Source: Nanobdellota archaeon (GTDB lineage: Archaea > Nanobdellota > Nanobdellia > SCGC-AAA011-G17 > JAFCDX01). Taken from it: DNA of 64,000 nucleotides. The stretch covers positions 58,584 to 122,583 of the forward strand of contig JBFMDT010000001.1 in the NCBI GenBank assembly GCA_040753775.1. The letters are read 5' to 3'. Of this stretch, positions 1-64,000 are shown piece by piece. Made by a program: the position numbers and the translations under genes. The number at the start of each line of letters is the position of its first letter. Position 1 is the first letter of the stretch. The notes beneath the pieces are model-generated. The model was given only the letters and a program-made list of their open reading frames with translations, was not told the origin of the DNA and did no database searches.

Positions 1-35
1 TTTCTCTTTTTTACATATTTGGATGGAATTTTGTA

Positions 36-374
36 TTGTGGTCAAATCTTTATGTTCGCACCGACTTATTTACTCCGCTAAATATGATGTTTTTTGTTTT
101 TATTTTGGTATTAGCAAGCCTTGTTTTGACATTAAGCATCTATAATTTTAGGAACATGTGCTCTAGTAAAGGAAGCGCCTCTATAGTGTCTACAGCATTT
201 ACTTCTATGTGCCCTGGTTGCCCGCCACTTATTTTATCTTTCTTCAGTACAACCGCTGGCTTTGGCCTATTTTTGGTAAAGTTCAACATTTATATTAATA
301 TCATAATAATTATTTTATTACTTATATCTTTGTATTGGCTATCTTCAGTTAAATGTAATTTTAAAAATAGATGA
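36..374 (+). CDS. hypothetical polytopic membrane protein with CPGCP motif
   Basis: ORF with hydrophobic helices and a CxxC (CPGCP) motif; no recognisable family. Confidence 0.3.
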   Translation: MWSNLYVRTDLFTPLNMMFFVFILVLASLVLTLSIYNFRNMCSSKGSASIVSTAFTSMCPGCPPLILSFFSTTAGFGLFLVKFNIYINIIIIILLLISLYWLSSVKCNFKNR

Positions 375-823
375 TATGCAAATAGTTACATTTGAGTTGT
401 AACATAAATTTTATATATTACATCCATTTTTGATATATGGACAATTCGGTTGCCCTGGAAAGGGTATGATTATTGAAGGCCTCTGTCAAATGGTCGCTAT
501 TATTATTATGTCTGGACTATAACTCACAATAAGAAATCCACGTTTGATAAGCTTTTTATAACATGAAAAAGATAACCTTTAAAACAAGTTGAAGGGTTAA
601 GATTGATTTGACAGTTGTTTGAGGAACTTTTTCACCGAGTCCAGACAATATTTATAAAATATTTTTGTGAGGAAAGATGAAAAAGAAAATAAAAAAGAAT
701 AAATCTAAAAAGTCTGAGAGAAAGGCAAGTAAATCTATAAAAAAGAAAACCAGAGGACCCAGCAATAAAAGCAAGCTGTCAAAGGTAAAAAAATTAATAA
801 AATTGGCTAAAAGAAAAAAGTAA

Positions 824-1234
824 TCAATATTTTTTATGCGTATGTGCACAATTTTTACAGCAGAAGAATAAATATCTTCCATTTATCTTCTTTTTGTAAC
901 CACCAGAATAAATTTTACACCCACAATAATAGCATGCCTTTAGGTTCGGTTTTATCCCTAGGTTTATTATTTCATCAAGCCTTTTGAGCGTATTTTTAAT
1001 GAATCTTTTTCCGTCATTTGTCAAATAATAAACCTTTTTCTCCCTGCCCCCAACCCTATTTATTTTTATGTATTTAGCCTTCTTTAGAGTACTTAAAAAT
1101 GGATAAATGTTAGAAGCGCTTATCCTTTTATTCATCTTGATGCTCAGCTCTTTTATGAGCTCATAACCATGCTTAGGCTTTTGGTGCAATAATACAAGAA
1201 TGTACAGTTTTAGGATGTTATTTATTTTTAGCAT
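824..1234 (-). CDS. PadR-like winged-helix regulator with C-terminal TRASH metal-binding domain (CopT/CopR-like copper-responsive regulator)
   Basis: N-terminal HTH region (HQKPKHGYELIKEL); C-terminal C-x2-C-x20-C-x3-C (CYYCGC...FFCCKNC) matches TRASH spacing; lies next to the cop cluster. Confidence 0.6.
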   Translation of the reverse strand: MLKINNILKLYILVLLHQKPKHGYELIKELSIKMNKRISASNIYPFLSTLKKAKYIKINRVGGREKKVYYLTNDGKRFIKNTLKRLDEIINLGIKPNLKACYYCGCKIYSGGYKKKINGRYLFFCCKNCAHTHKKY

Positions 1235-1304
1235 TTATTTTATAGTATAGAAACATTTATATACTTTACTGATATATCAAAATTAGATATATAAAGGAGG
1301 TACA

Positions 1305-1604
1305 ATGACTAAAGAGAAAGCAGAATGCGGAAGGCTTAGCACCAAGGCACTTGCTATAGCCTTAGGCGTACTTTGGGGTGCTTATGTATTTTTGTTAGGC
1401 CTGGTTTTAACAGCATTCCCGAACATAAAATTTTTCTGGGTTAGCAAAGAGTTTTTAGCTATTTTAGCAACTTTATACCCAGGATATGCGGCTACACTAG
1501 CTGGAAGCTTCATAGGCTTGTTTTGGGGCTTCTTATGCGGCTTTGTTGGTGGGGCAATAATAGCCTGGCTGCACAACTTTACACTTGAGAAGTACTGCGA
1601 ATAG
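1305..1604 (+). CDS. small hypothetical membrane protein
   Basis: SD-like aaggagg 8 nt upstream of ATG; 3 predicted TM helices. Confidence 0.4.
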   Translation: MTKEKAECGRLSTKALAIALGVLWGAYVFLLGLVLTAFPNIKFFWVSKEFLAILATLYPGYAATLAGSFIGLFWGFLCGFVGGAIIAWLHNFTLEKYCE

Positions 1605-1624
1605 GCTGGAGTTTAAGGGGCAAG

Positions 1625-1768
1625 ATGAAAAAGTTAAGATTTTATAAGTGTAAAATATGCGGGAATATGTACAAAGAGCAAAATATAGCAAAGAAATGTG
1701 GGGATTTTTGCAGAAAAAATAATGCATGCTCAACTGAAATAGCAAAATATGCAATAAACAGGAGGTAA
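1625..1768 (+). CDS. small Cys-rich zinc-ribbon/TRASH-like protein (47 aa)
   Basis: Hand-translated short ORF below the ORF-track length cutoff (CKIC...CGDFC); translationally coupled to the next gene (taaaaatg). Confidence 0.35.
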   Translation: MKKLRFYKCKICGNMYKEQNIAKKCGDFCRKNNACSTEIAKYAINRR

Positions 1769-1770
1769 AA

Positions 1771-1950
1771 ATGCTCAGCTTATTCAAAAGAAGAGATCCT
1801 ATTTGCGGAATGAAGGAGGAGAAAGGAAAGGGCAGTGAAAAATATGGAAAATGGTTTTGTTCGGATAAATGCACCAAGGATTATGAAAAGATAATAAAAA
1901 GCTTATCAAACAAAGATAATAAAAAGCTTATCAAACGTGGATGCTGTTGA
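1771..1950 (+). CDS. YHS/TRASH-domain small metal-binding protein (CopM-like)
   Basis: DPICGM...WFCSDKC motif typical of YHS/TRASH domains; aggagg SD upstream; adjacent to copA. Confidence 0.5.
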   Translation: MLSLFKRRDPICGMKEEKGKGSEKYGKWFCSDKCTKDYEKIIKSLSNKDNKKLIKRGCC

Positions 1951-2012
1951 ACGAAACTATGATAAAAAATTAAAAAGCAGGACTTACTGAACAAATAATA
2001 TTCAAAATAAAT

Positions 2013-3026
2013 ATGCAATATGATGCAGTAATAGTTGGAGGAAGCTTTGCAGGATTAGCTGTTGCTTCTGAAGTTAGTGGAAGGGTATTGCTGATAGACA
2101 GAAAGAAAATTGGGGGCAATGTAACATCTGCATGCGGGACAAGGTATGACCTAGCAAGGGAAATAAGCAAGAAAAGTATATTGCAGAAATTTAATACTGT
2201 GACTTTAAATACAAAGAACAACGAGCATGAGGTAAAACTAAATTATCCCTATTGCACTATTGACTATGAAACATTTTGCAAAGACTGGATGAAAAAAATT
2301 GATGCTGAGTTTATAAAAACAAATGCAGTTGGATATAAAAATGGCAAGGGCGTGATAACAAAAAATGGTAATTATGATGCCAAATGTATAGTTGACTGCA
2401 GTGGATGGAATGCTGTAATAGCAAGCAGCCTGAGAAAAAACTTTGTCAATAAAAAAATGATGAGCTTTGGGATTGAAACAGAATTGAAATACAAAGATAA
2501 TACATTAAGATTTTTTGCTGATTCGGGCATAATAAAGAAAGGGGCTGCATGGATTTTCCCGATAGGCAATGAATCCAGATTTGGTGTTGCAAGCTATGTT
2601 GGCAGGACAAAAATCTTGGATAATTTAAAAAACTTTGTTAAAAGATACAAGCTAAGGCCTAAGAAAGTGTATGGCGGCTATTTTCCCTATGGATTAAGGG
2701 ATTGTGTTGCTGGAAACATCTTTCTCGTTGGAGATAGCGCTTGCCAGACAATTCCCTTGACAGGAGAGGGCATAAGAATAGCGGTCAATTATGGAAGGGA
2801 ATGCGGAAAAATAGTGCAAAAAGTCATAGACAATGAAATAACATTAGAGCAAGGCTTAAATATGTACGGGGAAATAGGAAACAAAAATAAAAGATATTAT
2901 GAGCTTATACTTAAGGCGCAGAATATGTTTATAAATATGAGCGATGTTACAATAGAAAGATTTGCCAAACTGCTTGATAACAAAATGCTTATGAAGATAA
3001 TGGAGGAAAAATACCAGGGGTTATGA
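2013..3026 (+). CDS. FAD-dependent oxidoreductase, geranylgeranyl-reductase family
   Basis: N-terminal GxGxxG FAD fold ([12 protein letters not shown]) and C-terminal LVGDSAC...PLTGEGI signature of the GGR family; stop overlaps the copA start (ATGA). Confidence 0.65.
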
Positions 3027-5476
3027 CAAAAAAAATAATAGCAATAAGCGGAATGCATTGTGCTAGCTGTGCAAACACAATAGAAAAGGCTTTAAAAAAA
3101 CTTAAGGGAATAAAAGATGCTTCTGTCAATTATGCAACAGAAAAGGCAACAATAGAGCATGATGAAAAGTTTGAGATGTCTGAAGCTGCTAAGGCAATAA
3201 AAAGTCTTGGATATACACCATTGGAAGCAGAGGCTGTTGCTAAGGGAGAAATAAGGCTTAAAGTTATAGGAATGTCAAGCCCGCACTGCTCAAACATAGT
3301 CCAAAATGCATTGAACAAGCTTAAGGGAATAACAAATGCAGAGCTTAATTTTGCAAACGAGCTGGCAGTAATAAAATACAACCCAAATATTATAAATGTC
3401 AAAGGGATAAAGAATGAGCTCAAAAAGGCTGGCTACGAGGCTATTGAAGAAAGTTTTGTTGACAGGGAAAAAGAGGCAAGACAGAGGGACATCAGAACAT
3501 TAAGATTAGAATTCATAGTCAGTTTAATTCTTAGTATTCCTATAGTTCTCATAAGTATTCCTGATTGGTTTGGTATAGAAGTCCCATTTGTAAGTGTTCC
3601 ACATGCTTATATGAATTATGTACTTTTCATATTAACAACACCAATTCAATTGATAATAGCAAAAAGATTTTACAAGGGAATGTATTTTGCACTGAAAAAT
3701 AAATCAGCGAACATGGATACTTTAATAGCAGTGGGAACATCAGCTGCTTACTTATACAGTGTTGTTGTAACATTTTTTCCAAATATATTTCAGGACAATG
3801 TTTATTACGATGTTTCTGCCATTATCATTACATTCATAATCCTTGGAAAATATTTAGAGGCTGTCATGAAGGGAAAGACTTCAGAGGCTATTAAAAAATT
3901 GCTTGGATTAAGGCCAAAAACAGCAAGAGTTGTAAGAAATGGCAAGGAGATTGAAATAAGCATAGATGATGTAAGGGTGAATGACATTGTTGTTATAAAA
4001 CCAGGAGAAAAGATCCCTGTTGATGGAATTGTAATTGAGGGAAGCACTTCTGTTGATGAAAGCATGATTACTGGGGAGAGCATTCCTGTTGAGAAAAATA
4101 AGGGAGATGAGGTAATAGGAGCTACAATAAATAAAAATGGATTAATCAAATTTAAAGCAACTAAGGTTGGAAAGGACACTGTATTAGCACAGATTATTAA
4201 GCTTGTTGAGGAAGCACAGGGAAGCAAAGCACCAATACAAAGGCTGGCTGACAAGGTAAGCAGTTATTTTGTTCCTGTTGTCATAGTAATTGCTGTTTTA
4301 TCAGCTTTATTCTGGTATTTTATTGGAGCAAGCTTAACTACACTCAGCATGGCACCATTTGTATTTTCTTTAAGCATTTTTGTAGCTGTATTGATAATTG
4401 CATGCCCTTGCGCTCTTGGCTTAGCAACACCAACAGCTATAATGGTTGGAACAGGAAAGGGAGCTGAAAATGGAATCTTGATTAAGGGGGGTGAAGCATT
4501 AGAAACAGCGCATAAGTTAACAACAGTTATATTCGATAAAACAGGAACATTGACAAAAGGAAAGCCAGAGGTGACGGATATTGTTGCAGCAGAAAAATTT
4601 AATGAAAATGATGTTTTGAAATATGCTGCAATTGCTGAAAAGGGAAGCGAGCATCCATTAGCAGATGCCATTTTGAATAAGGTAAAGAAGATTGCAGGAT
4701 TTAAGATACCAGAAGCAAGTTCATTTAAGGCCCTGCCAGGATTGGGAGTTGAGGTAAAATACAAAGGAACAGAAATTTTATTGGGGAACAGAAAATTAAT
4801 GATTGATAAAAAAGTTGATATAAAAGATTTGGAAGACAATATTAGGAAATTAGAAGAGCAAGGAAAGACTGTAATTGTAGTTTCTTTTAGAAGAAAGGCT
4901 ATAGGAATAATTGCTGTTGCGGATACTTTAAAGGAGAATAGCAAAGAGGCTGTTGAAATTCTGCATAAAATGAAGAAAGAAGTAGTGATGATAACCGGTG
5001 ATAATGAAAGAACAGCAAGGGCTATTGCAAGCAAAATTGGAATTGATAGGGTGTTAGCTGATGTTTTGCCTGGAGAGAAAGCCCATGCTGTTAAGAAGCT
5101 GCAGGAAGAGGGAAAGATTGTTGCTTTTACAGGAGATGGGATCAATGATGCCCCGGCAATGGCACAGGCAGATGTAGGGATTGCTGTTGGCTCTGGAACT
5201 GATGTTGCTATTGAGACTGGCGATATTATATTAATTAAGGATGACTTGAGGGATGTTGTAAGGGCAATCAACCTGAGCAAATACACATTGAAAAAGATTA
5301 AACAAAATTTATTCTGGGCATTTTTTTACAATAGTGTTGGAATCCCTGTTGCAGCTGGTATATTGTACCCTCTTGGATTTTTGCTTAACCCAATAATAGC
5401 AGGCGCTGCAATGGCTTTTAGCTCTGTAAGCGTTGTAGGAAATTCCTTGCTGATGAGAAGGTATAAGGTAAAATGA
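3023..5476 (+). CDS. copA: Cu+-exporting P1B-type ATPase with two N-terminal HMA domains
   Basis: Two GMxCxxC metal-binding motifs, CPC transmembrane motif ([10 protein letters not shown]), DKTGTLT phosphorylation site, GDGINDAP hinge. Confidence 0.95.
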
Positions 5477-5991
5477 TTGATTTAATATTAATAATTATTT
5501 TCATGGTGCTTTCTATAGACATCTTCATGGTTTACAAGTATAAGGTGATGCACAAGTCAAGACACAAATATGGGTTGGCTGCCTTGCATGTGCTTGTTCT
5601 GCTATTAAACATAATCTTTATTTTTTACTTGGGAATAAAATATTACAATGATATTAAGACAAATTTTTTAGGTTATGTTTTCGTTTTAATCGGCTTTTTG
5701 CTGGGTTTGGCTGCATTACGCACTATAAAAGAAACAGCTATTCTGCCAAAAAACAAATTGGTTGTTAAAGGCCCTTACAAATATATGAGGCACCCTATAT
5801 ACATGGCAGATATTATAATGCTGTTTGGGCTCAGCTTAGTATTTGGCTCTTTATACCTTTTAACTTACACAATAGCTTTGGTGTTTGCACTAAGATATTT
5901 GGCTAAAAAAGAGGAGAAAGAGCTTGTAAAGAGATTTGGAAATAATTATAAGGATTATATACAGAAGGTAAAGGGGTTTGGTATTTTCTAA
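5473..5991 (+). CDS. ICMT/phospholipid-methyltransferase-family membrane methyltransferase
   Basis: Polytopic membrane protein with C-terminal ICMT-like motif (RHPIY...E-x-E-L-x-x-FG); start overlaps the copA stop. Confidence 0.55.
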
Positions 5992-7146
5992 ATGAAAGGG
6001 AAGTTATCAAAAAATGTAATCTGGATGGGCGTCGTAAGTTTGCTTACTGATGTTAGTAGCGAGATGATTTTTCCAATACTACCATTGTTTTTGGCAAACA
6101 TTCTTAATGCAAGCAAGTCCGCAATAGGCATTATAGAAGGGCTTGCTGAGAGCACTGCATCCATATTAAAAGTATTTTCTGGATGGCTTTCAGATAAGCT
6201 CAACAAAAGGAAGGCAATTATTGTTTTTGGATACAGCCTTAGCACAATTATGAAACCCTTGTTTGCAGTCTCAACATTATGGCAGTATGTTTTAGTTATA
6301 AGATTTTTTGACAGGTTTGGAAAGGGAACAAGAGATCCGCCGAGAGATGCCTTAATTGCAGCATCAACAAATAAAGATGTTAAAGGAAGGGCATTTGGGT
6401 TTCACAAGATGATGGACACTATAGGGGCTATCATAGGAACGCTTGCTGCATTTTTGCTTTTGGCATTTGCCTTCAACTACAGGAGCATATTCTGGTTCAG
6501 TTTTATTCCAGGGGCAATCGCTGTTTTAGTGCTTATATTTTTTGTAAAGGAAATCAAAAATAAAGTAAACAATGAGATAAAGCTAAAGGAAAGTTTTGGA
6601 AGAGAATTCAAGATATTTGTTTTAATATCATCCTTGTTTTCTTTAGGAAACTTCAGTTACGCCTTTTTTATACTTAAGGCGCAGGAATTTGTACAAGCTT
6701 TGTTTATTCCTATCATTTATCTTCTTTATAATGTGTCCTATGCCTTGTTTGCAATGCCAGCCGGTAATTTATCAGACAAGTTCGGCAGGAGAAATATTAT
6801 TGCAATAGGCTATATTTTATTTGGCATTGTTGCATTTGCATTTACTGTTATAGCAAACAGCATTTTTGCATGGGTTCTATTTATTTTTTATGGAATATCT
6901 ATAGCTTTCAGAGAGGCTGTTTCAAGGGCTTATGTAACAGACTTGGTCGACAAGGACAAGAGGGCTACTGCTTTTGGTGTATTTTATATGGCTAATGGTC
7001 TAGTGATGTTTCCTGCCAGCATTATTGCAGGGAAATTATGGGACATTTATGGAAGCAATTTGGTATTTTTGTATGCATCTGTCATATCTATAATTTCAGC
7101 TGTTTTGCTTTTGTTATTGCTTGACAAAAAGCTTAAAAATAATTGA
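5992..7146 (+). CDS. MFS transporter
   Basis: 12-TM architecture with an MFS-like GxxxDRxGRR motif (DKFGRRN). Confidence 0.75.
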   Translation: MKGKLSKNVIWMGVVSLLTDVSSEMIFPILPLFLANILNASKSAIGIIEGLAESTASILKVFSGWLSDKLNKRKAIIVFGYSLSTIMKPLFAVSTLWQYVLVIRFFDRFGKGTRDPPRDALIAASTNKDVKGRAFGFHKMMDTIGAIIGTLAAFLLLAFAFNYRSIFWFSFIPGAIAVLVLIFFVKEIKNKVNNEIKLKESFGREFKIFVLISSLFSLGNFSYAFFILKAQEFVQALFIPIIYLLYNVSYALFAMPAGNLSDKFGRRNIIAIGYILFGIVAFAFTVIANSIFAWVLFIFYGISIAFREAVSRAYVTDLVDKDKRATAFGVFYMANGLVMFPASIIAGKLWDIYGSNLVFLYASVISIISAVLLLLLLDKKLKNN

Positions 7147-7161
7147 GGCTTTTGATTAACT

Positions 7162-7467
7162 ATGAAGAGGCTTTGTTTGATCGTTTTAATTAGTATTTTT
7201 TTAGGCGGTTGCGCTCAGCAAATAGAGCCCAAAGAGCAAGTTGTTTCCAAGTGCATTGAGCTATGCAATTCCAAGTTAGACACGCAAGATTTAAATAACG
7301 GGCCTTGCTTAGGATTAATAGCTAATGATTGGGTGTGCGATGTTGCGCATAACCCAAGGCAGGCAGTGGACAATATTCAGGAAAATCAATGCAGTGAATT
7401 TAGGGAAGGAAAAGCAAAACATTTTATTGAGGTTGATCCAAAATGCGAACTAATAAGAGCAGTATAA
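7162..7467 (+). CDS. Cys-rich lipoprotein, hypothetical
   Basis: Signal peptide plus lipobox (FLGGC); 8 Cys residues. Confidence 0.4.
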   Translation: MKRLCLIVLISIFLGGCAQQIEPKEQVVSKCIELCNSKLDTQDLNNGPCLGLIANDWVCDVAHNPRQAVDNIQENQCSEFREGKAKHFIEVDPKCELIRAV

Positions 7468-7799
7468 AAATCATTTTAGCCTTATTCTTAATCTTGTTTA
7501 TTGCAGCGTGTGCACAGCAAGCAGAAGAACAAAGCTCAGCTGTTGAAGCGCAGGATACAGCACTTATAGAGATTAGCAATTTTCAGTTTGTTCCAGGCAC
7601 AGCTACAATTAAAAGGGGTGGAACAGTAACTTGGGTGCAAAAAGATTCTGTAGCACATACGATTGCTATCAAGGATTTACAAACATCATCTTTATTAAAT
7701 GAGGGAGAGCAATGGAACTTTACTTTTGACAAGACAGGAAGCTACAGTTATATATGCAGCATACATCCCAGCATGAAGGGAAAGATAATTGTTAAATGA
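7443..7799 (+). CDS. cupredoxin (blue copper protein, plastocyanin/amicyanin-like) lipoprotein
   Basis: Lipobox (FIAAC) and type-1 copper ligand pattern H...C-x2-H-x4-M (HTIAIK...YICSIHPSMKG). Confidence 0.7.
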   Translation: MRTNKSSIKIILALFLILFIAACAQQAEEQSSAVEAQDTALIEISNFQFVPGTATIKRGGTVTWVQKDSVAHTIAIKDLQTSSLLNEGEQWNFTFDKTGSYSYICSIHPSMKGKIIVK

Positions 7800-7838
7800 G
7801 AGCAAAAGATTTAAAAAATGACATAATGATCATTCTAT

Positions 7839-8624
7839 ATGAAGCACAGCATAAAAATAACAGTAATACTCCTTTCTTTGTTTATTTTAGCACAAATTAT
7901 TGGTCTTGTTATAGTAAAAAACTATATTTCAGAGCCTCTGCCGTATAAAATTGAAAAGCCGGAGATTAGAGAGACAACATCTTTTATACCCCTGACTTTT
8001 GCTATATTAATTGCAACTGCCTTAGCCCTGTTTTTATTGTATTTCAGGGCAAGGAGAATATGGAAATTTTGGTTTTTTATAAGCGTGTTATTCTGCCTGC
8101 TTATAGCATTTGGGGTATTTGTAAATGAAAAAATCGCTTTAATACTTGCGTTTGTTTTTTCTTTGCTGAAGGTATACAAGCCAAATGTAATACTTCATAA
8201 TTTGACTGAGTTATTTATCTATGGGGGCTTAGCTGCCTTATTTGTCCCTATACTTAATATTTTTTCTATTTCAGTTCTTCTTGTTATAATTTCTCTGTAT
8301 GATATGATTGCTGTATGGAAGACAAAGTATATGGTAAAAATGGTGAAGTTTCAGAGCAAGCTAAAGGTGTTTGCAGGATTGCTTATACCTTATGGAAAGG
8401 ACAAGACAGCAATTCTTGGTGGGGGTGATATTGGATTTCCGCTGCTGTTTTCAGGGACAGTACTTAAGACTTATGGCTTGCAGCCAGCTTTATTTTCCAT
8501 AATTTTTACAAGCCTTGCTTTATTGTTTTTATTGCTGATAGCTGAGAAGAAAAAGTATTATCCTGCAATGCCTTTCTTGGCTGCTGGGTGCTTTATTAGT
8601 TTATTAATTATAAATTTAATTTGA
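7839..8624 (+). CDS. presenilin/signal-peptide-peptidase family intramembrane aspartyl protease homolog
   Basis: Polytopic protein with YD (SLYDMIAV), GxGD (LGGGDIGFP) and PAL-like (YPAMPFLA) motifs in the canonical order. Confidence 0.55.
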   Translation: MKHSIKITVILLSLFILAQIIGLVIVKNYISEPLPYKIEKPEIRETTSFIPLTFAILIATALALFLLYFRARRIWKFWFFISVLFCLLIAFGVFVNEKIALILAFVFSLLKVYKPNVILHNLTELFIYGGLAALFVPILNIFSISVLLVIISLYDMIAVWKTKYMVKMVKFQSKLKVFAGLLIPYGKDKTAILGGGDIGFPLLFSGTVLKTYGLQPALFSIIFTSLALLFLLLIAEKKKYYPAMPFLAAGCFISLLIINLI

Positions 8625-8680
8625 ATAAAGAAAAAGGGCCGAAGGAAAAACCTCGATGATGGGAAAGGGAAAAGCCTCGG

Positions 8681-8796
8681 AAATGGGAAGGTTTTGAATG
8701 AGGCTGGAGCTTGCTAAAGTGTTGAATTTTGGCAGTGTAGGGCTTATGCTTGGGGTTCCACAGGAAATGAGGTCTCGATTGTGGGAAAGGGTGTAG
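8681..8796. repeat. upstream copy of ~110-bp imperfect direct repeat flanking the HEPN/MNT cassette (core 56 bp, 8741-8796, near-identical to 9675-9730)
   Basis: Direct comparison: tggggttccacaggaaatgaggtctcgattgtgggaaagggtgtag is present at both sites, with extended similarity upstream (aggttttgaat...). Confidence 0.8.
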
Positions 8797-8896
8797 TAGA
8801 GGGTGGAAATGAATGGTAGATAAAGAGGATGAAATTAAGGGAAGAAATATTTAAATAGTTGGAAAAAGAAAAATAGTATGGAAAAAGAGGGAAGGT

Positions 8897-9277
8897 ATGA
8901 GAAAAGAAATTGAGGATTGGGTAAAGCAAGCACTTGCAGATTTAAGAAAAGCCGAAGTTCTAATCAATAGCAAAAATTTTGATGGGGCTGTATTTTTCTG
9001 TCAACAGGCAGTAGAAAAATCTCTGAAAGCTTTATACATGCTTAAATTAAAAGAAATTCCAAAAGGACACTCTATAATTTATTTTGCACAAAAGGTTAAT
9101 GTTCCAAAAGAAATGCTGTCAGGCATAAGGGACTTGAATCCAGAGTATTTGATTACAAGATATCCTGATATGGCTGCAGGCATTCCTGCAGAACTTTATG
9201 ATGCAGAGATTGCTAATAGACATAAAAAAACTGCAGAACAGGTGCTAAAATGGGTAGAACAAAAGATAAAAAAATAA
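8897..9277 (+). CDS. HEPN-domain protein (toxin component of a HEPN/MNT pair)
   Basis: HEPN-like helical protein (AVFFCQQAVEKSLKALY...RYPD); overlaps the downstream MNT gene by 28 nt. Confidence 0.8.
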   Translation: MRKEIEDWVKQALADLRKAEVLINSKNFDGAVFFCQQAVEKSLKALYMLKLKEIPKGHSIIYFAQKVNVPKEMLSGIRDLNPEYLITRYPDMAAGIPAELYDAEIANRHKKTAEQVLKWVEQKIKK

Positions 9278-9564
9278 AAGATTTTATCAATAAAATTAAA
9301 AAAAAATATAATGTACAAAATGCAATATTATTTGGAAGCAGGGCAAGAGGCGATTACTTAAAAAACAGCGATTACGACATTATTATTGTCTCTAAAGATT
9401 TTAAAGGCATTTTTTTTACACAGAGGATTGCTAAAATGTATGCCTTTTGGAAATATTACCCGCTTGAAATAGAGCCTTTGTGCTATACCCCAGAAGAGTT
9501 TAAGAAAAAAGCAAAAGAGCATGGGACTGTTAGAACTGCGATTAAAGAAGGGATTAAGTTATAA
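9250..9564 (+). CDS. minimal nucleotidyltransferase (MNT, antitoxin component)
   Basis: GS-x9-DxD nucleotidyltransferase motif (GSRARGDYLKNSDYDIIIV). Confidence 0.8.
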   Translation: MGRTKDKKIKDFINKIKKKYNVQNAILFGSRARGDYLKNSDYDIIIVSKDFKGIFFTQRIAKMYAFWKYYPLEIEPLCYTPEEFKKKAKEHGTVRTAIKEGIKL

Positions 9565-9629
9565 AAAGCAATAAGAAGAATCTATAGAAAATGAGGTCTC
9601 GAAATAGGCCTCGATTCTGAGAAGGTTTT

Positions 9630-9730
9630 GAATAAGGTAGGATTTTTCGGAAATGCAGAATTTTACTGGTATAAGGCTTGCTGTTGGGGTTCCACAGGAA
9701 ATGAGGTCTCGATTGTGGGAAAGGGTGTAG
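9630..9730. repeat. downstream copy of the direct repeat flanking the HEPN/MNT cassette
   Basis: See 8681-8796; also contains the aggtctcga/gggaaagg submotifs. Confidence 0.8.
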
Positions 9731-9983
9731 GTGGGGGAAGACAGGACTGAGTGGAAAGGTACAGTAAAGAAGGGTTCTATACAAAGGGCAATGAAGATGA
9801 TATTGGATTTGGAAAGGGGGACAGCTAACCATGCTTTCCGCTGTAATGCAGTACAACATGGAACGGAGGCTTGCTTAACTTCCAGGTTCGAAATGTTTCT
9901 GGGTGGTTCCAAGCCCCTCTGGCCGTCCTGACGTCCATACGCACTTCAGGGTTAATAAGCTTTATGGTTGTGTCAGTACTCCT

Positions 9984-10914
9984 GTGATGTCCTGTAATTA
10001 GTTCACACTTATATACTATTCTATATAGTCTTCTTGAGGTGATGTTTTATGTTAAACTTTAAGAAGAAGGTATGGATAGTAAAGCAGAAAGATAAAGGAA
10101 TATTAACAGATTCTGAGATTGCTTCTGCTCAGGATGTTACAAGAAGAGCTGTACAGAAGATATATTCTATTTATAGATTAAATGGATTACAATCCCTAAA
10201 TGATAAGCCTAAAGGAAGAAGGATAGATGATATACTTTATAATCTACAACAAGAGATACTTAAGCTAAGGAAAGAGCAATACGGAGTGCATAAGATAGAA
10301 GGGTTATTAAAAAATAAGGAATTAATTATTTCCCATAACAAGATACATAGATTCCTTAAGTCTAAAGGATTAGTTAAGTTAGAGCCTAAGAAAGGAAGAA
10401 GATACAAGTATATAGATTGGGAAAGAAAACACTCTAATAGCCTCTGGCAGACTGATTATTGCTGGATTCCAAGGTATCATAAATGGATGATAGCATACGT
10501 AGATGATCATTCAAGATTATGCACTGGAGCTAGTTATACTAACGAAGCTACTACAGAAACAGCTATTAACTTGTTAGATAAAGCAATAAACAAATGGAAT
10601 AAGCCAAGAGAAGTGTTAAGTGATAGAGGATCTCAATTCTATGCTGCAAAAGGAGAGAGTTCTTATTATAAGGAGTATCTAAATAGCTTAGGGATTAAGC
10701 TAATCTATTCTTCTATTAAGAAGCCTACTACTACAGGAAAGATAGAGAGATTCTGGCTAACCCATAATACAGAGAGGTGGAGATTTAGTTCTCTAGAGAA
10801 GTTCATTAATTATTACAACTATAAGAGACTCCATATGAGCTTGGATTATCTAACACCTTATGAGGTTTACATAAGAGATTTACCTAATGTGAGAACCTAT
10901 TAGGAGACATCACA
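9984..10914 (+). mobile_element. IS element with imperfect terminal inverted repeats (TGTGATGTCcTgTAAT / rc TGTGATGTCTCCTAAT)
   Basis: Inverted repeats found by eye at 9984-10000 and 10901-10914, bracketing a DDE transposase gene. Confidence 0.6.
10049..10903 (+). CDS. DDE transposase (N-terminal HTH plus rve/integrase-core domain)
   Basis: WQTDYCWIP...DDHSRL...E catalytic-core pattern; N-terminal helix-turn-helix. Confidence 0.8.
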   Translation: MLNFKKKVWIVKQKDKGILTDSEIASAQDVTRRAVQKIYSIYRLNGLQSLNDKPKGRRIDDILYNLQQEILKLRKEQYGVHKIEGLLKNKELIISHNKIHRFLKSKGLVKLEPKKGRRYKYIDWERKHSNSLWQTDYCWIPRYHKWMIAYVDDHSRLCTGASYTNEATTETAINLLDKAINKWNKPREVLSDRGSQFYAAKGESSYYKEYLNSLGIKLIYSSIKKPTTTGKIERFWLTHNTERWRFSSLEKFINYYNYKRLHMSLDYLTPYEVYIRDLPNVRTY

Positions 10915-10974
10915 CTACAAAAAATAAACCGAAACCTTTATATATAAGTTACTACCTATTAATGACTAACAAAA

Positions 10975-12159
10975 ATGAAAAAAATAGCACTATTAATACT
11001 AGCACTTTCCTTAGTTATTGGAATAGCTAACGCTGCTCCTCCGCAAATAGACTCATTCAACCCAACAAGCCCAATAATTGTTGATGAAGGAACAATCACA
11101 CCAGTTTCTATTTATTTTTCAGACCCCGATGGAGACCCATTAACTGTCTCTATCTACTATGATGGGGAGCTGGTAGATCCAACTGCAAGTAATATTACTA
11201 TAACTCCAAACTATGCTAAAGGAGACTTTTATCCTGACTCTTCTGCAATAGGAAATCATAATATAAAAGTAACCGTATCAGATGGGACTTCAGAAGTTTT
11301 TCAAGAATGGGATGTAACTGTCAATGATGTAAATATTGCCCCAAAAATAACTTTTCCTAGCCAAGATAGTAAAATGAAGTTTTTTGAGGATTTTAACAGT
11401 GGATTATTTGCTATTTCGGCAGTTGATGCTGATGGAGACCCTATAACCTATTCAGCAAGCAATTTACCATCAGGAGCCACTTTTGATCCTTTAACACACA
11501 TGTTGTTATGGACTCCAACAGCTGGCCAAAGGGGAGAATATCAAATAACCTTAACTGCATCTGATGGAGCACTAAGCTCGTCTATAGACTTAATTTTAGT
11601 AGTCAATAGGCCGCCAGTAATAGAAAATTTCGACCCTTCTAGCGAATTAACAATAAGTGAGGGAGATTCTCTTACATTATCGCAAGATGTCACTGATGCT
11701 GATGGAGACCAAATAATGTACAGCTGGATACTAGATGGCACTCCTGTATCAGATAGAAATTATTATACATATTCTCCTGATTACAACAGCCAGGGAAATC
11801 ATGTTCTTGAATTTATAGCAACAGATGGAAAGTTAAGTACAAATAAAATATGGACAGTTATTGTTAATGATGTTAATCCGCCATCAGGAGGTGGGGGAGG
11901 CGGAAGCAGCAATGTTGAATCAAGCGCAGGAATGATTGTTATTGCACCAGAAACACCATCATCAATGCCTTTATCAGAACAACCAGTAGAAGAAACAAAG
12001 AATAAAGCAAGCGCTCCTCAAACTGTACAAGAACAATCCCCTATTACAGGCTTTGCTATATTAACAAATGCCATTTCAAATAATCCAATAATATCTGTAT
12101 TGGTCTTGATATTGATAATTGCATTAATAACAGGTATCTATTGGTACAAGAAGCATTAG
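10975..12159 (+). CDS. cell-surface protein with cadherin/PKD-like repeats, poly-Gly linker and C-terminal TM anchor
   Basis: Signal peptide; repeated D-x-DGD motifs and W-x-VTVNDVN modules; GGGGGGS linker; C-terminal hydrophobic helix plus KKH tail. Confidence 0.6.
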   Translation: MKKIALLILALSLVIGIANAAPPQIDSFNPTSPIIVDEGTITPVSIYFSDPDGDPLTVSIYYDGELVDPTASNITITPNYAKGDFYPDSSAIGNHNIKVTVSDGTSEVFQEWDVTVNDVNIAPKITFPSQDSKMKFFEDFNSGLFAISAVDADGDPITYSASNLPSGATFDPLTHMLLWTPTAGQRGEYQITLTASDGALSSSIDLILVVNRPPVIENFDPSSELTISEGDSLTLSQDVTDADGDQIMYSWILDGTPVSDRNYYTYSPDYNSQGNHVLEFIATDGKLSTNKIWTVIVNDVNPPSGGGGGGSSNVESSAGMIVIAPETPSSMPLSEQPVEETKNKASAPQTVQEQSPITGFAILTNAISNNPIISVLVLILIIALITGIYWYKKH

Positions 12160-12488
12160 AGTTTTGTTTTGATGTTCTGTATTTCTATCAGCTCAGGCTT
12201 GCATTTGTCTATTAAAGGCAATAATTCATCTGCAAGCTCTCCGCTTTCTTCTGCTTGATGGTCAAACTCAAGAAATTCCTTTAATGTATACCTCACCTGT
12301 AATTTGTTCAAAATGCAGCTGCAATACTTGTCTGCTGTTTCTTTTGAGGGTCCGTATATTGTTCCAAATGCCCCAATCCTGCAGTTATTCATGAAATTAT
12401 TAACAACATCTCCCGGATATTCATTCTTTTTGTTGCAAGCGCTATATAAAAGAATAAATGATGCAACAATATTGATAAGCTGTTTCAT
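12156..12488 (-). CDS. small lipoprotein, hypothetical
   Basis: Signal peptide with lipobox (LYSAC). Confidence 0.4.
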   Translation of the reverse strand: MKQLINIVASFILLYSACNKKNEYPGDVVNNFMNNCRIGAFGTIYGPSKETADKYCSCILNKLQVRYTLKEFLEFDHQAEESGELADELLPLIDKCKPELIEIQNIKTKL

Positions 12489-12572
12489 TATGTAACGCTA
12501 TTAACATACCTATTTAAATCTTTAGGAAAAATAATCAAAAATCTTAAATATTAGCTAATCTTATTAAAAACA

Positions 12573-13268
12573 ATGAAATATCCAAAATTATTGATTATAT
12601 TGCTTCTTATTCCTTTAGTCTTATTTATAGCAGCATGTGAACAAGCACAGCAAAAACAGCAGGAAGAAAAAGTAGTTAATACATGCGATGATAATAACCC
12701 ATGCACAGATGACGTATTTAATGAAAAGACCATGCAGTGCGAGCACAACAAGCTTTCAAAATGCTGCGGCAACAGGATATGCGAAGAGGGTGAGCGCTGC
12801 AATCCAGAAGTAGGTTATACAATATGTTCATCTGACTGTCCTTTAGAATGCCCTGCAAAAGCTACCGTATCAAAATTCAGCTGTGCAACGTCAAAATGCC
12901 AGCAAACATCTGAAAATACCTTTACTATAACTGACTCAAGCGTGATTGAAGCTGACTTGGAAAACATAGGCGAGCGCGGGACTGACTTAATAACATCAAG
13001 GTTCAAGTGCGGCAAAGGTGAAACAGATTTGGTTAGCCATGACAAGGATAATTTGTTTGGAATAAGCTTCAGGGACTACTTCAATAATAACGAAGATACT
13101 ATTTATTTAAGCGGCCGTCAATCAGAAACAGGCGGAAACAAAGCTAAGTACAAGTTTGCATTTGACATAACAAAATTGGAAAAAGCAACAGACCTTGATT
13201 GTGAAATAAGCCTGCAGGCAATACCAGCATTAAACAATATACAAACAGTACACTTGTCCTTTAAATAA
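12573..13268 (+). CDS. Cys-rich lipoprotein, hypothetical
   Basis: Lipobox (FIAAC); about 20 Cys residues in an EGF/disulfide-rich-like pattern. Confidence 0.4.
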   Translation: MKYPKLLIILLLIPLVLFIAACEQAQQKQQEEKVVNTCDDNNPCTDDVFNEKTMQCEHNKLSKCCGNRICEEGERCNPEVGYTICSSDCPLECPAKATVSKFSCATSKCQQTSENTFTITDSSVIEADLENIGERGTDLITSRFKCGKGETDLVSHDKDNLFGISFRDYFNNNEDTIYLSGRQSETGGNKAKYKFAFDITKLEKATDLDCEISLQAIPALNNIQTVHLSFK

Positions 13269-13599
13269 TTTTTAATTTTCCAGTTATCTTATCTATCTTT
13301 TCTCCTTCATCAGGGCCGATAGCAAGGCAAGTTACAGTTCCTGGTTCTACCTCAGTCCTTCCAGAATCTCTTATCAAAGCTGTGATTAACCCAGAATCAT
13401 CTGCCATTCCTTTATATTTGAGCAGTTCATCTAGGTCCTTGACTTTTAGAATAACCTTCTTCATCCCATCTTTTCTCCATTTTTCAATAATTCTTTTGTC
13501 AGACTTAAGAACGCCTTCAACAGAAGCATGGCTTACTTGACTTGACATCTTTCCCCTGCTTAATTTTAAATCGCTTCTAACCAAAATAACCTGCTTCAT
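13261..13599 (-). CDS. pth2: peptidyl-tRNA hydrolase, archaeal/eukaryotic type
   Basis: Pth2 family features (MKQVILVRSDLKLSRGK...AIGP). Confidence 0.85.
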   Translation of the reverse strand: MKQVILVRSDLKLSRGKMSSQVSHASVEGVLKSDKRIIEKWRKDGMKKVILKVKDLDELLKYKGMADDSGLITALIRDSGRTEVEPGTVTCLAIGPDEGEKIDKITGKLKII

Positions 13600-13773
13600 A
13601 AATTAAAATAAAATTTTAAACTTATAAATGTTTCCAAAAAAAGAAAAAGTAATGCGCTAGGCTTAGATTGATTCCGAAGAACCAAGGTAATACCGAAGTA
13701 TAACCTGTATCTAAGTTGCCTGCACTAATAACAATTTAATAAAGCAACAATCGTATTTAAAGCTTATGGTTGC

Positions 13774-14421
13774 TTATCTTGACTTAACAACGCCAACTCT
13801 TTTGCAGTATTTTACCACAGGGCATTTGGAGCAGAACGGATTCATAGGAACACATATATTTTTCCCATGCAAGATGAACAACCCGTTAAGCTCTCTCCAA
13901 TATTTCTTAGGAATAATTTTAATTAATTCCCTTTCAGTCTGCTCTGCATTTTTAGTTCTAACCCAGCCTAGTCTGTTAACTATTCTATGGACATTAACAT
14001 CAACAGGTATAACATCTTTCCTATAAGCAAAGCATAAAACAATATTAGCCGTCTTTCTTCCTATACCCTTAATGCTTAACAGCTCCTTTTCAGTATCAGG
14101 AACCCCCCCATTATATTTTTCAAGAATAACATTGGCAACATGCTTGATAGTCCTTGCCTTATTTTTATAATATCCAGAGCTATAAACTATTTTTTCTAAT
14201 CTTTTAACATCCATTCTTGCTATTTTCTCGGGCGTGTCTGCAATCTTGAAAAGCTCTCTTGAAATCCTCTCTGTTGTTTCATCCCTTGTCCTTAGGGAAA
14301 TCAGGCAGGAAATAAGAATCTTAAACGCATTTGGCCTTTCCCTCATTCTATTCAAGGTTGTTCTTCTTTCTTTTTTGTAATAACCTTCTAAAGTAGTTAT
14401 AACCCCGGCTAAATTGTTCAT
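13774..14421 (-). CDS. nth: endonuclease III (DNA glycosylase/AP lyase)
   Basis: HhH-GPD fold with C-terminal 4Fe-4S cluster C-x6-C-x2-C-x5-C (CVPMNPFCSKCPVVKYC). Confidence 0.9.
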   Translation of the reverse strand: MNNLAGVITTLEGYYKKERRTTLNRMRERPNAFKILISCLISLRTRDETTERISRELFKIADTPEKIARMDVKRLEKIVYSSGYYKNKARTIKHVANVILEKYNGGVPDTEKELLSIKGIGRKTANIVLCFAYRKDVIPVDVNVHRIVNRLGWVRTKNAEQTERELIKIIPKKYWRELNGLFILHGKNICVPMNPFCSKCPVVKYCKRVGVVKSR

Positions 14422-14451
14422 ATTCTAATAAATCCAAGATGTCTTATAAAT

Positions 14452-15036
14452 TTATTCCTTGTCAAACCTCTTGGTGACAACATCCCAGTCAATAACACCA
14501 AAAAAATTCTCAATATAATCTGCCTTTTTTATGCCGTAATCAGTCATGTATGCGTGCTCAAAAACATCCATTACTAAAATTAGAATCCCTCCAGAAAGAT
14601 GCCCAACGTCATGTTCATTAATCCAAACATTAAATAGTCTATTTGCCTTTTTATCATAATATAATATAACCCATCCAATCCCCCTCATTGCAGCCATTGC
14701 TTTAAACTCTTTTTCCCAGTTCTCGTAGCTTCCAAAATCCTCTATAATCTTCTTAAATAATTTTGAATTCTTATTAAGTTTTTTATTGCTTTTGCAAAGA
14801 TTTCCAAAGTAATATTCATGTAGCTTCATTCCATTAAATTCCCAGCCAAACCTGCGTTTTAGTTCAGCAAATTCCAGAATAGTTGTTTTCCCCTCTTTAA
14901 GCATTGCAGTTAAAGAATCTATTAATTTGTTTGTATTTGTAACATATCCTTGGTAAAGGGCAAAATGATTTCTTAAAAGCTGCTCACTAAATCCCTTTAT
15001 TCCTATTAAATTCTCAAAATTTTTTAGTTCATACAT
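14452..15036 (-). CDS. sod: Fe/Mn superoxide dismutase
   Basis: DVFEHAYM signature; both N- and C-terminal SOD domains present. Confidence 0.85.
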   Translation of the reverse strand: MYELKNFENLIGIKGFSEQLLRNHFALYQGYVTNTNKLIDSLTAMLKEGKTTILEFAELKRRFGWEFNGMKLHEYYFGNLCKSNKKLNKNSKLFKKIIEDFGSYENWEKEFKAMAAMRGIGWVILYYDKKANRLFNVWINEHDVGHLSGGILILVMDVFEHAYMTDYGIKKADYIENFFGVIDWDVVTKRFDKE

Positions 15037-15037
15037 T

Positions 15038-15601
15038 CTAAATCCTTCCTACTAAATTTAGTCCAGGTTTTAAAGTTTTCTTTCCAGGCTCCCAGCTTGC
15101 AGGGCATACTAATCCCTTGTTTTCCTTTACAAACTTAGCTGCCCGAAGTTTTCTCAAGAGTTCTCTGGCATTTCTTCCAATGCTATTATCATGAATCTCA
15201 AAAGCCTTTAATATTCCATCTGGATCTATAATAAAGCTTCCTCTAAGAGAAATGCCTTCATTTTCAATATAAGTTCCGAATTCCCTGCAAAGTTTCCCAG
15301 TCGGATCTGCTACCATTGGGAATCTTATTTTTTTTATGGCCTTTGAATTATCATGCCATGCCTTGTGTACAAAAGTAGTATCTGTGCTGATGCTTAATAT
15401 CTCTGCATTTAATTTTTTGAATTCATCATAAAAGTCAGCTGCTTCTTCAAGTTCTGTAGGGCAAATAAACGTAAAATCAGCAGGATAAAACATTAAAATC
15501 AGCCATTTGCCTTTGTAGTCCGAAAGCCTGATCTTTTTTATACAATTTTCATAAAAGGCTTCTATTTCAAAATCAGGAATTTTCTCTCCTACTTTTACCA
15601 T
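15038..15601 (-). CDS. peroxiredoxin (thiol peroxidase, AhpC/Prx family)
   Basis: FTFICPTE peroxidatic-Cys motif. Confidence 0.9.
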   Translation of the reverse strand: MVKVGEKIPDFEIEAFYENCIKKIRLSDYKGKWLILMFYPADFTFICPTELEEAADFYDEFKKLNAEILSISTDTTFVHKAWHDNSKAIKKIRFPMVADPTGKLCREFGTYIENEGISLRGSFIIDPDGILKAFEIHDNSIGRNARELLRKLRAAKFVKENKGLVCPASWEPGKKTLKPGLNLVGRI

Positions 15602-15636
15602 TTCAGATCTCTAGCACTTTCTTCTTTTTCTTTTTT

Positions 15637-16014
15637 TCATTTTTCCAGGCATTTTTCACATAAACCATTAAAATTAACAACAGCATTGTCCACCCTTACG
15701 CCTTTATAGTTATCTTTTACATCCTCCACAAACCTTTTAGGAAGCCTTGCCATTAAATCTAGTATCCTGCCACACTTGCTGCACATGAAATGGTGATGCT
15801 CTGTTAAATCCCCATCAAAATGAGCTTTTTCAGCGGTATCTATCTCTAAAATCAACCCATTTTTCTTCAATATCTGCAAATTCCTATAAACAGTCCCTGG
15901 GCTTATCCTGCTTAGCTTTTTCCTTACTTCTTTGTATACATCTTCTGCAGTAGGGTGGCTCTTTACGCTCTTAACATAATTTAGTATTTCTTGCCTCTGG
16001 CTTGTCATTTTCAT
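15637..16014 (-). CDS. Fur-family metalloregulator (PerR/Fur-like)
   Basis: Winged helix plus HHHF and CSKCG metal-binding motifs. Confidence 0.85.
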   Translation of the reverse strand: MKMTSQRQEILNYVKSVKSHPTAEDVYKEVRKKLSRISPGTVYRNLQILKKNGLILEIDTAEKAHFDGDLTEHHHFMCSKCGRILDLMARLPKRFVEDVKDNYKGVRVDNAVVNFNGLCEKCLEK

Positions 16015-16065
16015 TTTGATAACTATTCCTAATTAAGAATAACTTCTATTTAAACTTTTCCTTTT

Positions 16066-16914
16066 CTATTTTAAGTGGAATTCAACCACGTCCCCCTCAT
16101 CCAAAATATGGTTAAGCTTTACCATCTGCCCATCAAATTTTGCACTTTTGCCCCATACCTTTGCATAATTAAACTTGTTCAAAAAATCCTTGTGAATGTG
16201 CATTGCTAAATCCTTTACAGTTGCATTTATCCTAAGGGCAACAGGTGGAAAATCAGGCTTCTTGCCAGGTTGCTTTGTATATACATAAATAAGCCTCAAG
16301 GATTTCCATATGATATTTTTTAAGTTTTCTGTCTCTTCATTTCCATCATAATAAACAATAGGAAGCTCTATGTTGTTTTTGTAAAGCTCCTTCAGCACCA
16401 TTCCTCTATCATCCTCATTCCTGTAGGTTAAAATAATTAAATCAGACTCTTTTATTATGCTCAAGAAATACCCGCCTCTTTCCTTGTAATAAAAGTTCTC
16501 AACCACAGCAGGGATCTCTATAATCTGTATCTTTATTCCCTTGTAGTCCATCATCCCTACTTCAAGCTCTTTTGTGGTAAACTCATGCTCTGCTATTTTT
16601 GGCCTGGCGTTTGTGAGCTTGCTTAGCAACAAGGACTTTCCAGACATTGTAACGCCAATGATAGTAATCCTTGCTGCCCCCTCCTTCTTAATACCAACCT
16701 GCTTTGTACCCTTTTTCTTTGTTTTTTGCTTTTCTAGTTGTTCTTTTAGCTTTGCTATCTTCTGTTTTATATCAAGCCTTAAAGTCTCAGCACCCTTATG
16801 GCTTGGCGCTTTTGAGAGCATTTCTTCTAATGCCAAGATTTTTTCCTCTATTGTTTTTGCCTGCATATATTTTTTCTGCACATTTGTAAATTCAACAGTT
16901 ACATTCGCTGGCAT
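16066..16914 (-). CDS. DRG-like GTP-binding protein with C-terminal TGS domain and degenerate G motifs
   Basis: P-loop GVTMSGKS; the C-terminus (IYVYTKQPGKKPDFPP...VWGKSAKFDGQMV...DGDVVEF) resembles the DRG/TGS region; G3 motif not recognisable. Confidence 0.55.
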   Translation of the reverse strand: MPANVTVEFTNVQKKYMQAKTIEEKILALEEMLSKAPSHKGAETLRLDIKQKIAKLKEQLEKQKTKKKGTKQVGIKKEGAARITIIGVTMSGKSLLLSKLTNARPKIAEHEFTTKELEVGMMDYKGIKIQIIEIPAVVENFYYKERGGYFLSIIKESDLIILTYRNEDDRGMVLKELYKNNIELPIVYYDGNEETENLKNIIWKSLRLIYVYTKQPGKKPDFPPVALRINATVKDLAMHIHKDFLNKFNYAKVWGKSAKFDGQMVKLNHILDEGDVVEFHLK

Positions 16915-16959
16915 ATCAATTACAAGACAACTTCATTTTTAAGTATTTTCTTTTTCAGA

Positions 16960-17093
16960 TTTTCCTAAAAAGGCTCTTATTTATTTTTCGCGAACCTTTT
17001 TCCTAAAAAGGCTCTTATTTATTTTTCGCGAACCTTTTTCCTAAAAAGGCTCTTATTTATTTTTCGCGAACCTTTTTCCTAAAAAGGCTCTTT
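16960..17093. repeat. 38-bp tandem repeat, ~3.4 copies (cctaaaaaggctcttatttatttttcgcgaaccttttt)
   Basis: Period 38 confirmed by positions of cctaaaaagg at 16964, 17002, 17040 and 17078; lies in the divergent intergenic region between the DRG-like and MscS genes. Confidence 0.9.
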
Positions 17094-17129
17094 CATAATC
17101 TTTTTAAATACATTTTTCATAACAAAAGC

Positions 17130-17672
17130 ATGGCATTAAGCTTATTCAACAACATAATCACAGAAACAATAGTCAACCTAATGGCATCCATTCTCATCCT
17201 TCTTATAGGTCTTATCATAGGAAGGTTTGCTGGAAAGCTCATCAAAAAGGTTCTTTCCGAGCTCAATGTCAATGTAATACTAAAAAAGGAATCTAGAATT
17301 AAAATACCCTTCGAGGAATTTATAAGCATGTTGGTAAAATATATAATCTACTTTATTGCCTTGATTATTGCTTTAAACCAGCTTGGCCTAACAACAATAG
17401 TCTTTTATATAACCCTTACTGTAATCTTCATTTTAATAGGCATATTTATTATACTGGCTGTAAAGGATTTTATCCCAAACATAGTTGCTGGTTTAATGCT
17501 GCATCAAAAAGATTCTATAAAGCTCGGTGATAAAATAAGGGTCAAGGGTGTTGAGGGAAAAATAGTTCACATAAGCCTAACTGAAACAAAAATAAAAACC
17601 AAAGATAATGACATAATATTTATTCCGAACATTGCAATGATAAAAAATGAGGTGGTAAAGTTAAGAAAATAA
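17130..17672 (+). CDS. small-conductance mechanosensitive channel (MscS family, short form)
   Basis: 3 TM helices followed by the MscS beta-domain pattern (IRVKGVEGKIVHISLTETKIKTKDNDIIFIPN). Confidence 0.6.
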   Translation: MALSLFNNIITETIVNLMASILILLIGLIIGRFAGKLIKKVLSELNVNVILKKESRIKIPFEEFISMLVKYIIYFIALIIALNQLGLTTIVFYITLTVIFILIGIFIILAVKDFIPNIVAGLMLHQKDSIKLGDKIRVKGVEGKIVHISLTETKIKTKDNDIIFIPNIAMIKNEVVKLRK

Positions 17673-17673
17673 G

Positions 17674-18279
17674 TTATTCAACAACAAAATCTTCTATCTT
17701 ATACTTAAATTCCTTGTCTGATTTTATAAGCTTCCTGTTGACAAGGTAGCTTTTTGTAAGTATCCAGAATATTAAGCCCAAGCTGTTTCTCCCCTTGTTA
17801 TTGCATGGTACAACAAGGTCAACATACTTTGCATCATTATTTGTATCGCATAGCGCAATAACAGGAACGGAATTCTTGTACGAATCAATGACAGCATTCT
17901 TGTCAGGCCCTGGGTCTACAACAAGAATAAGCCTTGCTTCCATAAAATTATCAAGCTCGACATTGGTCATTATGCCTGCAGGATACTTTCCAGTTACAAC
18001 TCTTATCCCGGTAAGCTTGCCCATAAGGTTTGCAGCATGCCATCCATTCTCTCTTCTGCATATAATGAGAATGTCCTCGGGCTTGTATTGGCTTAAAAAT
18101 TTGGAAGCTATGCCTATTCTTCTGTCAATATCTTGCACATTAAGCACGCTGAGCCCGTCATCCCTTATCTTATAGACAAAATGCTTCGTATCTTTTGTTC
18201 TGAACTTTGTTCCTATATGTATGCCTGCCTTTAGGTATTCATCTAAAGCTACTAATAACTTGTTTTCAGCCATAAGCAA
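17674..18279 (-). CDS. rps2: 30S ribosomal protein uS2
   Basis: Strong match to archaeal S2 (LLVALDEYLKAGIHIGT...). Confidence 0.9.
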   Translation of the reverse strand: MLMAENKLLVALDEYLKAGIHIGTKFRTKDTKHFVYKIRDDGLSVLNVQDIDRRIGIASKFLSQYKPEDILIICRRENGWHAANLMGKLTGIRVVTGKYPAGIMTNVELDNFMEARLILVVDPGPDKNAVIDSYKNSVPVIALCDTNNDAKYVDLVVPCNNKGRNSLGLIFWILTKSYLVNRKLIKSDKEFKYKIEDFVVE

Positions 18280-18541
18280 AAAAGAAGTATAACACTATTT
18301 AAACATTTCGATAAATATTTTCTTTTCTAAAACGACAGATTTAAATATAAAAAGAATAATCATATTTTTGAGAGGTGATTAAAATGACATTGTGGCCTTT
18401 TAAAACTACTAATTCTCAAAAATATGTATCTCTTGCAGTTTTGATTGGAGGTATATTACTGATATTTAGTTTAGAAAATTTATTAGTAGGAGCAATTTTA
18501 TCTTTAATAGGGTTAGTATACCTTCTAGATACAATATAAAA

Positions 18542-18781
18542 ATGGATAAAGGATTGATTCAAAAGAATTTGTACGACCTAGAATATAATAAAGTATTAAA
18601 TTTGTATAATATTACAATGGTTTTAATTGGGACACTTATTATAAGTATTATATTAAGCAACTATGATCAAAATACAAAAGTTTTAACTATTTTCTTCTCT
18701 GGTTTGCTTAGTATTTACTTCAGACATATATTCAATAAGGAATTAGAAAATATAAAAGGAAGAATGAAAACTTTAAAATAA
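18542..18781 (+). CDS. small hypothetical membrane protein
   Basis: ORF with 2 TM helices; no family recognised. Confidence 0.3.
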   Translation: MDKGLIQKNLYDLEYNKVLNLYNITMVLIGTLIISIILSNYDQNTKVLTIFFSGLLSIYFRHIFNKELENIKGRMKTLK

Positions 18782-18838
18782 AATTTCTAAAATTATAATA
18801 GGCAAAATTAAAATTATTAAAATAAAAAAGAAAAAGAT

Positions 18839-19513
18839 TTAGAAGCTCTTTCTTACGTCTTCTATAATCTTCTTTGAGCTTTCTCTTAATCCCAATCCCA
18901 ATCCAATTCCTAATGCCAATGCTATTCCCAATCCTATTGCTCCGATTATTATCAGGAATGTGTTTTCTAAGATGCCTATTGCAACTCCTATCTGCTCCAG
19001 TGCAACAAGTACAGCCAGTATTATTACAACAACCTTTGTGATTCCTGCAACAGCCCTCATTCCCTTCATTTTTGTATTCTCTAGTACCTTCATTTCTATG
19101 TAATAAGCTAGGGCTATACCAACAAATAATACTATAATAGCAGCGATAACATTAGGAAGCCATAGAACAAATTCATTTAAGAGGTCGCTTAAACCCCCGA
19201 GCTGTAATAGATCAGCTGCAACTCCTAAGAATATTATAAAGATGTACCATTTGGTTATCTCCCCAATGACAGCTGAAACATTTGTATGGCCAACAGCTCT
19301 TGTCAATTCGCTCTTCTCAACAGCCCTGTTCAAGCCAAGCTTTTGCAATAGCAGCTTTAAGCCGTGCCCAATCAGATAAGCCACAGCATAACCTAATATT
19401 ATTATCAATATTGCTGCCAAAAGCCCAGGCAGTATATTCACAAAGCTGTTCCAAAGTGTATATAATGGATTAAGAATTATAGCACCTGTTGCGCTAATAT
19501 CTTCTAATGCCAA
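18839..19513 (-). CDS. hypothetical polytopic membrane protein (TM-helix repeat)
   Basis: Repeated hydrophobic helices with a GxxxG-rich C-terminus. Confidence 0.4.
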   Translation of the reverse strand: MALEDISATGAIILNPLYTLWNSFVNILPGLLAAILIIILGYAVAYLIGHGLKLLLQKLGLNRAVEKSELTRAVGHTNVSAVIGEITKWYIFIIFLGVAADLLQLGGLSDLLNEFVLWLPNVIAAIIVLFVGIALAYYIEMKVLENTKMKGMRAVAGITKVVVIILAVLVALEQIGVAIGILENTFLIIIGAIGLGIALALGIGLGLGLRESSKKIIEDVRKSF

Positions 19514-19629
19514 TATAAGTCACCTCCTTTTTTGACTGTGATAGCAATAACAAAGATGTTTCATTTATAAAGCTTTCGAAATATAAAATATTATGTAACT
19601 ATTTTAAAGTAGATATTATAAAACCATGT

Positions 19630-20844
19630 TTAAAATCTCCTTTGAAGCATTGCTTTCCCGGCCTTTATCTGTTGCTCTATTCTTCTTAGTTCATAAAGTT
19701 TTGTTTCCCTTTCCTTTCCAAATACCCCGCACTTTATTATTGGAGCATCGAATCCAACAGCTAAATGGCTCAGAACAGCATCCCTTGTTTCTCCTGACCT
19801 ATGGGACATTACAATGTTTATTTTATTCTTCTTTGCAATTTCAACAACCTCTTTTGTCTTTAAAATGCTTCCAACCTGGTTTGGCTTGATGATGACTGCA
19901 TTTATTGCCTTATTTTTTATGGCCTTTCTAAGAAGCTCTGGGTTAGTGCATATCAGATCATCCCCGCACACCATGCATCTGCCCTTAACTTTTTTTGTCA
20001 GTTCACTGAAACTCCTGAAATCACTTTCTTCAAATGGGTCCTCAACATAAATGAGGTTATATTTATTAATTAAATTGCAAACATAATTTATTTGCTCTTT
20101 TTTGCTTAATCTCTTGTCTCTGTAAATATATTTTTTCCCATTAAACAAATGAGAAGCAGCAATATCTACTCCTAACCTTAAATCAAAAGTGAATTCCTTG
20201 CTTACCCTTTTAATTATTTCATTCAGCTTATCGAGTATTTCCTCTGCACTTAGCTTGCTTATCCACGCCCCCTCATCATTTACATCCTTGGCCTTAACCT
20301 CGCTTTTTGCTAATTTCCATACCATCCTGTTTGCTTCAATTGCCTCTGTAATATTGAATGCATTCAGGCTTATAACTAAAAATTCCTGAAACTCTATTTT
20401 TTCCTTTTCTTTTGTATGCATCCCACCACCAACAACATTTCCCAAGGGTCTGGGTATATGCCTTATGTCTTTATTCAAAAACTTCCATACACATCCATCA
20501 GCCATGGCCTTAAGTAGCGCTAGTTCAACAGCAATCACAGTATTCCCTCCAATTATATTCCAGTTATCTGTCTTGTCATACTGCCTTAAAATCTTTTCAA
20601 CCATTGCGATATCCTCAAATTTCTCAATTTTCATTCCAACAATCTTGTTTCTTAAGGTGTTGTTGACAAAACCAACAGCTTCTCCTACGCCATTTTTTGG
20701 AAAGGCAGTAACCTCTTTCTTTCCCCTAGAAGCACCAGAAGGAGCAGAGGCATATTCCTTGCTATCCGCCTTGACCATCACCTCTATTGTTTCCTCATTC
20801 CTGGAATTTTTTATTTTCCAAGCCTTTACTTTCTTTATGAGCAT
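19630..20844 (-). CDS. eno: enolase (phosphopyruvate hydratase)
   Basis: SHRSGETRD-type signature and overall enolase architecture. Confidence 0.9.
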   Translation of the reverse strand: MLIKKVKAWKIKNSRNEETIEVMVKADSKEYASAPSGASRGKKEVTAFPKNGVGEAVGFVNNTLRNKIVGMKIEKFEDIAMVEKILRQYDKTDNWNIIGGNTVIAVELALLKAMADGCVWKFLNKDIRHIPRPLGNVVGGGMHTKEKEKIEFQEFLVISLNAFNITEAIEANRMVWKLAKSEVKAKDVNDEGAWISKLSAEEILDKLNEIIKRVSKEFTFDLRLGVDIAASHLFNGKKYIYRDKRLSKKEQINYVCNLINKYNLIYVEDPFEESDFRSFSELTKKVKGRCMVCGDDLICTNPELLRKAIKNKAINAVIIKPNQVGSILKTKEVVEIAKKNKINIVMSHRSGETRDAVLSHLAVGFDAPIIKCGVFGKERETKLYELRRIEQQIKAGKAMLQRRF

Positions 20845-20878
20845 AATAAAAAAAGAAAATAATACTATATAAATATTA

Positions 20879-21811
20879 TTAATTTAAATTCATCTTGCTA
20901 TAAAACCCCAAAACATAGCTCAGCACATGGCTAGCTCTCAATGGCTTTTTCAATTCAGGTCCAACTCTAAAGCAATAATCCAATTTATCTCTCAATTCCT
21001 GGCCTAATCCATATTTCTCATTCCCGAATATTAAGGCAATTTTCTTATTCAGCTTAAGAAAACTTGCTAATTGCCTTTCATTTTTATTTCCATGTTTGCT
21101 AAATCCAAAATATAAATATTCATCTGGCAGATTTTTTTCTATCCTTAAATCAAACTTGCTGTAATTAATTCCCTTGGTCTCTTCTTTTGCCTTTTTCAAA
21201 ATTCTTTCAAAATCCTTCCCAGGTATAACAAGCAGGGGAATTCTAAAAACATAGCATATTCTTAAAAAATCTGATATTTCAATAGAGCTCTCTGGCTTTT
21301 CAAGAACAGCAATAAATTTTCTTGTATTTGGTTCAATTGTGTCAATTCTTTTTATTCTTTTTATTCCAACCCTGTATTTATTCTTGTTAAATTCTACATA
21401 AATTACAGCGCCATCATTCCTGTATGCAAACCCCTCCTTCTTCAGATAAGTATTAATCTTCTTGTAAATTTGTTTGGCAGAAAAATTTTGTTTTGTTATG
21501 AATTTGGTTTCAACCCTAAAAAATTTATCCCCAGACTTTTTAAAAGCATATGCAGCATCTTGGCATAGTTCCCTGAATCCATGAAAAGGCTTGTAGTCAA
21601 AATATAAATCAATTATTTCTTTAACCTCATCCAGATTAATTACGCTTTCAATATCAATATCTTCAGCTATTGCTCTGTAATTATCCTCAAATTTAATTTT
21701 GCCTATTTTTTTCTCAAGCTCTCTCTTATTTATGTCATATCTATTTAAAATAAGCAGGTATTTCATAAAAAGTAAGAACAAGAATAATTTATAATGCTTT
21801 TGCTTAATCAA
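20879..21811 (-). CDS. putative RNA methyltransferase: THUMP-like N-terminal region plus SPOUT-like C-terminal domain
   Basis: The C-terminal LIFGNEKYGLGQEL...RASHVLSYVLG resembles the TrmH/SpoU motifs; the track start is TTG, so the true start may be the internal ATG (MKYLL). Confidence 0.4.
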   Translation of the reverse strand: MIKQKHYKLFLFLLFMKYLLILNRYDINKRELEKKIGKIKFEDNYRAIAEDIDIESVINLDEVKEIIDLYFDYKPFHGFRELCQDAAYAFKKSGDKFFRVETKFITKQNFSAKQIYKKINTYLKKEGFAYRNDGAVIYVEFNKNKYRVGIKRIKRIDTIEPNTRKFIAVLEKPESSIEISDFLRICYVFRIPLLVIPGKDFERILKKAKEETKGINYSKFDLRIEKNLPDEYLYFGFSKHGNKNERQLASFLKLNKKIALIFGNEKYGLGQELRDKLDYCFRVGPELKKPLRASHVLSYVLGFYSKMNLN

Positions 21812-22016
21812 TTGGTATGGGGGTAAAAGAGGTGTGAAAACCCCATACCAAATGAAAATGAAATGGCTACCTTTTGAGTAGCCGAGATTCTTGAGGTGTT
21901 TGATTTACTATTTTTAACTCAGCCGGTTTATAAATACATTATGAAAACTTGGTTAATACAGCAACTCTAGACCATTAATTCATAATGTTTATAAAGAAAT
22001 TTTAAAGGTTTTATTT

Positions 22017-22700
22017 ATGGGGTTAATTGAATTAAGAGGTCCTATTTGGTTCTATAAATTAGATACAATAATCCAATTCTTTGGTGCATTAGTTGCCTTA
22101 TTGATATCCTATTACACCTACAAAGCCTACAAACTTAGCTCTAAAAAAGCTCATTTGTATTTCAGCATAGCCTTTGCCTTGCTTGGCCTGAACTTAATAA
22201 TTTACTCAATAGTTCTCCCGGCCTGGATGGTTGTGTATGCAGGAAGCGGTTTCATCGTAGACATATTTTCACTTCCTGTTCTTCTGTTGGGCTCTAAAAT
22301 ATTGAACATTCTTTATGTATTCTCGTATTTAATGGCTTACTCCCTGCTTATATTTGTTTACTCGAAGATTGAAAGAAAAAGCATGATAGCCTTAACAGCG
22401 CTTTTTACTTTAGTTATATCTATTTATTCTTCAATAATTTACAGCTCTTACTCAACGCAAATCTTTATGGCCTTCAATATAATAAGCCTCATGCTTTTAA
22501 GTATTATAGTGTTCTTTACATACAAAAATTACATGCAGAAGAAAAACAGAAGTTCTTTCCTTGTTCTTTCAGCGTTCTTATTGATAGCAGTTTCTCATTT
22601 GCTTATGCTCTTTGAAAGCTTTAACAATGCCTTCTTCTTATCAGCCCATGTAGCCCAATTATTAGGTTACATAAGCCTTCTGATAGTTACAAGGGCATAA
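22017..22700 (+). CDS. hypothetical 7-TM membrane protein
   Basis: Hydrophobicity pattern only. Confidence 0.35.
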   Translation: MGLIELRGPIWFYKLDTIIQFFGALVALLISYYTYKAYKLSSKKAHLYFSIAFALLGLNLIIYSIVLPAWMVVYAGSGFIVDIFSLPVLLLGSKILNILYVFSYLMAYSLLIFVYSKIERKSMIALTALFTLVISIYSSIIYSSYSTQIFMAFNIISLMLLSIIVFFTYKNYMQKKNRSSFLVLSAFLLIAVSHLLMLFESFNNAFFLSAHVAQLLGYISLLIVTRA

Positions 22701-22741
22701 TAACAAATATTTATAAATGAGCTGTCTTTATAATTAACAAT

Positions 22742-23011
22742 ATGCCTGAGCGCAGAAACAAACTTCAGATAATAATCGATATACTTGCCTTGCTCCAGAA
22801 AAAGGGCAAGGTTAAACCAACTCATTTGCTCTATGGTGGAAATCTCTCTTACGACAGGCTAAAGAAATATATAAAAGATCTTGAAGAAAAAAGCCTTATA
22901 GAGGAAATAACTGAAAAGGATAAAAAATTCTATAAATTAACAGACAAAGGACATAGTTTTTTGGACGAGATAAAAAAGATAAAAGAAGTTACAGATGCCT
23001 TTGGGCTATAA
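22742..23011 (+). CDS. small winged-helix DNA-binding protein
   Basis: wHTH-like region (LQIIIDILALLQKKG...SYDRLKKYIKDLEEKSLIE). Confidence 0.45.
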   Translation: MPERRNKLQIIIDILALLQKKGKVKPTHLLYGGNLSYDRLKKYIKDLEEKSLIEEITEKDKKFYKLTDKGHSFLDEIKKIKEVTDAFGL

Positions 23012-23072
23012 TTTTCCCTAAAGGTTTTTCATTTTTGCTTAAGCTTTTCCTAAAAGCTTATTCTAAAAGGAT

Positions 23073-24293
23073 TTATTCATACCTCAAGGCATCAACAGGC
23101 TTCATCTTAGATGCCTGTCTTGCTGGCATTATTCCAGACACAGTCCCAACAATAAATGAAAATATTAATGCCCCAACTATCAAATAAGGGCTGAAGGATG
23201 CTCTTAACAATCCAGAGCCCAAATAATTCCCCGCAATAATCTCAGTTCCCTTGCTCAATCCAATGCCCAAAGTAATACCTATCGAACCTCCAGCCAGTCC
23301 AAGCAGCCCAGACTCAATAAGAAATATCAATAGTATGTCAGAATTCTTAGCCCCAATAGCCTTCATTATTCCTATGTCTTTTGTTCTTTCTAATACAGAT
23401 GTGTACATAGTATTCATTATTCCTATTCCGCCAACTAATAAGCTAATTGCGGCTATTCCAATAAGAACAGTCTGCACTATAGTGAAGATATTTGAAAATG
23501 TCTGGGCCAATTGTTCAGAAGTAGCAACCTGAAAATCCTCTTCTCCTTTCTTAACATCATGGCTTTTTCTCAATTTTTCTTTTATTAGCTCTGCTACTTT
23601 ATTAATATCCTCTCCCTCTTTTACTCTGACAAAAAGATAGGCAATGCCCTCAGGCTCATTGAACAATTCCCTTAAAGTCTCCAAAGGGATATATAACGAA
23701 GCATCATCTACAGGATTTCCTATAGGTCTAAGAATTCCTACAACCTTAAAATCTTTTCCTTCTATATTTATTGTATCCTTTAATCCTACAGGCTTTTTGA
23801 AGAATGTACCTTTAGCAACATTTTCACCAACAACAACCTCATACTTTCCACCCTCCTTTAGCCTCTTTCCTTCAGCAATCTCTATGTTATTCATCTCCTC
23901 TATTACAACCCTTGATTCATCCAAAGGAATTCCATGCACAAAATTATATTTCAGCTCATCTTTGTACTTTACCCTTGCCTGCTTGAACAGCATTTCAGCA
24001 ACCTCATCAACCCCATTTATTTTTTTTATTATGTTTACATCCTCTTTTGTCAGTCTTGCAGATGTTAATGTGCTTCCAGGTGGCCCGCTGAATCCGCTTC
24101 CTGCGCTTATTGTTATCTTGTCTGTTCCTAGAATTTTGAACTGCTCGTTAATAGCCTTCTGTAATCCCTGGCCCAAAGAGATTAAACTAACAACAGCAGC
24201 TATTCCTATGAATATCCCAAGCATAGTGAGCCAGCTTCTTAAACCCCTGTACTTCAGATTATTAAAGGCAAAAGTAAAATAATCCTTTATCAT
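23073..24293 (-). CDS. ABC transporter permease, FtsX/MacB-like
   Basis: N-terminal TM, large extracytoplasmic domain, then a C-terminal FtsX 3-TM bundle. Confidence 0.8.
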   Translation of the reverse strand: MIKDYFTFAFNNLKYRGLRSWLTMLGIFIGIAAVVSLISLGQGLQKAINEQFKILGTDKITISAGSGFSGPPGSTLTSARLTKEDVNIIKKINGVDEVAEMLFKQARVKYKDELKYNFVHGIPLDESRVVIEEMNNIEIAEGKRLKEGGKYEVVVGENVAKGTFFKKPVGLKDTINIEGKDFKVVGILRPIGNPVDDASLYIPLETLRELFNEPEGIAYLFVRVKEGEDINKVAELIKEKLRKSHDVKKGEEDFQVATSEQLAQTFSNIFTIVQTVLIGIAAISLLVGGIGIMNTMYTSVLERTKDIGIMKAIGAKNSDILLIFLIESGLLGLAGGSIGITLGIGLSKGTEIIAGNYLGSGLLRASFSPYLIVGALIFSFIVGTVSGIMPARQASKMKPVDALRYE

Positions 24294-25453
24294 GCATTGC
24301 TCTTTCTCTTCTTTTTAATTCTCCTGTAGAAAAGGTATATAGCAAAAACAAAAATAACGCCAAAAATAATATAGAGTCTGTTGTTGCTTTGTATTAATCC
24401 CATGGCTTTTGCTTCAGAAGCACTATAGACCCTTGCACTTACAAATGCTGTTTTTGTGTAATCTTCGTTGTTTGCATCCTTAAAAATTAATGTTAAAGGA
24501 ATTACAATGTTCTGATTTTTTGGATTCAATTTAAATTCAATGTTCTCATAATCATCCGAATCAATGTTTCCTATGTATAAATTCTCATTTGACAATATTT
24601 CATAATCCCCTGGCTCTAACCTTATGCTTAAAAACTTGACATCGCTTAATCCATTGTTAATGAGCTTAAGCGAAATGGTGCTTGGTCTTTCTACAACTAA
24701 TTTATTCTCTTCTATGCTAATCTCAAGATTAGGCTCAGCCCCAACAATCAGGCTTATTATGCTGCTCTCGTTGTATGCCCTTCCAAACTCATCAAAATAA
24801 GTAATAAATAAAGGAACCTTGTAAACTCCTGTCTTTGCATCTGCCAATGTTATTATAGTAAATGTGACTTCTTCACTTGATTCATCCGATATTTCATCAA
24901 TGTTTTTTTCACCAACAGAATTAATTGGAGCAAAAGGCGAGTTGCTGAAATCTAATTTTAAGTTTACATTTTTCAAGGAATAGCTTGCCTTGTTTCTTAC
25001 ATTTATCTTTACACTGGAGCTTTCCCCAGGAACTAATTTCTCAGGCTCGGATTTAACAGAGCTGATTGACAATGTTGATTCAATTCCGCTGACATAAACA
25101 TTAAATGTCTTTTCTGAAGAGTCATTTGAAGTGGAAGCCTTTAAGCTTATTGCCTTGTAGCCTGTTTTTGCATCCGAATCTGCTTTTAAATTATAATTAA
25201 GAGTAACAGTTTGATATGGCATAAGCAAATTGTAATTTATTTTCCTATCCCCTTTCACAGAAAATGAGCTTCCTTCATCTATTTCAAAGCTTACATTATT
25301 TAGTTGACTGCCCCCATTGACAACATTGAACTGGACATTAAAGTAATTTCCAGGCATAATGTCCCCAACTGGAACCATGCTTACGCTGATGTCCATTGCA
25401 AGAGCTATATTTGCAAGCAATGTCACCATTAAAAATATGAACAGTCTTTTCAT
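24290..25453 (-). CDS. secreted surface protein with C-terminal TM anchor (partner of the ABC/FtsX module)
   Basis: Signal peptide; beta-rich repetitive domains; C-terminal hydrophobic helix plus RRIKKKRK tail; genes overlap the ATPase and permease. Confidence 0.4.
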   Translation of the reverse strand: MKRLFIFLMVTLLANIALAMDISVSMVPVGDIMPGNYFNVQFNVVNGGSQLNNVSFEIDEGSSFSVKGDRKINYNLLMPYQTVTLNYNLKADSDAKTGYKAISLKASTSNDSSEKTFNVYVSGIESTLSISSVKSEPEKLVPGESSSVKINVRNKASYSLKNVNLKLDFSNSPFAPINSVGEKNIDEISDESSEEVTFTIITLADAKTGVYKVPLFITYFDEFGRAYNESSIISLIVGAEPNLEISIEENKLVVERPSTISLKLINNGLSDVKFLSIRLEPGDYEILSNENLYIGNIDSDDYENIEFKLNPKNQNIVIPLTLIFKDANNEDYTKTAFVSARVYSASEAKAMGLIQSNNRLYIIFGVIFVFAIYLFYRRIKKKRKSNA

Positions 25454-26130
25454 TTTTTTTCTCCCATTTCACCATCTTTAATGTAATATATCTTATTTGT
25501 ATTTTTTGCAATTAATGGGTCATGAGTAACTAATATTACTGTCTTCCCTTTTTTATTTAATGTTTTCAGGAAATCCATAACTATGCTTCCTGTTTTGCTG
25601 TCCAAGTTTCCTGTTGGCTCATCTGCTAATACAATATCTGGGTCATTTGCTAAGGCCCTTGCTATTGCCACTCTCTGCTGTTCCCCCCCAGATAACTCGT
25701 TTGGCCTGTGATTCATTCTGTCTTTTAATTCAACCATTTCAAGTAATTCTATAGCCCTTTTCATCCTACTCCCTTCTTCCGTTCCCTGAAATATCATTGG
25801 AAGCATGACATTCTCCAAGGCGCTTAAGGTGTTTATCAAATTAAACTGCTGGAATATAAAGCCTATTTTCCTCCCCCTTATCCCTGCTAACTCAGACTCA
25901 TCCAATGAAGAGATATCATGTTCCCCCAAATATACCTTGCCTCTTGTTGGAAGATCCAAGCAGCCAACCATGTTCATTGAGGTTGATTTTCCAGAACCAG
26001 AAGGCCCCATGATAGCTATAAAATCTCCTTGCTTTATTGTTATATTTATTCCTCTTAAAGCCTCTACACTTGAATTTCCTATTCTATAAATCTTCCATAC
26101 ATTATTAAGCTTGATTAAGGATTGCATCAA
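25450..26130 (-). CDS. ABC transporter ATP-binding protein (MacB/LolD-like)
   Basis: Walker A (GPSGSGKST), ABC signature (LSGGEQQR), Walker B (ILLADEPT). Confidence 0.9.
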   Translation of the reverse strand: MMQSLIKLNNVWKIYRIGNSSVEALRGINITIKQGDFIAIMGPSGSGKSTSMNMVGCLDLPTRGKVYLGEHDISSLDESELAGIRGRKIGFIFQQFNLINTLSALENVMLPMIFQGTEEGSRMKRAIELLEMVELKDRMNHRPNELSGGEQQRVAIARALANDPDIVLADEPTGNLDSKTGSIVMDFLKTLNKKGKTVILVTHDPLIAKNTNKIYYIKDGEMGEKK

Positions 26131-26230
26131 ATTACACAGCAGTTTATCTTTAAAAATGTTTCTATTTAACAGTAATAATAAATTTATAGTTAGAAATCTT
26201 TAAATACAGAGTAAAAGTAGAAATCCATAA

Positions 26231-26330
26231 GCGGATGTGCCGGAGTGGCCAAACGGGGCAGATACTTTGTAGCCCAACCTCAAGAGCTGTTGGCTTAGTG
26301 CCTACACAGGTTCGAATCCTGTCATCCGCA
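26231..26330 (+). tRNA. tRNA gene, ~100 nt; candidate Leu(CAA) with intron(s), precise structure unresolved
   Basis: 7-bp acceptor complementarity (GCGGATG/CATCCGC); T-arm ACAGG-TTCGAAT-CCTGT; internal CTCAAGA (canonical Leu-CAA anticodon loop) flanked by CCAAC/GTTGG but with 3 extra nt; D-arm GCCGGAGTGGCCAAAC is class-II-like. Confidence 0.55.
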
Positions 26331-26337
26331 TCGTACA

Positions 26338-26958
26338 ATGAAGATGAAAATAAATACAATTATATCCTGGCTGATGAAAGTTGTGATAATATGGCTCCTC
26401 CTTGTGTTTCTATATAAAAAAGATTATCCATTAGCATTATCGGCATTTATATCCATAATAGTATTTCTAATGCCGGCTGTAATTGAAAGGAACTATAAAA
26501 TAAATCTTCCATGGATATTTGACATTCTTATTATAACACCTTTGTTCATACATATCTTGGGAATAACTTACAAATGGTACAATAACCTTTACTTTAGCAG
26601 CTTTTCTCATTTTATTGGAACAATAATAATAGCTCTGCTTGGTTTTATGATCCCCTTTACTTTAAATGCAACAGGCAAAATAAAATTATCTATAAAGATG
26701 ATAATGTTTTTCACAATAATTTTCTCGATAGCAATAGGAGCTGTCTGGGAAATAGCAGAATTTAGTTCAGATGTATTTCTTGAAACAAAATCCCAGCCAA
26801 GCAATACAGACACAATGCTTGACTTGCTCTTTGATGCCTTATCTGGGGTTGTAACTGCCTTCATCGGTGCATGGTACATCAAGAAAATTCCACCCCATAG
26901 ATTAAATAACATAATTGATCCATTTGCAACAATGATGAAAATAGAATATAAAAAATGA
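26338..26958 (+). CDS. hypothetical polytopic membrane protein
   Basis: Hydrophobicity pattern only. Confidence 0.35.
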   Translation: MKMKINTIISWLMKVVIIWLLLVFLYKKDYPLALSAFISIIVFLMPAVIERNYKINLPWIFDILIITPLFIHILGITYKWYNNLYFSSFSHFIGTIIIALLGFMIPFTLNATGKIKLSIKMIMFFTIIFSIAIGAVWEIAEFSSDVFLETKSQPSNTDTMLDLLFDALSGVVTAFIGAWYIKKIPPHRLNNIIDPFATMMKIEYKK

Positions 26959-27512
26959 AAACATTAGCTGAAAAACTAAGAGAATTTAAAAGAGGCCCTG
27001 CAATAATCCTTCCAAAAGATGCTGGATTAATAATAGCATTAACCGGGATAAACAAGGATTCAAAGGTGGTTGATGCAGGAACAGGCTCAGGATTTCTTGT
27101 AGCTTACCTGGCAAACATCTGCAAGGAAGTAACAACTTATGAAAATAGAAAAGAATTCCTTGAGATAGCAAAAATTAATTTAGCCGGATTCAGGAATGTT
27201 AAGATAAAGTTCAAGGACGTTTACAAGGGAATTTCTGAAAAAAATCTTGACTTAATAACTTTAGACTTAAAAGAGCCATGGAAAGTTTTTAAATATGCAG
27301 AAAAGTCTTTAAAAAGCAATGGGTTCTTGGTGTCTTACTTGCCAACAATAAACCAGCTTGAAATTTTGCTGAAGGAAATAAAAAAATATAAATTTAGGTT
27401 GATAAAAGCTATAGAACTGCTTGAAAGGGAATGGGAAACCGAAGACAGGATAAGGCCTAAGTCGCAGATGATAGCCCACACTGGTTTTTTGGTTTTTATT
27501 AGAAAGCTTTAA
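26955..27512 (+). CDS. tRNA (adenine-N1)-methyltransferase TrmI/Gcd14-like (short archaeal form)
   Basis: Rossmann SAM motif (VVDAGTGSGFLVAYLA) with TrmI-like flanking regions. Confidence 0.7.
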   Translation: MKTLAEKLREFKRGPAIILPKDAGLIIALTGINKDSKVVDAGTGSGFLVAYLANICKEVTTYENRKEFLEIAKINLAGFRNVKIKFKDVYKGISEKNLDLITLDLKEPWKVFKYAEKSLKSNGFLVSYLPTINQLEILLKEIKKYKFRLIKAIELLEREWETEDRIRPKSQMIAHTGFLVFIRKL

Positions 27513-27536
27513 ATAAAATAAAAAAAGGGATTTAGT

Positions 27537-29336
27537 ATGTCAAAAGAGGAAACCTATGTTGTTGATACTTCAGTTGTAATAGAACGTATTGTTTCTAAAC
27601 TGATTAAAAACAAGGAAATAAAAGGTACTATTCTTGTTCCGCATGCAGTTCTTGCAGAGCTGGAGCACCAGGCAAATGAAAGAAAGGAAATAGGCTTTCT
27701 TGGCTTGGAAGAGCTGCAAAACCTGCAAAAGTTGGCAAAGGATGGAAAAATAGAGCTTAAGTTTATTGGGACAAGACCAAACTTATATCAAAGGATTTAT
27801 GCAAAAAGCGGCGGTGAAATAGACGCCTTGATAAGGGACCTAGCTTATGCAGAAGATGCAACCTTGATTACAGCAGACACAATACAAGCAGAATCAGCCA
27901 AAGCCCTCAATGTAAAAGTTCTATATTTTGAATTAAAAAAGTCAATAGGCAAATTAGAGATAGAAAAGTTTTTTGACAATACAACAATGTCTGTTCACCT
28001 AAAAGAAGATTGTTTTGTTAGGGGCAAGAAGGGTGGACCTGGAAACTGGCAGTTAGTTGATGTAAGCGATAAAAAATTGACATCTGAGGAAATTGAAGCA
28101 ATGGCAAAGGACATAGTTGAAAAAACAAGATTAGATCCACATTCTTTTATAGAAATCTCAAGAAAAGGCTCAACAATAGTCCAATATAAAAATTACAGGA
28201 TCGTTATTGTCCACCCTCCAGTGTCAGATGGAATTGAAATAACAGCTGTCAGGCCATTAAAAGTCTTAAACTTGGACGATTACAATTTAAAAGAAGAATT
28301 ATTTACAAGGTTAAGAGATAAAGCAAGGGGTGTTGTAATTGCTGGAGAAACTGGAAGTGGTAAAAGTACGTTTGCCCAAGCCCTTGCCGAATTTTATTCA
28401 AAGCTTAAAAAAGTTACAAAAACAATAGAAAGCCCGAGGGACTTAGTTTTGTCAGATGAAATTACGCAATATTCTAAAAATCTTGCATCCTCAACAGAAA
28501 TCCATGACATCCTGTTCTTGTCAAGGCCTGATTATACAATATTTGATGAGATGAGGGACACCCCTGACTTTGAGCTTTATACAGATCTGCGTTTGGGTGG
28601 GGGGAATGTCGTTGGTGTATTGCATGCAGCTGCTCCAATAGATGCTGTGCAAAGGTTCATAGGAAGAATAGAAACAGGAATGATACCATCTGTGCTTGAT
28701 ACCTTATTATTTATCGAAAAAGGTTACATAAACAAAGTTTTAACTCTAAAGATGGTTGTAAAAGTTCCATCAGGCATGACAGAAGCTGATTTGGCAAGAC
28801 CTGTAGTTGAAGTTCGTGATTTTAATACAAATAACTTGGAATTTGAAATATACAGTTATGGTGAAGAAACAGTTGTAGTTCCAGTAACCCGAGAATTAAC
28901 ACCAACATCCCAATTAGCCTCAAAAGCAATAGAAAAAGAATTCCTTAACTACTCAAACAATGTTAAAATAGACCTCTTGTCAGGCAATAAGGCAGTAGTT
29001 TATGTCCCTGAAAAAGATATAGCAACTATTATAGGCAAGAAAGGCAAGAACATAGAAAAGATAGAAAAAAGGTTGGGATTGCATTTAGAAATAAGGGAGC
29101 TAAAAGAAGAAAAGAATGAGATAAAATTTGAAGCAGAAGAAATAAAAAAGCATATTATCCTAAAGGTTCAGCCGTATTTGGCAAGGAGATTAGCGGATAT
29201 TTACGTTGATGATGAGTTTTGGCTCTCAGCAACAGTAAGCGACAAGGGCGAGATAAAAATAAATAAAAAAAGCAAGATGGGAAAAGACATATCAAAGGCA
29301 ATAAACTCAAATAAAAGCATTAGTATTAAAGCATAA
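27537..29336 (+). CDS. PIN-domain/PilT-like ATPase/KH-domain protein (conserved archaeal COG1855-type)
   Basis: N-terminal PIN acidic residues, central Walker A (GETGSGKST), C-terminal KH-like region (IIGKKGKNIEKIEKRLG). Confidence 0.8.
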   Translation: MSKEETYVVDTSVVIERIVSKLIKNKEIKGTILVPHAVLAELEHQANERKEIGFLGLEELQNLQKLAKDGKIELKFIGTRPNLYQRIYAKSGGEIDALIRDLAYAEDATLITADTIQAESAKALNVKVLYFELKKSIGKLEIEKFFDNTTMSVHLKEDCFVRGKKGGPGNWQLVDVSDKKLTSEEIEAMAKDIVEKTRLDPHSFIEISRKGSTIVQYKNYRIVIVHPPVSDGIEITAVRPLKVLNLDDYNLKEELFTRLRDKARGVVIAGETGSGKSTFAQALAEFYSKLKKVTKTIESPRDLVLSDEITQYSKNLASSTEIHDILFLSRPDYTIFDEMRDTPDFELYTDLRLGGGNVVGVLHAAAPIDAVQRFIGRIETGMIPSVLDTLLFIEKGYINKVLTLKMVVKVPSGMTEADLARPVVEVRDFNTNNLEFEIYSYGEETVVVPVTRELTPTSQLASKAIEKEFLNYSNNVKIDLLSGNKAVVYVPEKDIATIIGKKGKNIEKIEKRLGLHLEIRELKEEKNEIKFEAEEIKKHIILKVQPYLARRLADIYVDDEFWLSATVSDKGEIKINKKSKMGKDISKAINSNKSISIKA

Positions 29337-29337
29337 T

Positions 29338-31788
29338 ATGAAAAACACAATTTTAATTATTTTTGTTATGTTCGCTTTCTTGATTGTACTATCCTTCTTC
29401 GGCCTGTTCAAGCCTACTGGCCTTGTATCTTATAAGCAGGTAGAAATAGAGAAGCAAGCAGAAAATGAAATAAACAATCTTGGGGAAGCAAGAATAATAA
29501 TTGAATTAAAAGATGAAAAAATAAGTACATTAGCAGAGCCTGAATTCAAAGAAAAGCATAAATTCAAAAAAAGAATTGCCGGCAATCTTACAAAAAAAGG
29601 GCTTTCAAAAATAAAAAATAATCCAAATATAGAAAAAATTTATTTTGACCAGGTGTTGTATGTAATGCTTCCGGATTCTGTGCCGTTAGTACAGGCCTCA
29701 AATGCGCATTCCTTAATTGTTAAAAATAATCTAACAGGAGAAGGCGAATCAATTTGTTTAGTAGATACTGGAGTCAATTATCTGCATCAAGATTTGGGCG
29801 GTTGTTTTGGTACTAATTGCAAGGTTGTATATGGCTATGATTTTGTAAATAGTGACAATGACCCAATGGACGATAATGGTCATGGAACTCATGTTGCAGG
29901 GATACTGGCAGCCAATGGTAATTTAAAGGGCGTTGCACCAGATGCCAAGATAATTGCAATGAAAGTCTGCAACAGTGCTGGCTCATGCTACTCTTCTGAT
30001 GTCCTAGCTGCAATAGATTCGTGTGTAAGCAATAAAAACTTATACAATATTTCTGCAATAAGTATAAGCCTCGGAGGTGGTTTGTATTCCAGCTACTGTG
30101 ACGATTCTTATCCCTTATTTAGCAGCTCAATAAATAATGCAGTATTAAACAATATATCAGTAGTAATATCAGCAGGCAACTCTGGCAGCACTTCCCAAAT
30201 AGCAGTTCCTTCTTGTATAAAAAATGCAATAGCAACATCAGCCACAACAAAGCAGGACCAGATAGCATCCTACAGCAATACAAACAACATAACAGATTTG
30301 CTTGCCCCAGGCTCAAGTATATACTCAACAGCAGGGCCATGCTTAAGCGGATGTAGCTGTTCTGGAAATTACATGACATGCTCAGGGACATCAATGGCAA
30401 CTCCCCATGTTGCTGCATCAATAGCCATCTTAAACCAATACTACAAAGAGGAATACAACAAAGAGATTACATTAATTGAAGCAGAATCAGCATTAAAGAG
30501 CTCAGGTAAATTAATCAATCAGCAGCTAAACCTAAGCAGGATAAATATATATAACACGATTATTGCACTCGATAAAGCTCCACCAGCAGTTTCATTATAT
30601 ATAAGCCAAAATGAAATAACTTATCAGGATAATGTTAATACAACAATAAACTTTTCAGCATCAGACACAACTTTGATGAATTACAAATTAAACATAACTT
30701 ATCCTAACTCAAGTCTGCTTGGAACTTTCACAAATAACCTGACTTTAACAAAAGAAAATCTGACTGAAAAAGGAAATTACACAATCATCTTGTCCGCCTC
30801 TGACCTGAACAACAATTCTGCAATAATCTCTTCAGGCATATTGGTTAAAAACAGCTCAATTCCATCAGTTAGCTTGCTACACCCTGAAGATGATTCAATA
30901 ATAACAACAAGCAATGTTTCACTCTCATGCGCTGCAGCAGACGATTCAGCTTTATCATCAATAAGCCTTTACACAAATATAACTGGAAGCTTTGCTCAAG
31001 CCCAAATAGTTAATGTAACAGGAACAAATAAAACAATGATTTTTGAGATGAATTTAAGCAATATGTCATTTATCTGGAACTGCTTAGCTGTTAATGATAA
31101 AAATAATTCAGCATATGCTTCAAAAAATTATACATTAACAGTAATAATTAACAGCCAGCCATCAATAGACTTTTTTATTCCAGAAAACACTGTAATAACA
31201 ATAAACGAAAATAGTTCCCAACTCCTTTCAATTCTTGCCTCAGACCAGGATAACAACACATTAGACTATGCATGGTACCTTGACAATAATAAAGTAAACT
31301 CTGAAAAAAATTATACCTATTATGCAGACTTTAATTCAGCTGGCACACATAACATAACAGCAATAGTATCTGACTTTTTATCGCAAGACTCAAGAGCCTG
31401 GAATGTAACAGTTAATGACATTCAAGAAACCCCAACCACCCCATCCTCAGGAGGAGGCGGAGGAGGCGGGGGTGGCTCTAGCAAAAATGAGGAAAGCAGT
31501 GAGGAATTAAAAATTACATCAGAAGAATCAAAAACTAAAAGCATTGTTACAACAGCAGCAATTAAAGAAACATGCAATGATGGAATCAAGAACCAGGATG
31601 AAACTGGAATAGACTGTGGTGGAATATGTGAAGAATGTATAATCGACAAAGTTGAGCTTCCTACAGGCATGAGTGTTTACATAGGAAAGGTATTTGGGAA
31701 TATTAATTACAATGTTATTTTGCTTTTGATTCTATTTTTTGCTTTAATAGTCTTAAGGCACAAAAAGCCGCTTAAAAAACAAAAGTAA
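29338..31788 (+). CDS. subtilisin-like serine protease with C-terminal repeat module, poly-Gly linker, Cys-rich knob and TM anchor
   Basis: Catalytic triad contexts DTGV, HGTHVAG, GTSMATPHV; C-terminal W-x-VTVNDI module, G9 linker, then a TM helix plus KKQK tail. Confidence 0.85.
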   Translation: MKNTILIIFVMFAFLIVLSFFGLFKPTGLVSYKQVEIEKQAENEINNLGEARIIIELKDEKISTLAEPEFKEKHKFKKRIAGNLTKKGLSKIKNNPNIEKIYFDQVLYVMLPDSVPLVQASNAHSLIVKNNLTGEGESICLVDTGVNYLHQDLGGCFGTNCKVVYGYDFVNSDNDPMDDNGHGTHVAGILAANGNLKGVAPDAKIIAMKVCNSAGSCYSSDVLAAIDSCVSNKNLYNISAISISLGGGLYSSYCDDSYPLFSSSINNAVLNNISVVISAGNSGSTSQIAVPSCIKNAIATSATTKQDQIASYSNTNNITDLLAPGSSIYSTAGPCLSGCSCSGNYMTCSGTSMATPHVAASIAILNQYYKEEYNKEITLIEAESALKSSGKLINQQLNLSRINIYNTIIALDKAPPAVSLYISQNEITYQDNVNTTINFSASDTTLMNYKLNITYPNSSLLGTFTNNLTLTKENLTEKGNYTIILSASDLNNNSAIISSGILVKNSSIPSVSLLHPEDDSIITTSNVSLSCAAADDSALSSISLYTNITGSFAQAQIVNVTGTNKTMIFEMNLSNMSFIWNCLAVNDKNNSAYASKNYTLTVIINSQPSIDFFIPENTVITINENSSQLLSILASDQDNNTLDYAWYLDNNKVNSEKNYTYYADFNSAGTHNITAIVSDFLSQDSRAWNVTVNDIQETPTTPSSGGGGGGGGGSSKNEESSEELKITSEESKTKSIVTTAAIKETCNDGIKNQDETGIDCGGICEECIIDKVELPTGMSVYIGKVFGNINYNVILLLILFFALIVLRHKKPLKKQK

Positions 31789-31821
31789 GTTATTTAAACT
31801 AAAATTTATACCTTATCTTGT

Positions 31822-32001
31822 GGGCCCGTAGCGCAGCCTGGAAATCAAAAAGATTAGGCAAATAGCGTAACAGGTTCCTAAGTCTTTGATGATTAACGAC
31901 AATTTGCCTTGATGGCAGAAAGAGAATTATCTAAGGCTGAAAGACCTGTCGGTCGTGGGAGGTTCTTAAAGAATCCACGAATTCAAATCCCATCGGGCCC
32001 G
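31822..32001 (+). tRNA. tRNA-Arg(CCT) interrupted by three introns (D-loop ~21 nt, canonical 37/38 ~63 nt, T-arm ~22 nt)
   Basis: 5' exon GGGCCCGTAGCGCAGCCTGG is a textbook archaeal tRNA 5' end; 3' end TTCAAATCCCATCGGGCCCG completes a 7-bp acceptor stem and T-arm. Pairing partners for the D-stem (GCGC/GCGT), anticodon stem (ACAGG/CCTGT, loop TTCCTAA) and T-stem (GTGGG/CCCAT) are only found if three inserts are removed. Confidence 0.7.
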
Positions 32002-32020
32002 CTTATTTAAAGAATTGAAT

Positions 32021-32509
32021 TTATTTTGCATCAGGATAATTATTGGGATTAGTCAATCTTTTTACATAAAGTGCATAATTTTTATAAAGAAATTCCAGTT
32101 CACCATCAGTAGTTATGTAATTCCCAACAACTCCGTCGCTCAACCTTATGTTGCTTAATTTGTCTGTCCTCAAAGCAACATATAAAGCTGTATCAGAGGC
32201 TGGTCCTATTGTAAGCTCTATGGTCCCAAGCTTTATAGTAACTCCAGATTTTAGATCATTCACTATCAATTCCTTGGGCATATACCCTAAATTAATATCA
32301 CTTCCTTTGCCAAGAGATAGTTTTACAGGCCCAGTTATTTTTGGCCCTTCAACTACTTTTTGTTGCTCAGCAGACTTATCTTCTGCAACATTAGAAACGT
32401 TCTTAACAACATAGGCTGTGGGTGTACCAGTATTCATGAAGACAGTTGCTAAAATAGCTCCAGCTACAATTACACCCAATATAACCAAAATAATAATCCC
32501 TTTATTCAT
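32021..32509 (-). CDS. hypothetical N-terminally anchored secreted protein
   Basis: N-terminal TM/signal anchor; no family recognised. Confidence 0.35.
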   Translation of the reverse strand: MNKGIIILVILGVIVAGAILATVFMNTGTPTAYVVKNVSNVAEDKSAEQQKVVEGPKITGPVKLSLGKGSDINLGYMPKELIVNDLKSGVTIKLGTIELTIGPASDTALYVALRTDKLSNIRLSDGVVGNYITTDGELEFLYKNYALYVKRLTNPNNYPDAK

Positions 32510-32541
32510 ACAAAAAGAATAATACCTAAAAATATATAAAC

Positions 32542-33261
32542 CTATCTAAACCATCCCAAAATCCAGTTGAGTAATCTTCTAAAAAATCCTTCTTTAACTT
32601 CCTTTATTTCAGTAACCTCACTTGTATTAGTCGCTTGTTTTTGCACTTGTTCGCTTGGGTTTGGATTAAGCTTGCTCGCATCGCAATCTGAATCATCCGG
32701 GTAATAGCAATTGCTTGGGCAGCATTTGTCATTTACAACGCATTCTGTAATTGGTGTTTGTGTGCATTTCTTTGGCTTGCCCTCGCACTTATAGCTTATG
32801 CAAAAATCCCTGTTAGGAATATTCCAACATTCCTCACTGTCACTACATTCATTCAACATGCATTTACTATCAACACAGCTGTAATTTTTCTCGCAACCGC
32901 AATCTGCACAGCAATTTTCTTTTGTTTCAGTCCCATCGCAATTTCCATCTCCACATTCCCCAAAAGCGACGCCTTCAACAGTGGTCAACGCCTCTAACAA
33001 TAACTTTGTGCTCCTTGATTCAACTTCCCCTGTATAAAATATTTCAACAACACTGATCTTTACGCCACTAATATCCTTATTTCCATAAAGCGGAACAATG
33101 TCCTTTACTCCATCAACACTAACAACTACATTCATCTGCCCTATATTAACAACAATAACTTTATGGCCAGAAACAGTTGTTGAGCTGCCTTGGTTATAAG
33201 TCTCTTGTGCAAATACAGCTATAGAAAGTAGGATAATAAAGAATACATAGAATTTTTTCAT
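32542..33261 (-). CDS. Cys-rich secreted protein, hypothetical
   Basis: Probable start at MKKFYVFF (the track ORF extends to 33333 and overlaps the GT gene); signal peptide; more than 25 Cys in CxxC/CC patterns. Confidence 0.4.
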   Translation of the reverse strand: MKKFYVFFIILLSIAVFAQETYNQGSSTTVSGHKVIVVNIGQMNVVVSVDGVKDIVPLYGNKDISGVKISVVEIFYTGEVESRSTKLLLEALTTVEGVAFGECGDGNCDGTETKENCCADCGCEKNYSCVDSKCMLNECSDSEECWNIPNRDFCISYKCEGKPKKCTQTPITECVVNDKCCPSNCYYPDDSDCDASKLNPNPSEQVQKQATNTSEVTEIKEVKEGFFRRLLNWILGWFR

Positions 33262-33281
33262 AAGATATAAAGTCCTTATTT

Positions 33282-34373
33282 TTATATAAATCTTTTGAAT
33301 TCCTTCATTAGGCCTTTTGCAGTGTAGCCCCAATTTAATTTAGCCACGGACCTTCTTGCATTCTTTCCAAGCTTTGCCCTAAGTTTCTTATTTTTTATTA
33401 GTTTGATTAAAATCTTAGCTAAATAACTGGAACTTTTTTTTGGAATAAAATACCCATTGAACCCATCTTTTATGTAATGCATCATATAGCCAACCTTAGT
33501 GCACAATATTGGCAAGCCGCACCTCATTGCCTCAAGAGTTGCCAAGCTGCTTGTCTCAGTCAGGCTAGGCATAACAAATATATCCATTGCCTGCAAATAT
33601 TTAACAATGTCTTTTGCATTTTTAACTAATTTTATTCTTTTGTTCTTGATAAATAATTTTCTGTAAGGTCCATCCCCAACAATCAACAAGAATTTTTTTT
33701 CGTATTTTAATTTATTGAACGCCTTTAGCAGAGTCTCTAAGTTTTTTTCTCTGCTTAATCTTCCGCAGTATCCTATAACTATCTTATCATCTAAATTAAA
33801 TTTCTTTTTTGTATTTCCTGGGATAAACTCTTTTGATAAGCCAAGCTTAACTACTTTTGTCTTTGCTTTTATTTTGTTTCTTTTTAGTTTTTGCGCAACA
33901 TCATCTGAAGCAACCAATATTAAGCTACATTTGTTATAAATAAGCCTAGCAAGTTTTTTTGTTGTCGTTTTTATCCTCTTTTTGAATAAACTTGGTATGT
34001 AAACAGCCTCTGGAAAGAGCTCCCACTCTATTGAATGTGCATAAGAAATAACTGGCTTTTTTATTTTATTTGCATATAAAACTGTAAGAACACCAATTGG
34101 CCCAGGGGTCTGATTGAATATCAAATCTGTATCTTCGACAAATTTTTTAATCAGGCCTAAGTTAGGTTTAGCTGGCCTATAACCACTAATCCTAAACCTT
34201 GCTAAAGAAAATTTTATTAGTTTTATTCCTTTGTATTTAACTCCGCCATAATTTGGTGCGATAACAGTAATTTTGTAATATTTTCTCAGCCTCGGTATAA
34301 CCTCATCAAGAAACCTGGCTACCCCATCCCACCTAGGCAAAAATGAATCCGTTGTTATAAGAAGTTTTTTCAT
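33282..34373 (-). CDS. glycosyltransferase family 4 (GT-B, group 1)
   Basis: C-terminal GT1/GT4 motif region (ETSSLATLEAMRCGLPIL). Confidence 0.8.
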   Translation of the reverse strand: MKKLLITTDSFLPRWDGVARFLDEVIPRLRKYYKITVIAPNYGGVKYKGIKLIKFSLARFRISGYRPAKPNLGLIKKFVEDTDLIFNQTPGPIGVLTVLYANKIKKPVISYAHSIEWELFPEAVYIPSLFKKRIKTTTKKLARLIYNKCSLILVASDDVAQKLKRNKIKAKTKVVKLGLSKEFIPGNTKKKFNLDDKIVIGYCGRLSREKNLETLLKAFNKLKYEKKFLLIVGDGPYRKLFIKNKRIKLVKNAKDIVKYLQAMDIFVMPSLTETSSLATLEAMRCGLPILCTKVGYMMHYIKDGFNGYFIPKKSSSYLAKILIKLIKNKKLRAKLGKNARRSVAKLNWGYTAKGLMKEFKRFI

Positions 34374-34374
34374 T

Positions 34375-35019
34375 TTAGTTCAGCTTGTAAAATCTCTCGG
34401 CATATTTGCAGTCTAAATGATCTCCATGCAGTTTTGCTCTTGTATAAATGCTTGGCATAAGCTGTAGTATGACATGCCTCTGGCTTTTAAATTCCTTCAA
34501 TGCCTTTATCTTAAGTTCAAAAGTATCGCTAACATCCACATACAACTTGGGGTTTTCAGATTCCTTAAGGTTTGTTATGTTCCACACATCAAACCCGTAA
34601 ATGTAAGTATCAAATTTCATCTCATTAATGCAGGAAATAACAGCTTCATTAACAGCAAGGTGATCTGGAAGTTTATCGCTTGGGCTATGTGTAAATATCT
34701 TTATTGGCCTGTATTTCCTAATTAATTTTTTGATATCATCTTTCACTTTCTCTACATTTTGCTTTATCTTTGAATCAGGTAAACCAAAAAAAATAATGTC
34801 TTTATAACCTAAGATTTTTGCTGCACTCTTTATCTCACTTACTCTTTTTTTAACTATGATCTCTTTTTTCAAATGGCTAATTTCACCATAAGAAAATATA
34901 ACTTCAATTATCCTTTTCTTTTCTTTTACATATTTTGCTAAAGTTGAACCTATCCCAATTATTGAGTCATCTGGATGAGCAACGAAGCATAAAATATTTT
35001 CTTTTTTCATCTTAATCAA
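34375..35019 (-). CDS. PIG-L/LmbE-family N-acetylglucosaminyl deacetylase
   Basis: AHPDDS motif near the N-terminus (CFVAHPDDSIIGIG). Confidence 0.8.
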   Translation of the reverse strand: MIKMKKENILCFVAHPDDSIIGIGSTLAKYVKEKKRIIEVIFSYGEISHLKKEIIVKKRVSEIKSAAKILGYKDIIFFGLPDSKIKQNVEKVKDDIKKLIRKYRPIKIFTHSPSDKLPDHLAVNEAVISCINEMKFDTYIYGFDVWNITNLKESENPKLYVDVSDTFELKIKALKEFKSQRHVILQLMPSIYTRAKLHGDHLDCKYAERFYKLN

Positions 35020-35031
35020 AGTGCGTCAGCT

Positions 35032-35118
35032 GGGATTTGAACCCAGATCCTCGCCTTGGAAGGGCGAGATATTGGCCCATTTCTGACTAGCCATTATACT
35101 ACTGACGCATAATCAAGA
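35032..35118 (-). tRNA. tRNA-Gly(TCC) with a ~14-nt insertion (probable intron) in the D-loop
   Basis: On the minus strand: acceptor GCGTCAG/CTGACGC, anticodon arm TCGCC-CTTCCAA-GGCGA, T-arm CTGGG-TTCAAAT-CCCAG all contiguous; the D-region (GTAT...23 nt...ATAT) is about 14 nt too long. Confidence 0.7.
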
Positions 35119-35149
35119 AAAAATTTGGTTGCTTATAAATATTCTCTTT

Positions 35150-35371
35150 TTATTCCTCAGCACACCCATTGCTAAAGCATCCGCCTGCGCATATTTTTAT
35201 ATCAATAGTATCGCAATTTCCATACTGGTAAACAAGCTTGAAATCATCTACGCACCTGTAGCCCATGTCGCATCTCTTTGTATTAAAAGTAAAATAGCCT
35301 GTTGGTGTAAATAAATTGATAAAAATAACTAATAAGATTATTCCAATTACAACATAAAATAATCTGTTCAT
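35150..35371 (-). CDS. small secreted Cys-rich protein
   Basis: Signal peptide; 7 Cys residues. Confidence 0.3.
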   Translation of the reverse strand: MNRLFYVVIGIILLVIFINLFTPTGYFTFNTKRCDMGYRCVDDFKLVYQYGNCDTIDIKICAGGCFSNGCAEE

Positions 35372-38046
35372 TTTACCTTCCTAAAAGCATAGTCAATCTG
35401 CTCACTGCTCCACCCTTTCTTAAGCAATGTTTCTTTTATCTGTTTTTCATTAATTCCCTGGCTTAAGGTCTGCTCGATATATTTCTCTAAATTCTCTAAA
35501 TCCTGCTGTGATGTAAAGATTCTTCTCTTAAAAAGCTTTACGGAAATCCAATTAGTTAAGTCTTTAAAGTTTCCTGGCCCTTTATAGAAATTTATGTAAT
35601 AAATACAAAGGGCAAGTATTAAGAATAGTATTGCATATGGAATTATTGGTACCTTTTTCTTGCAGTCCTCTGGGCAACTTATCTCATCCTCAAGCGGCTC
35701 TTCGCATTTCTTATTCCCGCAAACTCCAACTTCAAATTCCTCAACACCAATGTCTTTTGCTTCTGCAAGAACAATAGTTTTCGTATTAATCACACTGTCC
35801 AAGGCAGCACCACGTACTATGTATGCGATGTCTAAGCTCCCCGAAATAGGCCATTTTATTATAGGATCAGCCTCAACTATTTCATAACCCTGTGTAATAA
35901 TATCATCTCCGCTTATGCTTCCAGCAACCTCTTTTGGTATAACTTCTACAACAAACATATTTTTTGGGTTGCTTAGTGTAATTGATTTTTTGACAACTAC
36001 AAACCCATCATCCCTTCCAGATATATACTTTGCATTTACAGAATAGCCATAACCCTGCACATTTACATCTTCCTGAAATGCAAACAAGGCCTTTTTGTAG
36101 TTTATATCAGTTGTTATTGCATCAGGAATGTCATCAAAATAATTAACACCTGAAACAAAAGTCAAACCTTCCACGCTTAAGCCCTTTGGCAGTGTAGCCC
36201 TTAACGCAAGCAAACTGCTCTGTATATTTCCAAAAGTCATTTCCTTCTCTGTATCGGTTAATGAAAGAGCTGAATTATAATCAAGTTCATACTGCGTTAG
36301 TAAAGCACTGGCATTTTCAATCTTGGTATTTATTTCAAGAATATTAACTATATCATTAACAACCTGCGAAGCATTTCCAAGCTGGCCATTAAATATTTTA
36401 ATACTTTCTTTTGTGTCATTAAGAAGGTATTCTACGTTCTTCTGCGCAGAATCCACATGTACAGTTGCATATGCCATGCTGCTTAATTCATTTACATCAA
36501 CAACAGCCACGCTTACATCATAATCCCCAATTGTATTGTAGGTGTATGTTACATTAGGCTCAAATGTCGTAACAACTTGGCCCTCCCCAAAATACCAATC
36601 ATACCTTGCTATAGCACTCTTGTTGTTTTTCACCTGAACTCCAAAAGGTGTTTCTTGGTATAGCCCTGCAAATTGTGGTGCTATTATCTTAACATCAGCA
36701 GCCTTAACAACATTTATGTCTTTTTCATCAGAAGCATAAACCTTTCCATTATACTCCAAACTAGCCTTTAGCTTGTAAGTTCCTTCAGAAGATGGTGCAG
36801 CAATTCCTTCAACATTACCAAGCTCTAATATAAGTTCTCCATTGCTTATTGTATCAGGCATGTATTCTATACTATAGAGCTTGCCATCAACAGCCCCTGC
36901 CTTAACAGATACCATCTTAAAATTGATTTTTCCCTTTCCTTCTGTGCTTATCTCTATAGGATACAAACAATACTTAACAGAAGCTTTTACTAAATTAATA
37001 GGGCAGCTTGCTCCAGAAAGCTCAGTGCTAAAGTCTATGCTTTCTGTTGTGCTCATATTTGTTTGGAATTTATTCCTTGCAATTTTAATAAAGTAGTCAT
37101 AACCCTCAAAGCCAGCAATGCTACAGTCATTACTTTCACAGTATAAACCATTGGACACTGCATTTGGAGCCTCAACACCTATCTTATAATATGTATTGGC
37201 TGAAGATCCGCTATCAGCATATACACAGACATAATAATTATCCGGCTTGATGTCTATAGTGCAGGACTTCCATCCAAAATTGCCATCAGCAGTTAATTGG
37301 CATCTTACTTCATTATTATCAACCTTAACAATTTCCTTGTCCTTGTCCCTCAAGCTGGCATAAAGGTTTGCCCCATCTGCAGACTTCTTAACATAAGCAT
37401 CAAGCCTGTACCTTCCAGAAGCAGGAAAATCAATCTGCTCGCAGTACTCTGTATTTCTTGCGCCATTGACATTAAATTCATCATCAACGTTGTAATCAAA
37501 AAGATACTGTGCTTGAACATCCTCAAACTGTCCTGTTATCAAAGGCCCAACATAACCCCATTTAGCATCCTTTATCTTAACTCCAGGAAGCATAGGATAA
37601 ATATTGTCAACCTTATTTCCTGTTATGCTGAACTTTGCTTCGCTTATGTCTGGGCTTTGTATGCTAAAACCAAGAGCATAGGAATTACTAACACCTTTAC
37701 TGTTAAATGTAAGGGCTGCTTCAGAAACAGGGCTGGTGCTTTTCAATACATAGGAAGCAGGGACAATTTCACAACCCGAGCATATGTCCCTTAGTTTGCT
37801 GCTGTACTTTTTATCATTAATGGCTATTATCAGCTCTGCATCAGCAGGAATATCTGTGTAGCTCATGTTTACAAGCCCGCTTAATATTTGCCCAGGGCTG
37901 TATTTGCTTGTGCTTAAATCTAGCTTAGCAGTTGAAGAAGTGACGTATCCAGTATACTTAGGCTCAAATAATACAAGCGTTAATACAAGAACAAGAACAA
38001 TAACAATAAAAGTTAAGAGTAAATAATTTTTCTTCAGGGTTACCAC
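35368..38046 (-). CDS. large type-I membrane surface protein (about 890 aa) with ~80-aa cytoplasmic tail
   Basis: Signal peptide, long beta-rich ectodomain with PKD-like segments, single C-terminal TM, then a charged tail. Confidence 0.45.
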   Translation of the reverse strand: MVTLKKNYLLLTFIVIVLVLVLTLVLFEPKYTGYVTSSTAKLDLSTSKYSPGQILSGLVNMSYTDIPADAELIIAINDKKYSSKLRDICSGCEIVPASYVLKSTSPVSEAALTFNSKGVSNSYALGFSIQSPDISEAKFSITGNKVDNIYPMLPGVKIKDAKWGYVGPLITGQFEDVQAQYLFDYNVDDEFNVNGARNTEYCEQIDFPASGRYRLDAYVKKSADGANLYASLRDKDKEIVKVDNNEVRCQLTADGNFGWKSCTIDIKPDNYYVCVYADSGSSANTYYKIGVEAPNAVSNGLYCESNDCSIAGFEGYDYFIKIARNKFQTNMSTTESIDFSTELSGASCPINLVKASVKYCLYPIEISTEGKGKINFKMVSVKAGAVDGKLYSIEYMPDTISNGELILELGNVEGIAAPSSEGTYKLKASLEYNGKVYASDEKDINVVKAADVKIIAPQFAGLYQETPFGVQVKNNKSAIARYDWYFGEGQVVTTFEPNVTYTYNTIGDYDVSVAVVDVNELSSMAYATVHVDSAQKNVEYLLNDTKESIKIFNGQLGNASQVVNDIVNILEINTKIENASALLTQYELDYNSALSLTDTEKEMTFGNIQSSLLALRATLPKGLSVEGLTFVSGVNYFDDIPDAITTDINYKKALFAFQEDVNVQGYGYSVNAKYISGRDDGFVVVKKSITLSNPKNMFVVEVIPKEVAGSISGDDIITQGYEIVEADPIIKWPISGSLDIAYIVRGAALDSVINTKTIVLAEAKDIGVEEFEVGVCGNKKCEEPLEDEISCPEDCKKKVPIIPYAILFLILALCIYYINFYKGPGNFKDLTNWISVKLFKRRIFTSQQDLENLEKYIEQTLSQGINEKQIKETLLKKGWSSEQIDYAFRKVK

Positions 38047-38083
38047 CTCTTTATTAACTTTAAAAGTATATACTATATAAATA

Positions 38084-38593
38084 TTATGATTTAACTACCT
38101 TCCCCCTTTCTGATGGAACAATCACCTTTTTGGCCTTATTGAACTCAGCCTTCTTTCTGTTAAAATATTCATAAAGAAATATGGCTAATGCGCTTACTTC
38201 GGAATGCGGTTGGTTTGTCACAGAAATATTGCAATCTGATAGTTTATAAAATTCTGGAGCAACCTTTTCCCCGCCAACTATAGCCAAAACATCTTTGTTC
38301 CTCAATTCATCTATTTTGCTACTTAGCTCTACACCATATGCAGTAAGATGGACGATTTTAAAACCATCTTTTTTCTTGCTTTCAATTAGTTTTATTGGAT
38401 TTTCTGTAAATTCTATCTCAAAATTTCCGCCAAAATTCTTAACAACATTCCTTACGCTGTCTTCAAATGCCTTGTCCCTTTGCCCGGAATAATACAACTT
38501 ATGAGCGCCAAAGGCCCTTGCAGCCAAAGCAACATGCATAGTTAATCTCTTATCCCTCTCAATCCTGTGGTTAAGCCTTAAAATATTTATCAT
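38084..38593 (-). CDS. tRNA (cytidine56-2'-O)-methyltransferase aTrm56 (SPOUT)
   Basis: ILRLNHRIERDKRLTMHVALAARAFGA matches the conserved aTrm56 N-terminus. Confidence 0.75.
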   Translation of the reverse strand: MINILRLNHRIERDKRLTMHVALAARAFGAHKLYYSGQRDKAFEDSVRNVVKNFGGNFEIEFTENPIKLIESKKKDGFKIVHLTAYGVELSSKIDELRNKDVLAIVGGEKVAPEFYKLSDCNISVTNQPHSEVSALAIFLYEYFNRKKAEFNKAKKVIVPSERGKVVKS

Positions 38594-38632
38594 AATTAAC
38601 TAAAAAACAACTAAAATAAAAAGCTTGCCTTA

Positions 38633-39142
38633 TTACAGTTTTCTTGCTCTTTCTTCTGAAAATTTGTTTTTGTAAATAAAATCATTAAGCACATCGTTAA
38701 TTTTCTTATGTTCAGCTTGATTGTTGCTTCCGTCCATAAGGTTTCTTGCAGTTAAATTTCTCGCAAGGTCGTATTTATCAGAAGTTGAATCCTGATTAAC
38801 GCGAGAGTGTATGTCGCAATATAAAGTATTGAGCGCCTTCCAGGCAATTACTCCCTTGACAGAACACCTCATCATATATTTCAATAAATTTTTCATAAGC
38901 CTATCATAATTTTTATCATATAAGTCTATGCTAATTGTTGTCTGTAAAATAGGATATAAGCTATGTAGATTATAGGCAGTGTATAATTTACCCGCAATTT
39001 TTTTCTCTAAGTTGGGGAGCTCCTTTCTTATTTTCCTGTCATCCTCTCTTATTTCACTTTCAATAAATATGCCTATCACTTCCTTCTCGCTTAAGCTTAG
39101 CTCTTCCAGATTTTCTTTCATCTTAGCCATAGAATAATGCAA
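38633..39142 (-). CDS. hypothetical protein
   Basis: ORF only. Confidence 0.3.
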   Translation of the reverse strand: MHYSMAKMKENLEELSLSEKEVIGIFIESEIREDDRKIRKELPNLEKKIAGKLYTAYNLHSLYPILQTTISIDLYDKNYDRLMKNLLKYMMRCSVKGVIAWKALNTLYCDIHSRVNQDSTSDKYDLARNLTARNLMDGSNNQAEHKKINDVLNDFIYKNKFSEERARKL

Positions 39143-39158
39143 AAAATTTATAAAGCTT

Positions 39159-40091
39159 ATGGAAATGTTTTTAAATGGGTTTAATCAGAATAAATCAATG
39201 CTAAAAGAAAAACTCTATCCGCTATACGATAAACACCATAAAAAGACGCTGATATTCCCAATTATAATAATTCTGCTCAGCATCCTGATAATAGGTTACA
39301 AGTACTATACAACAGGAGATTTCATAGAAAAGGATGTATCTCTTAAAGGTGGTATTTCTGCTACAATATATACTGAAAATGAAATTAATGTAAAAGAATT
39401 GAAATCTTTCTTAACCTCAAAATTCCCTAATGCAGACATAGCTATAAGAAAGCTTGGTGATTTTAGTACAGGAAAGCAGGTAGGCATTTCTATAGATGCA
39501 ACAAATATAAAATCTGATGACTTAAAGATAGCTTTGCAGGAAAATTTGCAGCTAACCTTAACAGATGAAAATCTCTCTGTAGAAGAAATTGGTTCTTCCT
39601 TAAGCCAGTCCTTCTATAAAGAAATCCTGTATGCAGTGCTTATAGCATTTTTGTTTATGGGCATAGTCATCTTCATAATATTCAGGCTTCCAATTCCATC
39701 CTTAACTGTGATCTTGTGTGCATTTACAGACATAATTGCAACAGTAGCTGTAGTCGACCTCCTTGGAATAAAGCTTTCTATGGGTGGAATAGCTGCCTTT
39801 CTTATGTTAATAGGTTACTCAGTTGACACAGATATCTTGCTTACCACTCGCGTATTAAAAAGAAAAGAAGGCACTTTGTTTGACAGGATGTATGAAGCCT
39901 CAAAGCCAGGCCTCACAATGACAATCACAACAATTGTGGCTGTATTCATTGGTTATCTCTTAGCAACATCAGCAGTAATGCAGCAGATCTTCCTAATAAT
40001 ATTCATAGGGGGTATATGGGATATATTCAACACTTGGATAACAAACACAAGCATATTGTACTGGTACTGTAAAAAGAAAGGTGTAGCATGA
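39159..40091 (+). CDS. secF: protein-export membrane protein SecF
   Basis: Length and TM pattern of archaeal SecF, with a conserved GYSVDTDIL-type region. Confidence 0.75.
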   Translation: MEMFLNGFNQNKSMLKEKLYPLYDKHHKKTLIFPIIIILLSILIIGYKYYTTGDFIEKDVSLKGGISATIYTENEINVKELKSFLTSKFPNADIAIRKLGDFSTGKQVGISIDATNIKSDDLKIALQENLQLTLTDENLSVEEIGSSLSQSFYKEILYAVLIAFLFMGIVIFIIFRLPIPSLTVILCAFTDIIATVAVVDLLGIKLSMGGIAAFLMLIGYSVDTDILLTTRVLKRKEGTLFDRMYEASKPGLTMTITTIVAVFIGYLLATSAVMQQIFLIIFIGGIWDIFNTWITNTSILYWYCKKKGVA

Positions 40092-41635
40092 TAACAAAAC
40101 TATTCAGAAAATGGCGTGTTATAATATTGATTTTGTTTCTGATATTTGCCTATATAGCGATAAATCCGCAGTTTTCTGTTACTGGCGTTGCAATAAAAAG
40201 CATTGACATTAATGGAACAGCATACAAAGTAGGCATGCAAAATCCAACCAGTGCAATGCCAACCCAGCAGGAAATAATACTAAGCATCAACAATAAGCCA
40301 ATAGAAAAGTTAAGTGATTACTCAAAAATCTTGTCTGAAATATCTGATAATTCAACATTGAGAATTTTAACAGATAAAAATGAATATGTTATGCTTAAAA
40401 CAGAAAACCTAGGAATAACTGTTGCAAACCCGGCAAGCTCTAACATTAAAAAAGGTCTTGACTTGCAGGGTGGTACGCGTGTTGTCCTGCAGCCTGAATC
40501 AAAAATAACAGACCAGGAGAGAGACGACATAATAGCTGTGATGAGCAATAGGCTAAACGTATATGGCCTAAGCGATATAAAAATAAAGCCTGCAGATGAT
40601 TTACTCGGAAACAAGTATATTGTGATAGAACTAGCAGGAGCAACAAAAGAGGAAGTAAAAGAGTTGATAGGTAAGCAGGGTAGCTTTGAGGCAAGAATAG
40701 GCAACGAAACTGTCTTTGTTGGTGGGAAAAAAGATATTGTTTTTGTGTGCAGGAATGATGGAACATGCTCCGGAATAAGGTCTTGTGAACAAAGCGGAAG
40801 TGAAAACTTCTGCAAGTTTGAATTTGCAATAACCTTAAGTCAGGCTGCTGCTGATATGCATGCAAAAATAACCAAGGACATAGAGATAAATACAACGCAG
40901 TCAGGCCAACAGATACTTGCAAAGCCTATTGACTTTTATCTTGATGGAAAATTGGTTGATTCCTTGCAGATAGCAGCTGACCTAAAAGGAAAGTCCACTA
41001 CCCAAATAGCAATATCTGGCCCAGGTGGAGGAAAAACAAAGGAAGAAGCAATAAATGAAGCCTTAAAAAACATGAACAAGCTGCAGACAATATTAATAAC
41101 AGGAAGCCTCCCAACAAAACTTAATATAGTCAAGCTTGACAATGTCTCGCCATTCCTCGGGGAAGCCTTTATTAAAAATGCATTCTTAGTCGGCCTGCTG
41201 GCAGTAATCTCTGTTGTGTTGGTTGTATTCATAAGGTACAGGCAGGTAAAAATATCCATAGCTATGATAATCACGCTTTTATCAGAATTATTTTTATTGC
41301 TTGGCTTCGCTGCATTCTTTAAGTATAATTTAGACCTAGCTGCAATAGCTGGTTTGGTGGTAGCAATAGGTACTGGTGTAGATGATCAGATTGTTATAGC
41401 TGATGAAACAGTAAAAGGCAAAGGCTACTATAACTGGAAGGACAGGCTTAAAAAGGCATTTTTCATAATATTTTCCTCGTATGCGACAACAGTAGTAGCC
41501 ATGATACCCCTATTCAAAGCTGGTGCTGGCTTGCTTACAGGATTCGCCCTCGTTACAATCGTTGGTGTTTCAATAGGAGTATTTATAACAAGGCCTGCCT
41601 ATGCCACGATACTAGAAGTCTTGTCAGAAGAATAA
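40088..41635 (+). CDS. secD: protein-export membrane protein SecD
   Basis: Large periplasmic-type domain followed by a 6-TM bundle with GTGVDDQIV motif; overlaps the secF stop. Confidence 0.75.
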   Translation: MITKLFRKWRVIILILFLIFAYIAINPQFSVTGVAIKSIDINGTAYKVGMQNPTSAMPTQQEIILSINNKPIEKLSDYSKILSEISDNSTLRILTDKNEYVMLKTENLGITVANPASSNIKKGLDLQGGTRVVLQPESKITDQERDDIIAVMSNRLNVYGLSDIKIKPADDLLGNKYIVIELAGATKEEVKELIGKQGSFEARIGNETVFVGGKKDIVFVCRNDGTCSGIRSCEQSGSENFCKFEFAITLSQAAADMHAKITKDIEINTTQSGQQILAKPIDFYLDGKLVDSLQIAADLKGKSTTQIAISGPGGGKTKEEAINEALKNMNKLQTILITGSLPTKLNIVKLDNVSPFLGEAFIKNAFLVGLLAVISVVLVVFIRYRQVKISIAMIITLLSELFLLLGFAAFFKYNLDLAAIAGLVVAIGTGVDDQIVIADETVKGKGYYNWKDRLKKAFFIIFSSYATTVVAMIPLFKAGAGLLTGFALVTIVGVSIGVFITRPAYATILEVLSEE

Positions 41636-41753
41636 CATTAAGTTAAAAATAAGTGAAGCCTTTCAAATGCTCTGTCTGTATATGCTCTGTCTGTATAAAT
41701 AGGTAAATTTATAAAATACGAATGTAACCAAACTCATATAAAGGAGGTGTAAA

Positions 41754-41891
41754 ATGGCTCTTGATGCTACGCAATATGCAATAATTATACTGTTGGGGAT
41801 TAATATAGGCATACTCTATGGAATAAGAAGAATTTATGTACTTGAAAACAAAATTGAGAGATTAGAAGAGAAAATTTCCAAAAAAAGATAA
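41754..41891 (+). CDS. small membrane/coiled-coil protein (45 aa)
   Basis: Strong SD aaaggaggtg 4 nt upstream of the ATG; one TM helix; hand-translated. Confidence 0.35.
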   Translation: MALDATQYAIIILLGINIGILYGIRRIYVLENKIERLEEKISKKR

Positions 41892-42575
41892 CTAATATTT
41901 TAATTTTAATTTTATTAATGCCGAAAACATATTAGGTACAGCCTTATACAATTTCAGTCTAGACCCTTTTTTATCCTCCCATATAGTTGCTTCTTCTTTA
42001 ATCTTATACCCATTCTTGACTAAAGGATACAGAATGCTTACATCAATCGCCCAATTTGTCTTCATCAGTTTATTAACTATAGATTTTATTGCTTTTTTCT
42101 TGAATATCTTTACTCCAGCCTGTGTGTCCTTAAATCGCAAACCAAGTATTATTCGTACAAGAAGATTAAAGCCCCTGCTTGCAATTCTTCTAAGCAAAGG
42201 TTGTTTTGTATTTATTATAGCACCATTAATCCATCTGCTCCCTATGACCCCATCATAAGCATTAATCTTCCCAACAAGCCTCTCCAATTCTTTAGGTTCT
42301 GTAGCACCATCAGCATCAACATAAGAAATAAGGTCTCCTTCAGCTATTCTAAAACCTTTAATAATTGCCCCACCCTTGTTTGCCTCCTTTAACACAATAT
42401 GCTTAAGTCTCTTATCCTTGATGCTCTTAACAATACCCAAAGTATCGTCAGTGCAGCCGTTCAAAATAACAAGAATATCAACTTTATATTTCCATTTATA
42501 TTTCAGGTACTTCAGCAACGTTTCTTTTATCCTTCTGCCTTCATTATGTGCAGGAATTATTATAGATAACCTCAT
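41892..42575 (-). CDS. dolichyl-phosphate glycosyltransferase (GT2, DPM1-like)
   Basis: GT2 DxD region (VDADG) and overall DPM1-like architecture. Confidence 0.8.
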   Translation of the reverse strand: MRLSIIIPAHNEGRRIKETLLKYLKYKWKYKVDILVILNGCTDDTLGIVKSIKDKRLKHIVLKEANKGGAIIKGFRIAEGDLISYVDADGATEPKELERLVGKINAYDGVIGSRWINGAIINTKQPLLRRIASRGFNLLVRIILGLRFKDTQAGVKIFKKKAIKSIVNKLMKTNWAIDVSILYPLVKNGYKIKEEATIWEDKKGSRLKLYKAVPNMFSALIKLKLKY

Positions 42576-42646
42576 AGCAAAAATAAAGTAATGCTTTTTA
42601 TAAACCTTTTCAAAAATTATTTAAACAGTAACTCTAACATAAATCC

Positions 42647-43078
42647 ATGCTAGTCCATATACATATAATTCTTTCAATATTATTCTCCTTAATTCTTTAT
42701 CCAATCTTTGGTATTTACTCTTTGCTTATATTTCTAGGGGGATTTCTTATGGATGTAGACCATTATCTAGAATATGTTATAAGGAAAAAAAATCTTTCTG
42801 TAATAAAAGCTTATCGGGAAGGTATGAAATTTTACAGGGAATCAGTCAAGCTAGGCAGGCCAGTAAGGTTGAACATCCTTCATGTCTTTCACACAATGGA
42901 ATTCTTAATCCTTGTAATAGTTCTAAGCTTCTTCAACAAAATTATATCCTTGGTAGCGATTGGCATGCTCTTTCATATAATTCTTGACCTTGGTTGGTTA
43001 ATAAAAAGAAAGGCTCTTAAATCAAGGGCTCATTCCTTGATAAAATGGCTGAATGAAAAATGGAATCAAAATACATAG
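42647..43078 (+). CDS. small membrane protein, paralog of 45443-45814
   Basis: Shared motifs DHYLEYVIRKKNLS and LHVFHTMEFLILVIVLS. Confidence 0.4.
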   Translation: MLVHIHIILSILFSLILYPIFGIYSLLIFLGGFLMDVDHYLEYVIRKKNLSVIKAYREGMKFYRESVKLGRPVRLNILHVFHTMEFLILVIVLSFFNKIISLVAIGMLFHIILDLGWLIKRKALKSRAHSLIKWLNEKWNQNT

Positions 43079-43410
43079 CAATACTTTTGGTGATCTTAAG
43101 TACTCTCTTTGCATCCTTTGGCCAGTTATTTTACAAGCTTGGAGTTGATAAGTTGGAATTCAATCTAAGCATGCTGACAAACTATACTCTTATACTTGGA
43201 ATCTTGCTTTACATAATAGCTGGAGTCATACTGATAATAGCCTTAAAGTACGGTGAACTGTCAGCAGTTTACCCAATATATGCAACAAATTATATCTGGG
43301 TTTCGCTGCTCTCTTTGTATATATTGAAAGAGATGATGAATTATTTTAAATGGCTTGGCGTGCTCTTCATAGTAATAGGTGTTGGTCTGTTGGGAGTGAG
43401 TAAAAGATGA
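43060..43410 (+). CDS. 4-TM EamA/SMR-like protein (ArnE/ArnF-type lipid-linked sugar flippase subunit candidate)
   Basis: About 115 aa with 4 TM helices, paired with an adjacent similar gene. Confidence 0.5.
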   Translation: MESKYIAILLVILSTLFASFGQLFYKLGVDKLEFNLSMLTNYTLILGILLYIIAGVILIIALKYGELSAVYPIYATNYIWVSLLSLYILKEMMNYFKWLGVLFIVIGVGLLGVSKR

Positions 43411-43745
43411 CCCCATTAATTTCAATAATAATAATTGTTATAGCAGCTGCGATTGGCTCATTTGGGGCATTATTCATAAAAAAGGGCTCAAAACACTTCA
43501 CAATAAAAAAACCATTCAATAAAGATATAGTGATTGGGGTGTTGTTGTATGGGATTTCTACATTGCTCTTTATCCCGGCATTAAAGCTTGGGGAGCTATC
43601 GGTGTTGTACCCCTTTGTTGCAACAGGCTACATCTGGATAATAATGCTGTCAAAAAAATACCTAAATGAAAGTATAACCTTAACCAAGATAATTTCAATA
43701 GCTCTTATAATAATTGGTGTAAGCTTCATTGGTTTTGGAAGTTAG
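43407..43745 (+). CDS. 4-TM EamA/SMR-like protein (second subunit)
   Basis: As above; overlaps the upstream partner. Confidence 0.5.
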   Translation: MTPLISIIIIVIAAAIGSFGALFIKKGSKHFTIKKPFNKDIVIGVLLYGISTLLFIPALKLGELSVLYPFVATGYIWIIMLSKKYLNESITLTKIISIALIIIGVSFIGFGS

Positions 43746-43784
43746 CTTCATAAATAATATAAATGCATCAAAACAGCCCTCTAT

Positions 43785-44642
43785 ATGATATCAATAGTAA
43801 TAACAGCCTGCAGAGAGCCTTCTACAGTAAGCAGGGCAATTAGCTCTGTTCTTTCCCAAAAAATAAAAAATTCTGAAATAATCGTTGTTGCTCCTGACAA
43901 AGAAACGCTGAACAAAGCAAAAAAATACAGGGTTAAAATTGTCCATGATAAGGGAAGGGGTAAACCAGCAGCCCTCAACCTTGTTTTTAAAAAAGCCAAA
44001 GGGAACATCTTAGTGCTGACAGATGGTGATGTATACCTGGAAAAAAATTCTATTAAACTTCTTCTTGCCTATTTTAAAGACGGGAATGTCGGTGCAGTAA
44101 CAGGAAGGCCGGTTGCAACAGACAACAGGAAAACTCTGCTTGGTTATTGGGCTAACCTGCTCAATGATGCTGCTCATTTAGAAAGGATAAGGAGGGACAA
44201 AGAAAACTTGTTTATATTCTGCTCCGGCTATCTGTTTGCCATGAGAAATATAATAAAAAAAATTCCTGAAAACTGCCTTGATGATGCTTATATCTCATCG
44301 CTCATTGCAAAAAAGGGCCGCAAAATAAGATACTCCCCAAACTCTAAAACCTACATAAAAAACCCTTCAACGTTCTCTGATTGGGTCATGCAAAAGAGAA
44401 GGAACGCTGCAGGCCATGAGCAGATAAGGAAAGATCTAGGCATTGTGATGAAATCCTTGAAAAATGAGATAATTTACGGCTGGTACAAAGCACTAACTTA
44501 TCCTAAAAATTTCAGAGAATTTATTTACACAGTGCTTCTATTCCCTGCCCGCCTCTACACCTGGCTCCTAAGCTTCTATGACTTAAAGCTCAAGCGCAGA
44601 AAAGTAATTGAGCTCTGGAAAAGAATAGAGTCAACAAAATAA
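43785..44642 (+). CDS. glycosyltransferase family 2
   Basis: GT2 fold with DGD motif (LTDGDVY). Confidence 0.8.
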   Translation: MISIVITACREPSTVSRAISSVLSQKIKNSEIIVVAPDKETLNKAKKYRVKIVHDKGRGKPAALNLVFKKAKGNILVLTDGDVYLEKNSIKLLLAYFKDGNVGAVTGRPVATDNRKTLLGYWANLLNDAAHLERIRRDKENLFIFCSGYLFAMRNIIKKIPENCLDDAYISSLIAKKGRKIRYSPNSKTYIKNPSTFSDWVMQKRRNAAGHEQIRKDLGIVMKSLKNEIIYGWYKALTYPKNFREFIYTVLLFPARLYTWLLSFYDLKLKRRKVIELWKRIESTK

Positions 44643-44646
44643 TTAT

Positions 44647-45390
44647 TTAAAGCTTACCTATAGCATTTAATATTAATTTTTTAACATTATCTGCATTTCT
44701 CTTCATAACATCCATAATCATTTCCCAGCTCACAGCCTCTTCTGATTCATGCCAACTATCAAAATCTGTACTCATAGCAATAGCAGCATAAGGAATTCCA
44801 AGCTCATTCGCTAATATTACTTCAGGTGCAATTGACATATTAATAACATCAGCCCCAATTAATCTAAACATTTTGCTTTCTGCCTTTGTGCTAAACCTAG
44901 GTCCTTCGATTGTGACAACAGTCCCTTTTCCATGATATTTTAATTTTAATTCTTTAGCAGCTTCAATTAATTTTTCCCTTAAAAATTTGTCAAAGGGCTC
45001 AGCCATGGGTGTATGTTTTATTCCATTTTCAAAGGATTCATAAAATGTTATTTTTCTATGTCTTGTAAAATCAATGAACTGGTCTAAAAAAACAAAATCT
45101 CCTCTTCCTATTTCTTCTTTTAAAGAACCAACAGCGCTTGTTGCAATTATATACTTACACCCTTGCTCCTTTAGTGCAAAAATGTTGGCTCTATAGTTAA
45201 CCTGTGTTGGTGGTATTTGATGTTTTCGGCCATGCCTTGCTAGTATTACAACATCAATGTTTCCTATCTTTCCTGTTGTTAATGCAGAAGAAGGTTTTTC
45301 ATAAGGTGTATTGACTTCTATATCTTTAGCACTCCTTAGAATCGTTGGATCGTCTAATCCAGACCCCCCAATGATGCCCACTTTTACCAT
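44647..45390 (-). CDS. purine nucleoside phosphorylase / methylthioadenosine phosphorylase
   Basis: PNP-MTAP family features (VGIIGGSG...HGR). Confidence 0.85.
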   Translation of the reverse strand: MVKVGIIGGSGLDDPTILRSAKDIEVNTPYEKPSSALTTGKIGNIDVVILARHGRKHQIPPTQVNYRANIFALKEQGCKYIIATSAVGSLKEEIGRGDFVFLDQFIDFTRHRKITFYESFENGIKHTPMAEPFDKFLREKLIEAAKELKLKYHGKGTVVTIEGPRFSTKAESKMFRLIGADVINMSIAPEVILANELGIPYAAIAMSTDFDSWHESEEAVSWEMIMDVMKRNADNVKKLILNAIGKL

Positions 45391-45442
45391 ATTGATGTTA
45401 TAAATTAATAATATTTAAATATACCTAAATTACAAAATTTTT

Positions 45443-45814
45443 ATGTATCCTTCAACACATGTCATAACATCTTTAATATTAGCAGTTATTTTATATCCAT
45501 GGTTTGGGCTATATTCCATAGCAATTTTCTTGGTTGGATTTTTGATGGATATAGACCACTATTTTGAGTATGTTGTAAGAACAAGAGACTTATCTCCAGT
45601 AAGGGCTTGCAAGGAATACTACGAATGCGCAAAAAGGGCAAGAAAACTGAAAAAGGCAATAAAAGTAGACATGCTTCATGTTTTTCACACTGTAGAATTT
45701 TTAGTTGTGATAGCTATACTATCAGTTTATAGCAAATTATTTTTAGCAGTACTAGTTACAATGTTATCCATAGCCTTATTGACACAGCAGATTTGTTATA
45801 TCGAAACTTTTTAG
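45443..45814 (+). CDS. small membrane protein, paralog of 42647-43078
   Basis: See the paralog. Confidence 0.4.
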   Translation: MYPSTHVITSLILAVILYPWFGLYSIAIFLVGFLMDIDHYFEYVVRTRDLSPVRACKEYYECAKRARKLKKAIKVDMLHVFHTVEFLVVIAILSVYSKLFLAVLVTMLSIALLTQQICYIETF

Positions 45815-45914
45815 ATGCAAGAACATATTCGCTGATAGCATGGTTGATTAGGCATAAAAAGTTACTACTTTATAATAGAAATATTTATAAATTAATAGCT
45901 AATTAGCTTACATA

Positions 45915-46970
45915 ATGAAAAAAGCCTTAATTACGGGTATTACTGGCCAAGATGGAAGTTACCTTTCAGAATTCTTGCTAAGCAAAGGTTATGATGTATA
46001 TGGAACTGTTAGTTACTCCAGCAGCATAGACTTGAGGGATAGGGGGTTAGATTCAAGATTTGAATACTTAAGTGATAAAGTTAAATTAGTAACGGCTGAT
46101 TTAAGGGATGAAAGTTCTTTGGTAAGGGAGATAAATAAAATAGACCCAGATGAGGTGTATAATCTTGGTGCTTTATCCTTTGTATCAACATCCTTTAAAG
46201 ATCCAGAAAAAACATCAGACATAACAGGCATGGGTGTGCTGAGGATTTTAGAGGCAATAAGAAAGGTTAATCCTAAGATAAAGTTTTATCAAGCTTCTTC
46301 ATCAGAAATGTTTGGCGCTGCAAGGAAAACTCCACAAAATGAAAACACTCCTTTCCATCCAAAAAGTCCATATGGAACTGCAAAGGTGTTTGGCCACAAT
46401 ACTGTAGTAAATTACAGGGAAAGTTGCGGCATATTCGCATGTAGTGGAATTCTGTTTAATCACGAATCCCCGAGAAGAGGTAGCGAATTCGTAACTAAAA
46501 AGGTTGTTAATACAGCTGTAAAAATGCATCTTGGTCTAGAAAATAAATTAGTTTTGGGGCGTTTGGACCCTAAAAGAGATTGGGGGTATGCAAAGGACTA
46601 TGTTGAAGCAATGTGGTTAATGCTGCAACAAAAAGAGGCTGATGATTATGTAATAGCAACTGGCGAAACGCATACTGTAAGAGAATTTGTTGAAGCGGTA
46701 TTTAATTACTTGGGTAAAAAGATAGCGTGGAGTAAGGAAGATCGGTGTGGGAGGTCAAATGAGGGTGGTTACGATAGAAGTGGCTGTAAGTTAATAGAAG
46801 TTTCAGAAGGTCTTTTCAGACCAGCGGAGGTTTATGAGCTAAGAGGGGATGCTAGTAAAGCAAGAGAAAAGCTTGGTTGGCAGCCTAAAACAAATTTCCT
46901 AGATTTGATTAAGATCATGGTTGATGAAGAAAGAAAACTAGTTATTAAGAAACAAAATTTGTTGGTATAA
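45915..46970 (+). CDS. gmd: GDP-mannose 4,6-dehydratase
   Basis: SDR N-terminus (ITGITGQDGSYL) and Gmd-specific regions (YGTAKVFGHN...NHESPRRG). Confidence 0.9.
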   Translation: MKKALITGITGQDGSYLSEFLLSKGYDVYGTVSYSSSIDLRDRGLDSRFEYLSDKVKLVTADLRDESSLVREINKIDPDEVYNLGALSFVSTSFKDPEKTSDITGMGVLRILEAIRKVNPKIKFYQASSSEMFGAARKTPQNENTPFHPKSPYGTAKVFGHNTVVNYRESCGIFACSGILFNHESPRRGSEFVTKKVVNTAVKMHLGLENKLVLGRLDPKRDWGYAKDYVEAMWLMLQQKEADDYVIATGETHTVREFVEAVFNYLGKKIAWSKEDRCGRSNEGGYDRSGCKLIEVSEGLFRPAEVYELRGDASKAREKLGWQPKTNFLDLIKIMVDEERKLVIKKQNLLV

Positions 46971-47009
46971 ATTAACAATCTTTAAATACCCCTATTTTAT
47001 AAAATTCTT

Positions 47010-48539
47010 ATGGATAGTAGCAGCCTAAAAAAGGTAACTAAAGGCGCCTTTTATGTTTTTATAGGGTTGATAGTTTCTAAGTTACTAACTTATGTTTACA
47101 GGATTATAGTTGCTAGGATTGGGGCAACAGAATATGGATTACTTAACATAGGCTTGGCAGTAATTGGAGTAGTGTCTATATTTTGCTTGCTTGGCTTTGA
47201 AGAAGGCTTGCTGAGGTACATATCATATTATAAAGCACTAGATGATAAGAAAAGGGTTACTGGGCTTTATAAATCATCACTTAAAATTAGCTTGGCAATA
47301 AGCATCGTATTTGCAATTTTATTGTACTACTATTCAAATAGCATTGCTATATTTATTTTTCATAATCAAAATTTAATCAGTGTTTTAAAAATATTTTCAA
47401 TAGTTCTTCCATTCTTTGTTGTTTACAAACTAAATCTAGCTTCCATAAGAGCACTGCAGGACATAAAGGGATGGACTTATATAGGGAATATAGCTGAAAG
47501 TGCAATTAGGTTGATTTTGACTGTAGTTTTAATCTTGCTTGGACTAAAACTTTTTGGTGTTATAATAGCATATCTTTTAACAATAGTCTTTGTTTCTACA
47601 ATATCGTTTTACTATCTGACTAGGATTGTTAAATTTGTAAAAAACAAAGTTAGTACAAACCTTACGAAAGAACTGGTTAGATATTCCTGGCCTCTGATGT
47701 TTAGCAGTATACTAATAGCTATAATGGCGTGGACAGATACTTTAATACTTGGTTACTTCAAGACGGCTAGTGATGTCGGAGTCTATAATGCAGCACTGCC
47801 AACTTCAACCCTACTGTACATAATTCCTATGGCGCTATTAAGTTTGTTTATACCCCTGTTAACAGAGTTGCTAGCCCTAAATAAAAGGGCTGAATTCAGA
47901 AGCCTGTATGACACGACAAATAGATGGATATTCTTTGCTAACTTCCCTCTATTTGTACTGCTAGTGCTGTTTTCCAAGCAGATATTAGCAATTTTATTTG
48001 GACAGGCTTATATAAATGGTTATACTGCTTTAATAATACTGTCTGTAGGGTACGTAATTTATTTCGCATTTGAAACATCAAATAAAATATTAAACGTGTT
48101 AAATAAAACCAAACTTGTTTTGATTAATACTGCCATTGCTACAATGCTAAATGTTGTTCTAAACCTTATCCTTGTTCCTATTTTGGGCATAAATGGGGCG
48201 GCTATTGCTACTGCATCCAGTTTAGTATCAACAAACTTTTTAGCTTTTATAGAAGTAAGAAGATTTGCGAAGCTAAATCCGTTGCAAATTATTTATTTTA
48301 AATCTATAGCAGCATCAGTTGTGGCTGGGTTTGTAGTCTATTTAATAAAATCCCTTATAGATGCGCAATCTTTAATTGCAGTTATCTTGCTTGGGATTTT
48401 ATTCTTGTCAATATATCTAGCTGGAATAGCGCTGCTAAAGAGCTTTTTGCCAGAGGATATTGAGATAATAAAGATTTTACAAACAAAAACTGGTGTAAAG
48501 TTGAATGCAGTAAGTAATTTTATAAAAAGGTTTATATAA
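47010..48539 (+). CDS. polysaccharide/oligosaccharide flippase, MOP superfamily (Wzx-like)
   Basis: 12-14 TM helices, MATE/Wzx-like. Confidence 0.75.
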   Translation: MDSSSLKKVTKGAFYVFIGLIVSKLLTYVYRIIVARIGATEYGLLNIGLAVIGVVSIFCLLGFEEGLLRYISYYKALDDKKRVTGLYKSSLKISLAISIVFAILLYYYSNSIAIFIFHNQNLISVLKIFSIVLPFFVVYKLNLASIRALQDIKGWTYIGNIAESAIRLILTVVLILLGLKLFGVIIAYLLTIVFVSTISFYYLTRIVKFVKNKVSTNLTKELVRYSWPLMFSSILIAIMAWTDTLILGYFKTASDVGVYNAALPTSTLLYIIPMALLSLFIPLLTELLALNKRAEFRSLYDTTNRWIFFANFPLFVLLVLFSKQILAILFGQAYINGYTALIILSVGYVIYFAFETSNKILNVLNKTKLVLINTAIATMLNVVLNLILVPILGINGAAIATASSLVSTNFLAFIEVRRFAKLNPLQIIYFKSIAASVVAGFVVYLIKSLIDAQSLIAVILLGILFLSIYLAGIALLKSFLPEDIEIIKILQTKTGVKLNAVSNFIKRFI

Positions 48540-48542
48540 CTT

Positions 48543-49940
48543 TTGCTGCATTATATAAAAATGACTAAGGTTTTGCTTGTCCAACCAAACTTTAATGTAA
48601 ACGTAGAAAAGGCATATGATGCTTGTTTGCCTCTGCCCCTTATTTACATAGGAACTTTTTTAAATAAAAATGGCCATGAAGCAAAGATATTTGACAGAAG
48701 TTTGCATTCCGACAATAGAGACTTTATAAGAGCGCTGAAACAATTTAATCCTGATATTGTCTATACTAATGTTATAATGGGCAGATTGATATTTGATTGC
48801 ATTACATTTTCTAAAATAGCAAAATCACACAGCGATGCATTGGTTATCTGGGGAGGAATATTGCCGACCCTAAGACCAGCAATTCCTTTGAATAGCGGGT
48901 ACGTTGACTTTGTTATAAGAGGTGAAACAGAAGAAACTATGTTAGATATAGCAAACACCTTTAAAGCCAGGAAAACCAGAGAAACAATTTCTAAACTGCG
49001 CAATGTAAACTACAATCCATCTAGACCAAGAATGGACCTGGATTTGCTTGCTGAGCCTGACTATGAATTAGTTGATGTTAAAAAATATACGGACTTCGGT
49101 GTTATCACATCAAGAGGATGTCCTTATAGGTGTGCTTTTTGTTACATAGATGGCTACTGGAAGTCTCTGCATCTAGAAAAATGGCGCGGTATGTCTACAG
49201 ATAAAGCTATAAACATGATAAGAAACCTTGTTACTAAATACAACATAAGAGATATAGCAATTTATGATGACAATTTTCCAACAGATAAAAAGAGAGCTAT
49301 AGAAATAATGCATGGAATAAGCGATCTTGGTTTGAAAATTTTCATACTGGGCAGAACAAACTATTGCCAAGATGACATAATGCAAGCTTATAAAAAGGCT
49401 GGCGTGTGGACCATACAGATTGGTTTTGAATCTGGCTCACAAAGAATGCTCAATTTTATGAAAAAGGACGTAACAGTGCAGCAGATGAAATATGCAGTAA
49501 AGCAATGCAAAAAATACAAAATACTCTGCGAAGGAAGTTTTGTTATTGGCTTTCCAGAAGAAAATGTAGCAGACTTAAGTGAAACTGTAAAATTTATTAA
49601 GCAAAATACTCCAGATTACGCTGGAATTAAGCTATATCACCCATATCCAGAAACAGATTTTTATGACTACTGTATTAAAAATAGGCTTATAACAGAACCT
49701 AAAAGACTTGAAGACTGGGGTAATGTTAGTGTATTCAATTGGGCAAATATCAATGTAAGCAAAATTCCAACAGATGTTTTAATGAAGACAAAGGCAAACA
49801 TAGAAAGATTTTTGTTTATGAAATCATACAGCAGAAAGCTCTTTAGAATGCTACTATCAGGAAGAATTCCTAAGTTCAGCAAAATCTTAAATGCATCTAA
49901 ACATATCTTAAGTTTATGGACAAATAAGCCTATCCAATAA
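48543..49940 (+). CDS. B12-binding-domain radical SAM enzyme (paralog 1)
   Basis: N-terminal cobalamin-binding-like domain; CxxxCxxC (RGCPYRCAFC). Confidence 0.8.
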   Translation: MLHYIKMTKVLLVQPNFNVNVEKAYDACLPLPLIYIGTFLNKNGHEAKIFDRSLHSDNRDFIRALKQFNPDIVYTNVIMGRLIFDCITFSKIAKSHSDALVIWGGILPTLRPAIPLNSGYVDFVIRGETEETMLDIANTFKARKTRETISKLRNVNYNPSRPRMDLDLLAEPDYELVDVKKYTDFGVITSRGCPYRCAFCYIDGYWKSLHLEKWRGMSTDKAINMIRNLVTKYNIRDIAIYDDNFPTDKKRAIEIMHGISDLGLKIFILGRTNYCQDDIMQAYKKAGVWTIQIGFESGSQRMLNFMKKDVTVQQMKYAVKQCKKYKILCEGSFVIGFPEENVADLSETVKFIKQNTPDYAGIKLYHPYPETDFYDYCIKNRLITEPKRLEDWGNVSVFNWANINVSKIPTDVLMKTKANIERFLFMKSYSRKLFRMLLSGRIPKFSKILNASKHILSLWTNKPIQ

Positions 49941-50865
49941 CCTTGCTAAGAACATTTAAATATGATTTAGCTACTTCTTCCCATGTATAAGTTCTTATCT
50001 TCTTAACGTTTTTGGATAATTTACTTCTTAGACTTTTATTCTTGATTAATTCTGCTAGTGCTTTCCTAAAATCTCTTGTCAAATAAGCATCTTTCTTATG
50101 TGTTAAAATTTTTCTTATTCTTCCATCATAAGCTAAGATACATTTACCGCACCTTATGTATTCAAACATCTTTAATGCAGAATCCTGATTAGACGTAACA
50201 ACAACTATATCTGCTGCTTTAACATAACCGGGAACATCTTCTTGTTTCTTGAATCCTAAAAAATGTACGTTTTTAGAAGCAATTTTTTTAAATTCTGGAT
50301 TAGTCTGCCCTATTAGGTATAAATCACAATTAAGGCCGTCAACAGCTTTAATAATCCTATCGACTTTTTTGTATTCGGTTTGTTCTCCAACATAAAGAAC
50401 CTTTATTCTGCCTCTAAGCTTTACAGCTTTCTTATTGCTTCTGTCTGCACCATGAGGGATATAGGAAACCTTTTTACCTAGCTTCCTTGCTTCTTTTTCT
50501 AAATGTTTGCTAACTGTAGTTATGTAATCAGAATTTTTAATCGTAAAAACCTCTAAAAAATATATAAAGCCATAGCCATACTTTTTGCCCATGACCTCTG
50601 AATAAATATCATCCCATGCATGAACAACAGGGCATTTTATTAATTTAATTTTTCTAAGCAAGGCTGGTATAAAACCAATAACACCTGAGCTTATTACAAC
50701 CTCTGGATTAAATCTCAGGTAGCGAAAGTAGAATTTTAACCAATCTTTTTTTGTTATAAAATCAACCTTATTTCCTTGTTTTTCAAAAATATAACTCAAC
50801 CTAGATGGTCCTACAAAAACAATTGGTTTTCTTACTCTATCGTGTGTTATTACCTGTATCTTCAT
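49930..50865 (-). CDS. glycosyltransferase family 4
   Basis: GT-B C-terminal domain. Confidence 0.7.
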   Translation of the reverse strand: MKIQVITHDRVRKPIVFVGPSRLSYIFEKQGNKVDFITKKDWLKFYFRYLRFNPEVVISSGVIGFIPALLRKIKLIKCPVVHAWDDIYSEVMGKKYGYGFIYFLEVFTIKNSDYITTVSKHLEKEARKLGKKVSYIPHGADRSNKKAVKLRGRIKVLYVGEQTEYKKVDRIIKAVDGLNCDLYLIGQTNPEFKKIASKNVHFLGFKKQEDVPGYVKAADIVVVTSNQDSALKMFEYIRCGKCILAYDGRIRKILTHKKDAYLTRDFRKALAELIKNKSLRSKLSKNVKKIRTYTWEEVAKSYLNVLSKVIG

Positions 50866-51968
50866 TTCAAGTTTTTTAACAAGCTTAAATAATCTTTTGA
50901 CACCTTGCTAAAGCGGTATTGCTTTGCTTTCTCGTAACCACTTTTACCAATTTTACTAGCCAGTCTTTTATCTTTTAATATAATGTTTATCTTACTTGCT
51001 AGTGTTTGCACATCTCCCAAGTTATATAAGCAAAAGTTATCTGGAACTATAGCTGGCAACCCGCCTGTACTAGTCGCTATTACCGGCTTTTTTTGCGCCA
51101 TCGCCTCTATCATTACAGCCCCTAAACCCTCTTTAATGCTTGGCAATACAAATAAATTGCAGGCAACATAAGCTTCTAATCTTTCTTTGGTGTCTAAGTC
51201 TTTGTTTAACCAAACTATTTTATTTTCAACATTGAGCTTTTCAGCCAATGACTTCCATTGTTTTGTAACATCACTTTCTTTGCCTCCAAAAACAAACGTG
51301 GCATCAACATATTGTGCTGCCCTAATTAATTCGCCCAAGTTTTTCACTTGATGATGCCTACCTAGCCATAAGATCACATTCCCTTTTAATTTGTACTTCT
51401 CCCTAAAAGAACTTTTTATTTTTTTAAAGCATATGTCTTCTAGTGGAGCAGGGATAATTGCAATATTTTTAGTTCCTAAATTCTTCAACCATTTTGCTTC
51501 TAAACTAGTTTCGGCTAAACAATATGAATTTCTTATCAAAGGATTACCGATTGTTAAATCAATAAAGTTCATAAGAATGTTTACAAAAATGCCTTTTATA
51601 GAAGCTCTTTTGTAAGCAGGAAAGAACGGGGAAAGTAAAAACTTGGCTTTGCCTTTTGTGATAAATGCATAAAATACATGCGGGTGCCTATAGCCACCGC
51701 AACAGTGTATTACGTCATAGCCTCTTACATCAGGAAAAAATACCTTAGCAAAATAAAATAAATTCAAATAATTTTTATACCGCTTGATCTTTATTCCCTC
51801 TTTAGTTTCTTCCTTCACTTTAATTCTTTTGCCATCTGGATAAACATCGGAGCAAATAACAGTGACATCTTGCCCAGCATTTTTTAAAATCTTGACCATC
51901 TTGCCGGCATAGCCCTCATAAAATTCATTAACAGGCCAACAAAATGGGGTAACGATTGCAATTTTCAT
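50862..51968 (-). CDS. glycosyltransferase family 4
   Basis: GT-B fold; EGLGAVMIEAMA motif. Confidence 0.8.
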   Translation of the reverse strand: MKIAIVTPFCWPVNEFYEGYAGKMVKILKNAGQDVTVICSDVYPDGKRIKVKEETKEGIKIKRYKNYLNLFYFAKVFFPDVRGYDVIHCCGGYRHPHVFYAFITKGKAKFLLSPFFPAYKRASIKGIFVNILMNFIDLTIGNPLIRNSYCLAETSLEAKWLKNLGTKNIAIIPAPLEDICFKKIKSSFREKYKLKGNVILWLGRHHQVKNLGELIRAAQYVDATFVFGGKESDVTKQWKSLAEKLNVENKIVWLNKDLDTKERLEAYVACNLFVLPSIKEGLGAVMIEAMAQKKPVIATSTGGLPAIVPDNFCLYNLGDVQTLASKINIILKDKRLASKIGKSGYEKAKQYRFSKVSKDYLSLLKNLK

Positions 51969-52498
51969 TTCACTACCTTAAGCTCTACGTATAATTCGTT
52001 GCTTGGAATGATAAATGCAATATATCTTTCGTAAAATTTGGGAAAGATATTTATTATATAACTGAACAGGTTTAACAGTCTGTTCCAAGAAAAGTTGATC
52101 CTCCTTCTAACAATCTTAAACTCAACTCTGCTATCTATGCTTAACCAAGAATTTTTTACAAAATATTCAAACGTCCTATAAGCAAAAAAATGTTTATGTG
52201 TGGGGTCTTGAAATGCGTATGCACTGGCAAAATAAGGAACCTTTATAATAACTAATGCATTTGGCTTTGCTACTCTATAAATCTCCTCTATTGCTTTCAC
52301 TAAATCACTTAAATGTTCTAGGATGTGACTAGCATAAACTTTATCAAAGGTATTTGGCTTAAATGGCCATGGATATTTATCCAAATTATGTACAACTTCA
52401 ACGTGCTCTTTTTTAATTCTATCTAGATGAACAACCTCTTCATTGGATTTAGCTTTGTAGTAGTGCTTACCGCTTCCAATTTCTAGTACTTTGCTCAT
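51965..52498 (-). CDS. class I SAM-dependent methyltransferase
   Basis: Rossmann methyltransferase motifs (LEIGSG). Confidence 0.65.
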   Translation of the reverse strand: MSKVLEIGSGKHYYKAKSNEEVVHLDRIKKEHVEVVHNLDKYPWPFKPNTFDKVYASHILEHLSDLVKAIEEIYRVAKPNALVIIKVPYFASAYAFQDPTHKHFFAYRTFEYFVKNSWLSIDSRVEFKIVRRRINFSWNRLLNLFSYIINIFPKFYERYIAFIIPSNELYVELKVVK

Positions 52499-53310
52499 AG
52501 TTTTAGTGAATCTATTCTAGCTTTTAAAATTTCTCTTATATAAAACAGTGTTTTTGGTTTGGCTAAAACTTGATACCCAATAAATAATGGGAAATAGACA
52601 AAGAAATCTAAGATTGTAAATAGCAACCTGTTTTTAGTGTATTTTAAGCAGTAGAGCACCCTATTCCTGTTCATGTAGTAAACCTCGTGGCTTGATACTT
52701 TACTTTTTTGGATATCATGATAAACTACAGCTTTTGGCTCGTAAACAACCTTATAGCCCTTGTTTCTAATCCTCTTACACAGATCTACTTCTTCATAGTA
52801 CAAGTAATATTTTTTATCAAGCAACCCTACTCTGTCTAGAACATCCCTTTTCAGCAGTATCGCACAACCACTAACATAATCACAGCTGGATTTATTTACG
52901 TGCGTATTGAATATCCCTCCTATGATCTCCTTTGCTCCAGAAAACCAGACGTCTTTGCTATCCTTGTAGTAAATCTTTGCTCCTCCTGCCCCAACATCTT
53001 TAGATTTAACAGCGCTAACTAAATACTGCAGACAATTTTTATCAGCATAGGCATCATTATTCAACAAAAAAATGTATTTTCCCTTTGCCTTTCTTATTCC
53101 AATATTGTTTCCTTCAGCATAGCCATAATTTTTTTTGTTTCTTATTAATTTAAAGCCATACTCCTTAACTATTTTATCACTGTTATCACTGGAATCATTA
53201 TCCACAACAATAACCTCATAATCCTTAAAATTCAAATTTCTTACAGAATCTAGGCATTTCTTCAGCGTTCTTGCCCCATTGTAGTTTAAGATGATAATTG
53301 AAATTAGCAT
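52495..53310 (-). CDS. glycosyltransferase family 2
   Basis: GT2 N-terminus (ISIIILNYNG...VVDNDSSD). Confidence 0.85.
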   Translation of the reverse strand: MLISIIILNYNGARTLKKCLDSVRNLNFKDYEVIVVDNDSSDNSDKIVKEYGFKLIRNKKNYGYAEGNNIGIRKAKGKYIFLLNNDAYADKNCLQYLVSAVKSKDVGAGGAKIYYKDSKDVWFSGAKEIIGGIFNTHVNKSSCDYVSGCAILLKRDVLDRVGLLDKKYYLYYEEVDLCKRIRNKGYKVVYEPKAVVYHDIQKSKVSSHEVYYMNRNRVLYCLKYTKNRLLFTILDFFVYFPLFIGYQVLAKPKTLFYIREILKARIDSLKL

Positions 53311-53385
53311 AAAAATGAGTTAAAAATGCTATTTAAAAAGTTTATTAAGCATAAATCTCATTTATCCCAGAGAACGTCCTTTATT

Positions 53386-53874
53386 TTATTTAATTAGATT
53401 TCCCCATTCTCCTAAATCAGTTATCCATTCTTTCTGCGATCTTTCTTCCCAAGTTTTAAATGCTTGTTCATAACATTCTTCAAAAATTTGTTTTGTTACT
53501 TTATTTATTTTTATAAAATGTTCTATTAATTTATTCATATTTAAAAGTCCTTTTGAAACTTGAATTTCTGCAAATCCTATATGTTTAATCATATGACAAT
53601 CGTCACATAAGGCAGTAAATCCCTTTAATTTTTGGATATTATTTTTGTCATCATAATCCCATATTTCATGACAATCTAGTTTACTTGATGCCCCACAGAT
53701 TTGACATTTATTCTCTGCTTTTTTATAAGTCTCTTTTCTAATTTTATCCCATTCACTTTTTGAAATATTATTTCTTAGATTTGAATACCATGCTGTTGCC
53801 GGTACTAATTCTATCTCAAGTTCCATTTCTACCTCCAAATCTCTTTGTATCAGGCTTACTCTGCCAGCACTCAC
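53386..53874 (-). CDS. HNH-like zinc-finger nuclease-domain protein
   Basis: CQICG...CHEIW...LCDDCHMIKH pattern. Confidence 0.4.
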   Translation of the reverse strand: MSAGRVSLIQRDLEVEMELEIELVPATAWYSNLRNNISKSEWDKIRKETYKKAENKCQICGASSKLDCHEIWDYDDKNNIQKLKGFTALCDDCHMIKHIGFAEIQVSKGLLNMNKLIEHFIKINKVTKQIFEECYEQAFKTWEERSQKEWITDLGEWGNLIK

Positions 53875-54068
53875 AACAGCTTATCCTTATCAGAAGAAAA
53901 AAATCTTATCATCATCAACTTATGCAAAATAAACCTTGATCTATAATATTTTATTTGTCAAACTTGTTTATATACTTTTGTATCTTTGAACATATTAATC
54001 CATATCAATAATTCAAACTTTATTTAATAATTAGGCTCTGTTTAAAAGTAATTTATTCCAAAATCCCT

Positions 54069-54821
54069 TTACTTCCTCCCAACCACAGTCCAGCTATTAT
54101 TGTTTACGTGATAAATTTTAACATTCGTTAGCTCTTTCAACAAACTCTTAGCTTCCCTTTTAGTCCAGTAATTAGCAATTCTAGGTAATAACTGGTCAAA
54201 AACAATAGAATGTACATGCCTAAATCTAAAAATTTTAAGTTGTTTTAAATAAGGTGATTTTGGTTTAGCCAATTTCAAATAAATCCATAAAGAAATGCTA
54301 AACAAATATGCAATCTTATGCGTCAAAGAAATAGGCAGTCTGCTAGTTACCTTTCTTATAGGATTTACATACCTAACAATCCATTCATTTCCTTCATAAC
54401 CATAAACCCAAATCAATAAGGTCCCATTCTTCTTCAATGCCCTTACAAGATTTTCAATAGCCTTCTCAGGAAACTCCAAATGATGTATAACCCCAATGGA
54501 AAAAACAAAATCAAACTTATTCTTGTAATTAATGTCGTAAATGCTTTTGTATTCAACTTTTGCATTCTTGAATTCTTTTAAAGTTTTTCTAGCAGCTCTA
54601 ACAGTTCTTTTGTCGTAATCAAAGGCAACTAAACTCTTAGCCCCGTTTTTCAAGCAAAAATAGCTGTTCCTACCCATTCCGCATGCAGCATCTAAAATAC
54701 TTTTTCCCTTGATAAATCTCTTGTTAACAGGATAAACCCATTTCCAAAACTGTACTTCATACTCCTTGTACATTTCAGGATACTTGCTCCATTCATAACC
54801 AAACCTCTCAGTAGATGCCAT
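54069..54821 (-). CDS. class I SAM-dependent methyltransferase
   Basis: Motif I LDAACGMGRN. Confidence 0.8.
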   Translation of the reverse strand: MASTERFGYEWSKYPEMYKEYEVQFWKWVYPVNKRFIKGKSILDAACGMGRNSYFCLKNGAKSLVAFDYDKRTVRAARKTLKEFKNAKVEYKSIYDINYKNKFDFVFSIGVIHHLEFPEKAIENLVRALKKNGTLLIWVYGYEGNEWIVRYVNPIRKVTSRLPISLTHKIAYLFSISLWIYLKLAKPKSPYLKQLKIFRFRHVHSIVFDQLLPRIANYWTKREAKSLLKELTNVKIYHVNNNSWTVVGRK

Positions 54822-54891
54822 ATAAAACTATAAAATAACCAATATATAAATCATAGCAAATTATTTAAACTATTTATGCAGGCTAAGTATA

Positions 54892-56928
54892 ATGAAAGAG
54901 TCCTTTTTTCAGAAGTACAAAAAAGATGTTTTAAATTTTATAATACTCTTAGCGCTTATAATTTTTGTTTTATGGAATACCTTTAACAATGCCTTTATAG
55001 GCGGGACAAATGACCTTGAGCCCCATTCTTACTCCTTCTACTACTTAAAAGAATCTTTGGTAAACTATGGAAAAATCCCGCAATGGACATCAGATTACTT
55101 TGGTGGTAAGCCTTTTCTAGGATTGTACCAGCCTTTTACTTATTTCTTATTCCTTCCAGTATCCCTATTCTTTAATCCAGTCATCGTTCCTAAAATAGTC
55201 TTTTTCTTAATATTTTTATTGTCAGTATTATTCTTTTATCTCCTTGCAAAAAAACTCTTTAATAATTCAACAAAAGCACTTCTTGCATCAATAATTTTCA
55301 CAGTATTTCCAGCAAGGCTCTCGATGACAGCTTCAGGAGTATTGGCAGAATTAACAGCAATCATCTTTATCCCAATAGCCTTTTTGTTATATGAAAAAAT
55401 AAAAGAATCTCCAAAGCTAAGGTACTTTGCATTGCTTGCTTTAACTCAAGGCTTTGCTCTTTTAAGCCATCATGCAGCAGGGGGCTCTTTATTCTTTACT
55501 TTAATAGTTTTCATTGCTTATGACTATTTCCTTGAAAATAAGAACACAACAAAAGTAATTCCATATTTAGTAATAGGTATAATAATGTCCTTAGTCTTCC
55601 TGATTCCAGCATATCAGATCCAGGAAAGCCTAAATTTTGCAGTTACAGAAAAGGCAGGAACATCCTTTAGGCCATTGGACATAAAAAACTTCTTCACAAG
55701 AGAAAACTCCCATGGCGAGTTCATAGGAATAACAGCATTCATATTAATTCTTTCATCTCTTTCCTTGGCATTCAAAAAAAGAGACCAATTTACAAAATAT
55801 ATAATCATCTCATTCACTTTTCTGATTGTCGGCTTATATTTGCACTTTCTAATTCCAAGTTTTATTAAAGGAACTCTGCAGTTTGCAAGCAGATTTTATT
55901 CTGTATTAAGCATTACTCTTCCATTGCTTATCATTCTTGGAGTTGAAAATTTCTCTCTTTACCTGATAAAACTGTCAAAAGAGTATAATATATTAACTAT
56001 AAATGAAAAAACAAAAGACACAGCTAAGTATGTTTTAATTGCACTATTCCTCATTCTAATATTTTTTAGCTACATCCAATTCAAGCCTCAAAAAGGGAAT
56101 GAGCTAAGCATTCCAAATGGTGTCCTTGACTTTTACCAAAATATTTCAGCAAATCAAGATTATTATCGAGTAGAAGACCAAGTATTTGCCCCCTTCGGCT
56201 TTTCTCCAATTTTGCATAAGCATGGAATACTCAATGGTGCTCCCTCTCAAGAAGCCCCGAAATATCACTTTACTTTATGGGCAACAGCATGGCAGTTAAT
56301 GCAGTCAGAAAGTGGTGCACAAAACCTTGCAGGGCTTTATGGAGCTTTGTCTATCAAATATTTTGTAGCAGGTGGCCAGACAAATATTCCATACTTTACT
56401 GAATATAAATGCGGTTACAGATATTGCATTTATGAAAATCAAAAATTCCTTCCATACATAAGAACAGTTTCAAAAGTAATTAACATAAACCTAAAAGAAC
56501 CAGATTATGTCTTTGCATTCCTAGATAGCCTGACAAAATTTATAGTTCCGTTTGACAAAGTGGCATTTGCAAGGAATTTTGGTTTATCTGGTATCAACAC
56601 AATAGAGTTATCCCAACCAAAAGCAGCCCTAATGCTTGTTGAAAAATCCCCTGGCTATCTAAAAATAAAAATAGGTAACCTCAACAACCAAGAGTATCTC
56701 ATAGTGTCAGAATCTTACCACCCCTACTGGAAAGCCTATTTGAATAAAAAGGAAATACCGATTTACGAAGGAGTTCCATCAACGCTTGTAATACCAATAA
56801 ATGAAAATGGCAATTTGGAAATAAAATATACTCCTCCAAAAATTAAGTATATATTGTTCTGGCTTACAATGCTCATAATGCTTGCTTTAATAGCCATGGC
56901 AGCGTATGATTACAAAACTAAAAAATGA
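54892..56928 (+). CDS. large polytopic membrane protein (GT-C-like / YfhO-like glycosylation candidate)
   Basis: About 12 N-terminal TM helices, a soluble C-terminal domain and a final TM; no WWDYG AglB motif. Confidence 0.4.
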   Translation: MKESFFQKYKKDVLNFIILLALIIFVLWNTFNNAFIGGTNDLEPHSYSFYYLKESLVNYGKIPQWTSDYFGGKPFLGLYQPFTYFLFLPVSLFFNPVIVPKIVFFLIFLLSVLFFYLLAKKLFNNSTKALLASIIFTVFPARLSMTASGVLAELTAIIFIPIAFLLYEKIKESPKLRYFALLALTQGFALLSHHAAGGSLFFTLIVFIAYDYFLENKNTTKVIPYLVIGIIMSLVFLIPAYQIQESLNFAVTEKAGTSFRPLDIKNFFTRENSHGEFIGITAFILILSSLSLAFKKRDQFTKYIIISFTFLIVGLYLHFLIPSFIKGTLQFASRFYSVLSITLPLLIILGVENFSLYLIKLSKEYNILTINEKTKDTAKYVLIALFLILIFFSYIQFKPQKGNELSIPNGVLDFYQNISANQDYYRVEDQVFAPFGFSPILHKHGILNGAPSQEAPKYHFTLWATAWQLMQSESGAQNLAGLYGALSIKYFVAGGQTNIPYFTEYKCGYRYCIYENQKFLPYIRTVSKVININLKEPDYVFAFLDSLTKFIVPFDKVAFARNFGLSGINTIELSQPKAALMLVEKSPGYLKIKIGNLNNQEYLIVSESYHPYWKAYLNKKEIPIYEGVPSTLVIPINENGNLEIKYTPPKIKYILFWLTMLIMLALIAMAAYDYKTKK

Positions 56929-58865
56929 ACAAGGAGATTATCCCTTACATTTTGATTGTAGCAATTGCACTTACCCTTACTTACAGCATGTTTGCTCCAG
57001 GGTTTATGCTTTACACAGATAATCCAACACACATAGCCTCAGTCCATTTTCTTGTTGATAATTTGCTAAAAGAACAAAAATGGATAACTGGGTGGAGCAA
57101 CTGGGATTTTCTTGGATTTCCTATGCTGCTTTACACTTATCAGTTAAGCTACTTGCTGATTGCTTTTCTAAGCCTGTTTCTTAGTGTAAATCTTGCCTAT
57201 AAAATAATCATCCTTTTTTCAATTATTTTTCCATCAATAGCCCTTTACATATTGCTTAAAACCAAATATAAAATAATTCCGGCAGCAATAGCATCAATTC
57301 TCTTCCTGCTTGCAAGGCCGATATTAAGCCATCAACTAGTAGGCATGTACAACGAATTCATAAGCATTGGCTTCTTTATCCTTTTTGTATATTTCCTGCA
57401 AAAGGATTATAGCGCTAAAAACAGCATAATTTTGGCAGTTCTCTTCTTCCTTATAGTGATTTCCCATCCTTATTCAATTTTTATCCTGCTCTATTTCTCA
57501 TTAATCCTTCTTTTTGTTTATAGAAAGGAAGTTAATTTTATAAAAAACTACTTAAAAATATCTGGAATAGGCTTGCTGCTCTCATCCTATTACCTGCTTC
57601 CAATAATACTGACAAGCAGCTGGCTAGTGAAGTTCGGCTGGCCCATAGGTCCAAGCTTGATCTCAACCTTTATCCACCTTGTATATCAAATATTGTTCTC
57701 AGTCCCAAGCTATTTTACAATATACGATTTCATCAAGGCATCTTTGTCTTTTAACTTAATAGCAATAAAATACCTTGCTGAAATAATTCTCGCAAGTCTT
57801 CCACAATTACTTACTGCAGTGCTCGCTTCAATAGGCCTTTACTATTACAAAAAAAATGACAAGTTTCTTTCTTTAGTTCTCTTATTTTCAATAGCCTCTT
57901 TTATTTTAGGGACAGGCTTTTGGTATTATCTTCCCTTAATAAAAAATATTGACTTGCTCCAGGGAATAGTCTCGTATAAGTTTATTTATTATGGAAGAAT
58001 TGGCTTGGCCGTATTTGCAGCCTATGCCCTATCAAAAATAAAACTAAAAAAAATAAAATACTTGCTCTTTATACCAGCATTTCTTCTCTTGATTTCTGGC
58101 TCATTTGGTTACTTGGTTGAAAAAGATTGGCTGGCAACATCAGAAAACTCTCTTTATATGAATGAAGTTAATTACATACAAGATTGGATTAAGAATAATA
58201 TTAATGGTTCGGAAACAAGGGTAATATACCAGCACCTTGCAGGAAACTTTAGGCAAAACTCTGTACTTGATACAAGCTCTGTCTTTGCAATGTCAAGCTA
58301 TTTCACAAATGTTCCATCCATAGGAATCTGGAGTGGGGGTATTCCTTATCCAACTGAAAACCTAAGATCAACAGAAAACCAAAGGCTGCTTGGTAGTGGG
58401 GTGCAAAATATAACAGACAAAGAGCTGATAGAAAAAATGAAATTAGTGAACGCAAAATACATTGTAGCAGTTGAGAAAAATTTAAAAAACAAGCTAAGAA
58501 ATGATAAATTTATAGAAAAAATTAATACAACCTATCTAAGCATATTTGAATTAAAAGATTACAGGCCAGAATGGATAGAAACAGATGGCACTTATAAATT
58601 AAACAAATTCAAAGACAATGAAATAGGATTTTACATAGAAAATGCAACCTATGCTCTGGTCAAAATGCAGTACCATCCTTATTGGAAAGCAGGCCTAGAC
58701 AACAAAACTTTGAAAATAAATAAGAATGAAAATAATTTGATGATTCTTGATGTAGATGAAATGAAGGGTAATGTAAAATTAAACTACAGCTCAAAAAATA
58801 TCCTCGGAATTATTTTAACGCTTATCGGTCTTATCTTTATTATGAAAATCCGCTCCAAGAGCTAG
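56925..58865 (+). CDS. large polytopic membrane protein, similar architecture to the upstream gene
   Basis: Same architecture as above; start overlaps the upstream stop. Confidence 0.4.
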   Translation: MNKEIIPYILIVAIALTLTYSMFAPGFMLYTDNPTHIASVHFLVDNLLKEQKWITGWSNWDFLGFPMLLYTYQLSYLLIAFLSLFLSVNLAYKIIILFSIIFPSIALYILLKTKYKIIPAAIASILFLLARPILSHQLVGMYNEFISIGFFILFVYFLQKDYSAKNSIILAVLFFLIVISHPYSIFILLYFSLILLFVYRKEVNFIKNYLKISGIGLLLSSYYLLPIILTSSWLVKFGWPIGPSLISTFIHLVYQILFSVPSYFTIYDFIKASLSFNLIAIKYLAEIILASLPQLLTAVLASIGLYYYKKNDKFLSLVLLFSIASFILGTGFWYYLPLIKNIDLLQGIVSYKFIYYGRIGLAVFAAYALSKIKLKKIKYLLFIPAFLLLISGSFGYLVEKDWLATSENSLYMNEVNYIQDWIKNNINGSETRVIYQHLAGNFRQNSVLDTSSVFAMSSYFTNVPSIGIWSGGIPYPTENLRSTENQRLLGSGVQNITDKELIEKMKLVNAKYIVAVEKNLKNKLRNDKFIEKINTTYLSIFELKDYRPEWIETDGTYKLNKFKDNEIGFYIENATYALVKMQYHPYWKAGLDNKTLKINKNENNLMILDVDEMKGNVKLNYSSKNILGIILTLIGLIFIMKIRSKS

Positions 58866-59877
58866 CTATAGACAGCAATGCCCTTGTATTGACTAGCATG
58901 CTTGGATACCCAATGCATCTGAATCTGCAGTCTTTACAGAACCAGTAGCTTCCCTGTAAATTTCTTGCTTCAATTGCCTTGCTGTTATTCCATACCTTCC
59001 TTATATCTCCCTTCATAATCTCCTTTGGAAACCCGGAGCACGGCATTGAGACATTTCCATCCGGCTTAATTGAGATTGTTATATCCATTGCCCTGCATCC
59101 TATCTCAGCTAATCCGCCCTTCCTCAACATTGTAAAATAGATGTTTGGATTAGCAACAGTACTTCCAAACTCTTTTTTTAGGCTCTTGACATCGCTGATA
59201 AATTTCTCCCTATCCGGAACTAAGCTTTCTTGCTCTTTATCAAACATTTCAGGCTTAGGATTCTTTACAGTTTGCAATTCTTTTAACGCCATTGTATATT
59301 CTATCTGTGCATTAAATGCCTTGGCCAATTTAACAAGCCTTCTTAAATTTTCATAACTTGCATTTCTTGTTACAACAGTATGTATCATAAATTTTTTCCC
59401 TCTTTTCTTTAGCTCATTCATCCCTTCCAGAGCCTTCCTAAATGCATTTGGGTAATTTCTCAGTTTGTCATGCTCCCTTCCAACATTATCTAGGCTTATC
59501 CTGACAACATCCGCATCCATTACCTTGTCCGCATTCTCTTTCAAAACAGAGCCATTAGTGCTCACAAAAACATTCATTCCCTTCTTTTTTATGTGCTTTA
59601 TTAAAATATCTATGTCCTTTCTAAGCAAGGGCTCTCCGCCGCTGAAATTTATTATCTTGGTGCCAAGTTCTTTTAGCTGGTCTACTACCTGCAGAGCCTC
59701 TTTTGTGTTAAGCTCAGGGGTCCATGCCTTTTTATGTTTATTAACGCAGCAAAACCCGCACTTCATATTGCAGTTATAGCTTATTTCCCACTGGCAGAAC
59801 AAAGGGACTCTTTTTCCAAAATACTTGACTGCAACAATTCCAGGTAATAATTTTAGTCCGGTAATTATTTTTTTCAT
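58840..59877 (-). CDS. radical SAM enzyme with C-terminal SPASM/twitch-like Cys cluster
   Basis: CNMKCGFC (Cx3Cx2C) and C-terminal C...CKDCRFRC. Confidence 0.75.
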   Translation of the reverse strand: MKKIITGLKLLPGIVAVKYFGKRVPLFCQWEISYNCNMKCGFCCVNKHKKAWTPELNTKEALQVVDQLKELGTKIINFSGGEPLLRKDIDILIKHIKKKGMNVFVSTNGSVLKENADKVMDADVVRISLDNVGREHDKLRNYPNAFRKALEGMNELKKRGKKFMIHTVVTRNASYENLRRLVKLAKAFNAQIEYTMALKELQTVKNPKPEMFDKEQESLVPDREKFISDVKSLKKEFGSTVANPNIYFTMLRKGGLAEIGCRAMDITISIKPDGNVSMPCSGFPKEIMKGDIRKVWNNSKAIEARNLQGSYWFCKDCRFRCIGYPSMLVNTRALLSIASSWSGFS

Positions 59878-61271
59878 TTTGTTATAAACTTGAACAAACT
59901 AAAGGCCCTTATTACTAGTTTTGGGAATTCTGAGATTTTAGTATGCATGATTCTCCTGAAGATATAGCCAGCAGAAAAGTAAAATGACCTGTATGCAAGC
60001 TTGTGGTAGTATGTTAGTTCTTTTGCTGAAACGCTTGGCAACTCTATTACTGGCCTGCCATATCTCTGAAATCTCCACCAGTCTTTTGTCAGCAGTTTTA
60101 TTCCCTTGTCATGCTCAGCCATTGTAAGCACTTCTGTTCCAGGCAATGGTGTCATAACAGAAAATTGCGCATAATCCAATTTTAGTTCTTTTGCAAACCT
60201 TATTGTTTTCATTATGGTTTCCTTTGTATCATAAGGATGCCCTATAATAAAGAATCCATGCGTCTGTAGCCCTACTTTTTTAGCCAATGCTACAGCCCTT
60301 CTAACCTGCTCCAAAGTAATGCCTTTGTGTATAATATTTAGTATTTTTTGATCTCCTGACTCAACCCCAAACTTCACTAATCTACATCCTGCTTTTTTCA
60401 TAATCCTAAGCAACTCTTCTGTAATGAAATTAACCCTTGTATCGCATGCCCATTCTATTTTTATCCCTCTTCTTATGAGCTCTTTGCATATTTCCATTGT
60501 CCTTTGCGGATAAGCAGTAAAAGTGTCATCAACAAACATTATTTTCTTTACGTTGTATTTCTTGTATAGATACTCAATTTCATCAACAACATTCTTCGGG
60601 CTTCTTACTCTGTATTTTCCCTGGTGTATAACCTTTGATGAGCAGAAAGCGCAATTATATGGACAACCCCTTCCAGTAACCATAATTAATGACTTTCCCA
60701 AAAATGGATTTCCATATCTTTCCAAAGGAAGCATGTCATAAGCAGGCCATGGCAACTTGTCCAAATTTTGTATCAGTGCTCTTCTTGGATTTATCTTAAC
60801 CTTATCTTTTTTATCCCTGTAACATAATCCTTTTATCTGCGAAAGCCTCTTTCCGCTAATCAGCTCTTTAAATGTTTCCTCACCCTCGCCTATTGTAATC
60901 ATATCAACATACTTAAATTTCATGCATTCTTCAGGCAATGCAGAAGGATGCGGCCCCCCCCAGACTACTTTAATACCCGGATTTATCCTTTTAACAATCT
61001 CTGATATTTTCATGACCTCAAGAATAGTTGGTGTAACACAGGGTATTCCTACAAACCTTGGGGCTTCCCTTTTTATTACATTTTCAATGACATTCTGCCA
61101 CTTGTTTCCATAATACCTTAGGTCAATTAGGCCAACACTAAAATTATTTTCTCTTAAATAACTTGCAATGTAGGCAATGCCCAAAGGAAACATATCAGCA
61201 TCTATGTGTCTTACATCTATGTTTCCAAAAGCCCTTATGTCAGGCGGTGAAAAAAATATAACATCTTTCAT
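59874..61271 (-). CDS. B12-binding-domain radical SAM enzyme (paralog 2)
   Basis: RGCPYNCAFC; same architecture as 48543-49940. Confidence 0.8.
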   Translation of the reverse strand: MKDVIFFSPPDIRAFGNIDVRHIDADMFPLGIAYIASYLRENNFSVGLIDLRYYGNKWQNVIENVIKREAPRFVGIPCVTPTILEVMKISEIVKRINPGIKVVWGGPHPSALPEECMKFKYVDMITIGEGEETFKELISGKRLSQIKGLCYRDKKDKVKINPRRALIQNLDKLPWPAYDMLPLERYGNPFLGKSLIMVTGRGCPYNCAFCSSKVIHQGKYRVRSPKNVVDEIEYLYKKYNVKKIMFVDDTFTAYPQRTMEICKELIRRGIKIEWACDTRVNFITEELLRIMKKAGCRLVKFGVESGDQKILNIIHKGITLEQVRRAVALAKKVGLQTHGFFIIGHPYDTKETIMKTIRFAKELKLDYAQFSVMTPLPGTEVLTMAEHDKGIKLLTKDWWRFQRYGRPVIELPSVSAKELTYYHKLAYRSFYFSAGYIFRRIMHTKISEFPKLVIRAFSLFKFITK

Positions 61272-61310
61272 TTTTCTTTACACAATAATAAACTTTATAA
61301 AATTATTTGT

Positions 61311-62153
61311 TTAAGGCAGCCTCATTACCATCTGCCCATTCTTAAAAACTCTCACTACCCCACCAGACTCGGAAACAACTACAGCAACAGCATCGGTCTC
61401 CTTTGTTAGTGCTGCACAATTTTTATGCCTAGTTCCCATACCAAATGGAAGATTTAGCAAACTTGAGTTTATGTCTATGTATGTTCCTACAGACAAAATT
61501 CTCCCATCCTTATCAATAACAAACACCCCATCAAGTTGGGAAAATTCTTTTATCCCTTCCTTTATATCATAATCTGTTATTTTTCTGTCTTCTTTTTCAA
61601 AAGGGTTTATTATAAGCTGTTTTGTATACTTATCTATAGGCTCATTGTTGCGTATAATGAAGGCAGTTCCAACCTTCTTGCCTTCTCTTCCTTCGTCAGC
61701 TATTTCAAGTGCAAGGTCAGTAACAGCCTCAATAACCTGCACATTTACCCCTTCAAGCAATTTAGCTGTTTTTGTTATATTAAAAAATAGCTCATCTATA
61801 TCAAAAACATACAAAGCACCCATGAAATAGCTTGTAACATTTCTATCCTCTACAAATACAACCCTGTCTCCTTTGCTTATATAACTATGATTAAGTGCTT
61901 TTATCAGCAGCCTTTTTATAAATGTAATTGGGTTTATTTGGGTCCTGCTTATCTCTGTTATATAACTGTACTGCTTAAAGTTGTGCTCAGATCCCTTAAA
62001 AATATTTACCTTTATTTCAGTATAAGGAAGAATATCATTCAGTCCTTTATTTTCTCTTAAATGTCTGTTAATAGTGACTATGCAGTTAGCCTTAATGTCA
62101 CTTGCAATCTTTATAGCTGCATTGCCTATGGATTCCTCAACTGTAGGATTCAT
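61311..62153 (-). CDS. dacZ: diadenylate cyclase, archaeal DacZ type (c-di-AMP synthase)
   Basis: C-terminal DAC domain with DGVFVID...GMGTRHKNCAALT...VVSESGGVVRVF (DGA-like and RHR-like motifs); N-terminal PK-C-like region. Confidence 0.75.
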   Translation of the reverse strand: MNPTVEESIGNAAIKIASDIKANCIVTINRHLRENKGLNDILPYTEIKVNIFKGSEHNFKQYSYITEISRTQINPITFIKRLLIKALNHSYISKGDRVVFVEDRNVTSYFMGALYVFDIDELFFNITKTAKLLEGVNVQVIEAVTDLALEIADEGREGKKVGTAFIIRNNEPIDKYTKQLIINPFEKEDRKITDYDIKEGIKEFSQLDGVFVIDKDGRILSVGTYIDINSSLLNLPFGMGTRHKNCAALTKETDAVAVVVSESGGVVRVFKNGQMVMRLP

Positions 62154-62202
62154 ATTAATACTTCAAATAGCTTACTTAAATAATTTATTAACTATAAGAA
62201 TA

Positions 62203-63588
62203 TCAACTGGCATAAGCAATCAGCCTGTTAACCAAAAATCTTAAATGCCTGAATGAGGTTACATCCCTTAAAATATTAAATAAAATTTTTGGCCTTAAAT
62301 AAAATCTTAAAATTGCATTTCTTTGCAATTTTTTAAGTCTTTTAAGTGTAAGGCCTTTTGGGGCATAAACTACATTGGCAAAGGATGCATATTTCGCCCA
62401 ATCTCTTATTTCTCCTATTTCCCCATTCTTTACAAGCTCGTAATAAATCTCAGTTCCTGGCAATGGCAAAAAACACCCAAACTGTGCCCTGTCTATTTTT
62501 AACTGCCTGGCAAACCTTGCTGTCTGTTTTATTTCCTTAACAGTTTCACCAGGATACCCTAATATGAACAGCCCGGTTACCTTCATCCCAGATTCATGTA
62601 TCAATCTTATTTTCTCTCTAATCTTTTTTGTATCCAAGTGCTTCTTCATCAATTTCAGTATTCTGTCAGAGCCGGACTCGATGCCAACAGAAACAGCATA
62701 GCACCCGGCCCTTTTCATTAATTTCAATACCTCTTTGTCTAGAGTATCCAATCTTATGCCATTAGGAGTAGCCCAGAATAAATTTAACTTCTCTTTCAGC
62801 AAAGCATTGCAAAACTTTATAACATATTCCCTGTTCAAAGTAAAATTGTCATCTATCATATGAAACTCTTTTACACCATACTCATTTTTGAGCATCTTCA
62901 ACTCGCTTATTACATGCTCAACGCTTCTGTATCTTAACATCTTTCCATTTACCTTTGCCCCTGAACAAAAAGTGCAGTTGTATGGGCAGCCCCTTGTTGC
63001 TTGTATTAGCACAATTGGAAATGCCTTTGCAAATCCCCCCTGCGGGGTTTCAGGATATTTTCTAGGGTCTATTAAATCCCAAGCAGGAAATCCTAATTTA
63101 TCCAAATCCTTTTCAAAGTATTGTGAATTTACTTCAACTCCCTTCTTAGTTTTATATATAAGCCCGGGAACGTCCTTAATCTTATTTTTATTTTCTAAAT
63201 TTTCAAGCAGTTTAACAATACCAAATTCAGCTTCCCCTGCAAATCCATAATCCAGTCCATTAAAATATTTCATGCTGTCATAAGGAACAGCCGAAATATG
63301 CGGACCTCCAGCCATTGTTACTATATCTTTATTTATTTTTTTGATTATTTTAATATACTTCTGAACAACAGGAAGATCGCTTGAAAAAATTTGAAAGGCT
63401 ACAGCATCTGGCTTAAAAGAATTTATATACCCTACAAATCCGTTATAGCCTATATTACAAAGAGTGCAGTCAAGAATTTTAACGTCATGCCCTCTGCTCC
63501 TTAAGCTAGTTGCTAAGTAACCAAGTCCAACAGGAGGCACAAGTGAATACGCCTGCTCATTGTATGGCTTTACCAAAAGTATTTTCAT
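62203..63588 (-). CDS. B12-binding-domain radical SAM enzyme (paralog 3)
   Basis: RGCPYNCTFC; same architecture. Confidence 0.8.
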   Translation of the reverse strand: MKILLVKPYNEQAYSLVPPVGLGYLATSLRSRGHDVKILDCTLCNIGYNGFVGYINSFKPDAVAFQIFSSDLPVVQKYIKIIKKINKDIVTMAGGPHISAVPYDSMKYFNGLDYGFAGEAEFGIVKLLENLENKNKIKDVPGLIYKTKKGVEVNSQYFEKDLDKLGFPAWDLIDPRKYPETPQGGFAKAFPIVLIQATRGCPYNCTFCSGAKVNGKMLRYRSVEHVISELKMLKNEYGVKEFHMIDDNFTLNREYVIKFCNALLKEKLNLFWATPNGIRLDTLDKEVLKLMKRAGCYAVSVGIESGSDRILKLMKKHLDTKKIREKIRLIHESGMKVTGLFILGYPGETVKEIKQTARFARQLKIDRAQFGCFLPLPGTEIYYELVKNGEIGEIRDWAKYASFANVVYAPKGLTLKRLKKLQRNAILRFYLRPKILFNILRDVTSFRHLRFLVNRLIAYAS

Positions 63589-63614
63589 CCTACAAAAACT
63601 AAAGTATTTTGTAT

Positions 63615-63887
63615 TTAAACTTTGCTATAAAAATGCTCAACAAACCTTTTTGCCAGCTTTATAGAGTTATTCATATTCCTGTCATCTGGAAAAATCTGGC
63701 TTGTATTTACCATATAGATATTTCTAATTTTAGTTTCAAAACTTGGCTTTTTGTATCCTGTCTTGTATACTGGTGTTGCATACTTATTCCTTGAAACATA
63801 ATAGTTTATAACATCAGACTCTTTAAAAAAAGGAAACATGAGCTTTAAGCCATTCATATAAAAGTTAAAAAGCCTCTTGTCACTCAT
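63615..63887 (-). CDS. hypothetical protein (possibly part of a longer gene running toward the window end)
   Basis: ORF only. Confidence 0.2.
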   Translation of the reverse strand: MSDKRLFNFYMNGLKLMFPFFKESDVINYYVSRNKYATPVYKTGYKKPSFETKIRNIYMVNTSQIFPDDRNMNNSIKLAKRFVEHFYSKV

Positions 63888-64000
63888 TTTGTATATCTTG
63901 CTGTCGCTTTTTGTATAATTAAAAATATATGCTAAATTTTCATTATCATAATATTTTTTGGATATAAAATTTGTATGCTCAATAACTCCGCCAAAGGGGA

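Follow-up and report, generated by a model that had tools for sequence, protein, structure and literature searches.

A direct repeat around a HEPN-MNT gene pair probably reflects a duplicated 5S rRNA gene flank in an archaeal variable island

Introduction

Beside a 5S rRNA gene in a member of the Nanoarchaeota, a putative toxin-antitoxin gene pair is enclosed by two copies of a direct repeat. An earlier note on this DNA had taken the arrangement for a discrete, repeat-delimited cassette formed by duplicative insertion, at a recombination site or at an integron-like attachment site. This raises the question of whether the repeat is a dedicated site for gene capture or ordinary flanking DNA that has been duplicated. 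The genomes of DPANN archaea are tiny, and few mechanisms of gene acquisition are recognised in these organisms; a landing pad specific to one recombinase would matter more for that reason. If the core of the repeat were a real recombination site, it would represent a new gene-capture route beside a 5S gene. If the ordinary reading is true, the locus is one more accessory island anchored on a stable-RNA gene, and the use of the result lies mainly in annotation: the 5S gene is placed, and the repeat should not be labelled attC or att.

Here, we analysed a 64-kb stretch of DNA containing the locus (the window, to which all coordinates refer). With a probability of about 0.55, we favour the reading that the bracket arose by local duplication or recombination of 5S-flanking DNA within a variable island and is not a new cassette-capture system.

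Genes at the locus

The bracketed DNA comprises 887 nt and holds only HEPN and MNT, with no integrase gene or integrase remnant. The first gene (8897-9277, + strand) encodes a 126-aa HEPN-domain protein, the putative toxin (Pfam PF05168, 90.7 bits, E = 1e-25). The second (9250-9564, + strand) encodes a 104-aa minimal nucleotidyltransferase (MNT), the putative antitoxin (PF01909, 49.7 bits, E = 5e-13; PF18765), whose sequence includes GSRARGDYLKNSDYD, in line with the GS...DxD motif. The genes overlap by 28 nt, as they do in homologous loci. Judged by domains and architecture, they form a typical HEPN-MNT (type VII) toxin-antitoxin pair, sharing with known modules the combination of PF05168 and PF01909. 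The proteins themselves are ordinary, whereas the flanking repeat is peculiar to the present locus. A homology search with the HEPN protein returned 173 sequences at E ≤ 1e-10, mostly from uncharacterised metagenomic sources and some from named Nanoarchaeota or Woesearchaeota; the best 120 of the 173 were 57-100% identical.

A presenilin-like gene (7839-8624) ends just before the left repeat copy. On the other side, the right copy adjoins the 3' side of the 5S rRNA gene (9816-9930, - strand, 55.7 bits), the only family matched in the Rfam scan, with a TATA-like TTATTAA upstream of it at ~9960. The promoter side of the 5S gene is occupied by an IS element (9983-10914, + strand) with an rve-family transposase (10049-10903) and 26-nt imperfect terminal inverted repeats (9983-10008 and 10889-10914). 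This transposase is the sole DNA-mobilising enzyme among the window's 57 open reading frames (ORFs) with a length of 150 aa or more; a Pfam search of all 57 detected no Phage_integrase, no other tyrosine or serine recombinase and no Orc1/Cdc6. The 5S-flanking island measures ~4 kb here and comprises toxin-antitoxin pairs, the IS and a helicase.

Structure of the repeat

A repeat search aligned 8674-8815 with 9608-9749, i.e., 142 nt at 76% identity and a spacing of 934. The longest exact run is 47 nt (8750-8796 = 9684-9730). A 45-nt core pattern matched twice within the window and not at all in 100 shuffles. The direct repeat is genuine and far above chance expectation. When indels are allowed, the homology reaches leftward to the stop codons of the upstream genes (~8626 and ~9565); it ends directly after the core, and the sequences to the right of the core have no significant similarity between the copies.

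The left copy (8626-8796, no strand assigned) starts directly 3' of the presenilin-like stop codon and is the extra, more diverged one. It consists of a partial unit CCTCGATGATGGGAAAGGGAAAA (8651-8673), an arm (8674-8749) and the 47-nt core TTGGGGTTCCACAGGAAATGAGGTCTCGATTGTGGGAAAGGGTGTAG (8750-8796, no strand assigned). The core contains the small dyads TTCC-ACA-GGAA and GAG-GT-CTC plus one short unit (CTCGATTGTGGGAAAGG). The right copy (9565-9730, likewise unstranded) starts directly 3' of the MNT stop codon, and has its own partial unit TCTATAGAAAATGAGGTCTCGAAATAG (9581-9607), arm (9608-9683) and identical core (9684-9730, unstranded). An unstranded spacer (9731-9815) leads from this core to the 3' end of the 5S gene. 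The short unit CTCGRWWNTGRGAARGG, allowing at most one mismatch, had five matches (8652, 8676, 8774, 9610 and 9708), compared to 0.01 expected, and all five fall within the two copies; a 24-nt period was also found at 8644-8689 (TRF).

Most of what the earlier note had described from the letters was therefore real: the flanking direct repeat, the recurring short unit and the two overlapping genes were all recovered. Three points needed correction. The block given as a near-perfect 56-bp repeat (8741-8796 and 9675-9730) exists but matches at 52 of 56 positions (93%), being perfect over 47 nt only. The short repeats, read as a family, are restricted to a single locus. The IS placed immediately downstream is real, but the 5S gene lies between it and the right repeat.

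The element is strongly asymmetric between strands, which counts against the favoured reading in that neutral intergenic DNA does not account for it. Its GC skew is the most extreme within the window, and a 150-nt C-free run (8777-8926) adjoins the left core. The region upstream of HEPN (8797-8896, + strand) falls inside this run and outside the repeat, with 27% identity to the equivalent right-hand stretch. It contains a 19-nt tandem repeat (8853-8888) and a TATA-like TTTAAATA (8848-8855) that may be part of a promoter.

Several other identities were rejected. A small ORF in the core (MRSRLWERV) is shortened to 4 codons in the relative L001 (see below), and long minus-strand ORFs are unconserved and arise as artefacts from the purine richness of the + strand. 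When the element was aligned locally with either 5S gene, z was ≤ 2, which speaks against a degenerate 5S pseudogene. Resemblance to a C/D-box sRNA was limited to ATGATGG/CTGA in the wrong order and a noise-level match to sR58. A template/variable repeat pair of a diversity-generating retroelement was dismissed on inspection of the alignment, where mismatches are not adenine-specific; window ORFs of at least 150 aa include no reverse transcriptase. An assembly artefact was also set aside: at the usual k-mer sizes of metagenome assembly, 47 identical nt between diverged flanks would probably not suffice for contigs to be collapsed or duplicated.

Distribution and orthology of the element

An nhmmer search with a profile of the three known copies, covering the window plus 21 loci, found only those three: two in the window and one in L001, a related metagenomic genome. 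The element occurs nowhere else in the 64 kb. Pattern scans gave no matches in GTDB representative genomes, IMG/VR, or plasmids and phages, and one match only in JGI metagenomes. The short repeats are thus limited to one locus within the window and the collections searched, and we discarded a dispersed (MITE- or REP-like) repeat family on the same grounds.

In L001, for which two compared proteins are 83% and 85% identical, one orthologous copy lies beside the 5S gene in the same position and orientation. Element and 5S gene together are 72.6% identical to those of the window over 340 nt. The neighbours differ: the L001 island has a CBS-domain protein, a weakly ParE-like pair, a helicase and a second ParE-like toxin, and its element abuts the weakly ParE-like putative toxin-antitoxin gene pair, not HEPN-MNT. 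Four independent contigs of the relative start at the island edge and the L001 contig ends there, which fits strain variability. No empty site was found by way of presenilin orthologs, as the neighbourhood of this gene differs in relatives. The spacer between core and 5S is conserved neither in L001 nor in the left copy, and measures ~85 nt in the window versus ~65 nt in L001.

We initially considered conservation of the element as a sign of function. Its identity between window and L001 is 77%, while within the syntenic block ordinary intergenic DNA is 73-95% and coding sequence 75-81% identical. Since ordinary intergenic DNA reaches these values, the 77% indicates no special constraint, and the argument was dropped. 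A second, degenerate copy beyond the L001 toxin-antitoxin pair was rejected as well: a MAFFT alignment was suggestive only, local alignment gave z = 2.7, 1.9 and -0.3, and nhmmer found no match.

A duplicated 5S flank as the best explanation

The three copies revealed a mosaic identity. Their left arms are 66% identical between the two window copies, 68% between the right copy and L001, and 59% between the left copy and L001. In contrast, the core is 100% identical between the window copies and 86% identical to L001. By our own arithmetic, 47 identical positions have p ~3e-9 at 66% per-site identity and ~8e-4 at 86%. GGTCTCGAAATAGGYYTCGATTCTGAGAAG is common only to the right copy and L001 (z 18 versus z 11 and z 8). 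The combination of 66% arms with an identical core suggests an old duplication followed by gene conversion or crossover at the core, and we read the perfect block as the footprint of such an event. With two genomes carrying the element, the recombination mechanism and the order of events are what we infer from this pattern.

Under the favoured explanation, the element would be ordinary, lineage-specific intergenic DNA (purine-rich, C-poor, ~170 nt). In this Nanoarchaeota lineage, its native place would be on the 3' side of 5S, which is here an unlinked rRNA gene. The resident would be the right copy, which shares its collinearity with 5S with the L001 copy, and the left copy would be an older or imported paralog. 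HEPN-MNT, a minimal two-gene mobile module, would have been caught between these paralogous copies. For the 47-nt block, a tract of gene conversion or crossover between the two copies is the best reading, and as direct repeats the copies could also allow deletion or excision of the gene pair by recombination. The 5S flank appears to be a strain-variable accessory island of toxin-antitoxin pairs, IS and helicase. Its content would turn over through recombination, either homologous or illegitimate, with the conserved 5S gene and the adjoining flank as anchor, and not through a dedicated cassette recombinase. A Campbell-type single crossover in the core was rejected in a test with few informative sites: it predicts the resident arm in the left copy, and it is the right copy that is collinear with L001.

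A comparable situation is known from SAR11, where 23S and 5S rRNA genes border the hypervariable region HVR2 and are thought to serve as sites of homologous recombination (PMC2217521). As in such rRNA-anchored islands, strain-variable accessory genes lie here directly beside an unlinked 5S gene, nothing but the RNA gene with its flank is constant, making these a plausible anchor for homologous recombination, and attC sites are absent. The present island differs in being small (~4 kb), in a cargo of toxin-antitoxin pairs plus an IS instead of genes for surface polysaccharides, and in having a duplicated flank that brackets one module; homologous exchange is what we propose here.

Could the core be a site-specific recombination site?

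Integrons, including ones with toxin-antitoxin cassettes, have been reported in Nanoarchaeota (PMC9668308). One conceivable reading makes the core an att- or integron-like site. A recombinase whose gene lies elsewhere would insert toxin-antitoxin cassettes there, beside the 5S gene, and each insertion would leave a copy of the site on both sides. We regard this as quite unlikely. The locus shares with integron cassettes a short toxin-antitoxin cargo bounded by repeated non-coding sites, and toxin-antitoxin cassettes are common in integrons. The core dyads, the short direct-repeat units occurring two to three times per copy like arm-type sites, and the different putative cargo beside the element in L001 are all in keeping with such a site. 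However, the locus has no IntI, attC secondary structure, R''/R' boxes or array, and what is conserved in its repeat, which occurs at one locus only, is the sequence and not the structure. When we searched for R'' (RYYYAAC) and R' (GTTRRRY), no copy had both on one strand and the right copy had neither; the boxes are unpaired within the copies and form no hairpin, with ssDNA and RNA folds no more stable than shuffles (z -1.2 to +0.6). Instead of a cassette array, the profile search found three copies in all, a pair in the window and a single one in L001, where the apparent second copy is non-significant. Integrase-less attC clusters (CALINs) exist, and the missing integrase among window ORFs of at least 150 aa is therefore not decisive by itself.

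The perfect block within diverged arms also resembles attL/attR, which as direct repeats with an identical core can adjoin a stable-RNA gene. Compared to elements of this type, the present cargo is below 0.9 kb and lacks an integrase, the repeat lies outside the RNA gene (85 nt separate the core from the 3' end of 5S), and the similarity does not end with the core but runs ~100 nt to one side at 66%. Moreover, the copy on the 5S side is not chimeric and corresponds without a break to its ortholog, the one copy of L001. This intact, 5S-collinear right copy counts against integration because a crossover in the core would part the resident arm from the 5S gene. A more specific variant supposes a lineage-specific landing pad, the core being the crossover site of a recombinase encoded elsewhere in the genome or by a mobile partner that swaps small toxin-antitoxin modules beside the 5S gene and needs neither attC structure nor an adjacent integrase; we consider it very unlikely.

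These results bear on the wider proposals of the earlier note. An integron-like or attachment site found no counterpart in attC boxes, hairpin or a recombinase among the window ORFs of at least 150 aa, and no other cargo bracketed by the element turned up in the window or in any collection searched. Of the proposed discrete cassette, what survives is a footprint of recombination or gene conversion and the presence of another putative pair beside the element in a relative; a dedicated site is not supported. The note itself had held that a repeat occurring only here, with homologous genomes carrying HEPN/MNT at the same locus without flanking repeats, would indicate a simple local duplication. 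This is largely the situation found, in that the repeat is confined to this locus in all that was searched and HEPN/MNT elsewhere lacks it.

Possible RNA or replication signals

In view of the strand asymmetry, the element might also work together with the 5S gene, as a functional non-coding RNA or as a signal at the transcript level. It could be a purine-rich + strand RNA antisense into 5S, or the 5S transcript could carry it as an unstructured 3' trailer rich in C and poor in G; the left copy would then be a still-working duplicate, for instance as leader of HEPN-MNT. Consistent with this, the C content of the + strand has stayed at 7-10% in all three copies despite their sequence divergence, and two CC-to-TT changes in L001 lie opposite GG in candidate + strand helices, where they would be compatible with G-U pairing. 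TATA-like boxes before each copy (+ strand) and T5 tracts at the ends of both window copies (- strand) might act as signals. On the other hand, Rfam matches within the repeat were at noise (best sR58, 14.9 bits versus a gathering threshold of 55, E = 4.3), folding energies were no better than those of shuffles, and the alifold covariation term for the three sequences was positive, i.e., a penalty. The shifting distance from 5S to core across an unconserved spacer, the 77% identity within the intergenic range and the absence of the element next to 5S in three relatives that are more distant also argue against an RNA, and we judge this explanation unlikely.

Finally, the cores could be ORB-like sites bound by Orc1/Cdc6; the locus would then be a replication origin or be left over from an integrated replicon. 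Over the first 16 positions, GTTCCACAGGAAATGA agrees at 14 with published ORBs, e.g., GTTCCAGTGGAAATGA-AGGGGT (PMC4153887), and the P. furiosus ORB1 oligonucleotide reads GGTTCCAGTGGAAATGAAACTCTGGGGGG when reverse-complemented (PMC1904270). The core shares with archaeal ORB and mini-ORB sequences the TTCC-N-GGAAAT dyad followed by GA, and a degenerate third dyad TCTATAGA retains the symmetry. Over the full 22 nt, however, the match falls to 15/22 and is at chance, as 14 window positions reach a score of 15 or more and three unrelated positions reach 16; TTCC-N(2-4)-GGAAA occurs twice more elsewhere in the window. The G-string is missing, the copies are direct rather than inverted around an AT-rich unwinding element, and no orc1/cdc6 was found next to them or among the window ORFs of at least 150 aa. 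An origin is hence very improbable. ORB-like motifs near the 5S gene of another locus (L010) were discounted, lying inside a coding region.

Other HEPN-MNT loci

To place the gene pair itself, we compared it with six other loci of the same HEPN-MNT architecture, which encode 67-78% identical HEPN proteins; the element is absent from all six. Nucleotide homology among the loci extends from the start codon (ATG) of HEPN to the MNT stop or to a point no more than ~55 nt away from it. This limitation to the gene pair suggests that it moves as a bare two-gene module.

Given that the repeat flanks exactly these two genes, insertion of HEPN-MNT might itself have generated a long target-site duplication in the recent past, a version of the duplicative insertion considered in the earlier note. 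A direct repeat of ~45-90 nt also encloses the gene pair at one other locus (L011). Nevertheless, five of the seven HEPN-MNT loci have no flanking repeat, and to our knowledge none of the known transposition mechanisms yields duplications of ~170 nt. With 66% identity, the arms are as far apart from each other as each is from the ortholog in the other genome, suggesting that the duplication dates from roughly the time at which the two lineages separated. A recent target-site duplication therefore has very little to recommend it, and the older duplication of the 5S flank remains our preferred explanation.

Against this explanation, toxin-antitoxin pairs abut the element in both genomes that carry it, which hints at something more systematic. 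The flanking repeat of L011, which differs from the present one and consists of local sequence (z = 6.4), likewise gives such a hint.

Anatomy of the repeat and the bracketed gene pair

A repeat search of the window confirmed the direct repeat that the earlier note had placed around the HEPN and minimal nucleotidyltransferase (MNT) genes: positions 8674-8815 and 9608-9749 align over 142 nt with 76% identity at a spacing of 934. The 56-bp block reported there is present, but identical at only 52 of 56 positions. The longest exact run between the copies is a 47-nt core (8750-8796 and 9684-9730), which occurs twice in the window and in none of 100 shuffles. When indels are allowed, homology reaches leftward as far as the stop codon of the gene preceding each copy (~8626 and ~9565), and it ends directly after the core, with no significant similarity between the flanks to the right. 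Each copy consists of a partial unit end followed by a full unit of ~110-122 nt that terminates in the core on its 3' side; the same ~18-nt motif opens and closes the unit. The short unit CTCGRWWNTGRGAARGG (at most one mismatch) was found five times against 0.01 expected, always within the two copies, and a pattern scan detected neither GGTCTCGA nor TGGGAARGG elsewhere in the 64 kb.

The bracketed genes encode a HEPN protein (8897-9277; PF05168, 90.7 bits) and an MNT (9250-9564; PF01909, 49.7 bits), and overlap by 28 nt. We compared them with six other HEPN-MNT loci whose HEPN proteins are 67-78% identical. Nucleotide homology begins at the HEPN ATG and extends only to the MNT stop codon or to within ~55 nt of it, and none of the six loci carries the element. 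This speaks against the pair being a cassette with its own site. At one of these loci (L011, GCA_974442395.1; HEPN 75% identical), a direct repeat flanks the pair at ~3906-3950 and ~4722-4810 (local-alignment z = 6.4); this repeat, ACTATTTAAAGCTTTC...AAGTAGTATT, includes a TATA-like box and is unrelated to the window element. No flanking repeat was found at the other five loci. In the window, a TATA-like TTTAAATA and, after it, a tandem repeat of 19 nt (AAATAGTATGGAAAAAGAA x1.9) closely precede the HEPN start codon (8848-8888) and may represent the promoter and operator of the operon.

The right copy adjoins a 5S rRNA gene

A 5S rRNA gene missed in the earlier note was found on the minus strand at 9816-9930 (Rfam, 55.7 bits), and the right copy (9565-9730) thus sits just 3' of it. 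The IS that had been placed directly downstream of the cassette does exist (9983-10914, with an rve transposase at 10049-10903), but the 5S gene intervenes between it and the right repeat.

A metagenome contig of a related genome (L001), two of whose proteins are 83% and 85% identical to those of the window, carries one element copy directly on the 3' side of its 5S gene in the same orientation, and the element and 5S block is 72.6% identical over 340 nt. The other L001 neighbours of this block all differ from those of the window: a CBS-domain protein, two small paired genes that match ParE and DUF2683 weakly and whose transcription runs away from the element, a Rad3/XPD-like helicase and a second ParE-like toxin. 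Synteny returns only at ORF 12573-13268. The L001 contig ends there, and in four independent assemblies of the relative (L002-L005) the contig starts 76 nt before the ortholog of this ORF. That assemblies repeatedly break at the edge of the island (~12500) fits, and suggests, strain-level heterogeneity of the island.

Mosaic history of the two copies

The left (8626-8796) and right copies are 66% identical over the 76-nt left arm and fully identical in the core (43/43 aligned columns, 47/47 ungapped). The right copy and the L001 copy share 68% of the arm and 86% of the core, and the left copy and the L001 copy 59% and 86%. Only the right and L001 copies have GGTCTCGAAATAGGYYTCGATTCTGAGAAG in common, and their local-alignment z is 18, while the remaining pairs score 11 and 8. 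These comparisons identify the right copy as the resident ortholog of the L001 copy; the left copy would be a paralog dating from about the time when the two lineages separated, or an import from a more distant lineage. By our own arithmetic, 47 consecutive identities have a probability of ~3e-9 at 66% per-site identity and ~8e-4 at 86%. An identical core within diverged arms is, as a sequence pattern, the signature of a gene conversion or crossover tract, and we infer that the core was homogenised after the duplication. The mosaic supports recombination at the repeat, as previously suggested, and argues against a fresh duplicative insertion with target-site duplication. Integration through one crossover within the core is unlikely, as it predicts that the left copy would now hold the resident arm, and this is not the case.

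The presenilin-like gene preceding the left repeat (7836-8624) adjoins an aCPSF1-like beta-CASP/KH gene, not a 5S island, in the relatives L017 and L020; in L017 a proteasome-subunit gene then follows the aCPSF1-like gene. Homology of the presenilin gene with both loci ends at its stop codon or close to it, where the left repeat starts, and this junction is a rearrangement breakpoint. Since relatives have the presenilin gene in other neighbourhoods, its orthologs revealed no empty site.

Distribution of the element

A 22-nt degenerate core pattern had no match in 185,579 GTDB representative genomes and exactly one, L001, in JGI metagenome contigs. In IMG/VR, two additional patterns from the core and one from the left arm matched nothing, and BLAST with the right copy found no match in plasmids or phages. 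Three more distant relatives (L008-L010), retrieved with a 5S-specific 24-mer, all lack the element beside their 5S genes. A profile built from all three copies and searched with nhmmer detected no further copies in the window or 21 fetched loci, and an apparent degenerate second copy in L001 was not significant by local alignment or this profile. Across the window and the collections searched, only two genomes were thus found to carry the element, at this single locus; the core does recur in a relative, but as one copy. The 5S genes of L009 (3262-3405) and L010 (2848-2989), two related DPANN genomes, measure 142-144 nt and have an insertion in the helix III region relative to the 115-nt gene of the window.

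Alternative identities of the element

Archaeal integrons with toxin-antitoxin cassettes exist (PMC9668308). Their defining features are absent from the HEPN-MNT locus, and the integron-like reading is not supported: the element has no paired R''/R' boxes and no hairpin (folding z -1.2 to +0.6), the locus has no cassette array, and a check for a site-specific recombinase, covering the 57 window ORFs that encode 150 aa or more, found no integrase. That the element is a landing pad for a dedicated recombinase next to the 5S gene seems to us very improbable.

As a replication origin, the core would contribute GTTCCACAGGAAATGA, which resembles published ORBs (PMC4153887; PMC1904270). However, the match over 22 nt is 15/22, no better than at 14 positions in the window, the core has no G-string, the copies are in direct orientation and the 57 ORFs include no orc1/cdc6. 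For an ncRNA, there was no Rfam match and no folding signal, and the covariation analysis comprised three sequences, too few for power; given the strand asymmetry and two changes compatible with G-U pairing, a transcript-level role is still conceivable. A 5S pseudogene, a DGR, a C/D-box sRNA and a small ORF were each rejected.

Calibration on a syntenic block (window 12.5-24 kb versus L002) gave 73-95% identity for intergenic segments and 75-81% for coding regions. The 77% identity of the right and L001 copies is therefore ordinary, with no evidence of special constraint on the element. All three copies contain 7-10% C on the plus strand, and the element region has the most extreme GC skew in the window. 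Adjoining the left core, a 150-nt plus-strand run without C (8777-8926) extends from the core end across the putative HEPN promoter and 5' UTR into the first 30 nt of the HEPN reading frame; no other stretch of 80 nt or more in the 64 kb is free of C or of G.

A proposed 5S-anchored island

The layout of the locus, the orthology of the right copy, the confinement to one locus and the mismatch with the known classes tested are shown by the data. We infer the following order of events and recombination mechanism. The bracket would be a duplicated piece of a lineage-specific 5S flank, within a small strain-variable island anchored on an unlinked 5S gene. HEPN-MNT, probably a bare two-gene mobile module, sits between the resident copy and what would be the older paralog, and recombination or gene conversion would have kept the 47-nt core identical. 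The closest known analogue is the rRNA-gene-anchored hypervariable region HVR2 of SAR11, whose flanking 23S and 5S genes have been proposed as homologous-recombination sites (PMC2217521).

Other features of the window and relatives

In the more distant relative L006, an RVT_1 reverse transcriptase (10772-11647) adjoins a 49%-identical homolog of ORF 12573-13268 and may belong to a diversity-generating retroelement; the window's ORFs of at least 150 aa include no reverse transcriptase. An 87-nt tRNA at 35022-35108 on the minus strand, detected by Rfam (57 bits) and not called by ARAGORN, is probably an intron-containing archaeal tRNA. In a 599-aa protein (27537-29336), a PIN domain at the N-terminus is joined to a type II/IV secretion ATPase domain (T2SSE). 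Finally, a large cluster at 41.9-63.6 kb, comprising glycosyltransferases, B12-binding radical SAM enzymes, methyltransferases, a GDP-mannose dehydratase and a flippase, resembles a gene island for the synthesis of surface glycans.

Follow-up and report, generated by a model that had tools for sequence, protein, structure and literature searches.

Promoter-associated VNTRs and minisatellites of bacteria and yeast alter spacing or the number of binding sites, and slippage and recombination have been proposed as general mechanisms of micro- and minisatellite instability (PMC3899988). The TA repeat in the bidirectional hifA/hifB promoter indicates that such a tract can act on both genes through spacing (PMC3899988). 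Repeats of the hifA/hifB type are microsatellites with units of 2-4 nt, located in the -10/-35 spacer or between repressor sites, and phase variation has been demonstrated for them. Intergenic minisatellites of Mycobacterium tuberculosis have a phase-variable copy number according to the abstract of PMC12817950, and the abstract of PMC2241852 describes the haloarchaeal gvpA/gvpD promoters PA and PD as lying 35 nt apart with overlapping sequences for the GvpE activator. The literature searched contains no precedent for the element described below, and these systems provide general context only.

To evaluate a repeat of this kind in an archaeal setting, we analyzed an array of 38-bp units located between the divergent genes of a DRG/Rbg-type GTPase and an MscS-like channel, within a 64-kb stretch of DNA that is referred to in its entirety as the window. 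With a probability of about 0.65, we read the array as a young single-locus minisatellite in a spacer that is specific to the lineage and separates two back-to-back leaderless promoters of ancestral origin. As in the promoter VNTRs of PMC3899988, a non-coding unit of more than 10 nt is repeated head-to-tail in a regulatory intergenic region, the copy number differs between close relatives, and slippage or unequal recombination is a plausible generator. Unlike those VNTRs, the array is located upstream of both core promoters rather than within one of them, it is known here from sequence alone, and its host is neither bacterium nor yeast but an uncultivated DPANN archaeon with leaderless promoters of the TBP/TFB type. 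The placement of a repeat tract between or upstream of divergent promoters is shared with hifA/hifB, whereas the unit here is 38 nt long and both core promoters are intact and at a normal distance from their ATGs. The gvp promoters PA and PD are likewise archaeal back-to-back promoters separated by tens of nucleotides, and the DRG/MscS geometry of the outgroups is equally compact; the gvp UAS, as described in the abstract of PMC2241852, spans 20 nt without repetition and its activator is known, in contrast to the lineage-specific tandem repeat without a known activator found here. With the M. tuberculosis minisatellites, as described in the PMC12817950 abstract, the locus shares shifts in copy number over short evolutionary timescales; variation is documented there, whereas the present case comprises a single locus in one assembly.

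Tandem Repeats Finder identifies the array at 16960-17092 as 3.5 copies of the 38-bp unit with 100% matches, 0 indels and a score of 266, compared with 100 for the runner-up array of the window. These scores and the shuffles described here place a head-to-tail repeat of a unit longer than 10 nt far above chance. An earlier note on this DNA had given the exact 38-bp period and the location correctly, its end at 17093 is one base too far, and the 3.4 copies which it counted are 3.5. With up to 3 mismatches allowed, the window contains the full 38-mer at no positions other than 16964, 17002 and 17040, and the number of matches in 100 dinucleotide-preserving shuffles is 0. The G+C content of the window is 31-38%. 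The internal organization of the array is as follows.

16960-17092, unstranded: the whole array, with the layout (A B)3 A (Tandem Repeats Finder, repeat families, unit search)
16960, 16998, 17036 and 17074 (start positions), unstranded: repeat A, TTTTCCTAAAAAGGCTCTT, 19 nt, part of the array
16979, 17017 and 17055 (start positions), unstranded: repeat B, ATTTATTTTTCGCGAACCT, 19 nt, part of the array
16987-16994, 17025-17032 and 17063-17070, unstranded: palindrome TTCGCGAA, with 3 occurrences in 64 kb, all inside units
16968-16983, also 17006 and 17044, plus strand: weak BRE/TATA-like match AAAAGGCTCTTATTTA, PWM 4.8 bits
16991-16976, minus strand: weaker BRE/TATA-like match GCGAAAAATAAATAAG, PWM 3.2 bits
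16995-17011, 17033-17049 and 17071-17087, unstranded: unit-junction hairpin CCTTTTT-CCT-AAAAAGG with a 7-bp stem and a 3-nt loop (DNA fold centroid)

Every 19-nt core B is thus flanked on both sides by a 19-nt direct repeat A, and there are zero substitutions among the four A and three B copies. Folded as single-stranded DNA, the array forms three identical junction hairpins (MFE -22.3 kcal/mol, z = -4.5 vs shuffles), with an alternative pairing of the CCTTTTT arm with the upstream AAAAAGG across a 21-nt loop. Perfect 19-nt direct repeats around a 19-nt core, combined with junction hairpins, are a textbook substrate for slippage or unequal recombination. Folding the array as RNA gives a less distinctive result (z = -2.3, unstable centroid), and with Rfam also returning nothing for it at E<=1, we dismissed a small RNA gene. 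Neither strand of the array contains an ORF of at least 20 aa and 38 is not a multiple of 3, which led us to discard a coding repeat as well. The terminator scan found no terminator-like site in the array and both neighboring genes point away from it, which disposes of an intrinsic terminator.

Both flanking genes and their neighbors were assigned by Pfam domains, and the domains confirm the DRG-like GTPase on the minus strand and the MscS gene on the plus strand that the earlier note had named as flanks.

14452-15036, minus strand: Fe/Mn superoxide dismutase
15038-15601, minus strand: peroxiredoxin
15637-16014, minus strand: Fur-family regulator
16066-16914, minus strand: DRG/Rbg-type GTPase (MMR_HSR1 and TGS domains), 100% identical to MEW6062859.1
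17130-17672, plus strand: MscS-like small mechanosensitive channel (MS_channel_1st_1 and MS_channel_2nd domains), 100% identical to MEW6062860.1
17674-18279, minus strand: ribosomal protein uS2

MEW6062859.1 and MEW6062860.1 are proteins of a MAG designated 'Nanoarchaeota archaeon', and each is the sole member of its own 90% cluster. The Fur-peroxiredoxin-SOD block downstream of the DRG gene (14452-16014 in the window, 1943-3510 in the sister locus L026) is present only in the window and the sister species. In four of the outgroup loci (L020, L023, L032 and L034) other genes follow DRG, including those of a HAD hydrolase and a DNA glycosylase in L020 and that of a DNA glycosylase in L023. The oxidative-stress block and the intergenic spacer were gained in the same lineage, which is a co-occurrence only.

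A promoter model was constructed from the 60 nt upstream of 65 other ORFs (at least 90 aa) in the window, with the two flanking genes left out, and a 16-nt motif was refined by expectation-maximisation. The model converged on RAAA-NN-TTTAWAWA, which in most genes starts exactly 35-37 nt before the ATG. A BRE/TATA element at such a distance is the classic archaeal arrangement associated with leaderless mRNAs, and the model predicts the genes of the window to be overwhelmingly leaderless, nearly all of them. Applied to the two flanking genes, it places the core promoters and the spacer between them as listed here.

16934-16949, minus strand: core promoter of the DRG/TGS GTPase gene, AAAATACTTAAAAATG (BRE and TATA), PWM 10.3 bits, offset 35, predicted start 16914
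16950-17094, unstranded: lineage-specific spacer in its entirety, 145 nt from one 16-nt BRE/TATA site to the other (from PWM placement at seven loci plus alignment)
17095-17110, plus strand: core promoter of the MscS-like gene, ATAATCTTTTTAAATA, PWM 9.5 bits, offset 35, predicted start 17130

Both predicted leaderless starts coincide exactly with the annotated ATGs, and both promoters are located outside the array. The DRG-side block catttttaagt and the MscS-side block ccataatctttttaaat are conserved in the sister locus L001 and in the outgroup L020, where the conserved promoter blocks catttttaagtgttt and ccataatctttttaaata are directly adjacent to each other. The TATA box of the MscS gene is itself nearly symmetric: its minus-strand reading AAAATGTATTTAAAAA (17101-17116) scores 8.5 bits with a predicted start at about 17081, and divergent transcription from this box would enter the repeat array.

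The sister species was found through its DRG homologue (P0002, 82% aa identity) and is fully syntenic, carrying SOD, Prx, Fur, DRG, the divergent MscS and uS2. More distant homologues likewise retain the divergent DRG/MscS pair, and seven loci could be compared for the length of the intergenic region and for the gap between the two promoter sites.

Window: intergenic region 215 nt; promoter-site gap 145 nt
Sister species, L001/L026 (DRG 82% aa, MscS 80% aa): intergenic region 142 nt; promoter-site gap 72 nt
L020 (DRG 64% aa, MscS 59% aa): intergenic region 73 nt; promoter-site gap +1 nt
L023 (DRG 61% aa): intergenic region 49 nt; promoter-site gap -18 nt
L025 (DRG 58% aa): intergenic region 69 nt; promoter-site gap +5 nt
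L032 (MscS 60% aa): intergenic region 71 nt; promoter-site gap +7 nt
L034 (MscS 59% aa): intergenic region 61 nt; promoter-site gap -10 nt

The near-zero gaps of the outgroups indicate that the repeat-bearing segment is an insertion specific to the lineage of the window and its sister. In L023 (2967-2984) and L034 (1966-1975), the divergent DRG and MscS BRE/TATA sites overlap by 10-18 nt, and each of these loci has in effect one shared T/A-rich box serving both directions. The five outgroups have no copy of the repeat, the sister has about 1.4 imperfect copies and the window 3.5 perfect ones. Copy number thus differs between related genomes; the locus has the structure that defines a minisatellite and differs between sister species. 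Among the readings offered in the earlier note, that of a tandem repeat is the one that fits this distribution best.

Comparison with the sister provides further insight into which parts of the unit are retained. The sister spacer tttCCTAAAAAGCCccttcttttcccgaGGCTTTTTCTAAAAGACTCCC already has an A-B-A' organization, with imperfect direct repeats and a shorter core, and the window array collapsed to 1.5 units aligns along the whole of it. From TTTCCTAAAAAG onward, 39/49 aligned positions are identical, with 7 gap columns. As the intergenic region of the window exceeds that of the sister by 73 nt, this collapsed alignment points to approximately two extra 38-nt units. The conserved parts are the arms TTTCCTAAAAAG and CTTTTT and the segment AAAAG-CTC. 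The inverted arms read AAAAAGG/CCTTTTT here and AAAAAGCC/GGCTTTTT in the sister, so that complementarity is kept through a swap of G-C to C-G. The arm loop measures 21 nt here and 14 nt in the sister (two species only), and the direct-repeat spacing is 38 nt versus about 33 nt. Conservation extends neither to ttatttat, which is split between a 5-nt gap and mismatched positions when the two species are aligned, nor to the palindrome TTCGCGAA, which aligns to TCCCGAGG in the sister (L001). Fourfold degenerate sites of four flanking genes are identical at 101/200 positions (~50%), compared with ~80% of the aligned spacer-core positions. This excess, together with the retained arm complementarity, suggests that part of the unit may be under selection and that its multiplication is perhaps non-neutral.

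Searches for further copies, which the earlier note had proposed as a check, returned nothing in the 64-kb window or in 35 related loci. Neither the 17-mer TTCCTAAAAAGSCYCTT (up to 2 mismatches) nor the 12-mer A box (up to 1 mismatch) has a convincing copy elsewhere in the window; the A box gives 5 matches against 2.4 expected, of which 4 belong to the array itself. Within a set of 25 related loci only the orthologous sister site matches, and blastn-short against the window and the 35 loci gives no hits beyond 11-13-mers expected by chance. No exact match to a 25-mer of the unit exists among 185,579 GTDB species-representative genomes, nor to a 20-mer in IMG/VR. The arm pattern AAAAAGS-N(8-26)-SCTTTTT occurs 4 times in the window against 0.45 expected, with three of the four occurrences being the units. 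A protein-guided metagenome scan yielded nothing beyond the sister species and distant relatives, and a scan of genome contigs yielded only relatives of up to 52% identity. The sister species is represented by six contigs, drawn from JGI, ENA and Logan samples, and all six contain an identical 142-bp intergenic region; these six strains are near-clonal, with few SNPs over up to 14 kb. The count of 3.5 copies in the window comes from one assembly of the species, the only one on record.

These observations allow the alternative explanations for the array to be weighed. The earlier note had pointed to a TATA-like box and a CGCG palindrome in each unit and had suggested a triplicated promoter or operator. 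Both features are indeed present in every unit, and neither is conserved in the sister. For each unit to be a functional BRE/TATA promoter firing toward MscS on the plus strand or DRG on the minus strand is, in our judgment, very unlikely. The plus strand does carry AAAAAGG followed by an 8-nt T/A-rich box and the minus strand CGAAAA|ATAAATAA, both of which score weakly positive. The corresponding 4.8 and 3.2 bits are nevertheless below nearly all genuine promoters of the window (typically 9-15 bits, and 10.3 and 9.5 for the two real promoters outside the array), and a score of at least 4 is reached at 912 of 127,970 window positions (~0.7%). Such low scores make the TATA-like box a poor match to the organism's own promoters; the BRE-to-TATA spacing is wrong, with CTC in between, and the TTTAWAWA core is missing. 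The predicted plus-strand starts at 17003, 17041 and 17079 have no start codon after them in an overwhelmingly leaderless genome, the TATA-like box is absent from the sister species, and both genes already possess strong conserved promoters. Derivation of the units by local duplication of those flanking promoters was also considered, and the resemblance seen by eye is too weak in AT-rich sequence. The operator suggestion for TTCGCGAA finds no support, given its change to TCCCGAGG in the sister and the lack of any other copy in the window. By contrast, a near-perfect 18-bp palindrome, TATTCTTAATTAGGAATA, is located between the TATA box of the Fur-family gene and its ATG (16024-16041, minus strand) and is 100% conserved over ~21 nt in L026, where 4-fold sites are only ~50% identical; it is probably an autoregulatory Fur/PerR-type operator of the Fur-peroxiredoxin-SOD cluster. 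The repeat unit is unlike this palindrome and the Fur gene has its own strong promoter, and the unit was accordingly rejected as a Fur/PerR operator for that cluster. It is extremely improbable that the array represents the footprint or solo copy of a small MITE-like mobile element, a CRISPR remnant, or origin repeats (ORB, iterons). The spacer is an insertion relative to five outgroups and has inverted arms, and minisatellites inside MITEs are known in bacteria (abstract of PMC4596501), all of which would suit a mobile element. Searches of 64 kb from this genome, 15 kb from that of the sister and the other loci nonetheless yielded no second copy, and the exact-match searches of genomes and IMG/VR were empty; with only chance blastn-short matches, a MITE or dispersed repeat was set aside. 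The statement of the earlier note that this is not a CRISPR array holds: the units are contiguous without spacers, their start-to-start spacing is 38, the same as the length of the unit, and Rfam gave neither a CRISPR-DR nor any other match at E<=1. The annotated syntenic sister locus has no Orc1/Cdc6, Rep or Cas gene within ~10 kb. Replication origins are expected to be conserved in relatives, whereas this element is not and its repeats are absent in the five outgroups.

A regulatory role for the arms deserves more weight, although we still consider it unlikely. In this explanation the array is a multiplied cis-regulatory element, in which the arms TTTCCTAAAAAG ... CTTTTT would form a transcription-factor site upstream of one or both BREs, serving as an upstream activating or repressing sequence, and triplication would raise occupancy or cooperativity. 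The position of the array directly upstream of both BREs is one from which archaeal activators operate, as GvpE does through its UAS in the space separating the divergent promoters PA and PD (abstract of PMC2241852). Conservation of the arms is well in excess of the neutral level, a compensatory change has preserved the inverted repeat, and the arm pattern is enriched in the window, if mostly by the units themselves. The arm loop and the direct-repeat spacing, however, both differ between the two species, which is awkward for a dimeric DNA-binding protein; no other gene of the window has an A box upstream; five outgroups operate the same gene pair without the element; and since the element is found in two species only, the covariation amounts to a single event. 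Whether the copy number itself could be an assembly artefact, with 1.5 or 2.5 real copies over-expanded by a loop in a de Bruijn graph, must also be asked, and this we regard as improbable. A perfect 38-bp period is shorter than the k-mers usually needed for resolution, and the single assembly is accompanied by no second contig with identical flanking proteins. Gross error is unlikely all the same, because the array is short enough (133 bp, against a standard read of 150 nt) for ordinary single reads nearly to span it; the contig is long (128,932 bp) and unbroken at the array, and the A-B-A organization in six sister assemblies indicates that at least the repeat itself is genuine. More ambitious is the proposal that the array is an archaeal contingency locus, in which gain and loss of units would reversibly tune or insulate DRG GTPase expression against that of MscS, with co-tuning of the Fur-peroxiredoxin-SOD genes downstream of DRG, either through a changed promoter-to-promoter distance or through the number of sites for a factor recognizing TTTCCTAAAAAG/CTTTTT. 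Taken with all its parts, this proposal is improbable. To our knowledge, repeat-mediated expression switching is well documented in bacteria, hardly in archaea, and not at all in DPANN.

The young minisatellite in a lineage-specific spacer remains the explanation that we favor, and its history may be sketched as follows. In related Nanoarchaeota/Woesearchaeota, DRG and MscS are divergent neighbors with abutting or overlapping BRE/TATA sites. The common ancestor of this organism and the sister species acquired a spacer of ~70 nt with the organization A-B-A' and the inverted arms AAAAAGS/SCTTTTT. In the present genome, the A-B segment stands three times with zero mismatches. The 19-nt direct repeats A would have driven this expansion, through slippage during replication or through unequal recombination, possibly aided by the unit-junction hairpins. 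Zero substitutions among the A and B copies suggest that this expansion was recent. Its chief physical effect, and a certain one, is geometric: the core promoters, ~0 nt apart in the outgroups and 72 nt apart in the sister, are now separated by 145 nt, and the conserved arm motif has been multiplied and is present four times. The units appear to add no consensus promoters. Any effect on expression would be expected to operate via promoter spacing or insulation, or via extra copies for an arm-binding factor, and would not stem from the TATA-like box or the CGCG palindrome. Against the minisatellite stands the observation that no copy-number polymorphism was seen, the sister locus being identical in its six near-clonal assemblies; stability is to be expected there, since the sister repeat is imperfect.

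The window contains several other features. A probable tRNA gene at 26232-26330 on the plus strand combines a canonical T arm GGTTCGAATCC with an acceptor stem of 7 perfect base pairs (GCGGATG...CATCCGC); it carries about 25 surplus nucleotides, either an intron or a long extra arm, was missed by ARAGORN and scores 19.9 bits against an Rfam cut-off of 29. An 87-nt tRNA at 35022-35108 on the minus strand scores 57 bits in Rfam, was likewise missed by ARAGORN and presumably contains an intron. Intron-containing tRNAs are common in DPANN archaea. Near the 3' end of a small Cys-rich ORF there is a perfect tandem duplication of 25 bp x 2, AAAGATAATAAAAAGCTTATCAAAC, at 1887-1936, the end of which (1919-1942) is a 24-nt, 100% inverted copy of 536-559, located 1359 nt away; the two copies may bound a small element as its terminal inverted repeats, or may be regulatory sites that work as a pair. 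A 142-nt direct repeat (8674-8815 and 9608-9749, 76% identity, 934 nt apart) is found just upstream of the 5S rRNA gene at 9816-9930.

In the favored reading, the array is an ordinary intergenic minisatellite, and its main value is negative, in that annotation as promoter triplet, operator, CRISPR array or mobile element is not warranted. The promoter model obtained along the way, RAAA-NN-TTTAWAWA starting 35 nt ahead of the ATG, is useful for the annotation of this lineage. A contingency locus, if true, would be moderately interesting, and copy-number polymorphism, if true, would make the array a rare candidate for repeat-mediated expression variation in a DPANN archaeon. The locus and its relatives also provide a natural series for one divergent gene pair, in which the promoters range from abutting through 72 to 145 nt apart, and which could be used to ask how spacing affects the cross-talk of back-to-back archaeal promoters.

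What the first reader, a model, noticed from the sequence alone, without database searches (positions are those of the whole stretch)
31822..32001. tRNA-Arg(CCT) gene apparently split by three introns (D-loop, canonical 37/38, T-arm)
The 180-nt span begins with a textbook archaeal tRNA 5' end (GGGCCCGTAGCGCAGCCTGG) and ends with TTCAAATCCCATCGGGCCCG. The D-stem (GCGC/GCGT), anticodon stem (ACAGG/CCTGT, loop TTCCTAA) and T-stem (GTGGG/CCCAT) partners are separated by inserts of about 21, 63 and 22 nt. The T-arm insert can pair with flanking exon sequence (CGTGG...CCACG), as expected for relaxed BHB-like splice motifs. Multi-intron tRNAs at non-canonical positions are known from a few archaeal lineages; here they sit alongside two other intron-bearing tRNAs in the same window, which suggests the whole genome has a permissive splicing endonuclease.
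Basis: seen in the sequence. Interest (0 to 1): 0.7.

Follow-up and report, generated by a model that had tools for sequence, protein, structure and literature searches.

The report
Arginine tRNA gene with three introns
This is a real arginine tRNA gene from a small DPANN archaeon, interrupted by three short introns that standard tRNA finders miss; such genes are already known from other archaea, so it is a solid but not unprecedented find.

Summary
Confirmed. Window 31822-32001 (+) is a tRNA-Arg(CCU) gene made of four exons and three introns. Removing the introns gives a perfect 75-nt cloverleaf. That product is 73/75 and 72/75 identical to one-intron orthologues that Rfam scores as tRNA, and 68/75 identical to intronless relatives, with two compensatory anticodon-stem changes.

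Boundaries are refined to 20 nt (31842-31861, position 19/20), 63 nt (31881-31943, canonical 37/38) and 22 nt (31960-31981, position 53/54). Relatives lack intron 1 and/or intron 3 exactly at these junctions. [quoted passage not shown]

The other two tRNA genes in the window, Leu(CAA) and Gly(UCC), also have non-canonical introns. The organism is a DPANN 'Nanoarchaeota/Woesearchaeota' MAG, a group already reported to have many disrupted tRNA genes, so this is a new member of a known kind.

Two extras:
- Intron 2 holds a box C/D-like kink-turn module conserved in all five orthologues (box D degenerate in the window, no target found).
- In close relatives the same locus has been overrun by a LAGLIDADG endonuclease gene that travels with its own intact tRNA-Arg(CCU).

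No RNA data or splicing-endonuclease gene could be examined.

The parts
31793..31798 (+). TATA-like box (TTTAAA), centred about 26 nt upstream of the mature 5' end; candidate archaeal promoter
   Evidence: Read from the sequence. Similar boxes lie 28-30 nt upstream of the Leu (26198-26205) and Gly (35139-35133) tRNA genes. Promoter function is inferred, not tested.
31822..31841 (+). Exon 1: tRNA positions 1-19 (acceptor 5' strand, U8 A9, D-stem 5' strand GCGC, D-loop AGCCUGG)
   Evidence: Identical 20-mer in orthologues L002 and L003.
31842..31861 (+). Intron 1, 20 nt, D-loop position 19/20 (AAATCAAAAAGATTAGGCAA)
   Evidence: BHB: central helix GCCT/AGGC (4 Watson-Crick pairs), bulges GG|A and AA|A, inner helix AATC/GATT. 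0/200,000 shuffles do as well. Absent in L002, L096, L086, L112 and L113, whose D-loop is AGCCTGGATA. An intron with the same ends lies at the same site in tRNA-Arg(UCU) of L084.
31862..31880 (+). Exon 2: positions 20-37 (A20 U20a A21, D-stem 3' strand GCGU, A26, anticodon stem 5' strand ACAGG, loop UUCCUA with anticodon CCU)
31881..31943 (+). Intron 2, 63 nt, canonical position 37/38
   Evidence: BHB: outer helix is the anticodon stem (5 bp); central helix TTCC/TGAA (3 of 4 pairs); bulges TA|A and AG|A; inner helix GTCTT/AAGGC. 337/200,000 shuffles do as well. The same architecture is present in L001, L002, L003 and L096. The L096 junction TTCCTA|T fixes the position at 37/38.
31882..31892 (+). 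Within intron 2: 5' strand of the 3-bp stem (GTC), the 3-nt bulge and box C. The 7-mer UUGAUGA spans 31886-31892; its first two U plus the preceding U make up the bulge
   Evidence: TGATGA is invariant in all 5 orthologues while the 3-4 nt before it vary.
31905..31917 (+). Within intron 2: apical hairpin TGCC-TTGAT-GGCA
   Evidence: Compensatory change to TACC...GGTA in L002. L001 folds a different, weak hairpin at the same place; RNAfold predicts none for L003.
31919..31937 (+). Within intron 2: conserved 12-nt 'guide-like' stretch AAAGAGAATTAT (31919-31930), box D position CTAA (31931-31934; CTGA in L002, L003, L096), 3' strand of the stem GGC (31935-31937)
   Evidence: In L002, L003 and L096 the arrangement stem / 3-nt bulge / GAUGA opposite CUGA / stem is a consensus C/D kink-turn. 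The window and L001 have A in place of G at the second sheared pair.
31944..31959 (+). Exon 3: positions 38-53 (A38, anticodon stem 3' strand CCUGU, variable loop CGGUC, T-stem 5' strand GUGGG)
31960..31981 (+). Intron 3, 22 nt, T-arm position 53/54 (AGGTTCTTAAAGAATCCACGAA)
   Evidence: Relaxed BHB (HBh' type): central helix CGTG/CACG (4 Watson-Crick pairs), bulges GG|A and AA|T, inner helix GGTTC/GAATC, no outer helix. 0/200,000 shuffles do as well. Absent from all four orthologues and from all 56 metagenome loci with the same 3' half, so it is private to this lineage.
31982..32001 (+). Exon 4: positions 54-73 (T-loop UUCAAAU, T-stem 3' strand CCCAU, acceptor 3' strand CGGGCCC, discriminator G73); no encoded CCA
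   Evidence: Identical 20-mer in L002, L003, L096 and 56 metagenome loci.

Best explanation
Window 31822-32001 (+) is a functional gene for tRNA-Arg(CCU), the cognate reader of AGG codons, in a DPANN archaeon that NCBI labels 'Nanoarchaeota archaeon', with Woesearchaeota-like relatives.

The gene is probably transcribed from its own TATA-type promoter as a precursor of about 180 nt. That precursor carries three protein-spliced introns: 20 nt at 19/20 in the D-loop, 63 nt at the canonical 37/38 site, and 22 nt at 53/54 at the start of the T-loop. [quoted passage not shown]

By inference from established archaeal tRNA splicing, the splicing endonuclease EndA cuts after the second nucleotide of each 3-nt bulge. 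The ligase RtcB then joins the four exons, and probably circularises the introns. CCA is added afterwards. The product is a 75-nt tRNA with all standard tertiary positions and A20.

Shown here: the cloverleaf, the BHB geometry, the presence/absence of introns across orthologues, and compensatory stem changes. Inferred: transcription, cleavage, ligation and the type of enzyme.

A secondary claim, held at about 0.55: intron 2 nests a box C/D-like kink-turn module. Its terminal stem is the inner helix of the BHB, and it resembles the C/D sRNA in euryarchaeal tRNA-Trp introns. In the window's copy box D is degenerate (CUAA).
For: - Spliced sequence: a perfect tRNA-Arg(cct) cloverleaf by ARAGORN.
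- Identity of the spliced product: 73/75 to L002 and 72/75 to L096. Rfam scores those one-intron genes as tRNA at 46.8 and 51.4 bits. It is 68/75 identical to intronless L086 and L113, with two compensatory anticodon-stem pairs (C:G to A:T, A:T to C:G).
- Intron presence/absence at the exact junctions: L002 and L096 lack introns 1 and 3; L003 lacks intron 3; the L001 remnant lacks intron 3.
- BHB in the required register at all three junctions; shuffles reaching the observed score are 0, 337 and 0 of 200,000.
- Precursor fold: z = -4.8, with acceptor, D and anticodon stems closed.
- AGG makes up 46% of Arg codons in the window's ORFs, 16.3 per 1000 codons, so the tRNA is needed.
- No other tRNA-Arg(CCU) is in the window.
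- TATA-like box about 26 nt upstream, as for the two other tRNA genes.
- Both other tRNAs in the window carry non-canonical BHB introns.
- Literature: several DPANN lineages are reported to have loop-bearing EndA and many disrupted tRNA genes, some still undetected (PMC5829648).
- C/D-like module: fixed architecture in 5/5 orthologues; invariant TGATGA; a conserved 12-mer upstream of CUGA/CUAA; stem GYC/GGC; a covarying apical hairpin.
Against: - There are no transcript data.
- No EndA or RtcB gene lies in the 64-kb window, so the enzyme's specificity is unknown.
- The central helix of intron 2 has one mismatch (C35 x U).
- Intron 3 has no outer helix, so it needs a permissive enzyme.
- Intron 3 is unique to this genome, so no covariation supports it.
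- For the C/D-like module: box D is CUAA in the window; there are no C'/D' boxes; no target was found in the host tRNA, the window or about 450 kb of related contigs; no Rfam C/D family reaches threshold; and the box C region can alternatively pair with the 'guide' stretch in a plain long hairpin.
Confidence: 0.85

Rival explanations
1. The locus is a decaying tRNA pseudogene. The three inserts are disabling insertions that are never removed, and AGG is read by tRNA-Arg(UCU) or by another copy elsewhere in the genome.
For: A closely related genome (L001) does carry a broken copy of this gene at the same locus. Intron 3 is unique to this genome. Only 64 kb of a contig of at least 129 kb was seen.
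Against: All four stems and all conserved tertiary positions are intact. The truly decayed L001 copy, by contrast, shows G19 changed to T, an acceptor mismatch and loss of positions 20-31. All three inserts carry BHB motifs in exactly the register that restores the orthologous sequence. AGG usage is high.
Confidence: 0.06
2. Intron 2 is only a long structural hairpin that presents the BHB. The TGATGA and CT(G/A)A motifs are one strand each of an ordinary helix, not a kink-turn or C/D RNA.
For: In register 0, GTCTTTGATGATT pairs with AATTATCTAAGGC at 12 of 13 positions in the window, and this is the MFE structure. Box D is CUAA in the window and in L001. There are no C'/D' boxes, no target and no Rfam hit.
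Against: A plain helix should covary. Instead both strands are invariant in sequence while neighbouring positions vary, and L002's T-to-C change breaks a register-0 pair. L002, L003 and L096 have the exact consensus: 3-bp stem, 3-nt bulge, GAUGA opposite CUGA-GGC. In L003 and L001 register 0 leaves a 3x3 internal loop exactly where the kink-turn bulge would be. The module is kept in L001 although the host tRNA there is dead. Kink-turns with A at this position still bind L7Ae (PMC3985660).
Confidence: 0.4
3. The D-loop intron is 21 nt, as the first reader drew it (CCTGG|AAATC...GGCAAA|TAGCG), giving D-loop AGCCUGGUA with U20.
For: This also gives a valid cloverleaf (one search used these boundaries).
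Against: The BHB rule (cut after the second nucleotide of each 3-nt bulge) places the 3' cut one base earlier. The 20-nt version reproduces the D-loop AGCCTGGATA of L002 and the intronless L086/L112 exactly (L096 has AGTCTGGATA and L113 AGCCTGGAAA, with the same GGA junction). It also keeps A20, which from my own knowledge is an arginine identity element in well-studied systems.
Confidence: 0.12

Closest known systems
[quoted passage not shown]
   Same: Up to three BHB-type introns in one tRNA gene, at canonical and non-canonical positions. Missed by conventional tRNA finders. Intron positions change rapidly between relatives.
   Different: Different phylum (DPANN rather than Crenarchaeota), an AT-rich and probably mesophilic genome, a different tRNA, and a probably different endonuclease architecture (alpha4 with L3 loop reported for DPANN, versus (alpha-beta)2 with the Crenarchaea-specific loop).
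Disrupted tRNA genes of DPANN archaea, e.g. [quoted passage not shown]
   Same: Same superphylum. Relaxed BHB motifs in the T-arm. The authors explicitly expected undetected disrupted tRNA genes.
   Different: This particular gene and its combination of positions (19/20 + 37/38 + 53/54) was not found described in the papers I read. I could not check the tRNA tables of that paper.
Box C/D sRNA nested in the euryarchaeal tRNA-Trp(CCA) intron (Clouet d'Orval 2001 and Singh 2004, as summarised in PMC4090602 and PMC7994747)
   Same: An intron of about 63-65 nt at 37/38 in a tRNA with C34 C35. Box C lies just inside the 5' splice site and box D just inside the 3' splice site. Conserved far beyond what splicing needs.
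   Different: Host is tRNA-Arg(CCU), not Trp. There are no C'/D' boxes. No complementarity to C34 or position 39 of the host tRNA. Box D is degenerate in the window. The reviews call the Trp case unique.
tRNA gene disruption by a mobile element in Caldiarchaeum subterraneum (Sugahara 2012, PMC3293823) and the Randau-Soll idea that disrupted tRNA genes resist integration (cited in PMC4390854)
   Same: In relatives, the same tRNA-Arg locus is broken by a mobile cassette, leaving orphan 5' and 3' tRNA pieces. The breakpoints lie at or near the window's intron positions.
   Different: Here the element is a LAGLIDADG endonuclease gene travelling with a complete replacement tRNA-Arg(CCU). No causal link to the window's introns has been shown.

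Membership tests
Archaeal tRNA gene with BHB (protein-spliced) introns, multi-intron class | Excision of the inserts yields a canonical cloverleaf with conserved tertiary nucleotides | tested here: met
   ARAGORN calls tRNA-Arg(cct) on the spliced sequence. U8, A14, G15:C48, G18 G19, A21, U33, R37, G53:C61, U54 U55 C56 and A58 are all present (read from the sequence).
Archaeal tRNA gene with BHB (protein-spliced) introns, multi-intron class | A bulge-helix-bulge or relaxed (HBh'/hBH) motif at every exon-intron pair, in the register that gives the mature sequence | tested here: met
   Intron 1: hBHBh' with a weak outer helix (one pair, then a 1-nt bulge before the D-stem). Intron 2: hBHBh' with 3/4 central pairs. 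Intron 3: HBh'. Shuffle controls: 0, 337 and 0 of 200,000.
Archaeal tRNA gene with BHB (protein-spliced) introns, multi-intron class | Orthologous genes without the intron are colinear with the predicted spliced product | tested here: met
   L002 and L096 (no intron 1 or 3), L003 (no intron 3), L086, L112 and L113 (no introns).
Archaeal tRNA gene with BHB (protein-spliced) introns, multi-intron class | The genome encodes a splicing endonuclease able to cut relaxed BHB motifs, and an RtcB ligase | not testable with these tools
   Neither gene is among the window ORFs of at least 150 aa that were scanned with Pfam (42 ORFs, including all major non-nested ORFs except three: 54069-54821, 58840-59877, 61311-62153).
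Archaeal tRNA gene with BHB (protein-spliced) introns, multi-intron class | The spliced mature tRNA exists in the cell | not testable with these tools
   No transcript data are available.
Box C/D sRNA nested in a tRNA intron (tRNA-Trp type) | Box C (RUGAUGA) and box D (CUGA) brought together by a short terminal stem to form a kink-turn | tested here: inconclusive
   Window: stem GUC/GGC, bulge UUU, GAUGA, but box D is CUAA. L002, L003 and L096 have the full consensus with CUGA.
Box C/D sRNA nested in a tRNA intron (tRNA-Trp type) | Internal C'/D' boxes with 12-nt spacers | tested here: not met
   The 12-nt spacers are present, but the centre is a simple covarying hairpin with no conserved GA dinucleotides.
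Box C/D sRNA nested in a tRNA intron (tRNA-Trp type) | Guide complementary to a target (for Trp, the host tRNA at positions 34 and 39), with the modified base paired to the fifth nucleotide upstream of box D/D' | tested here: not met
   No convincing match to the host tRNA by inspection. Matches in the window and related contigs are at chance level. No rRNA was available.
Box C/D sRNA nested in a tRNA intron (tRNA-Trp type) | Match to a curated C/D family | tested here: not met
   Nothing for the window's intron at E up to 10. Only a sub-threshold SNORD34 hit on the L096 intron (19.5 bits, E = 4.5).
Group I intron carrying a homing endonuclease (considered for the LAGLIDADG elements in relatives) | Group I ribozyme core around the ORF | tested here: not met
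   No Intron_gpI hit at gathering score in L001, L118, L252, L256 or L257 (L258 was not scanned). No such ORF is in the window.

The most novel reading that the evidence does not exclude
The tRNA-Arg(CCU) locus of this lineage is under attack by a LAGLIDADG homing cassette that carries its own replacement tRNA-Arg(CCU) and uses conserved tRNA ends as homology arms. Under this reading, the window's non-canonical introns at 19/20 and 53/54 sit at or near the cassette's breakpoints because they are one of two things: scars of earlier invasions, or interruptions that protect the resident gene (the Randau-Soll protection idea caught in action). Separately, the C/D-like RNA of intron 2 would be a trans-acting RNA with a function of its own, which would explain why it is kept in L001 after its host tRNA died.
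Probability: 0.15. Interest if true: 0.8.

Novelty: new member of a known kind. Interest (0 to 1): 0.5.

Why it matters
- **Annotation.** This tRNA is the cognate reader for a codon that makes up nearly half of all arginine codons here, yet standard tools do not see it. MAG-based claims that DPANN archaea 'lack' tRNAs can therefore be artefacts. Kaneta et al. 2018 called for exactly this kind of manual curation.
- **Intron turnover.** Among close relatives the same three tRNA genes (Arg, Leu, Gly) carry introns at different positions. This gives a small natural series for studying how BHB introns are gained and lost.
- **A possible second C/D-bearing tRNA intron.** If the C/D-like module is functional, it would be a second case of a tRNA intron carrying a kink-turn or guide RNA. 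Reviews describe the tRNA-Trp case as unique.
- **A possible mechanism.** The endonuclease-plus-tRNA cassette in relatives suggests how tRNA genes get broken and replaced.

Tried and rejected
- **Direct detection.** ARAGORN, with and without intron options, and Rfam at gathering and at E up to 10 do not find the gene. At a lowered threshold ARAGORN gives a wrong Leu(tag) model.
- **Exact exon pattern** with a 0-30-nt D-loop gap: no match in GTDB species representatives or JGI metagenomes.
- **Anticodon-loop plus box C pattern:** 71 hits in genome contigs and more than 120 in viral contigs. The genome hits were inspected and are chance; the viral hits were not inspected, but a pattern with only 14 specified bases is expected to match by chance.
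- **Look-ups by identity:** the downstream 162-aa protein and the 100%-identical S2 protein are not on record.
- **Brute-force single-deletion scan** of the Leu and Gly genes with ARAGORN: too permissive to place the introns. Replaced by a BHB scanner plus comparison with the L001 orthologues.
- **Generic BHB scan:** with G-U pairs allowed it gives many false positives. Significance was therefore assessed only at junctions fixed independently by orthologues.
- **First reading of box D** as the CNGA just 3' of GGC: rejected. That GA belongs to the BHB central helix (NGAA pairing with UUC at positions 32-34). The kink-turn partner of box C is the CU(G/A)A 5' of GGC.
- **Guide-target searches** in the host tRNA, the window and about 450 kb of related contigs: only chance-level matches, and no rRNA genes among the fetched loci.
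- **tRNA-Trp genes** for comparison: none in the fetched loci.
- **Group I intron** around the LAGLIDADG ORFs: no hit.
- **EndA, RtcB, fibrillarin, Nop5, L7Ae:** none found among the window ORFs scanned.

Full report
**Observation.**
They fill most of a 232-nt gap between an S8 protease ORF (29338-31788, +) and a 162-aa ORF (32021-32509, -). ARAGORN finds no tRNA in the window in default mode, and nothing at this locus with introns allowed. Rfam finds nothing here at gathering score or at E up to 10. Once the three inserts are removed, ARAGORN calls a perfect tRNA-Arg(cct): 7-bp acceptor stem, D-stem GCGC/GCGU, anticodon stem ACAGG/CCUGU, T-stem GUGGG/CCCAU. The standard tertiary nucleotides are all present. 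Exons are 63% G+C and introns 34%, in a 32-38% G+C window. The precursor folds at -63.6 kcal/mol (z = -4.8; 0 of 200 shuffles fold as well). In that fold the acceptor, D and anticodon stems are closed, and one hairpin protrudes at each predicted intron site.

**Organism.**
The S8 protease and ribosomal protein S2 have best named hits in 'Nanoarchaeota archaeon', 'Candidatus Woesearchaeota' and 'Pacearchaeota' MAGs. The S2 protein is 100% identical to an NCBI 'MAG: Nanoarchaeota archaeon' protein on a 128,932-nt contig. This is a DPANN archaeon with about 35% G+C.

**Comparative evidence.**
Homologues of the flanking protease led to syntenic contigs. [quoted passage not shown] Five orthologous tRNA-Arg(CCU) genes can be compared:

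| Locus | Intron 1 (D-loop) | Intron 2 (anticodon) | Intron 3 (T-arm) | Notes |
|---|---|---|---|---|
| window | 20 nt | 63 nt | 22 nt | |
| L002 | none | 64 nt | none | D-loop AGCCTGGATA, T-arm contiguous |
| L096 | none | 64 nt | none | D-loop AGTCTGGATA, T-arm contiguous |
| L003/L004 | about 45 nt, relaxed | 60 nt | none | |
| L001 | (broken copy) | retained | none | see last section |

Rfam scores L002 and L096 as tRNA at 46.8 and 51.4 bits. The window's spliced product is 73/75 and 72/75 identical to theirs. It is 68/75 identical to the completely intronless genes L086 and L113. Against L086, two anticodon-stem pairs differ on both sides (C:G to A:T and A:T to C:G). So the exon joins predicted for the window exist as uninterrupted DNA in relatives, and the stems evolve under pairing constraint.

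**Intron boundaries and BHB motifs.**
I used the rule that each cut falls after the second base of a 3-nt bulge, with the two bulges separated by 4 bp. This rule is from established knowledge of archaeal splicing. I checked each junction that the orthologues require.
- **Intron 1 (31842-31861).** Central helix GCCU/AGGC, bulges GG|A and AA|A, inner helix AAUC/GAUU with a 5-nt loop. None of 200,000 intron shuffles does as well. The product D-loop is AGCCUGGAUA, identical to the intronless relatives and containing A20. tRNA-Arg(UCU) of L084 has an intron at the same site with the same ends (AAAU...GGCAA).
- **Intron 2 (31881-31943).** The anticodon stem is the outer helix. Central helix UUCC/UGAA (3 of 4 pairs), bulges UA|A and AG|A, inner helix GUCUU/AAGGC. 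337 of 200,000 shuffles do as well. The L096 junction UUCCUA|U fixes the site at 37/38.
- **Intron 3 (31960-31981).** Central helix CGUG/CACG, bulges GG|A and AA|U, inner helix GGUUC/GAAUC, no outer helix. This is a relaxed HBh' motif. None of 200,000 shuffles does as well. Only one pair of cuts can restore GUGGGUUCAAAU.

**Context in the window.**
The other two tRNA genes are also interrupted at non-canonical sites.
- **tRNA-Leu(CAA), 26231-26330.** It has a 16-nt intron at 30/31 (central helix GGGC/GCCC). Its L001 orthologue has contiguous GGCAGCCUCAAG there and instead an intron at 37/38.
- **tRNA-Gly(UCC), 35108-35022 (-).** It has an 18-nt D-loop region where the Rfam model expects 2. This is best explained by a 15-nt intron at 22/23. 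Its L001 counterpart has an anticodon-loop intron instead.

All three genes have a TATA-like box 26-30 nt upstream. AGG makes up 46% of arginine codons in the window's ORFs, so a working tRNA-Arg(CCU) is expected.

**Mechanism.**
By inference from the established archaeal pathway, EndA cuts the six sites, RtcB joins the exons and probably circularises the introns, and CCA is added afterwards because it is not encoded. No EndA, RtcB, L7Ae, Nop5 or fibrillarin gene was found among the window ORFs scanned. Kaneta et al. 2018 report alpha4-type EndA with an extra L3 loop in several DPANN lineages, linked to more tRNA gene disruption (their survey included a Woesearchaeota and a Pacearchaeota genome). 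They note that missing tRNAs point to undetected disrupted genes (PMC5829648).

**Intron 2 is more than a spacer.**
All five orthologues share one fixed layout. In order:
- 3-bp stem G-Y-C
- 3-nt bulge
- GAUGA (box C; UGAUGA is invariant)
- 12 nt
- a variable central region: a 4-bp apical hairpin in the window, L002 and L096 (UGCC/GGCA becomes UACC/GGUA in L002)
- a conserved 12-mer, AAAGAGAAUUAY
- CU(G/A)A
- GGC
- NGAA (the BHB central helix)

In L002, L003 and L096 this is a consensus box C/D kink-turn whose terminal stem is the inner helix of the BHB. The window and L001 have CUAA, with A at the second sheared pair. Such a variant can still bind L7Ae (PMC3985660). The intron's length and position resemble the tRNA-Trp intron that nests a C/D sRNA, which reviews call a unique example (PMC4090602; PMC7994747).

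Evidence against a true methylation guide:
- There are no C'/D' boxes.
- No complementarity to the host tRNA, and no better-than-chance target in the sequences at hand.
- No Rfam C/D hit.
- An alternative register in which the box C region pairs with the 12-mer region as a plain helix.

I rate a kink-turn/C-D-like function at about 0.55.

**What lies next door in relatives.**
L001 shares the window's gene order from the ABC transporter to the PKD protein. There the resident gene is broken. Exon 1 (ending ...CCUGU) is followed by a 218-aa LAGLIDADG ORF, then a complete intronless tRNA-Arg(CCU) of a different sequence type, and then the old gene from U32 onward. That remnant includes intron 2 and has an acceptor mismatch.

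Homologues of the ORF (36 found) sit immediately upstream of a complete tRNA-Arg(CCU) in every context whose DNA was read: L252-255, L256, L257, L258, and a remnant in L118. In L252, L257 and L258 an orphan 5' tRNA piece ending near G22 lies upstream of the ORF. In L118 and L257 an orphan 3' piece starting exactly at U54 lies downstream. Rfam finds no group I intron in the five of these loci that were scanned.

The 53/54 breakpoint coincides with the window's intron 3, and the 5' breakpoints (18-22) lie near intron 1. This recalls mobile-element models of tRNA gene disruption and the Randau-Soll protection idea (PMC3293823; PMC4390854). No causal link is shown.

**Verdict.**
The observation and the interpretation both hold. 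Three-intron tRNAs are documented in Pyrobaculum (PMC4390854), and disrupted tRNAs are documented in DPANN, so this is a new member of a known kind. It has two leads worth following: the C/D-like intron and the endonuclease-plus-tRNA cassette.

Noticed in passing
L001:9326-10219; L118:4600-4780; L252:1440-2600; L256:1500-2262; L257:1460-2600; L258:1140-2240: A family of LAGLIDADG ORFs (36 homologues) lies immediately upstream of a complete tRNA-Arg(CCU) gene in every context whose DNA was read. The unit is flanked by orphan, decaying 5' (to about G22) and 3' (from U54) pieces of a displaced tRNA. A conserved GGAARATTTAWATAA follows the 5' piece. In L001 it has broken the orthologue of the window's gene. 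It looks like a homing cassette that brings its own replacement tRNA. There is no group I intron signal in the five loci scanned (L258 not scanned).
   Followed up: partly
L001:10113-10185: The C/D-like intron 2 is kept almost intact in L001: box C, the 12-mer with two changes, CUAA and GGC. This is so even though its host tRNA has lost positions 20-31 and has an acceptor mismatch. That hints the intron RNA may have a function of its own.
   Followed up: partly
window 26231-26330 (+): tRNA-Leu(CAA) with a 16-nt BHB intron at non-canonical position 30/31 (GGCAG|ATACTTTGTAGCCCAA|CCTCAAGA). Rfam misses it, and ARAGORN miscalls it as Leu(aag). The L001 orthologue (1357-1451) has no intron there but has one at 37/38.
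   Followed up: yes
window 35022-35108 (-): tRNA-Gly(UCC) with a 14-15-nt insert in the D-arm. Best BHB is at 22/23, central helix GGCT/GGCC; an alternative junction within a repeated AATGG is possible. The L001 counterpart has a long anticodon-loop intron instead.
   Followed up: partly
L084 (minus strand, 136-nt gene), L077, L116/L131: Other DPANN tRNAs with the same 3' half carry D-loop introns right after G19. The tRNA-Arg(UCU) intron of L084 has the same ends (AAAT...GGCAA) as the window's intron 1, which suggests shared ancestry or intron transposition between Arg isoacceptors.
   Followed up: partly
L090 and L092 (tRNA-Arg(UCU)-like genes of 199 and 257 nt): The anticodon-region insert contains a unit of about 58 nt (…GGTTGGAGTGAACGACGATTCGTTCACTGCCCGTCATCTTTCATAGAAGAAAGCTGAC) present twice in L090 and three times in L092. 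This is a tandemly expanding intron or duplicated 3' splice region.
   Followed up: no
window 9816-9930 (-) and 10049-10903 (+): A 5S rRNA gene stands alone, with no 16S or 23S nearby. It is directly next to an IS-type integrase ORF (rve core plus HTH).
   Followed up: no
window 38084-38593 (-), 26955-27512 (+), 20879-21811 (-): Three RNA methyltransferase genes: aTrm56 (tRNA Cm56), a GCD14-like (m1A58-type) enzyme right after tRNA-Leu, and a SpoU-family enzyme. Cm56 would thus be made by a protein enzyme, not a guide RNA, in this organism.
   Followed up: no
window ORFs overall: Arginine is encoded almost only by AGA (283) and AGG (264). All four CGN codons together occur 27 times in 16,229 codons.
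   Followed up: yes
window 48543-49940 (+), 59874-61271 (-), 62203-63588 (-): Three paralogous B12-binding radical SAM proteins lie within a glycosyltransferase-rich surface-polysaccharide region (41.9-63.6 kb).
   Followed up: no

Follow-up and report, generated by a model that had tools for sequence, protein, structure and literature searches.

The window analyzed in this study is a 64,000-nt stretch of genomic DNA with a GC content of ~35%. An Rfam search (RF00005) identified an 87-nt tRNA-Gly(UCC) gene on its minus strand at 35022..35108, with a score of 57.1 bits (E 1.1e-09) compared to a gathering score of 29. An earlier note on this DNA had correctly called a tRNA-Gly(TCC) on the minus strand, although the coordinates that it gave (35032-35118) were offset by +10 nt. 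Direct reading of the minus strand revealed an acceptor stem (GCGUCAG/CUGACGC), a 7-nt anticodon loop (CUUCCAA) and a T-arm (CUGGG-UUCAAAU-CCCAG), each as the note had described. The discriminator base is A and CCA is not encoded. The anticodon UCC, at 35058..35060, was assigned by Rfam and by ARAGORN on the spliced form. D-loops are usually 7-11 nt long. Here, 23 nt (AATGGCTAGTCAGAAATGGGCCA) separate GTAT from ATAT, which confirmed the oversized D region that had been reported, and RF00005 modelled an insertion of 18 nt in the D-loop. A cloverleaf score over the threshold, UCC in a 7-nt loop and an archaeal gene context all identify the locus as a tRNA gene. A chance match can be dismissed, since the score greatly exceeds the gathering threshold and inserts occur at the same site in orthologues from six other contigs. 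ARAGORN reported no tRNA across the whole window when given the unspliced sequence. Since this program cannot handle D-arm introns, its blank result is no evidence against the tRNA; once the 15-nt insert was taken out, it called tRNA-Gly(tcc) on the 72-nt form.

Direct reading also revealed TTTATAA, an archaeal TATA-box-like element, on the minus strand at 35133..35139, centred ~28 nt upstream of tRNA position 1. As (t)ttataa(a/g)-like elements were found at equal distance upstream in the tRNA-Gly orthologues, we refer to this sequence as the putative promoter of tRNA-Gly(UCC). A Pfam scan of the ORFs revealed genes for aTrm56, PTH2 and a methyltransferase resembling GCD14/TrmI in the window, and the PIG-L protein next to the tRNA has a 100% identical counterpart at NCBI, in 'MAG: Nanoarchaeota archaeon'. 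The aTrm56 protein matched no contig when looked up by exact sequence. Judging from aTrm56, PTH2 and the TATA-like element at ~-28, the genome is archaeal. The tRNA and the PIG-L deacetylase ORF share a strand, and the ORF begins only 3-12 nt past the tRNA 3′ end, both in the window (35010..35022) and in most orthologues (loci L028-L032 and L035). This gap leaves no space for a separate PIG-L promoter, suggesting that tRNA-Gly and PIG-L may be made as a tRNA-mRNA co-transcript that would be released by 3′ processing. The tRNA-PIG-L spacers of L033 and L036 are longer, and that of L033 has its own TATA-like box. Elsewhere in the window, Rfam identified a stand-alone 5S rRNA gene at 9816..9930 on the minus strand (55.7 bits), with no 16S or 23S linkage within the window. 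The 5S gene adjoins a HEPN/nucleotidyltransferase pair and a gene for an rve-family integrase (transposase-like), the neighbours lying at 8897..9564 and 10049..10903. A probably spurious ORF at 9554..9859 on the minus strand overlaps the 5S gene. Rfam detected no RNA in the window beyond tRNA-Gly and 5S rRNA, even at E<=1.

We searched the precursor for bulge-helix-bulge (BHB) motifs of the 3-4-3 type, assigning each cut to the position between the second and third bulge nucleotides. In linear numbering, in which nucleotide 1 is the G at 35108, the central helix H consists of G17-C35, G18-C34, C19-G33 and U20.G32. The 5′ bulge is A21 G22 | U23 and the 3′ bulge is A36 A37 | U38. The inner hairpin h′ has two pairs, C24-G31 and A25-U30, closing a GAAA loop, and the outer helix h has two A-U pairs, U16-A39 and A15-U40. 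This was the only 3-4-3 BHB in the D region in which both flanking helices contained at least 2 bp, and it defines an intron of linear nucleotides 23-37. On the minus strand of the window, the 5′ strand of H is exon GGCU at 35089..35092 (G18 G19 C20 U20a in tRNA numbering), which pairs with intron GGCC at 35074..35077, as seen in the BHB scan, the orthologue comparison and the pair probabilities. The 5′ bulge (A G|U) occupies 35086..35088, with the predicted cut after tRNA position G22, between 35087 and 35086, and the 3′ bulge (A A|U) occupies 35071..35073, with the predicted cut between 35072 and 35071. The inner hairpin found in the scan lies at 35078..35085.

The predicted 15-nt intron, UCAGAAAUGGGCCAA, thus corresponds to 35072..35086 and lies between tRNA positions 22 and 23, a placement given by the BHB scan, the orthologue junctions and the gap in a MAFFT alignment. 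The 5′ exon at 35087..35108 (positions 1-22) contains the acceptor 5′ strand, U8 A9, the D-stem strand GUAU, the D-loop AAUGGCUA and G22; its end was located by the BHB scan and by a MAFFT gap after ...TAG in intron-less orthologues. The 3′ exon at 35022..35071 (positions 23-73) contains the D-stem UAU, C26, the anticodon arm, the variable loop, the T-arm, the acceptor 3′ strand and A73, as delimited by Rfam, ARAGORN and the MAFFT alignment. The earlier note had proposed a short non-canonical D-arm intron with a BHB fold, and our analysis supports such an intron. Its predicted length is 15 nt rather than ~14 nt, according to the BHB scan and the orthologue junctions, and the BHB scan and MAFFT gap place it in the 3′ strand of the D-stem rather than within the D-loop as had been suggested.

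The motif contains a 4-bp helix and two 3-nt bulges on opposite strands, each 3′ of a helix strand, and excision at these bulges restores a canonical cloverleaf of 72 nt. Random shuffles of the 15-nt intron gave a BHB at the same junction in 6 of 5000 trials. As an internal control, the same scan located the second intron of the L033 orthologue at its canonical site, 37/38. In canonical introns the first two anticodon bases lie within the 4-bp helix (PMC4090602), which is consistent with a cut after the second bulge nucleotide. A 17-nt BHB option (H UGGC/GCCA, intron 22-38 in linear numbering) was rejected as its excision destroys the D-stem. A 15-nt excision one nucleotide earlier (A21|G22 ... 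A36|A37, stem strand AUAU) was also rejected: G22 is invariant among orthologues, and the base that would replace it varies, being C in L024. Group I and group II introns have a ribozyme core of hundreds of nucleotides; a self-splicing intron of either group was dismissed for an insert of merely 15 nt, and Rfam gave no group I or group II intron match in the window, even at E<=1.

Folding predictions showed that the elements of the motif differ in stability. The central helix was robust (pair probabilities of 0.75-0.996). The pair probability of the inner hairpin was only ~0.3 and that of the outer helix was 0.0, and addition of the outer helix cost 3.9 kcal/mol. The BHB conformer with the outer helix was 5 kcal/mol above the minimum free energy (MFE) structure, and the conformer that lacks it was 1.1 kcal/mol above. 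Two observations count against a spliced BHB intron, namely an outer helix of just two A-U pairs and a G.A mismatch in the central helix of the L002 orthologue. The pairing is strict on paper; in the energy model it is closer to the relaxed form that lacks a stable outer helix. Because the outer helix is weak, the motif may need a broad-specificity splicing endonuclease (EndA). Relaxed BHB forms missing a helix or bulge are known substrates of broad-specificity EndAs (PMC3239211).

Relatives of this gene were collected in several ways. A pattern scan of species-representative genomes for the exact anticodon arm yielded one locus, L001, from the MAG Nanoarchaeota archaeon H51-bin092_1. A metagenome scan returned 26 matches, mostly bacterial-type intron-less tRNA-Gly genes that were uninformative, with further orthologues among the rest. 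Syntenic loci were reached through homologues of the downstream PIG-L protein. We found an intron of 14-20 nt at the identical site in six other contigs, representing five further distinct sequences: 20 nt in L001 (= L005) and L015, 17 nt in L002, 18 nt in L007, 14 nt in L024 and 16 nt in L033. The junction ...AAUGGCYAG | intron | UAU or AAU... is common to all five. A full 3-4-3 BHB is formed by four of these five introns; in L002 the central helix contains one G.A mismatch. A GGCY/GGYY central helix and bulges of the types AG|N and AN|N are kept in all of the 22/23 introns, and one-sided changes in helix H among orthologues still pair. The inner hairpins vary from 2 to 5 bp and their sequences are unrelated, with pairing retained. 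Thus, the motif is conserved among six distinct introns while the interior varies.

Covariation was assessed in an alignment of six sequences (A1); a second alignment (A2) was left out as MAFFT had shifted the window intron relative to the others. In A1, 98.7% of cells were paired, and both pairs of the inner hairpin changed on both sides (CG/UA and CG/AU/UA). The observed covariation score was reached in none of 500 shuffles, and sliding the pairing partners lowered the paired share to ~39%.

The order tRNA-Gly(UCC), PIG-L, GT4 glycosyltransferase is shared by related Nanoarchaeota contigs, and at this syntenic locus L029, L030/L031, L032, L035 and L036 carry an intron-less tRNA-Gly(UCC). Their D-arms (GUAU/GUAC-ARUGGYUA-GUAU) nearly match the predicted spliced D-arm, GUAU-AAUGGCUA-GUAU. 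When aligned by MAFFT with no structural guidance, the intron-less genes showed a gap exactly between ...TAG and TAT..., at the predicted junction, so that alignment with related archaeal tRNA-Gly genes, which the earlier note had recommended for placing the boundaries, did place them between positions 22 and 23. L036 has another tRNA match of 91 nt further downstream, past the GT4 gene, at 3246..3336 on the minus strand (Rfam 57.9 bits), the length of which suggests an intron there too. Canonical 37/38 introns were found in other orthologues, as the sole intron in L028 (35 nt) and L034 (22 nt) and alongside the 22/23 intron in L033 (18 nt). The presence of no intron, a 37/38 intron, a 22/23 intron or both among orthologues indicates a quick turnover of intron content at one locus.

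These comparisons bear on a different set of boundaries, those of a ~14-nt intron lying in the D-loop and bordered by an AATGG repeat, as the earlier note had proposed. Removal of this segment would leave the D-loop AAUGGGCCA and the stem strand AUAU, giving a mature ...AAUGGCUAGUAUC... instead of the ...AAUGGGCCAAUAUC... predicted by 22/23 splicing, with a possible pairing between AGUCAG in the insert and the acceptor 3′ strand. ARAGORN also accepted that product as tRNA-Gly, and it would have a Watson-Crick U13-A22 pair. However, the BHB scan gave no BHB with those boundaries, so the suggested fold around the AATGG duplication was not found, and the intron-less orthologues show G22, with a D-loop of 8 nt (AAUGGYUA) followed by GUAU rather than AAUGGGCCA and AUAU. 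We found that G22 is invariant across all 12 aligned sequences, whereas cuts one nucleotide earlier would install A at position 22 in most introns and C in L024. The invariant G22 and the variable base left by a shifted cut fix the boundaries at 22/23 and argue decisively against those at the AATGG repeat, in which we place next to no credence. The repeat itself is present in the sequence; its second copy is missing from the orthologous introns and is incidental, because the second AUGG exists by virtue of the need of the intron to pair with exon GGCU in helix GGCU/GGCC and not through duplication. Similarly, AGTCAG does occur in the insert and is complementary to CTGAC, but the alternative pre-tRNA fold read from this complementarity was absent from the predicted folds and from the orthologues.

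We also considered whether the 15 nt might be retained in a mature tRNA with an extended helical D-arm, or whether the gene might be a decaying pseudogene with a small insertion, the work being done by an intact tRNA-Gly(UCC) elsewhere. Retention would agree with the MFE fold, in which the D-arm is lengthened into a 5-bp helix, and with the Rfam tRNA model, which tolerated the insert at 57.1 bits. The latter result came from acceptance of the full 87 nt through an insert state, so the covariance-model check that had been put forward earlier is uninformative on splicing. G18 and G19 normally contact the T-loop in tRNA. In the retained form, these residues would be sequestered by the insert. Moreover, what is conserved among the orthologues is the 3-4-3 geometry with its bulge positions and not the hairpin length (2 to 5 bp), the pattern of an endonuclease substrate rather than of a structural expansion, and orthologues at this locus function although they lack the insert, their sequences agreeing with the spliced product predicted here. 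For these reasons, retention is very unlikely. Decay of the gene could account for the failure of ARAGORN to recognise it, and an inspection that covered 64 kb of genome leaves room for an intact copy elsewhere. Against this explanation, all stems of tRNA-Gly(UCC) are intact, compensatory changes have occurred in the acceptor and T-stems among orthologues (G3-C70/A3-U70 and C5-G68/U5-A68), the promoter-like element is conserved, and a tRNA-Gly(UCC) is present at the same locus in 12 related contigs. With intact stems showing compensatory changes at a conserved locus, a pseudogene is scarcely believable.

We conclude that tRNA-Gly(UCC) is very probably a functional DPANN gene with a BHB-dependent, protein-spliced 15-nt intron between positions 22 and 23. 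The motif, its covariation-backed conservation and a spliced product that matches the intron-less orthologues support this conclusion. From the sequence we further infer how the intron would be cleaved and the exons ligated, and by which enzymes. In the precursor, exon residues G18 G19 C20 U20a would pair with intron GGCC to form the 4-bp helix, flanked by the bulges AG|U and AA|U; a 2-bp hairpin closing a GAAA loop would lie on its inner side, and an A-U helix of 2 bp could form on its outer side. The archaeal splicing endonuclease EndA would then sever each bulge behind its second nucleotide, and the exons would be sealed by a ligase of the RtcB type at the predicted junction ...AAUGGCUAG|UAUCUCG.... 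The expected product is a 72-nt tRNA with the D-stem GUAU/GUAU (G10.U25, U11-A24, A12-U23 and U13.G22) and the 8-nt D-loop, to which CCA would be added post-transcriptionally. The Pfam scan found neither EndA nor RtcB among the 30 window ORFs that it covered.

The only other tRNA gene of the window is also disrupted. This 100-nt tRNA-Leu(CAA) gene, at 26231..26330 on the plus strand, contains a 16-nt BHB intron at 26262..26277, in the anticodon stem at position 30/31. Its helix H is GGGC/GCCC, its bulges are AG|A and AA|C, and its 3-bp inner hairpin has a UUU loop; the bulges are of the same sequence types as those of tRNA-Gly(UCC). A TATA-like ctttaaata is located at ~-30. The gene was missed by ARAGORN, and by Rfam even at E<=1. 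With the intron removed, ARAGORN called tRNA-Leu(caa) with a long variable arm.

The foremost value of these results is for annotation, since ARAGORN found neither of the two tRNA genes in the 64-kb window and Rfam found one of them. Intron-bearing orthologues of tRNA-Gly(UCC) fared no better with ARAGORN, which typed them as tRNA-Ser(tga) in L001 (1009-1102) and L015 (1424-1517) and as tRNA-Pro(ggg) in L007 (914-1003), left the type undetermined in L024 (1259-1344) and missed the gene of L002 entirely. In the mis-typed cases the program appears to take the intron hairpin for the anticodon arm. Default pipelines would therefore score DPANN/Nanoarchaeota MAGs as having no tRNA-Gly(UCC), or as having odd extra tRNAs. 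Predicted tRNA sets of DPANN genomes are known to be incomplete (PMC5829648), and missed tRNA-Gly(UCC) genes would add to these gaps. tRNAscan-SE 2.0 in archaeal mode looks for non-canonical introns by default, using BHB models trained on other phyla (PMC8450103). In addition, tRNA intron gain and loss can be studied in a compact natural series of orthologous loci that lack introns, carry a canonical or a D-arm intron, or combine the two.

Similarity around the locus is discordant. The flanks of the tRNA (window 32900..36200) are colinear with L028 (76% DNA identity over 2.8 kb) and L029 (67%), and the window PIG-L protein is 83% identical to that of L028 and 74% identical to that of L029. The mature tRNA of the window is only 74-81% identical to the tRNAs of the relatives with colinear flanks, the values for L028 and L029 being 74-78%. 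It shares 89-93% identity with the tRNAs of a distant, intron-bearing group (L001, L002, L007, L015 and L024). In that group only the tRNA aligns and the flanks do not, and the PIG-L proteins of the contigs that include the gene (L001, L002 and L015) are ~40% identical.

One possible cause is in-situ replacement of the resident gene by a transferable allele comprising the entire tRNA body and its 22/23 intron. We regard such a replacement as doubtful; the similarity evidence spans 72 nt and is suggestive only. Very uneven tRNA evolution is a possible alternative cause of the discordance. If true, replacement would illustrate how tRNA introns can spread through exchange of entire tRNA genes.

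The predicted intron of tRNA-Gly(UCC) is a further case of a known type and involves no new mechanism, position 22/23 having already been published. Non-canonical BHB introns have been listed at positions 20/21, 22/23, 25/26, 29/30, 30/31 and others (PMC4090602). They come mainly from Crenarchaeota/Thermoproteales, Thaumarchaeota, Nanoarchaeum and ARMAN-2, and are 11-129 nt long (PMC4090602). The tRNA-Gly(UCC) intron resembles them in its length of 15 nt, its 4-bp helix with two 3-nt junction bulges, its position and its variable interior. It differs from them in its host, which is a groundwater-type 'Nanoarchaeota' (DPANN) MAG rich in AT (~35% GC) and not a thermophilic crenarchaeon; in a marginal outer helix, whose two A-U pairs were not predicted by thermodynamic folding; and in its occurrence, as orthologues at a single syntenic locus either carry or lack the homologous intron, which in some cases accompanies a canonical one.

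ARMAN-2 and other DPANN have disrupted tRNA genes and an epsilon2-type EndA or an alpha4-type EndA with an L3 loop (PMC3239211, PMC5829648). The gene studied here shares with them a DPANN lineage, an intron outside the anticodon loop and a failure of default tRNA finders to detect it. In contrast to the named examples considered from those papers, which lie at 59/60 and 53/54 in the T-arm, the tRNA-Gly(UCC) intron lies in the D-arm. The canonical 37/38 intron, found in tRNA-Gly(UCC) of L028, L034 and L033, has the same recognition motif and would be processed by the same predicted enzymes. Unlike the canonical intron, that of the window is located in the 3′ strand of the D-stem, and its helix draws on G18 G19 C20 U20a instead of anticodon-loop bases.
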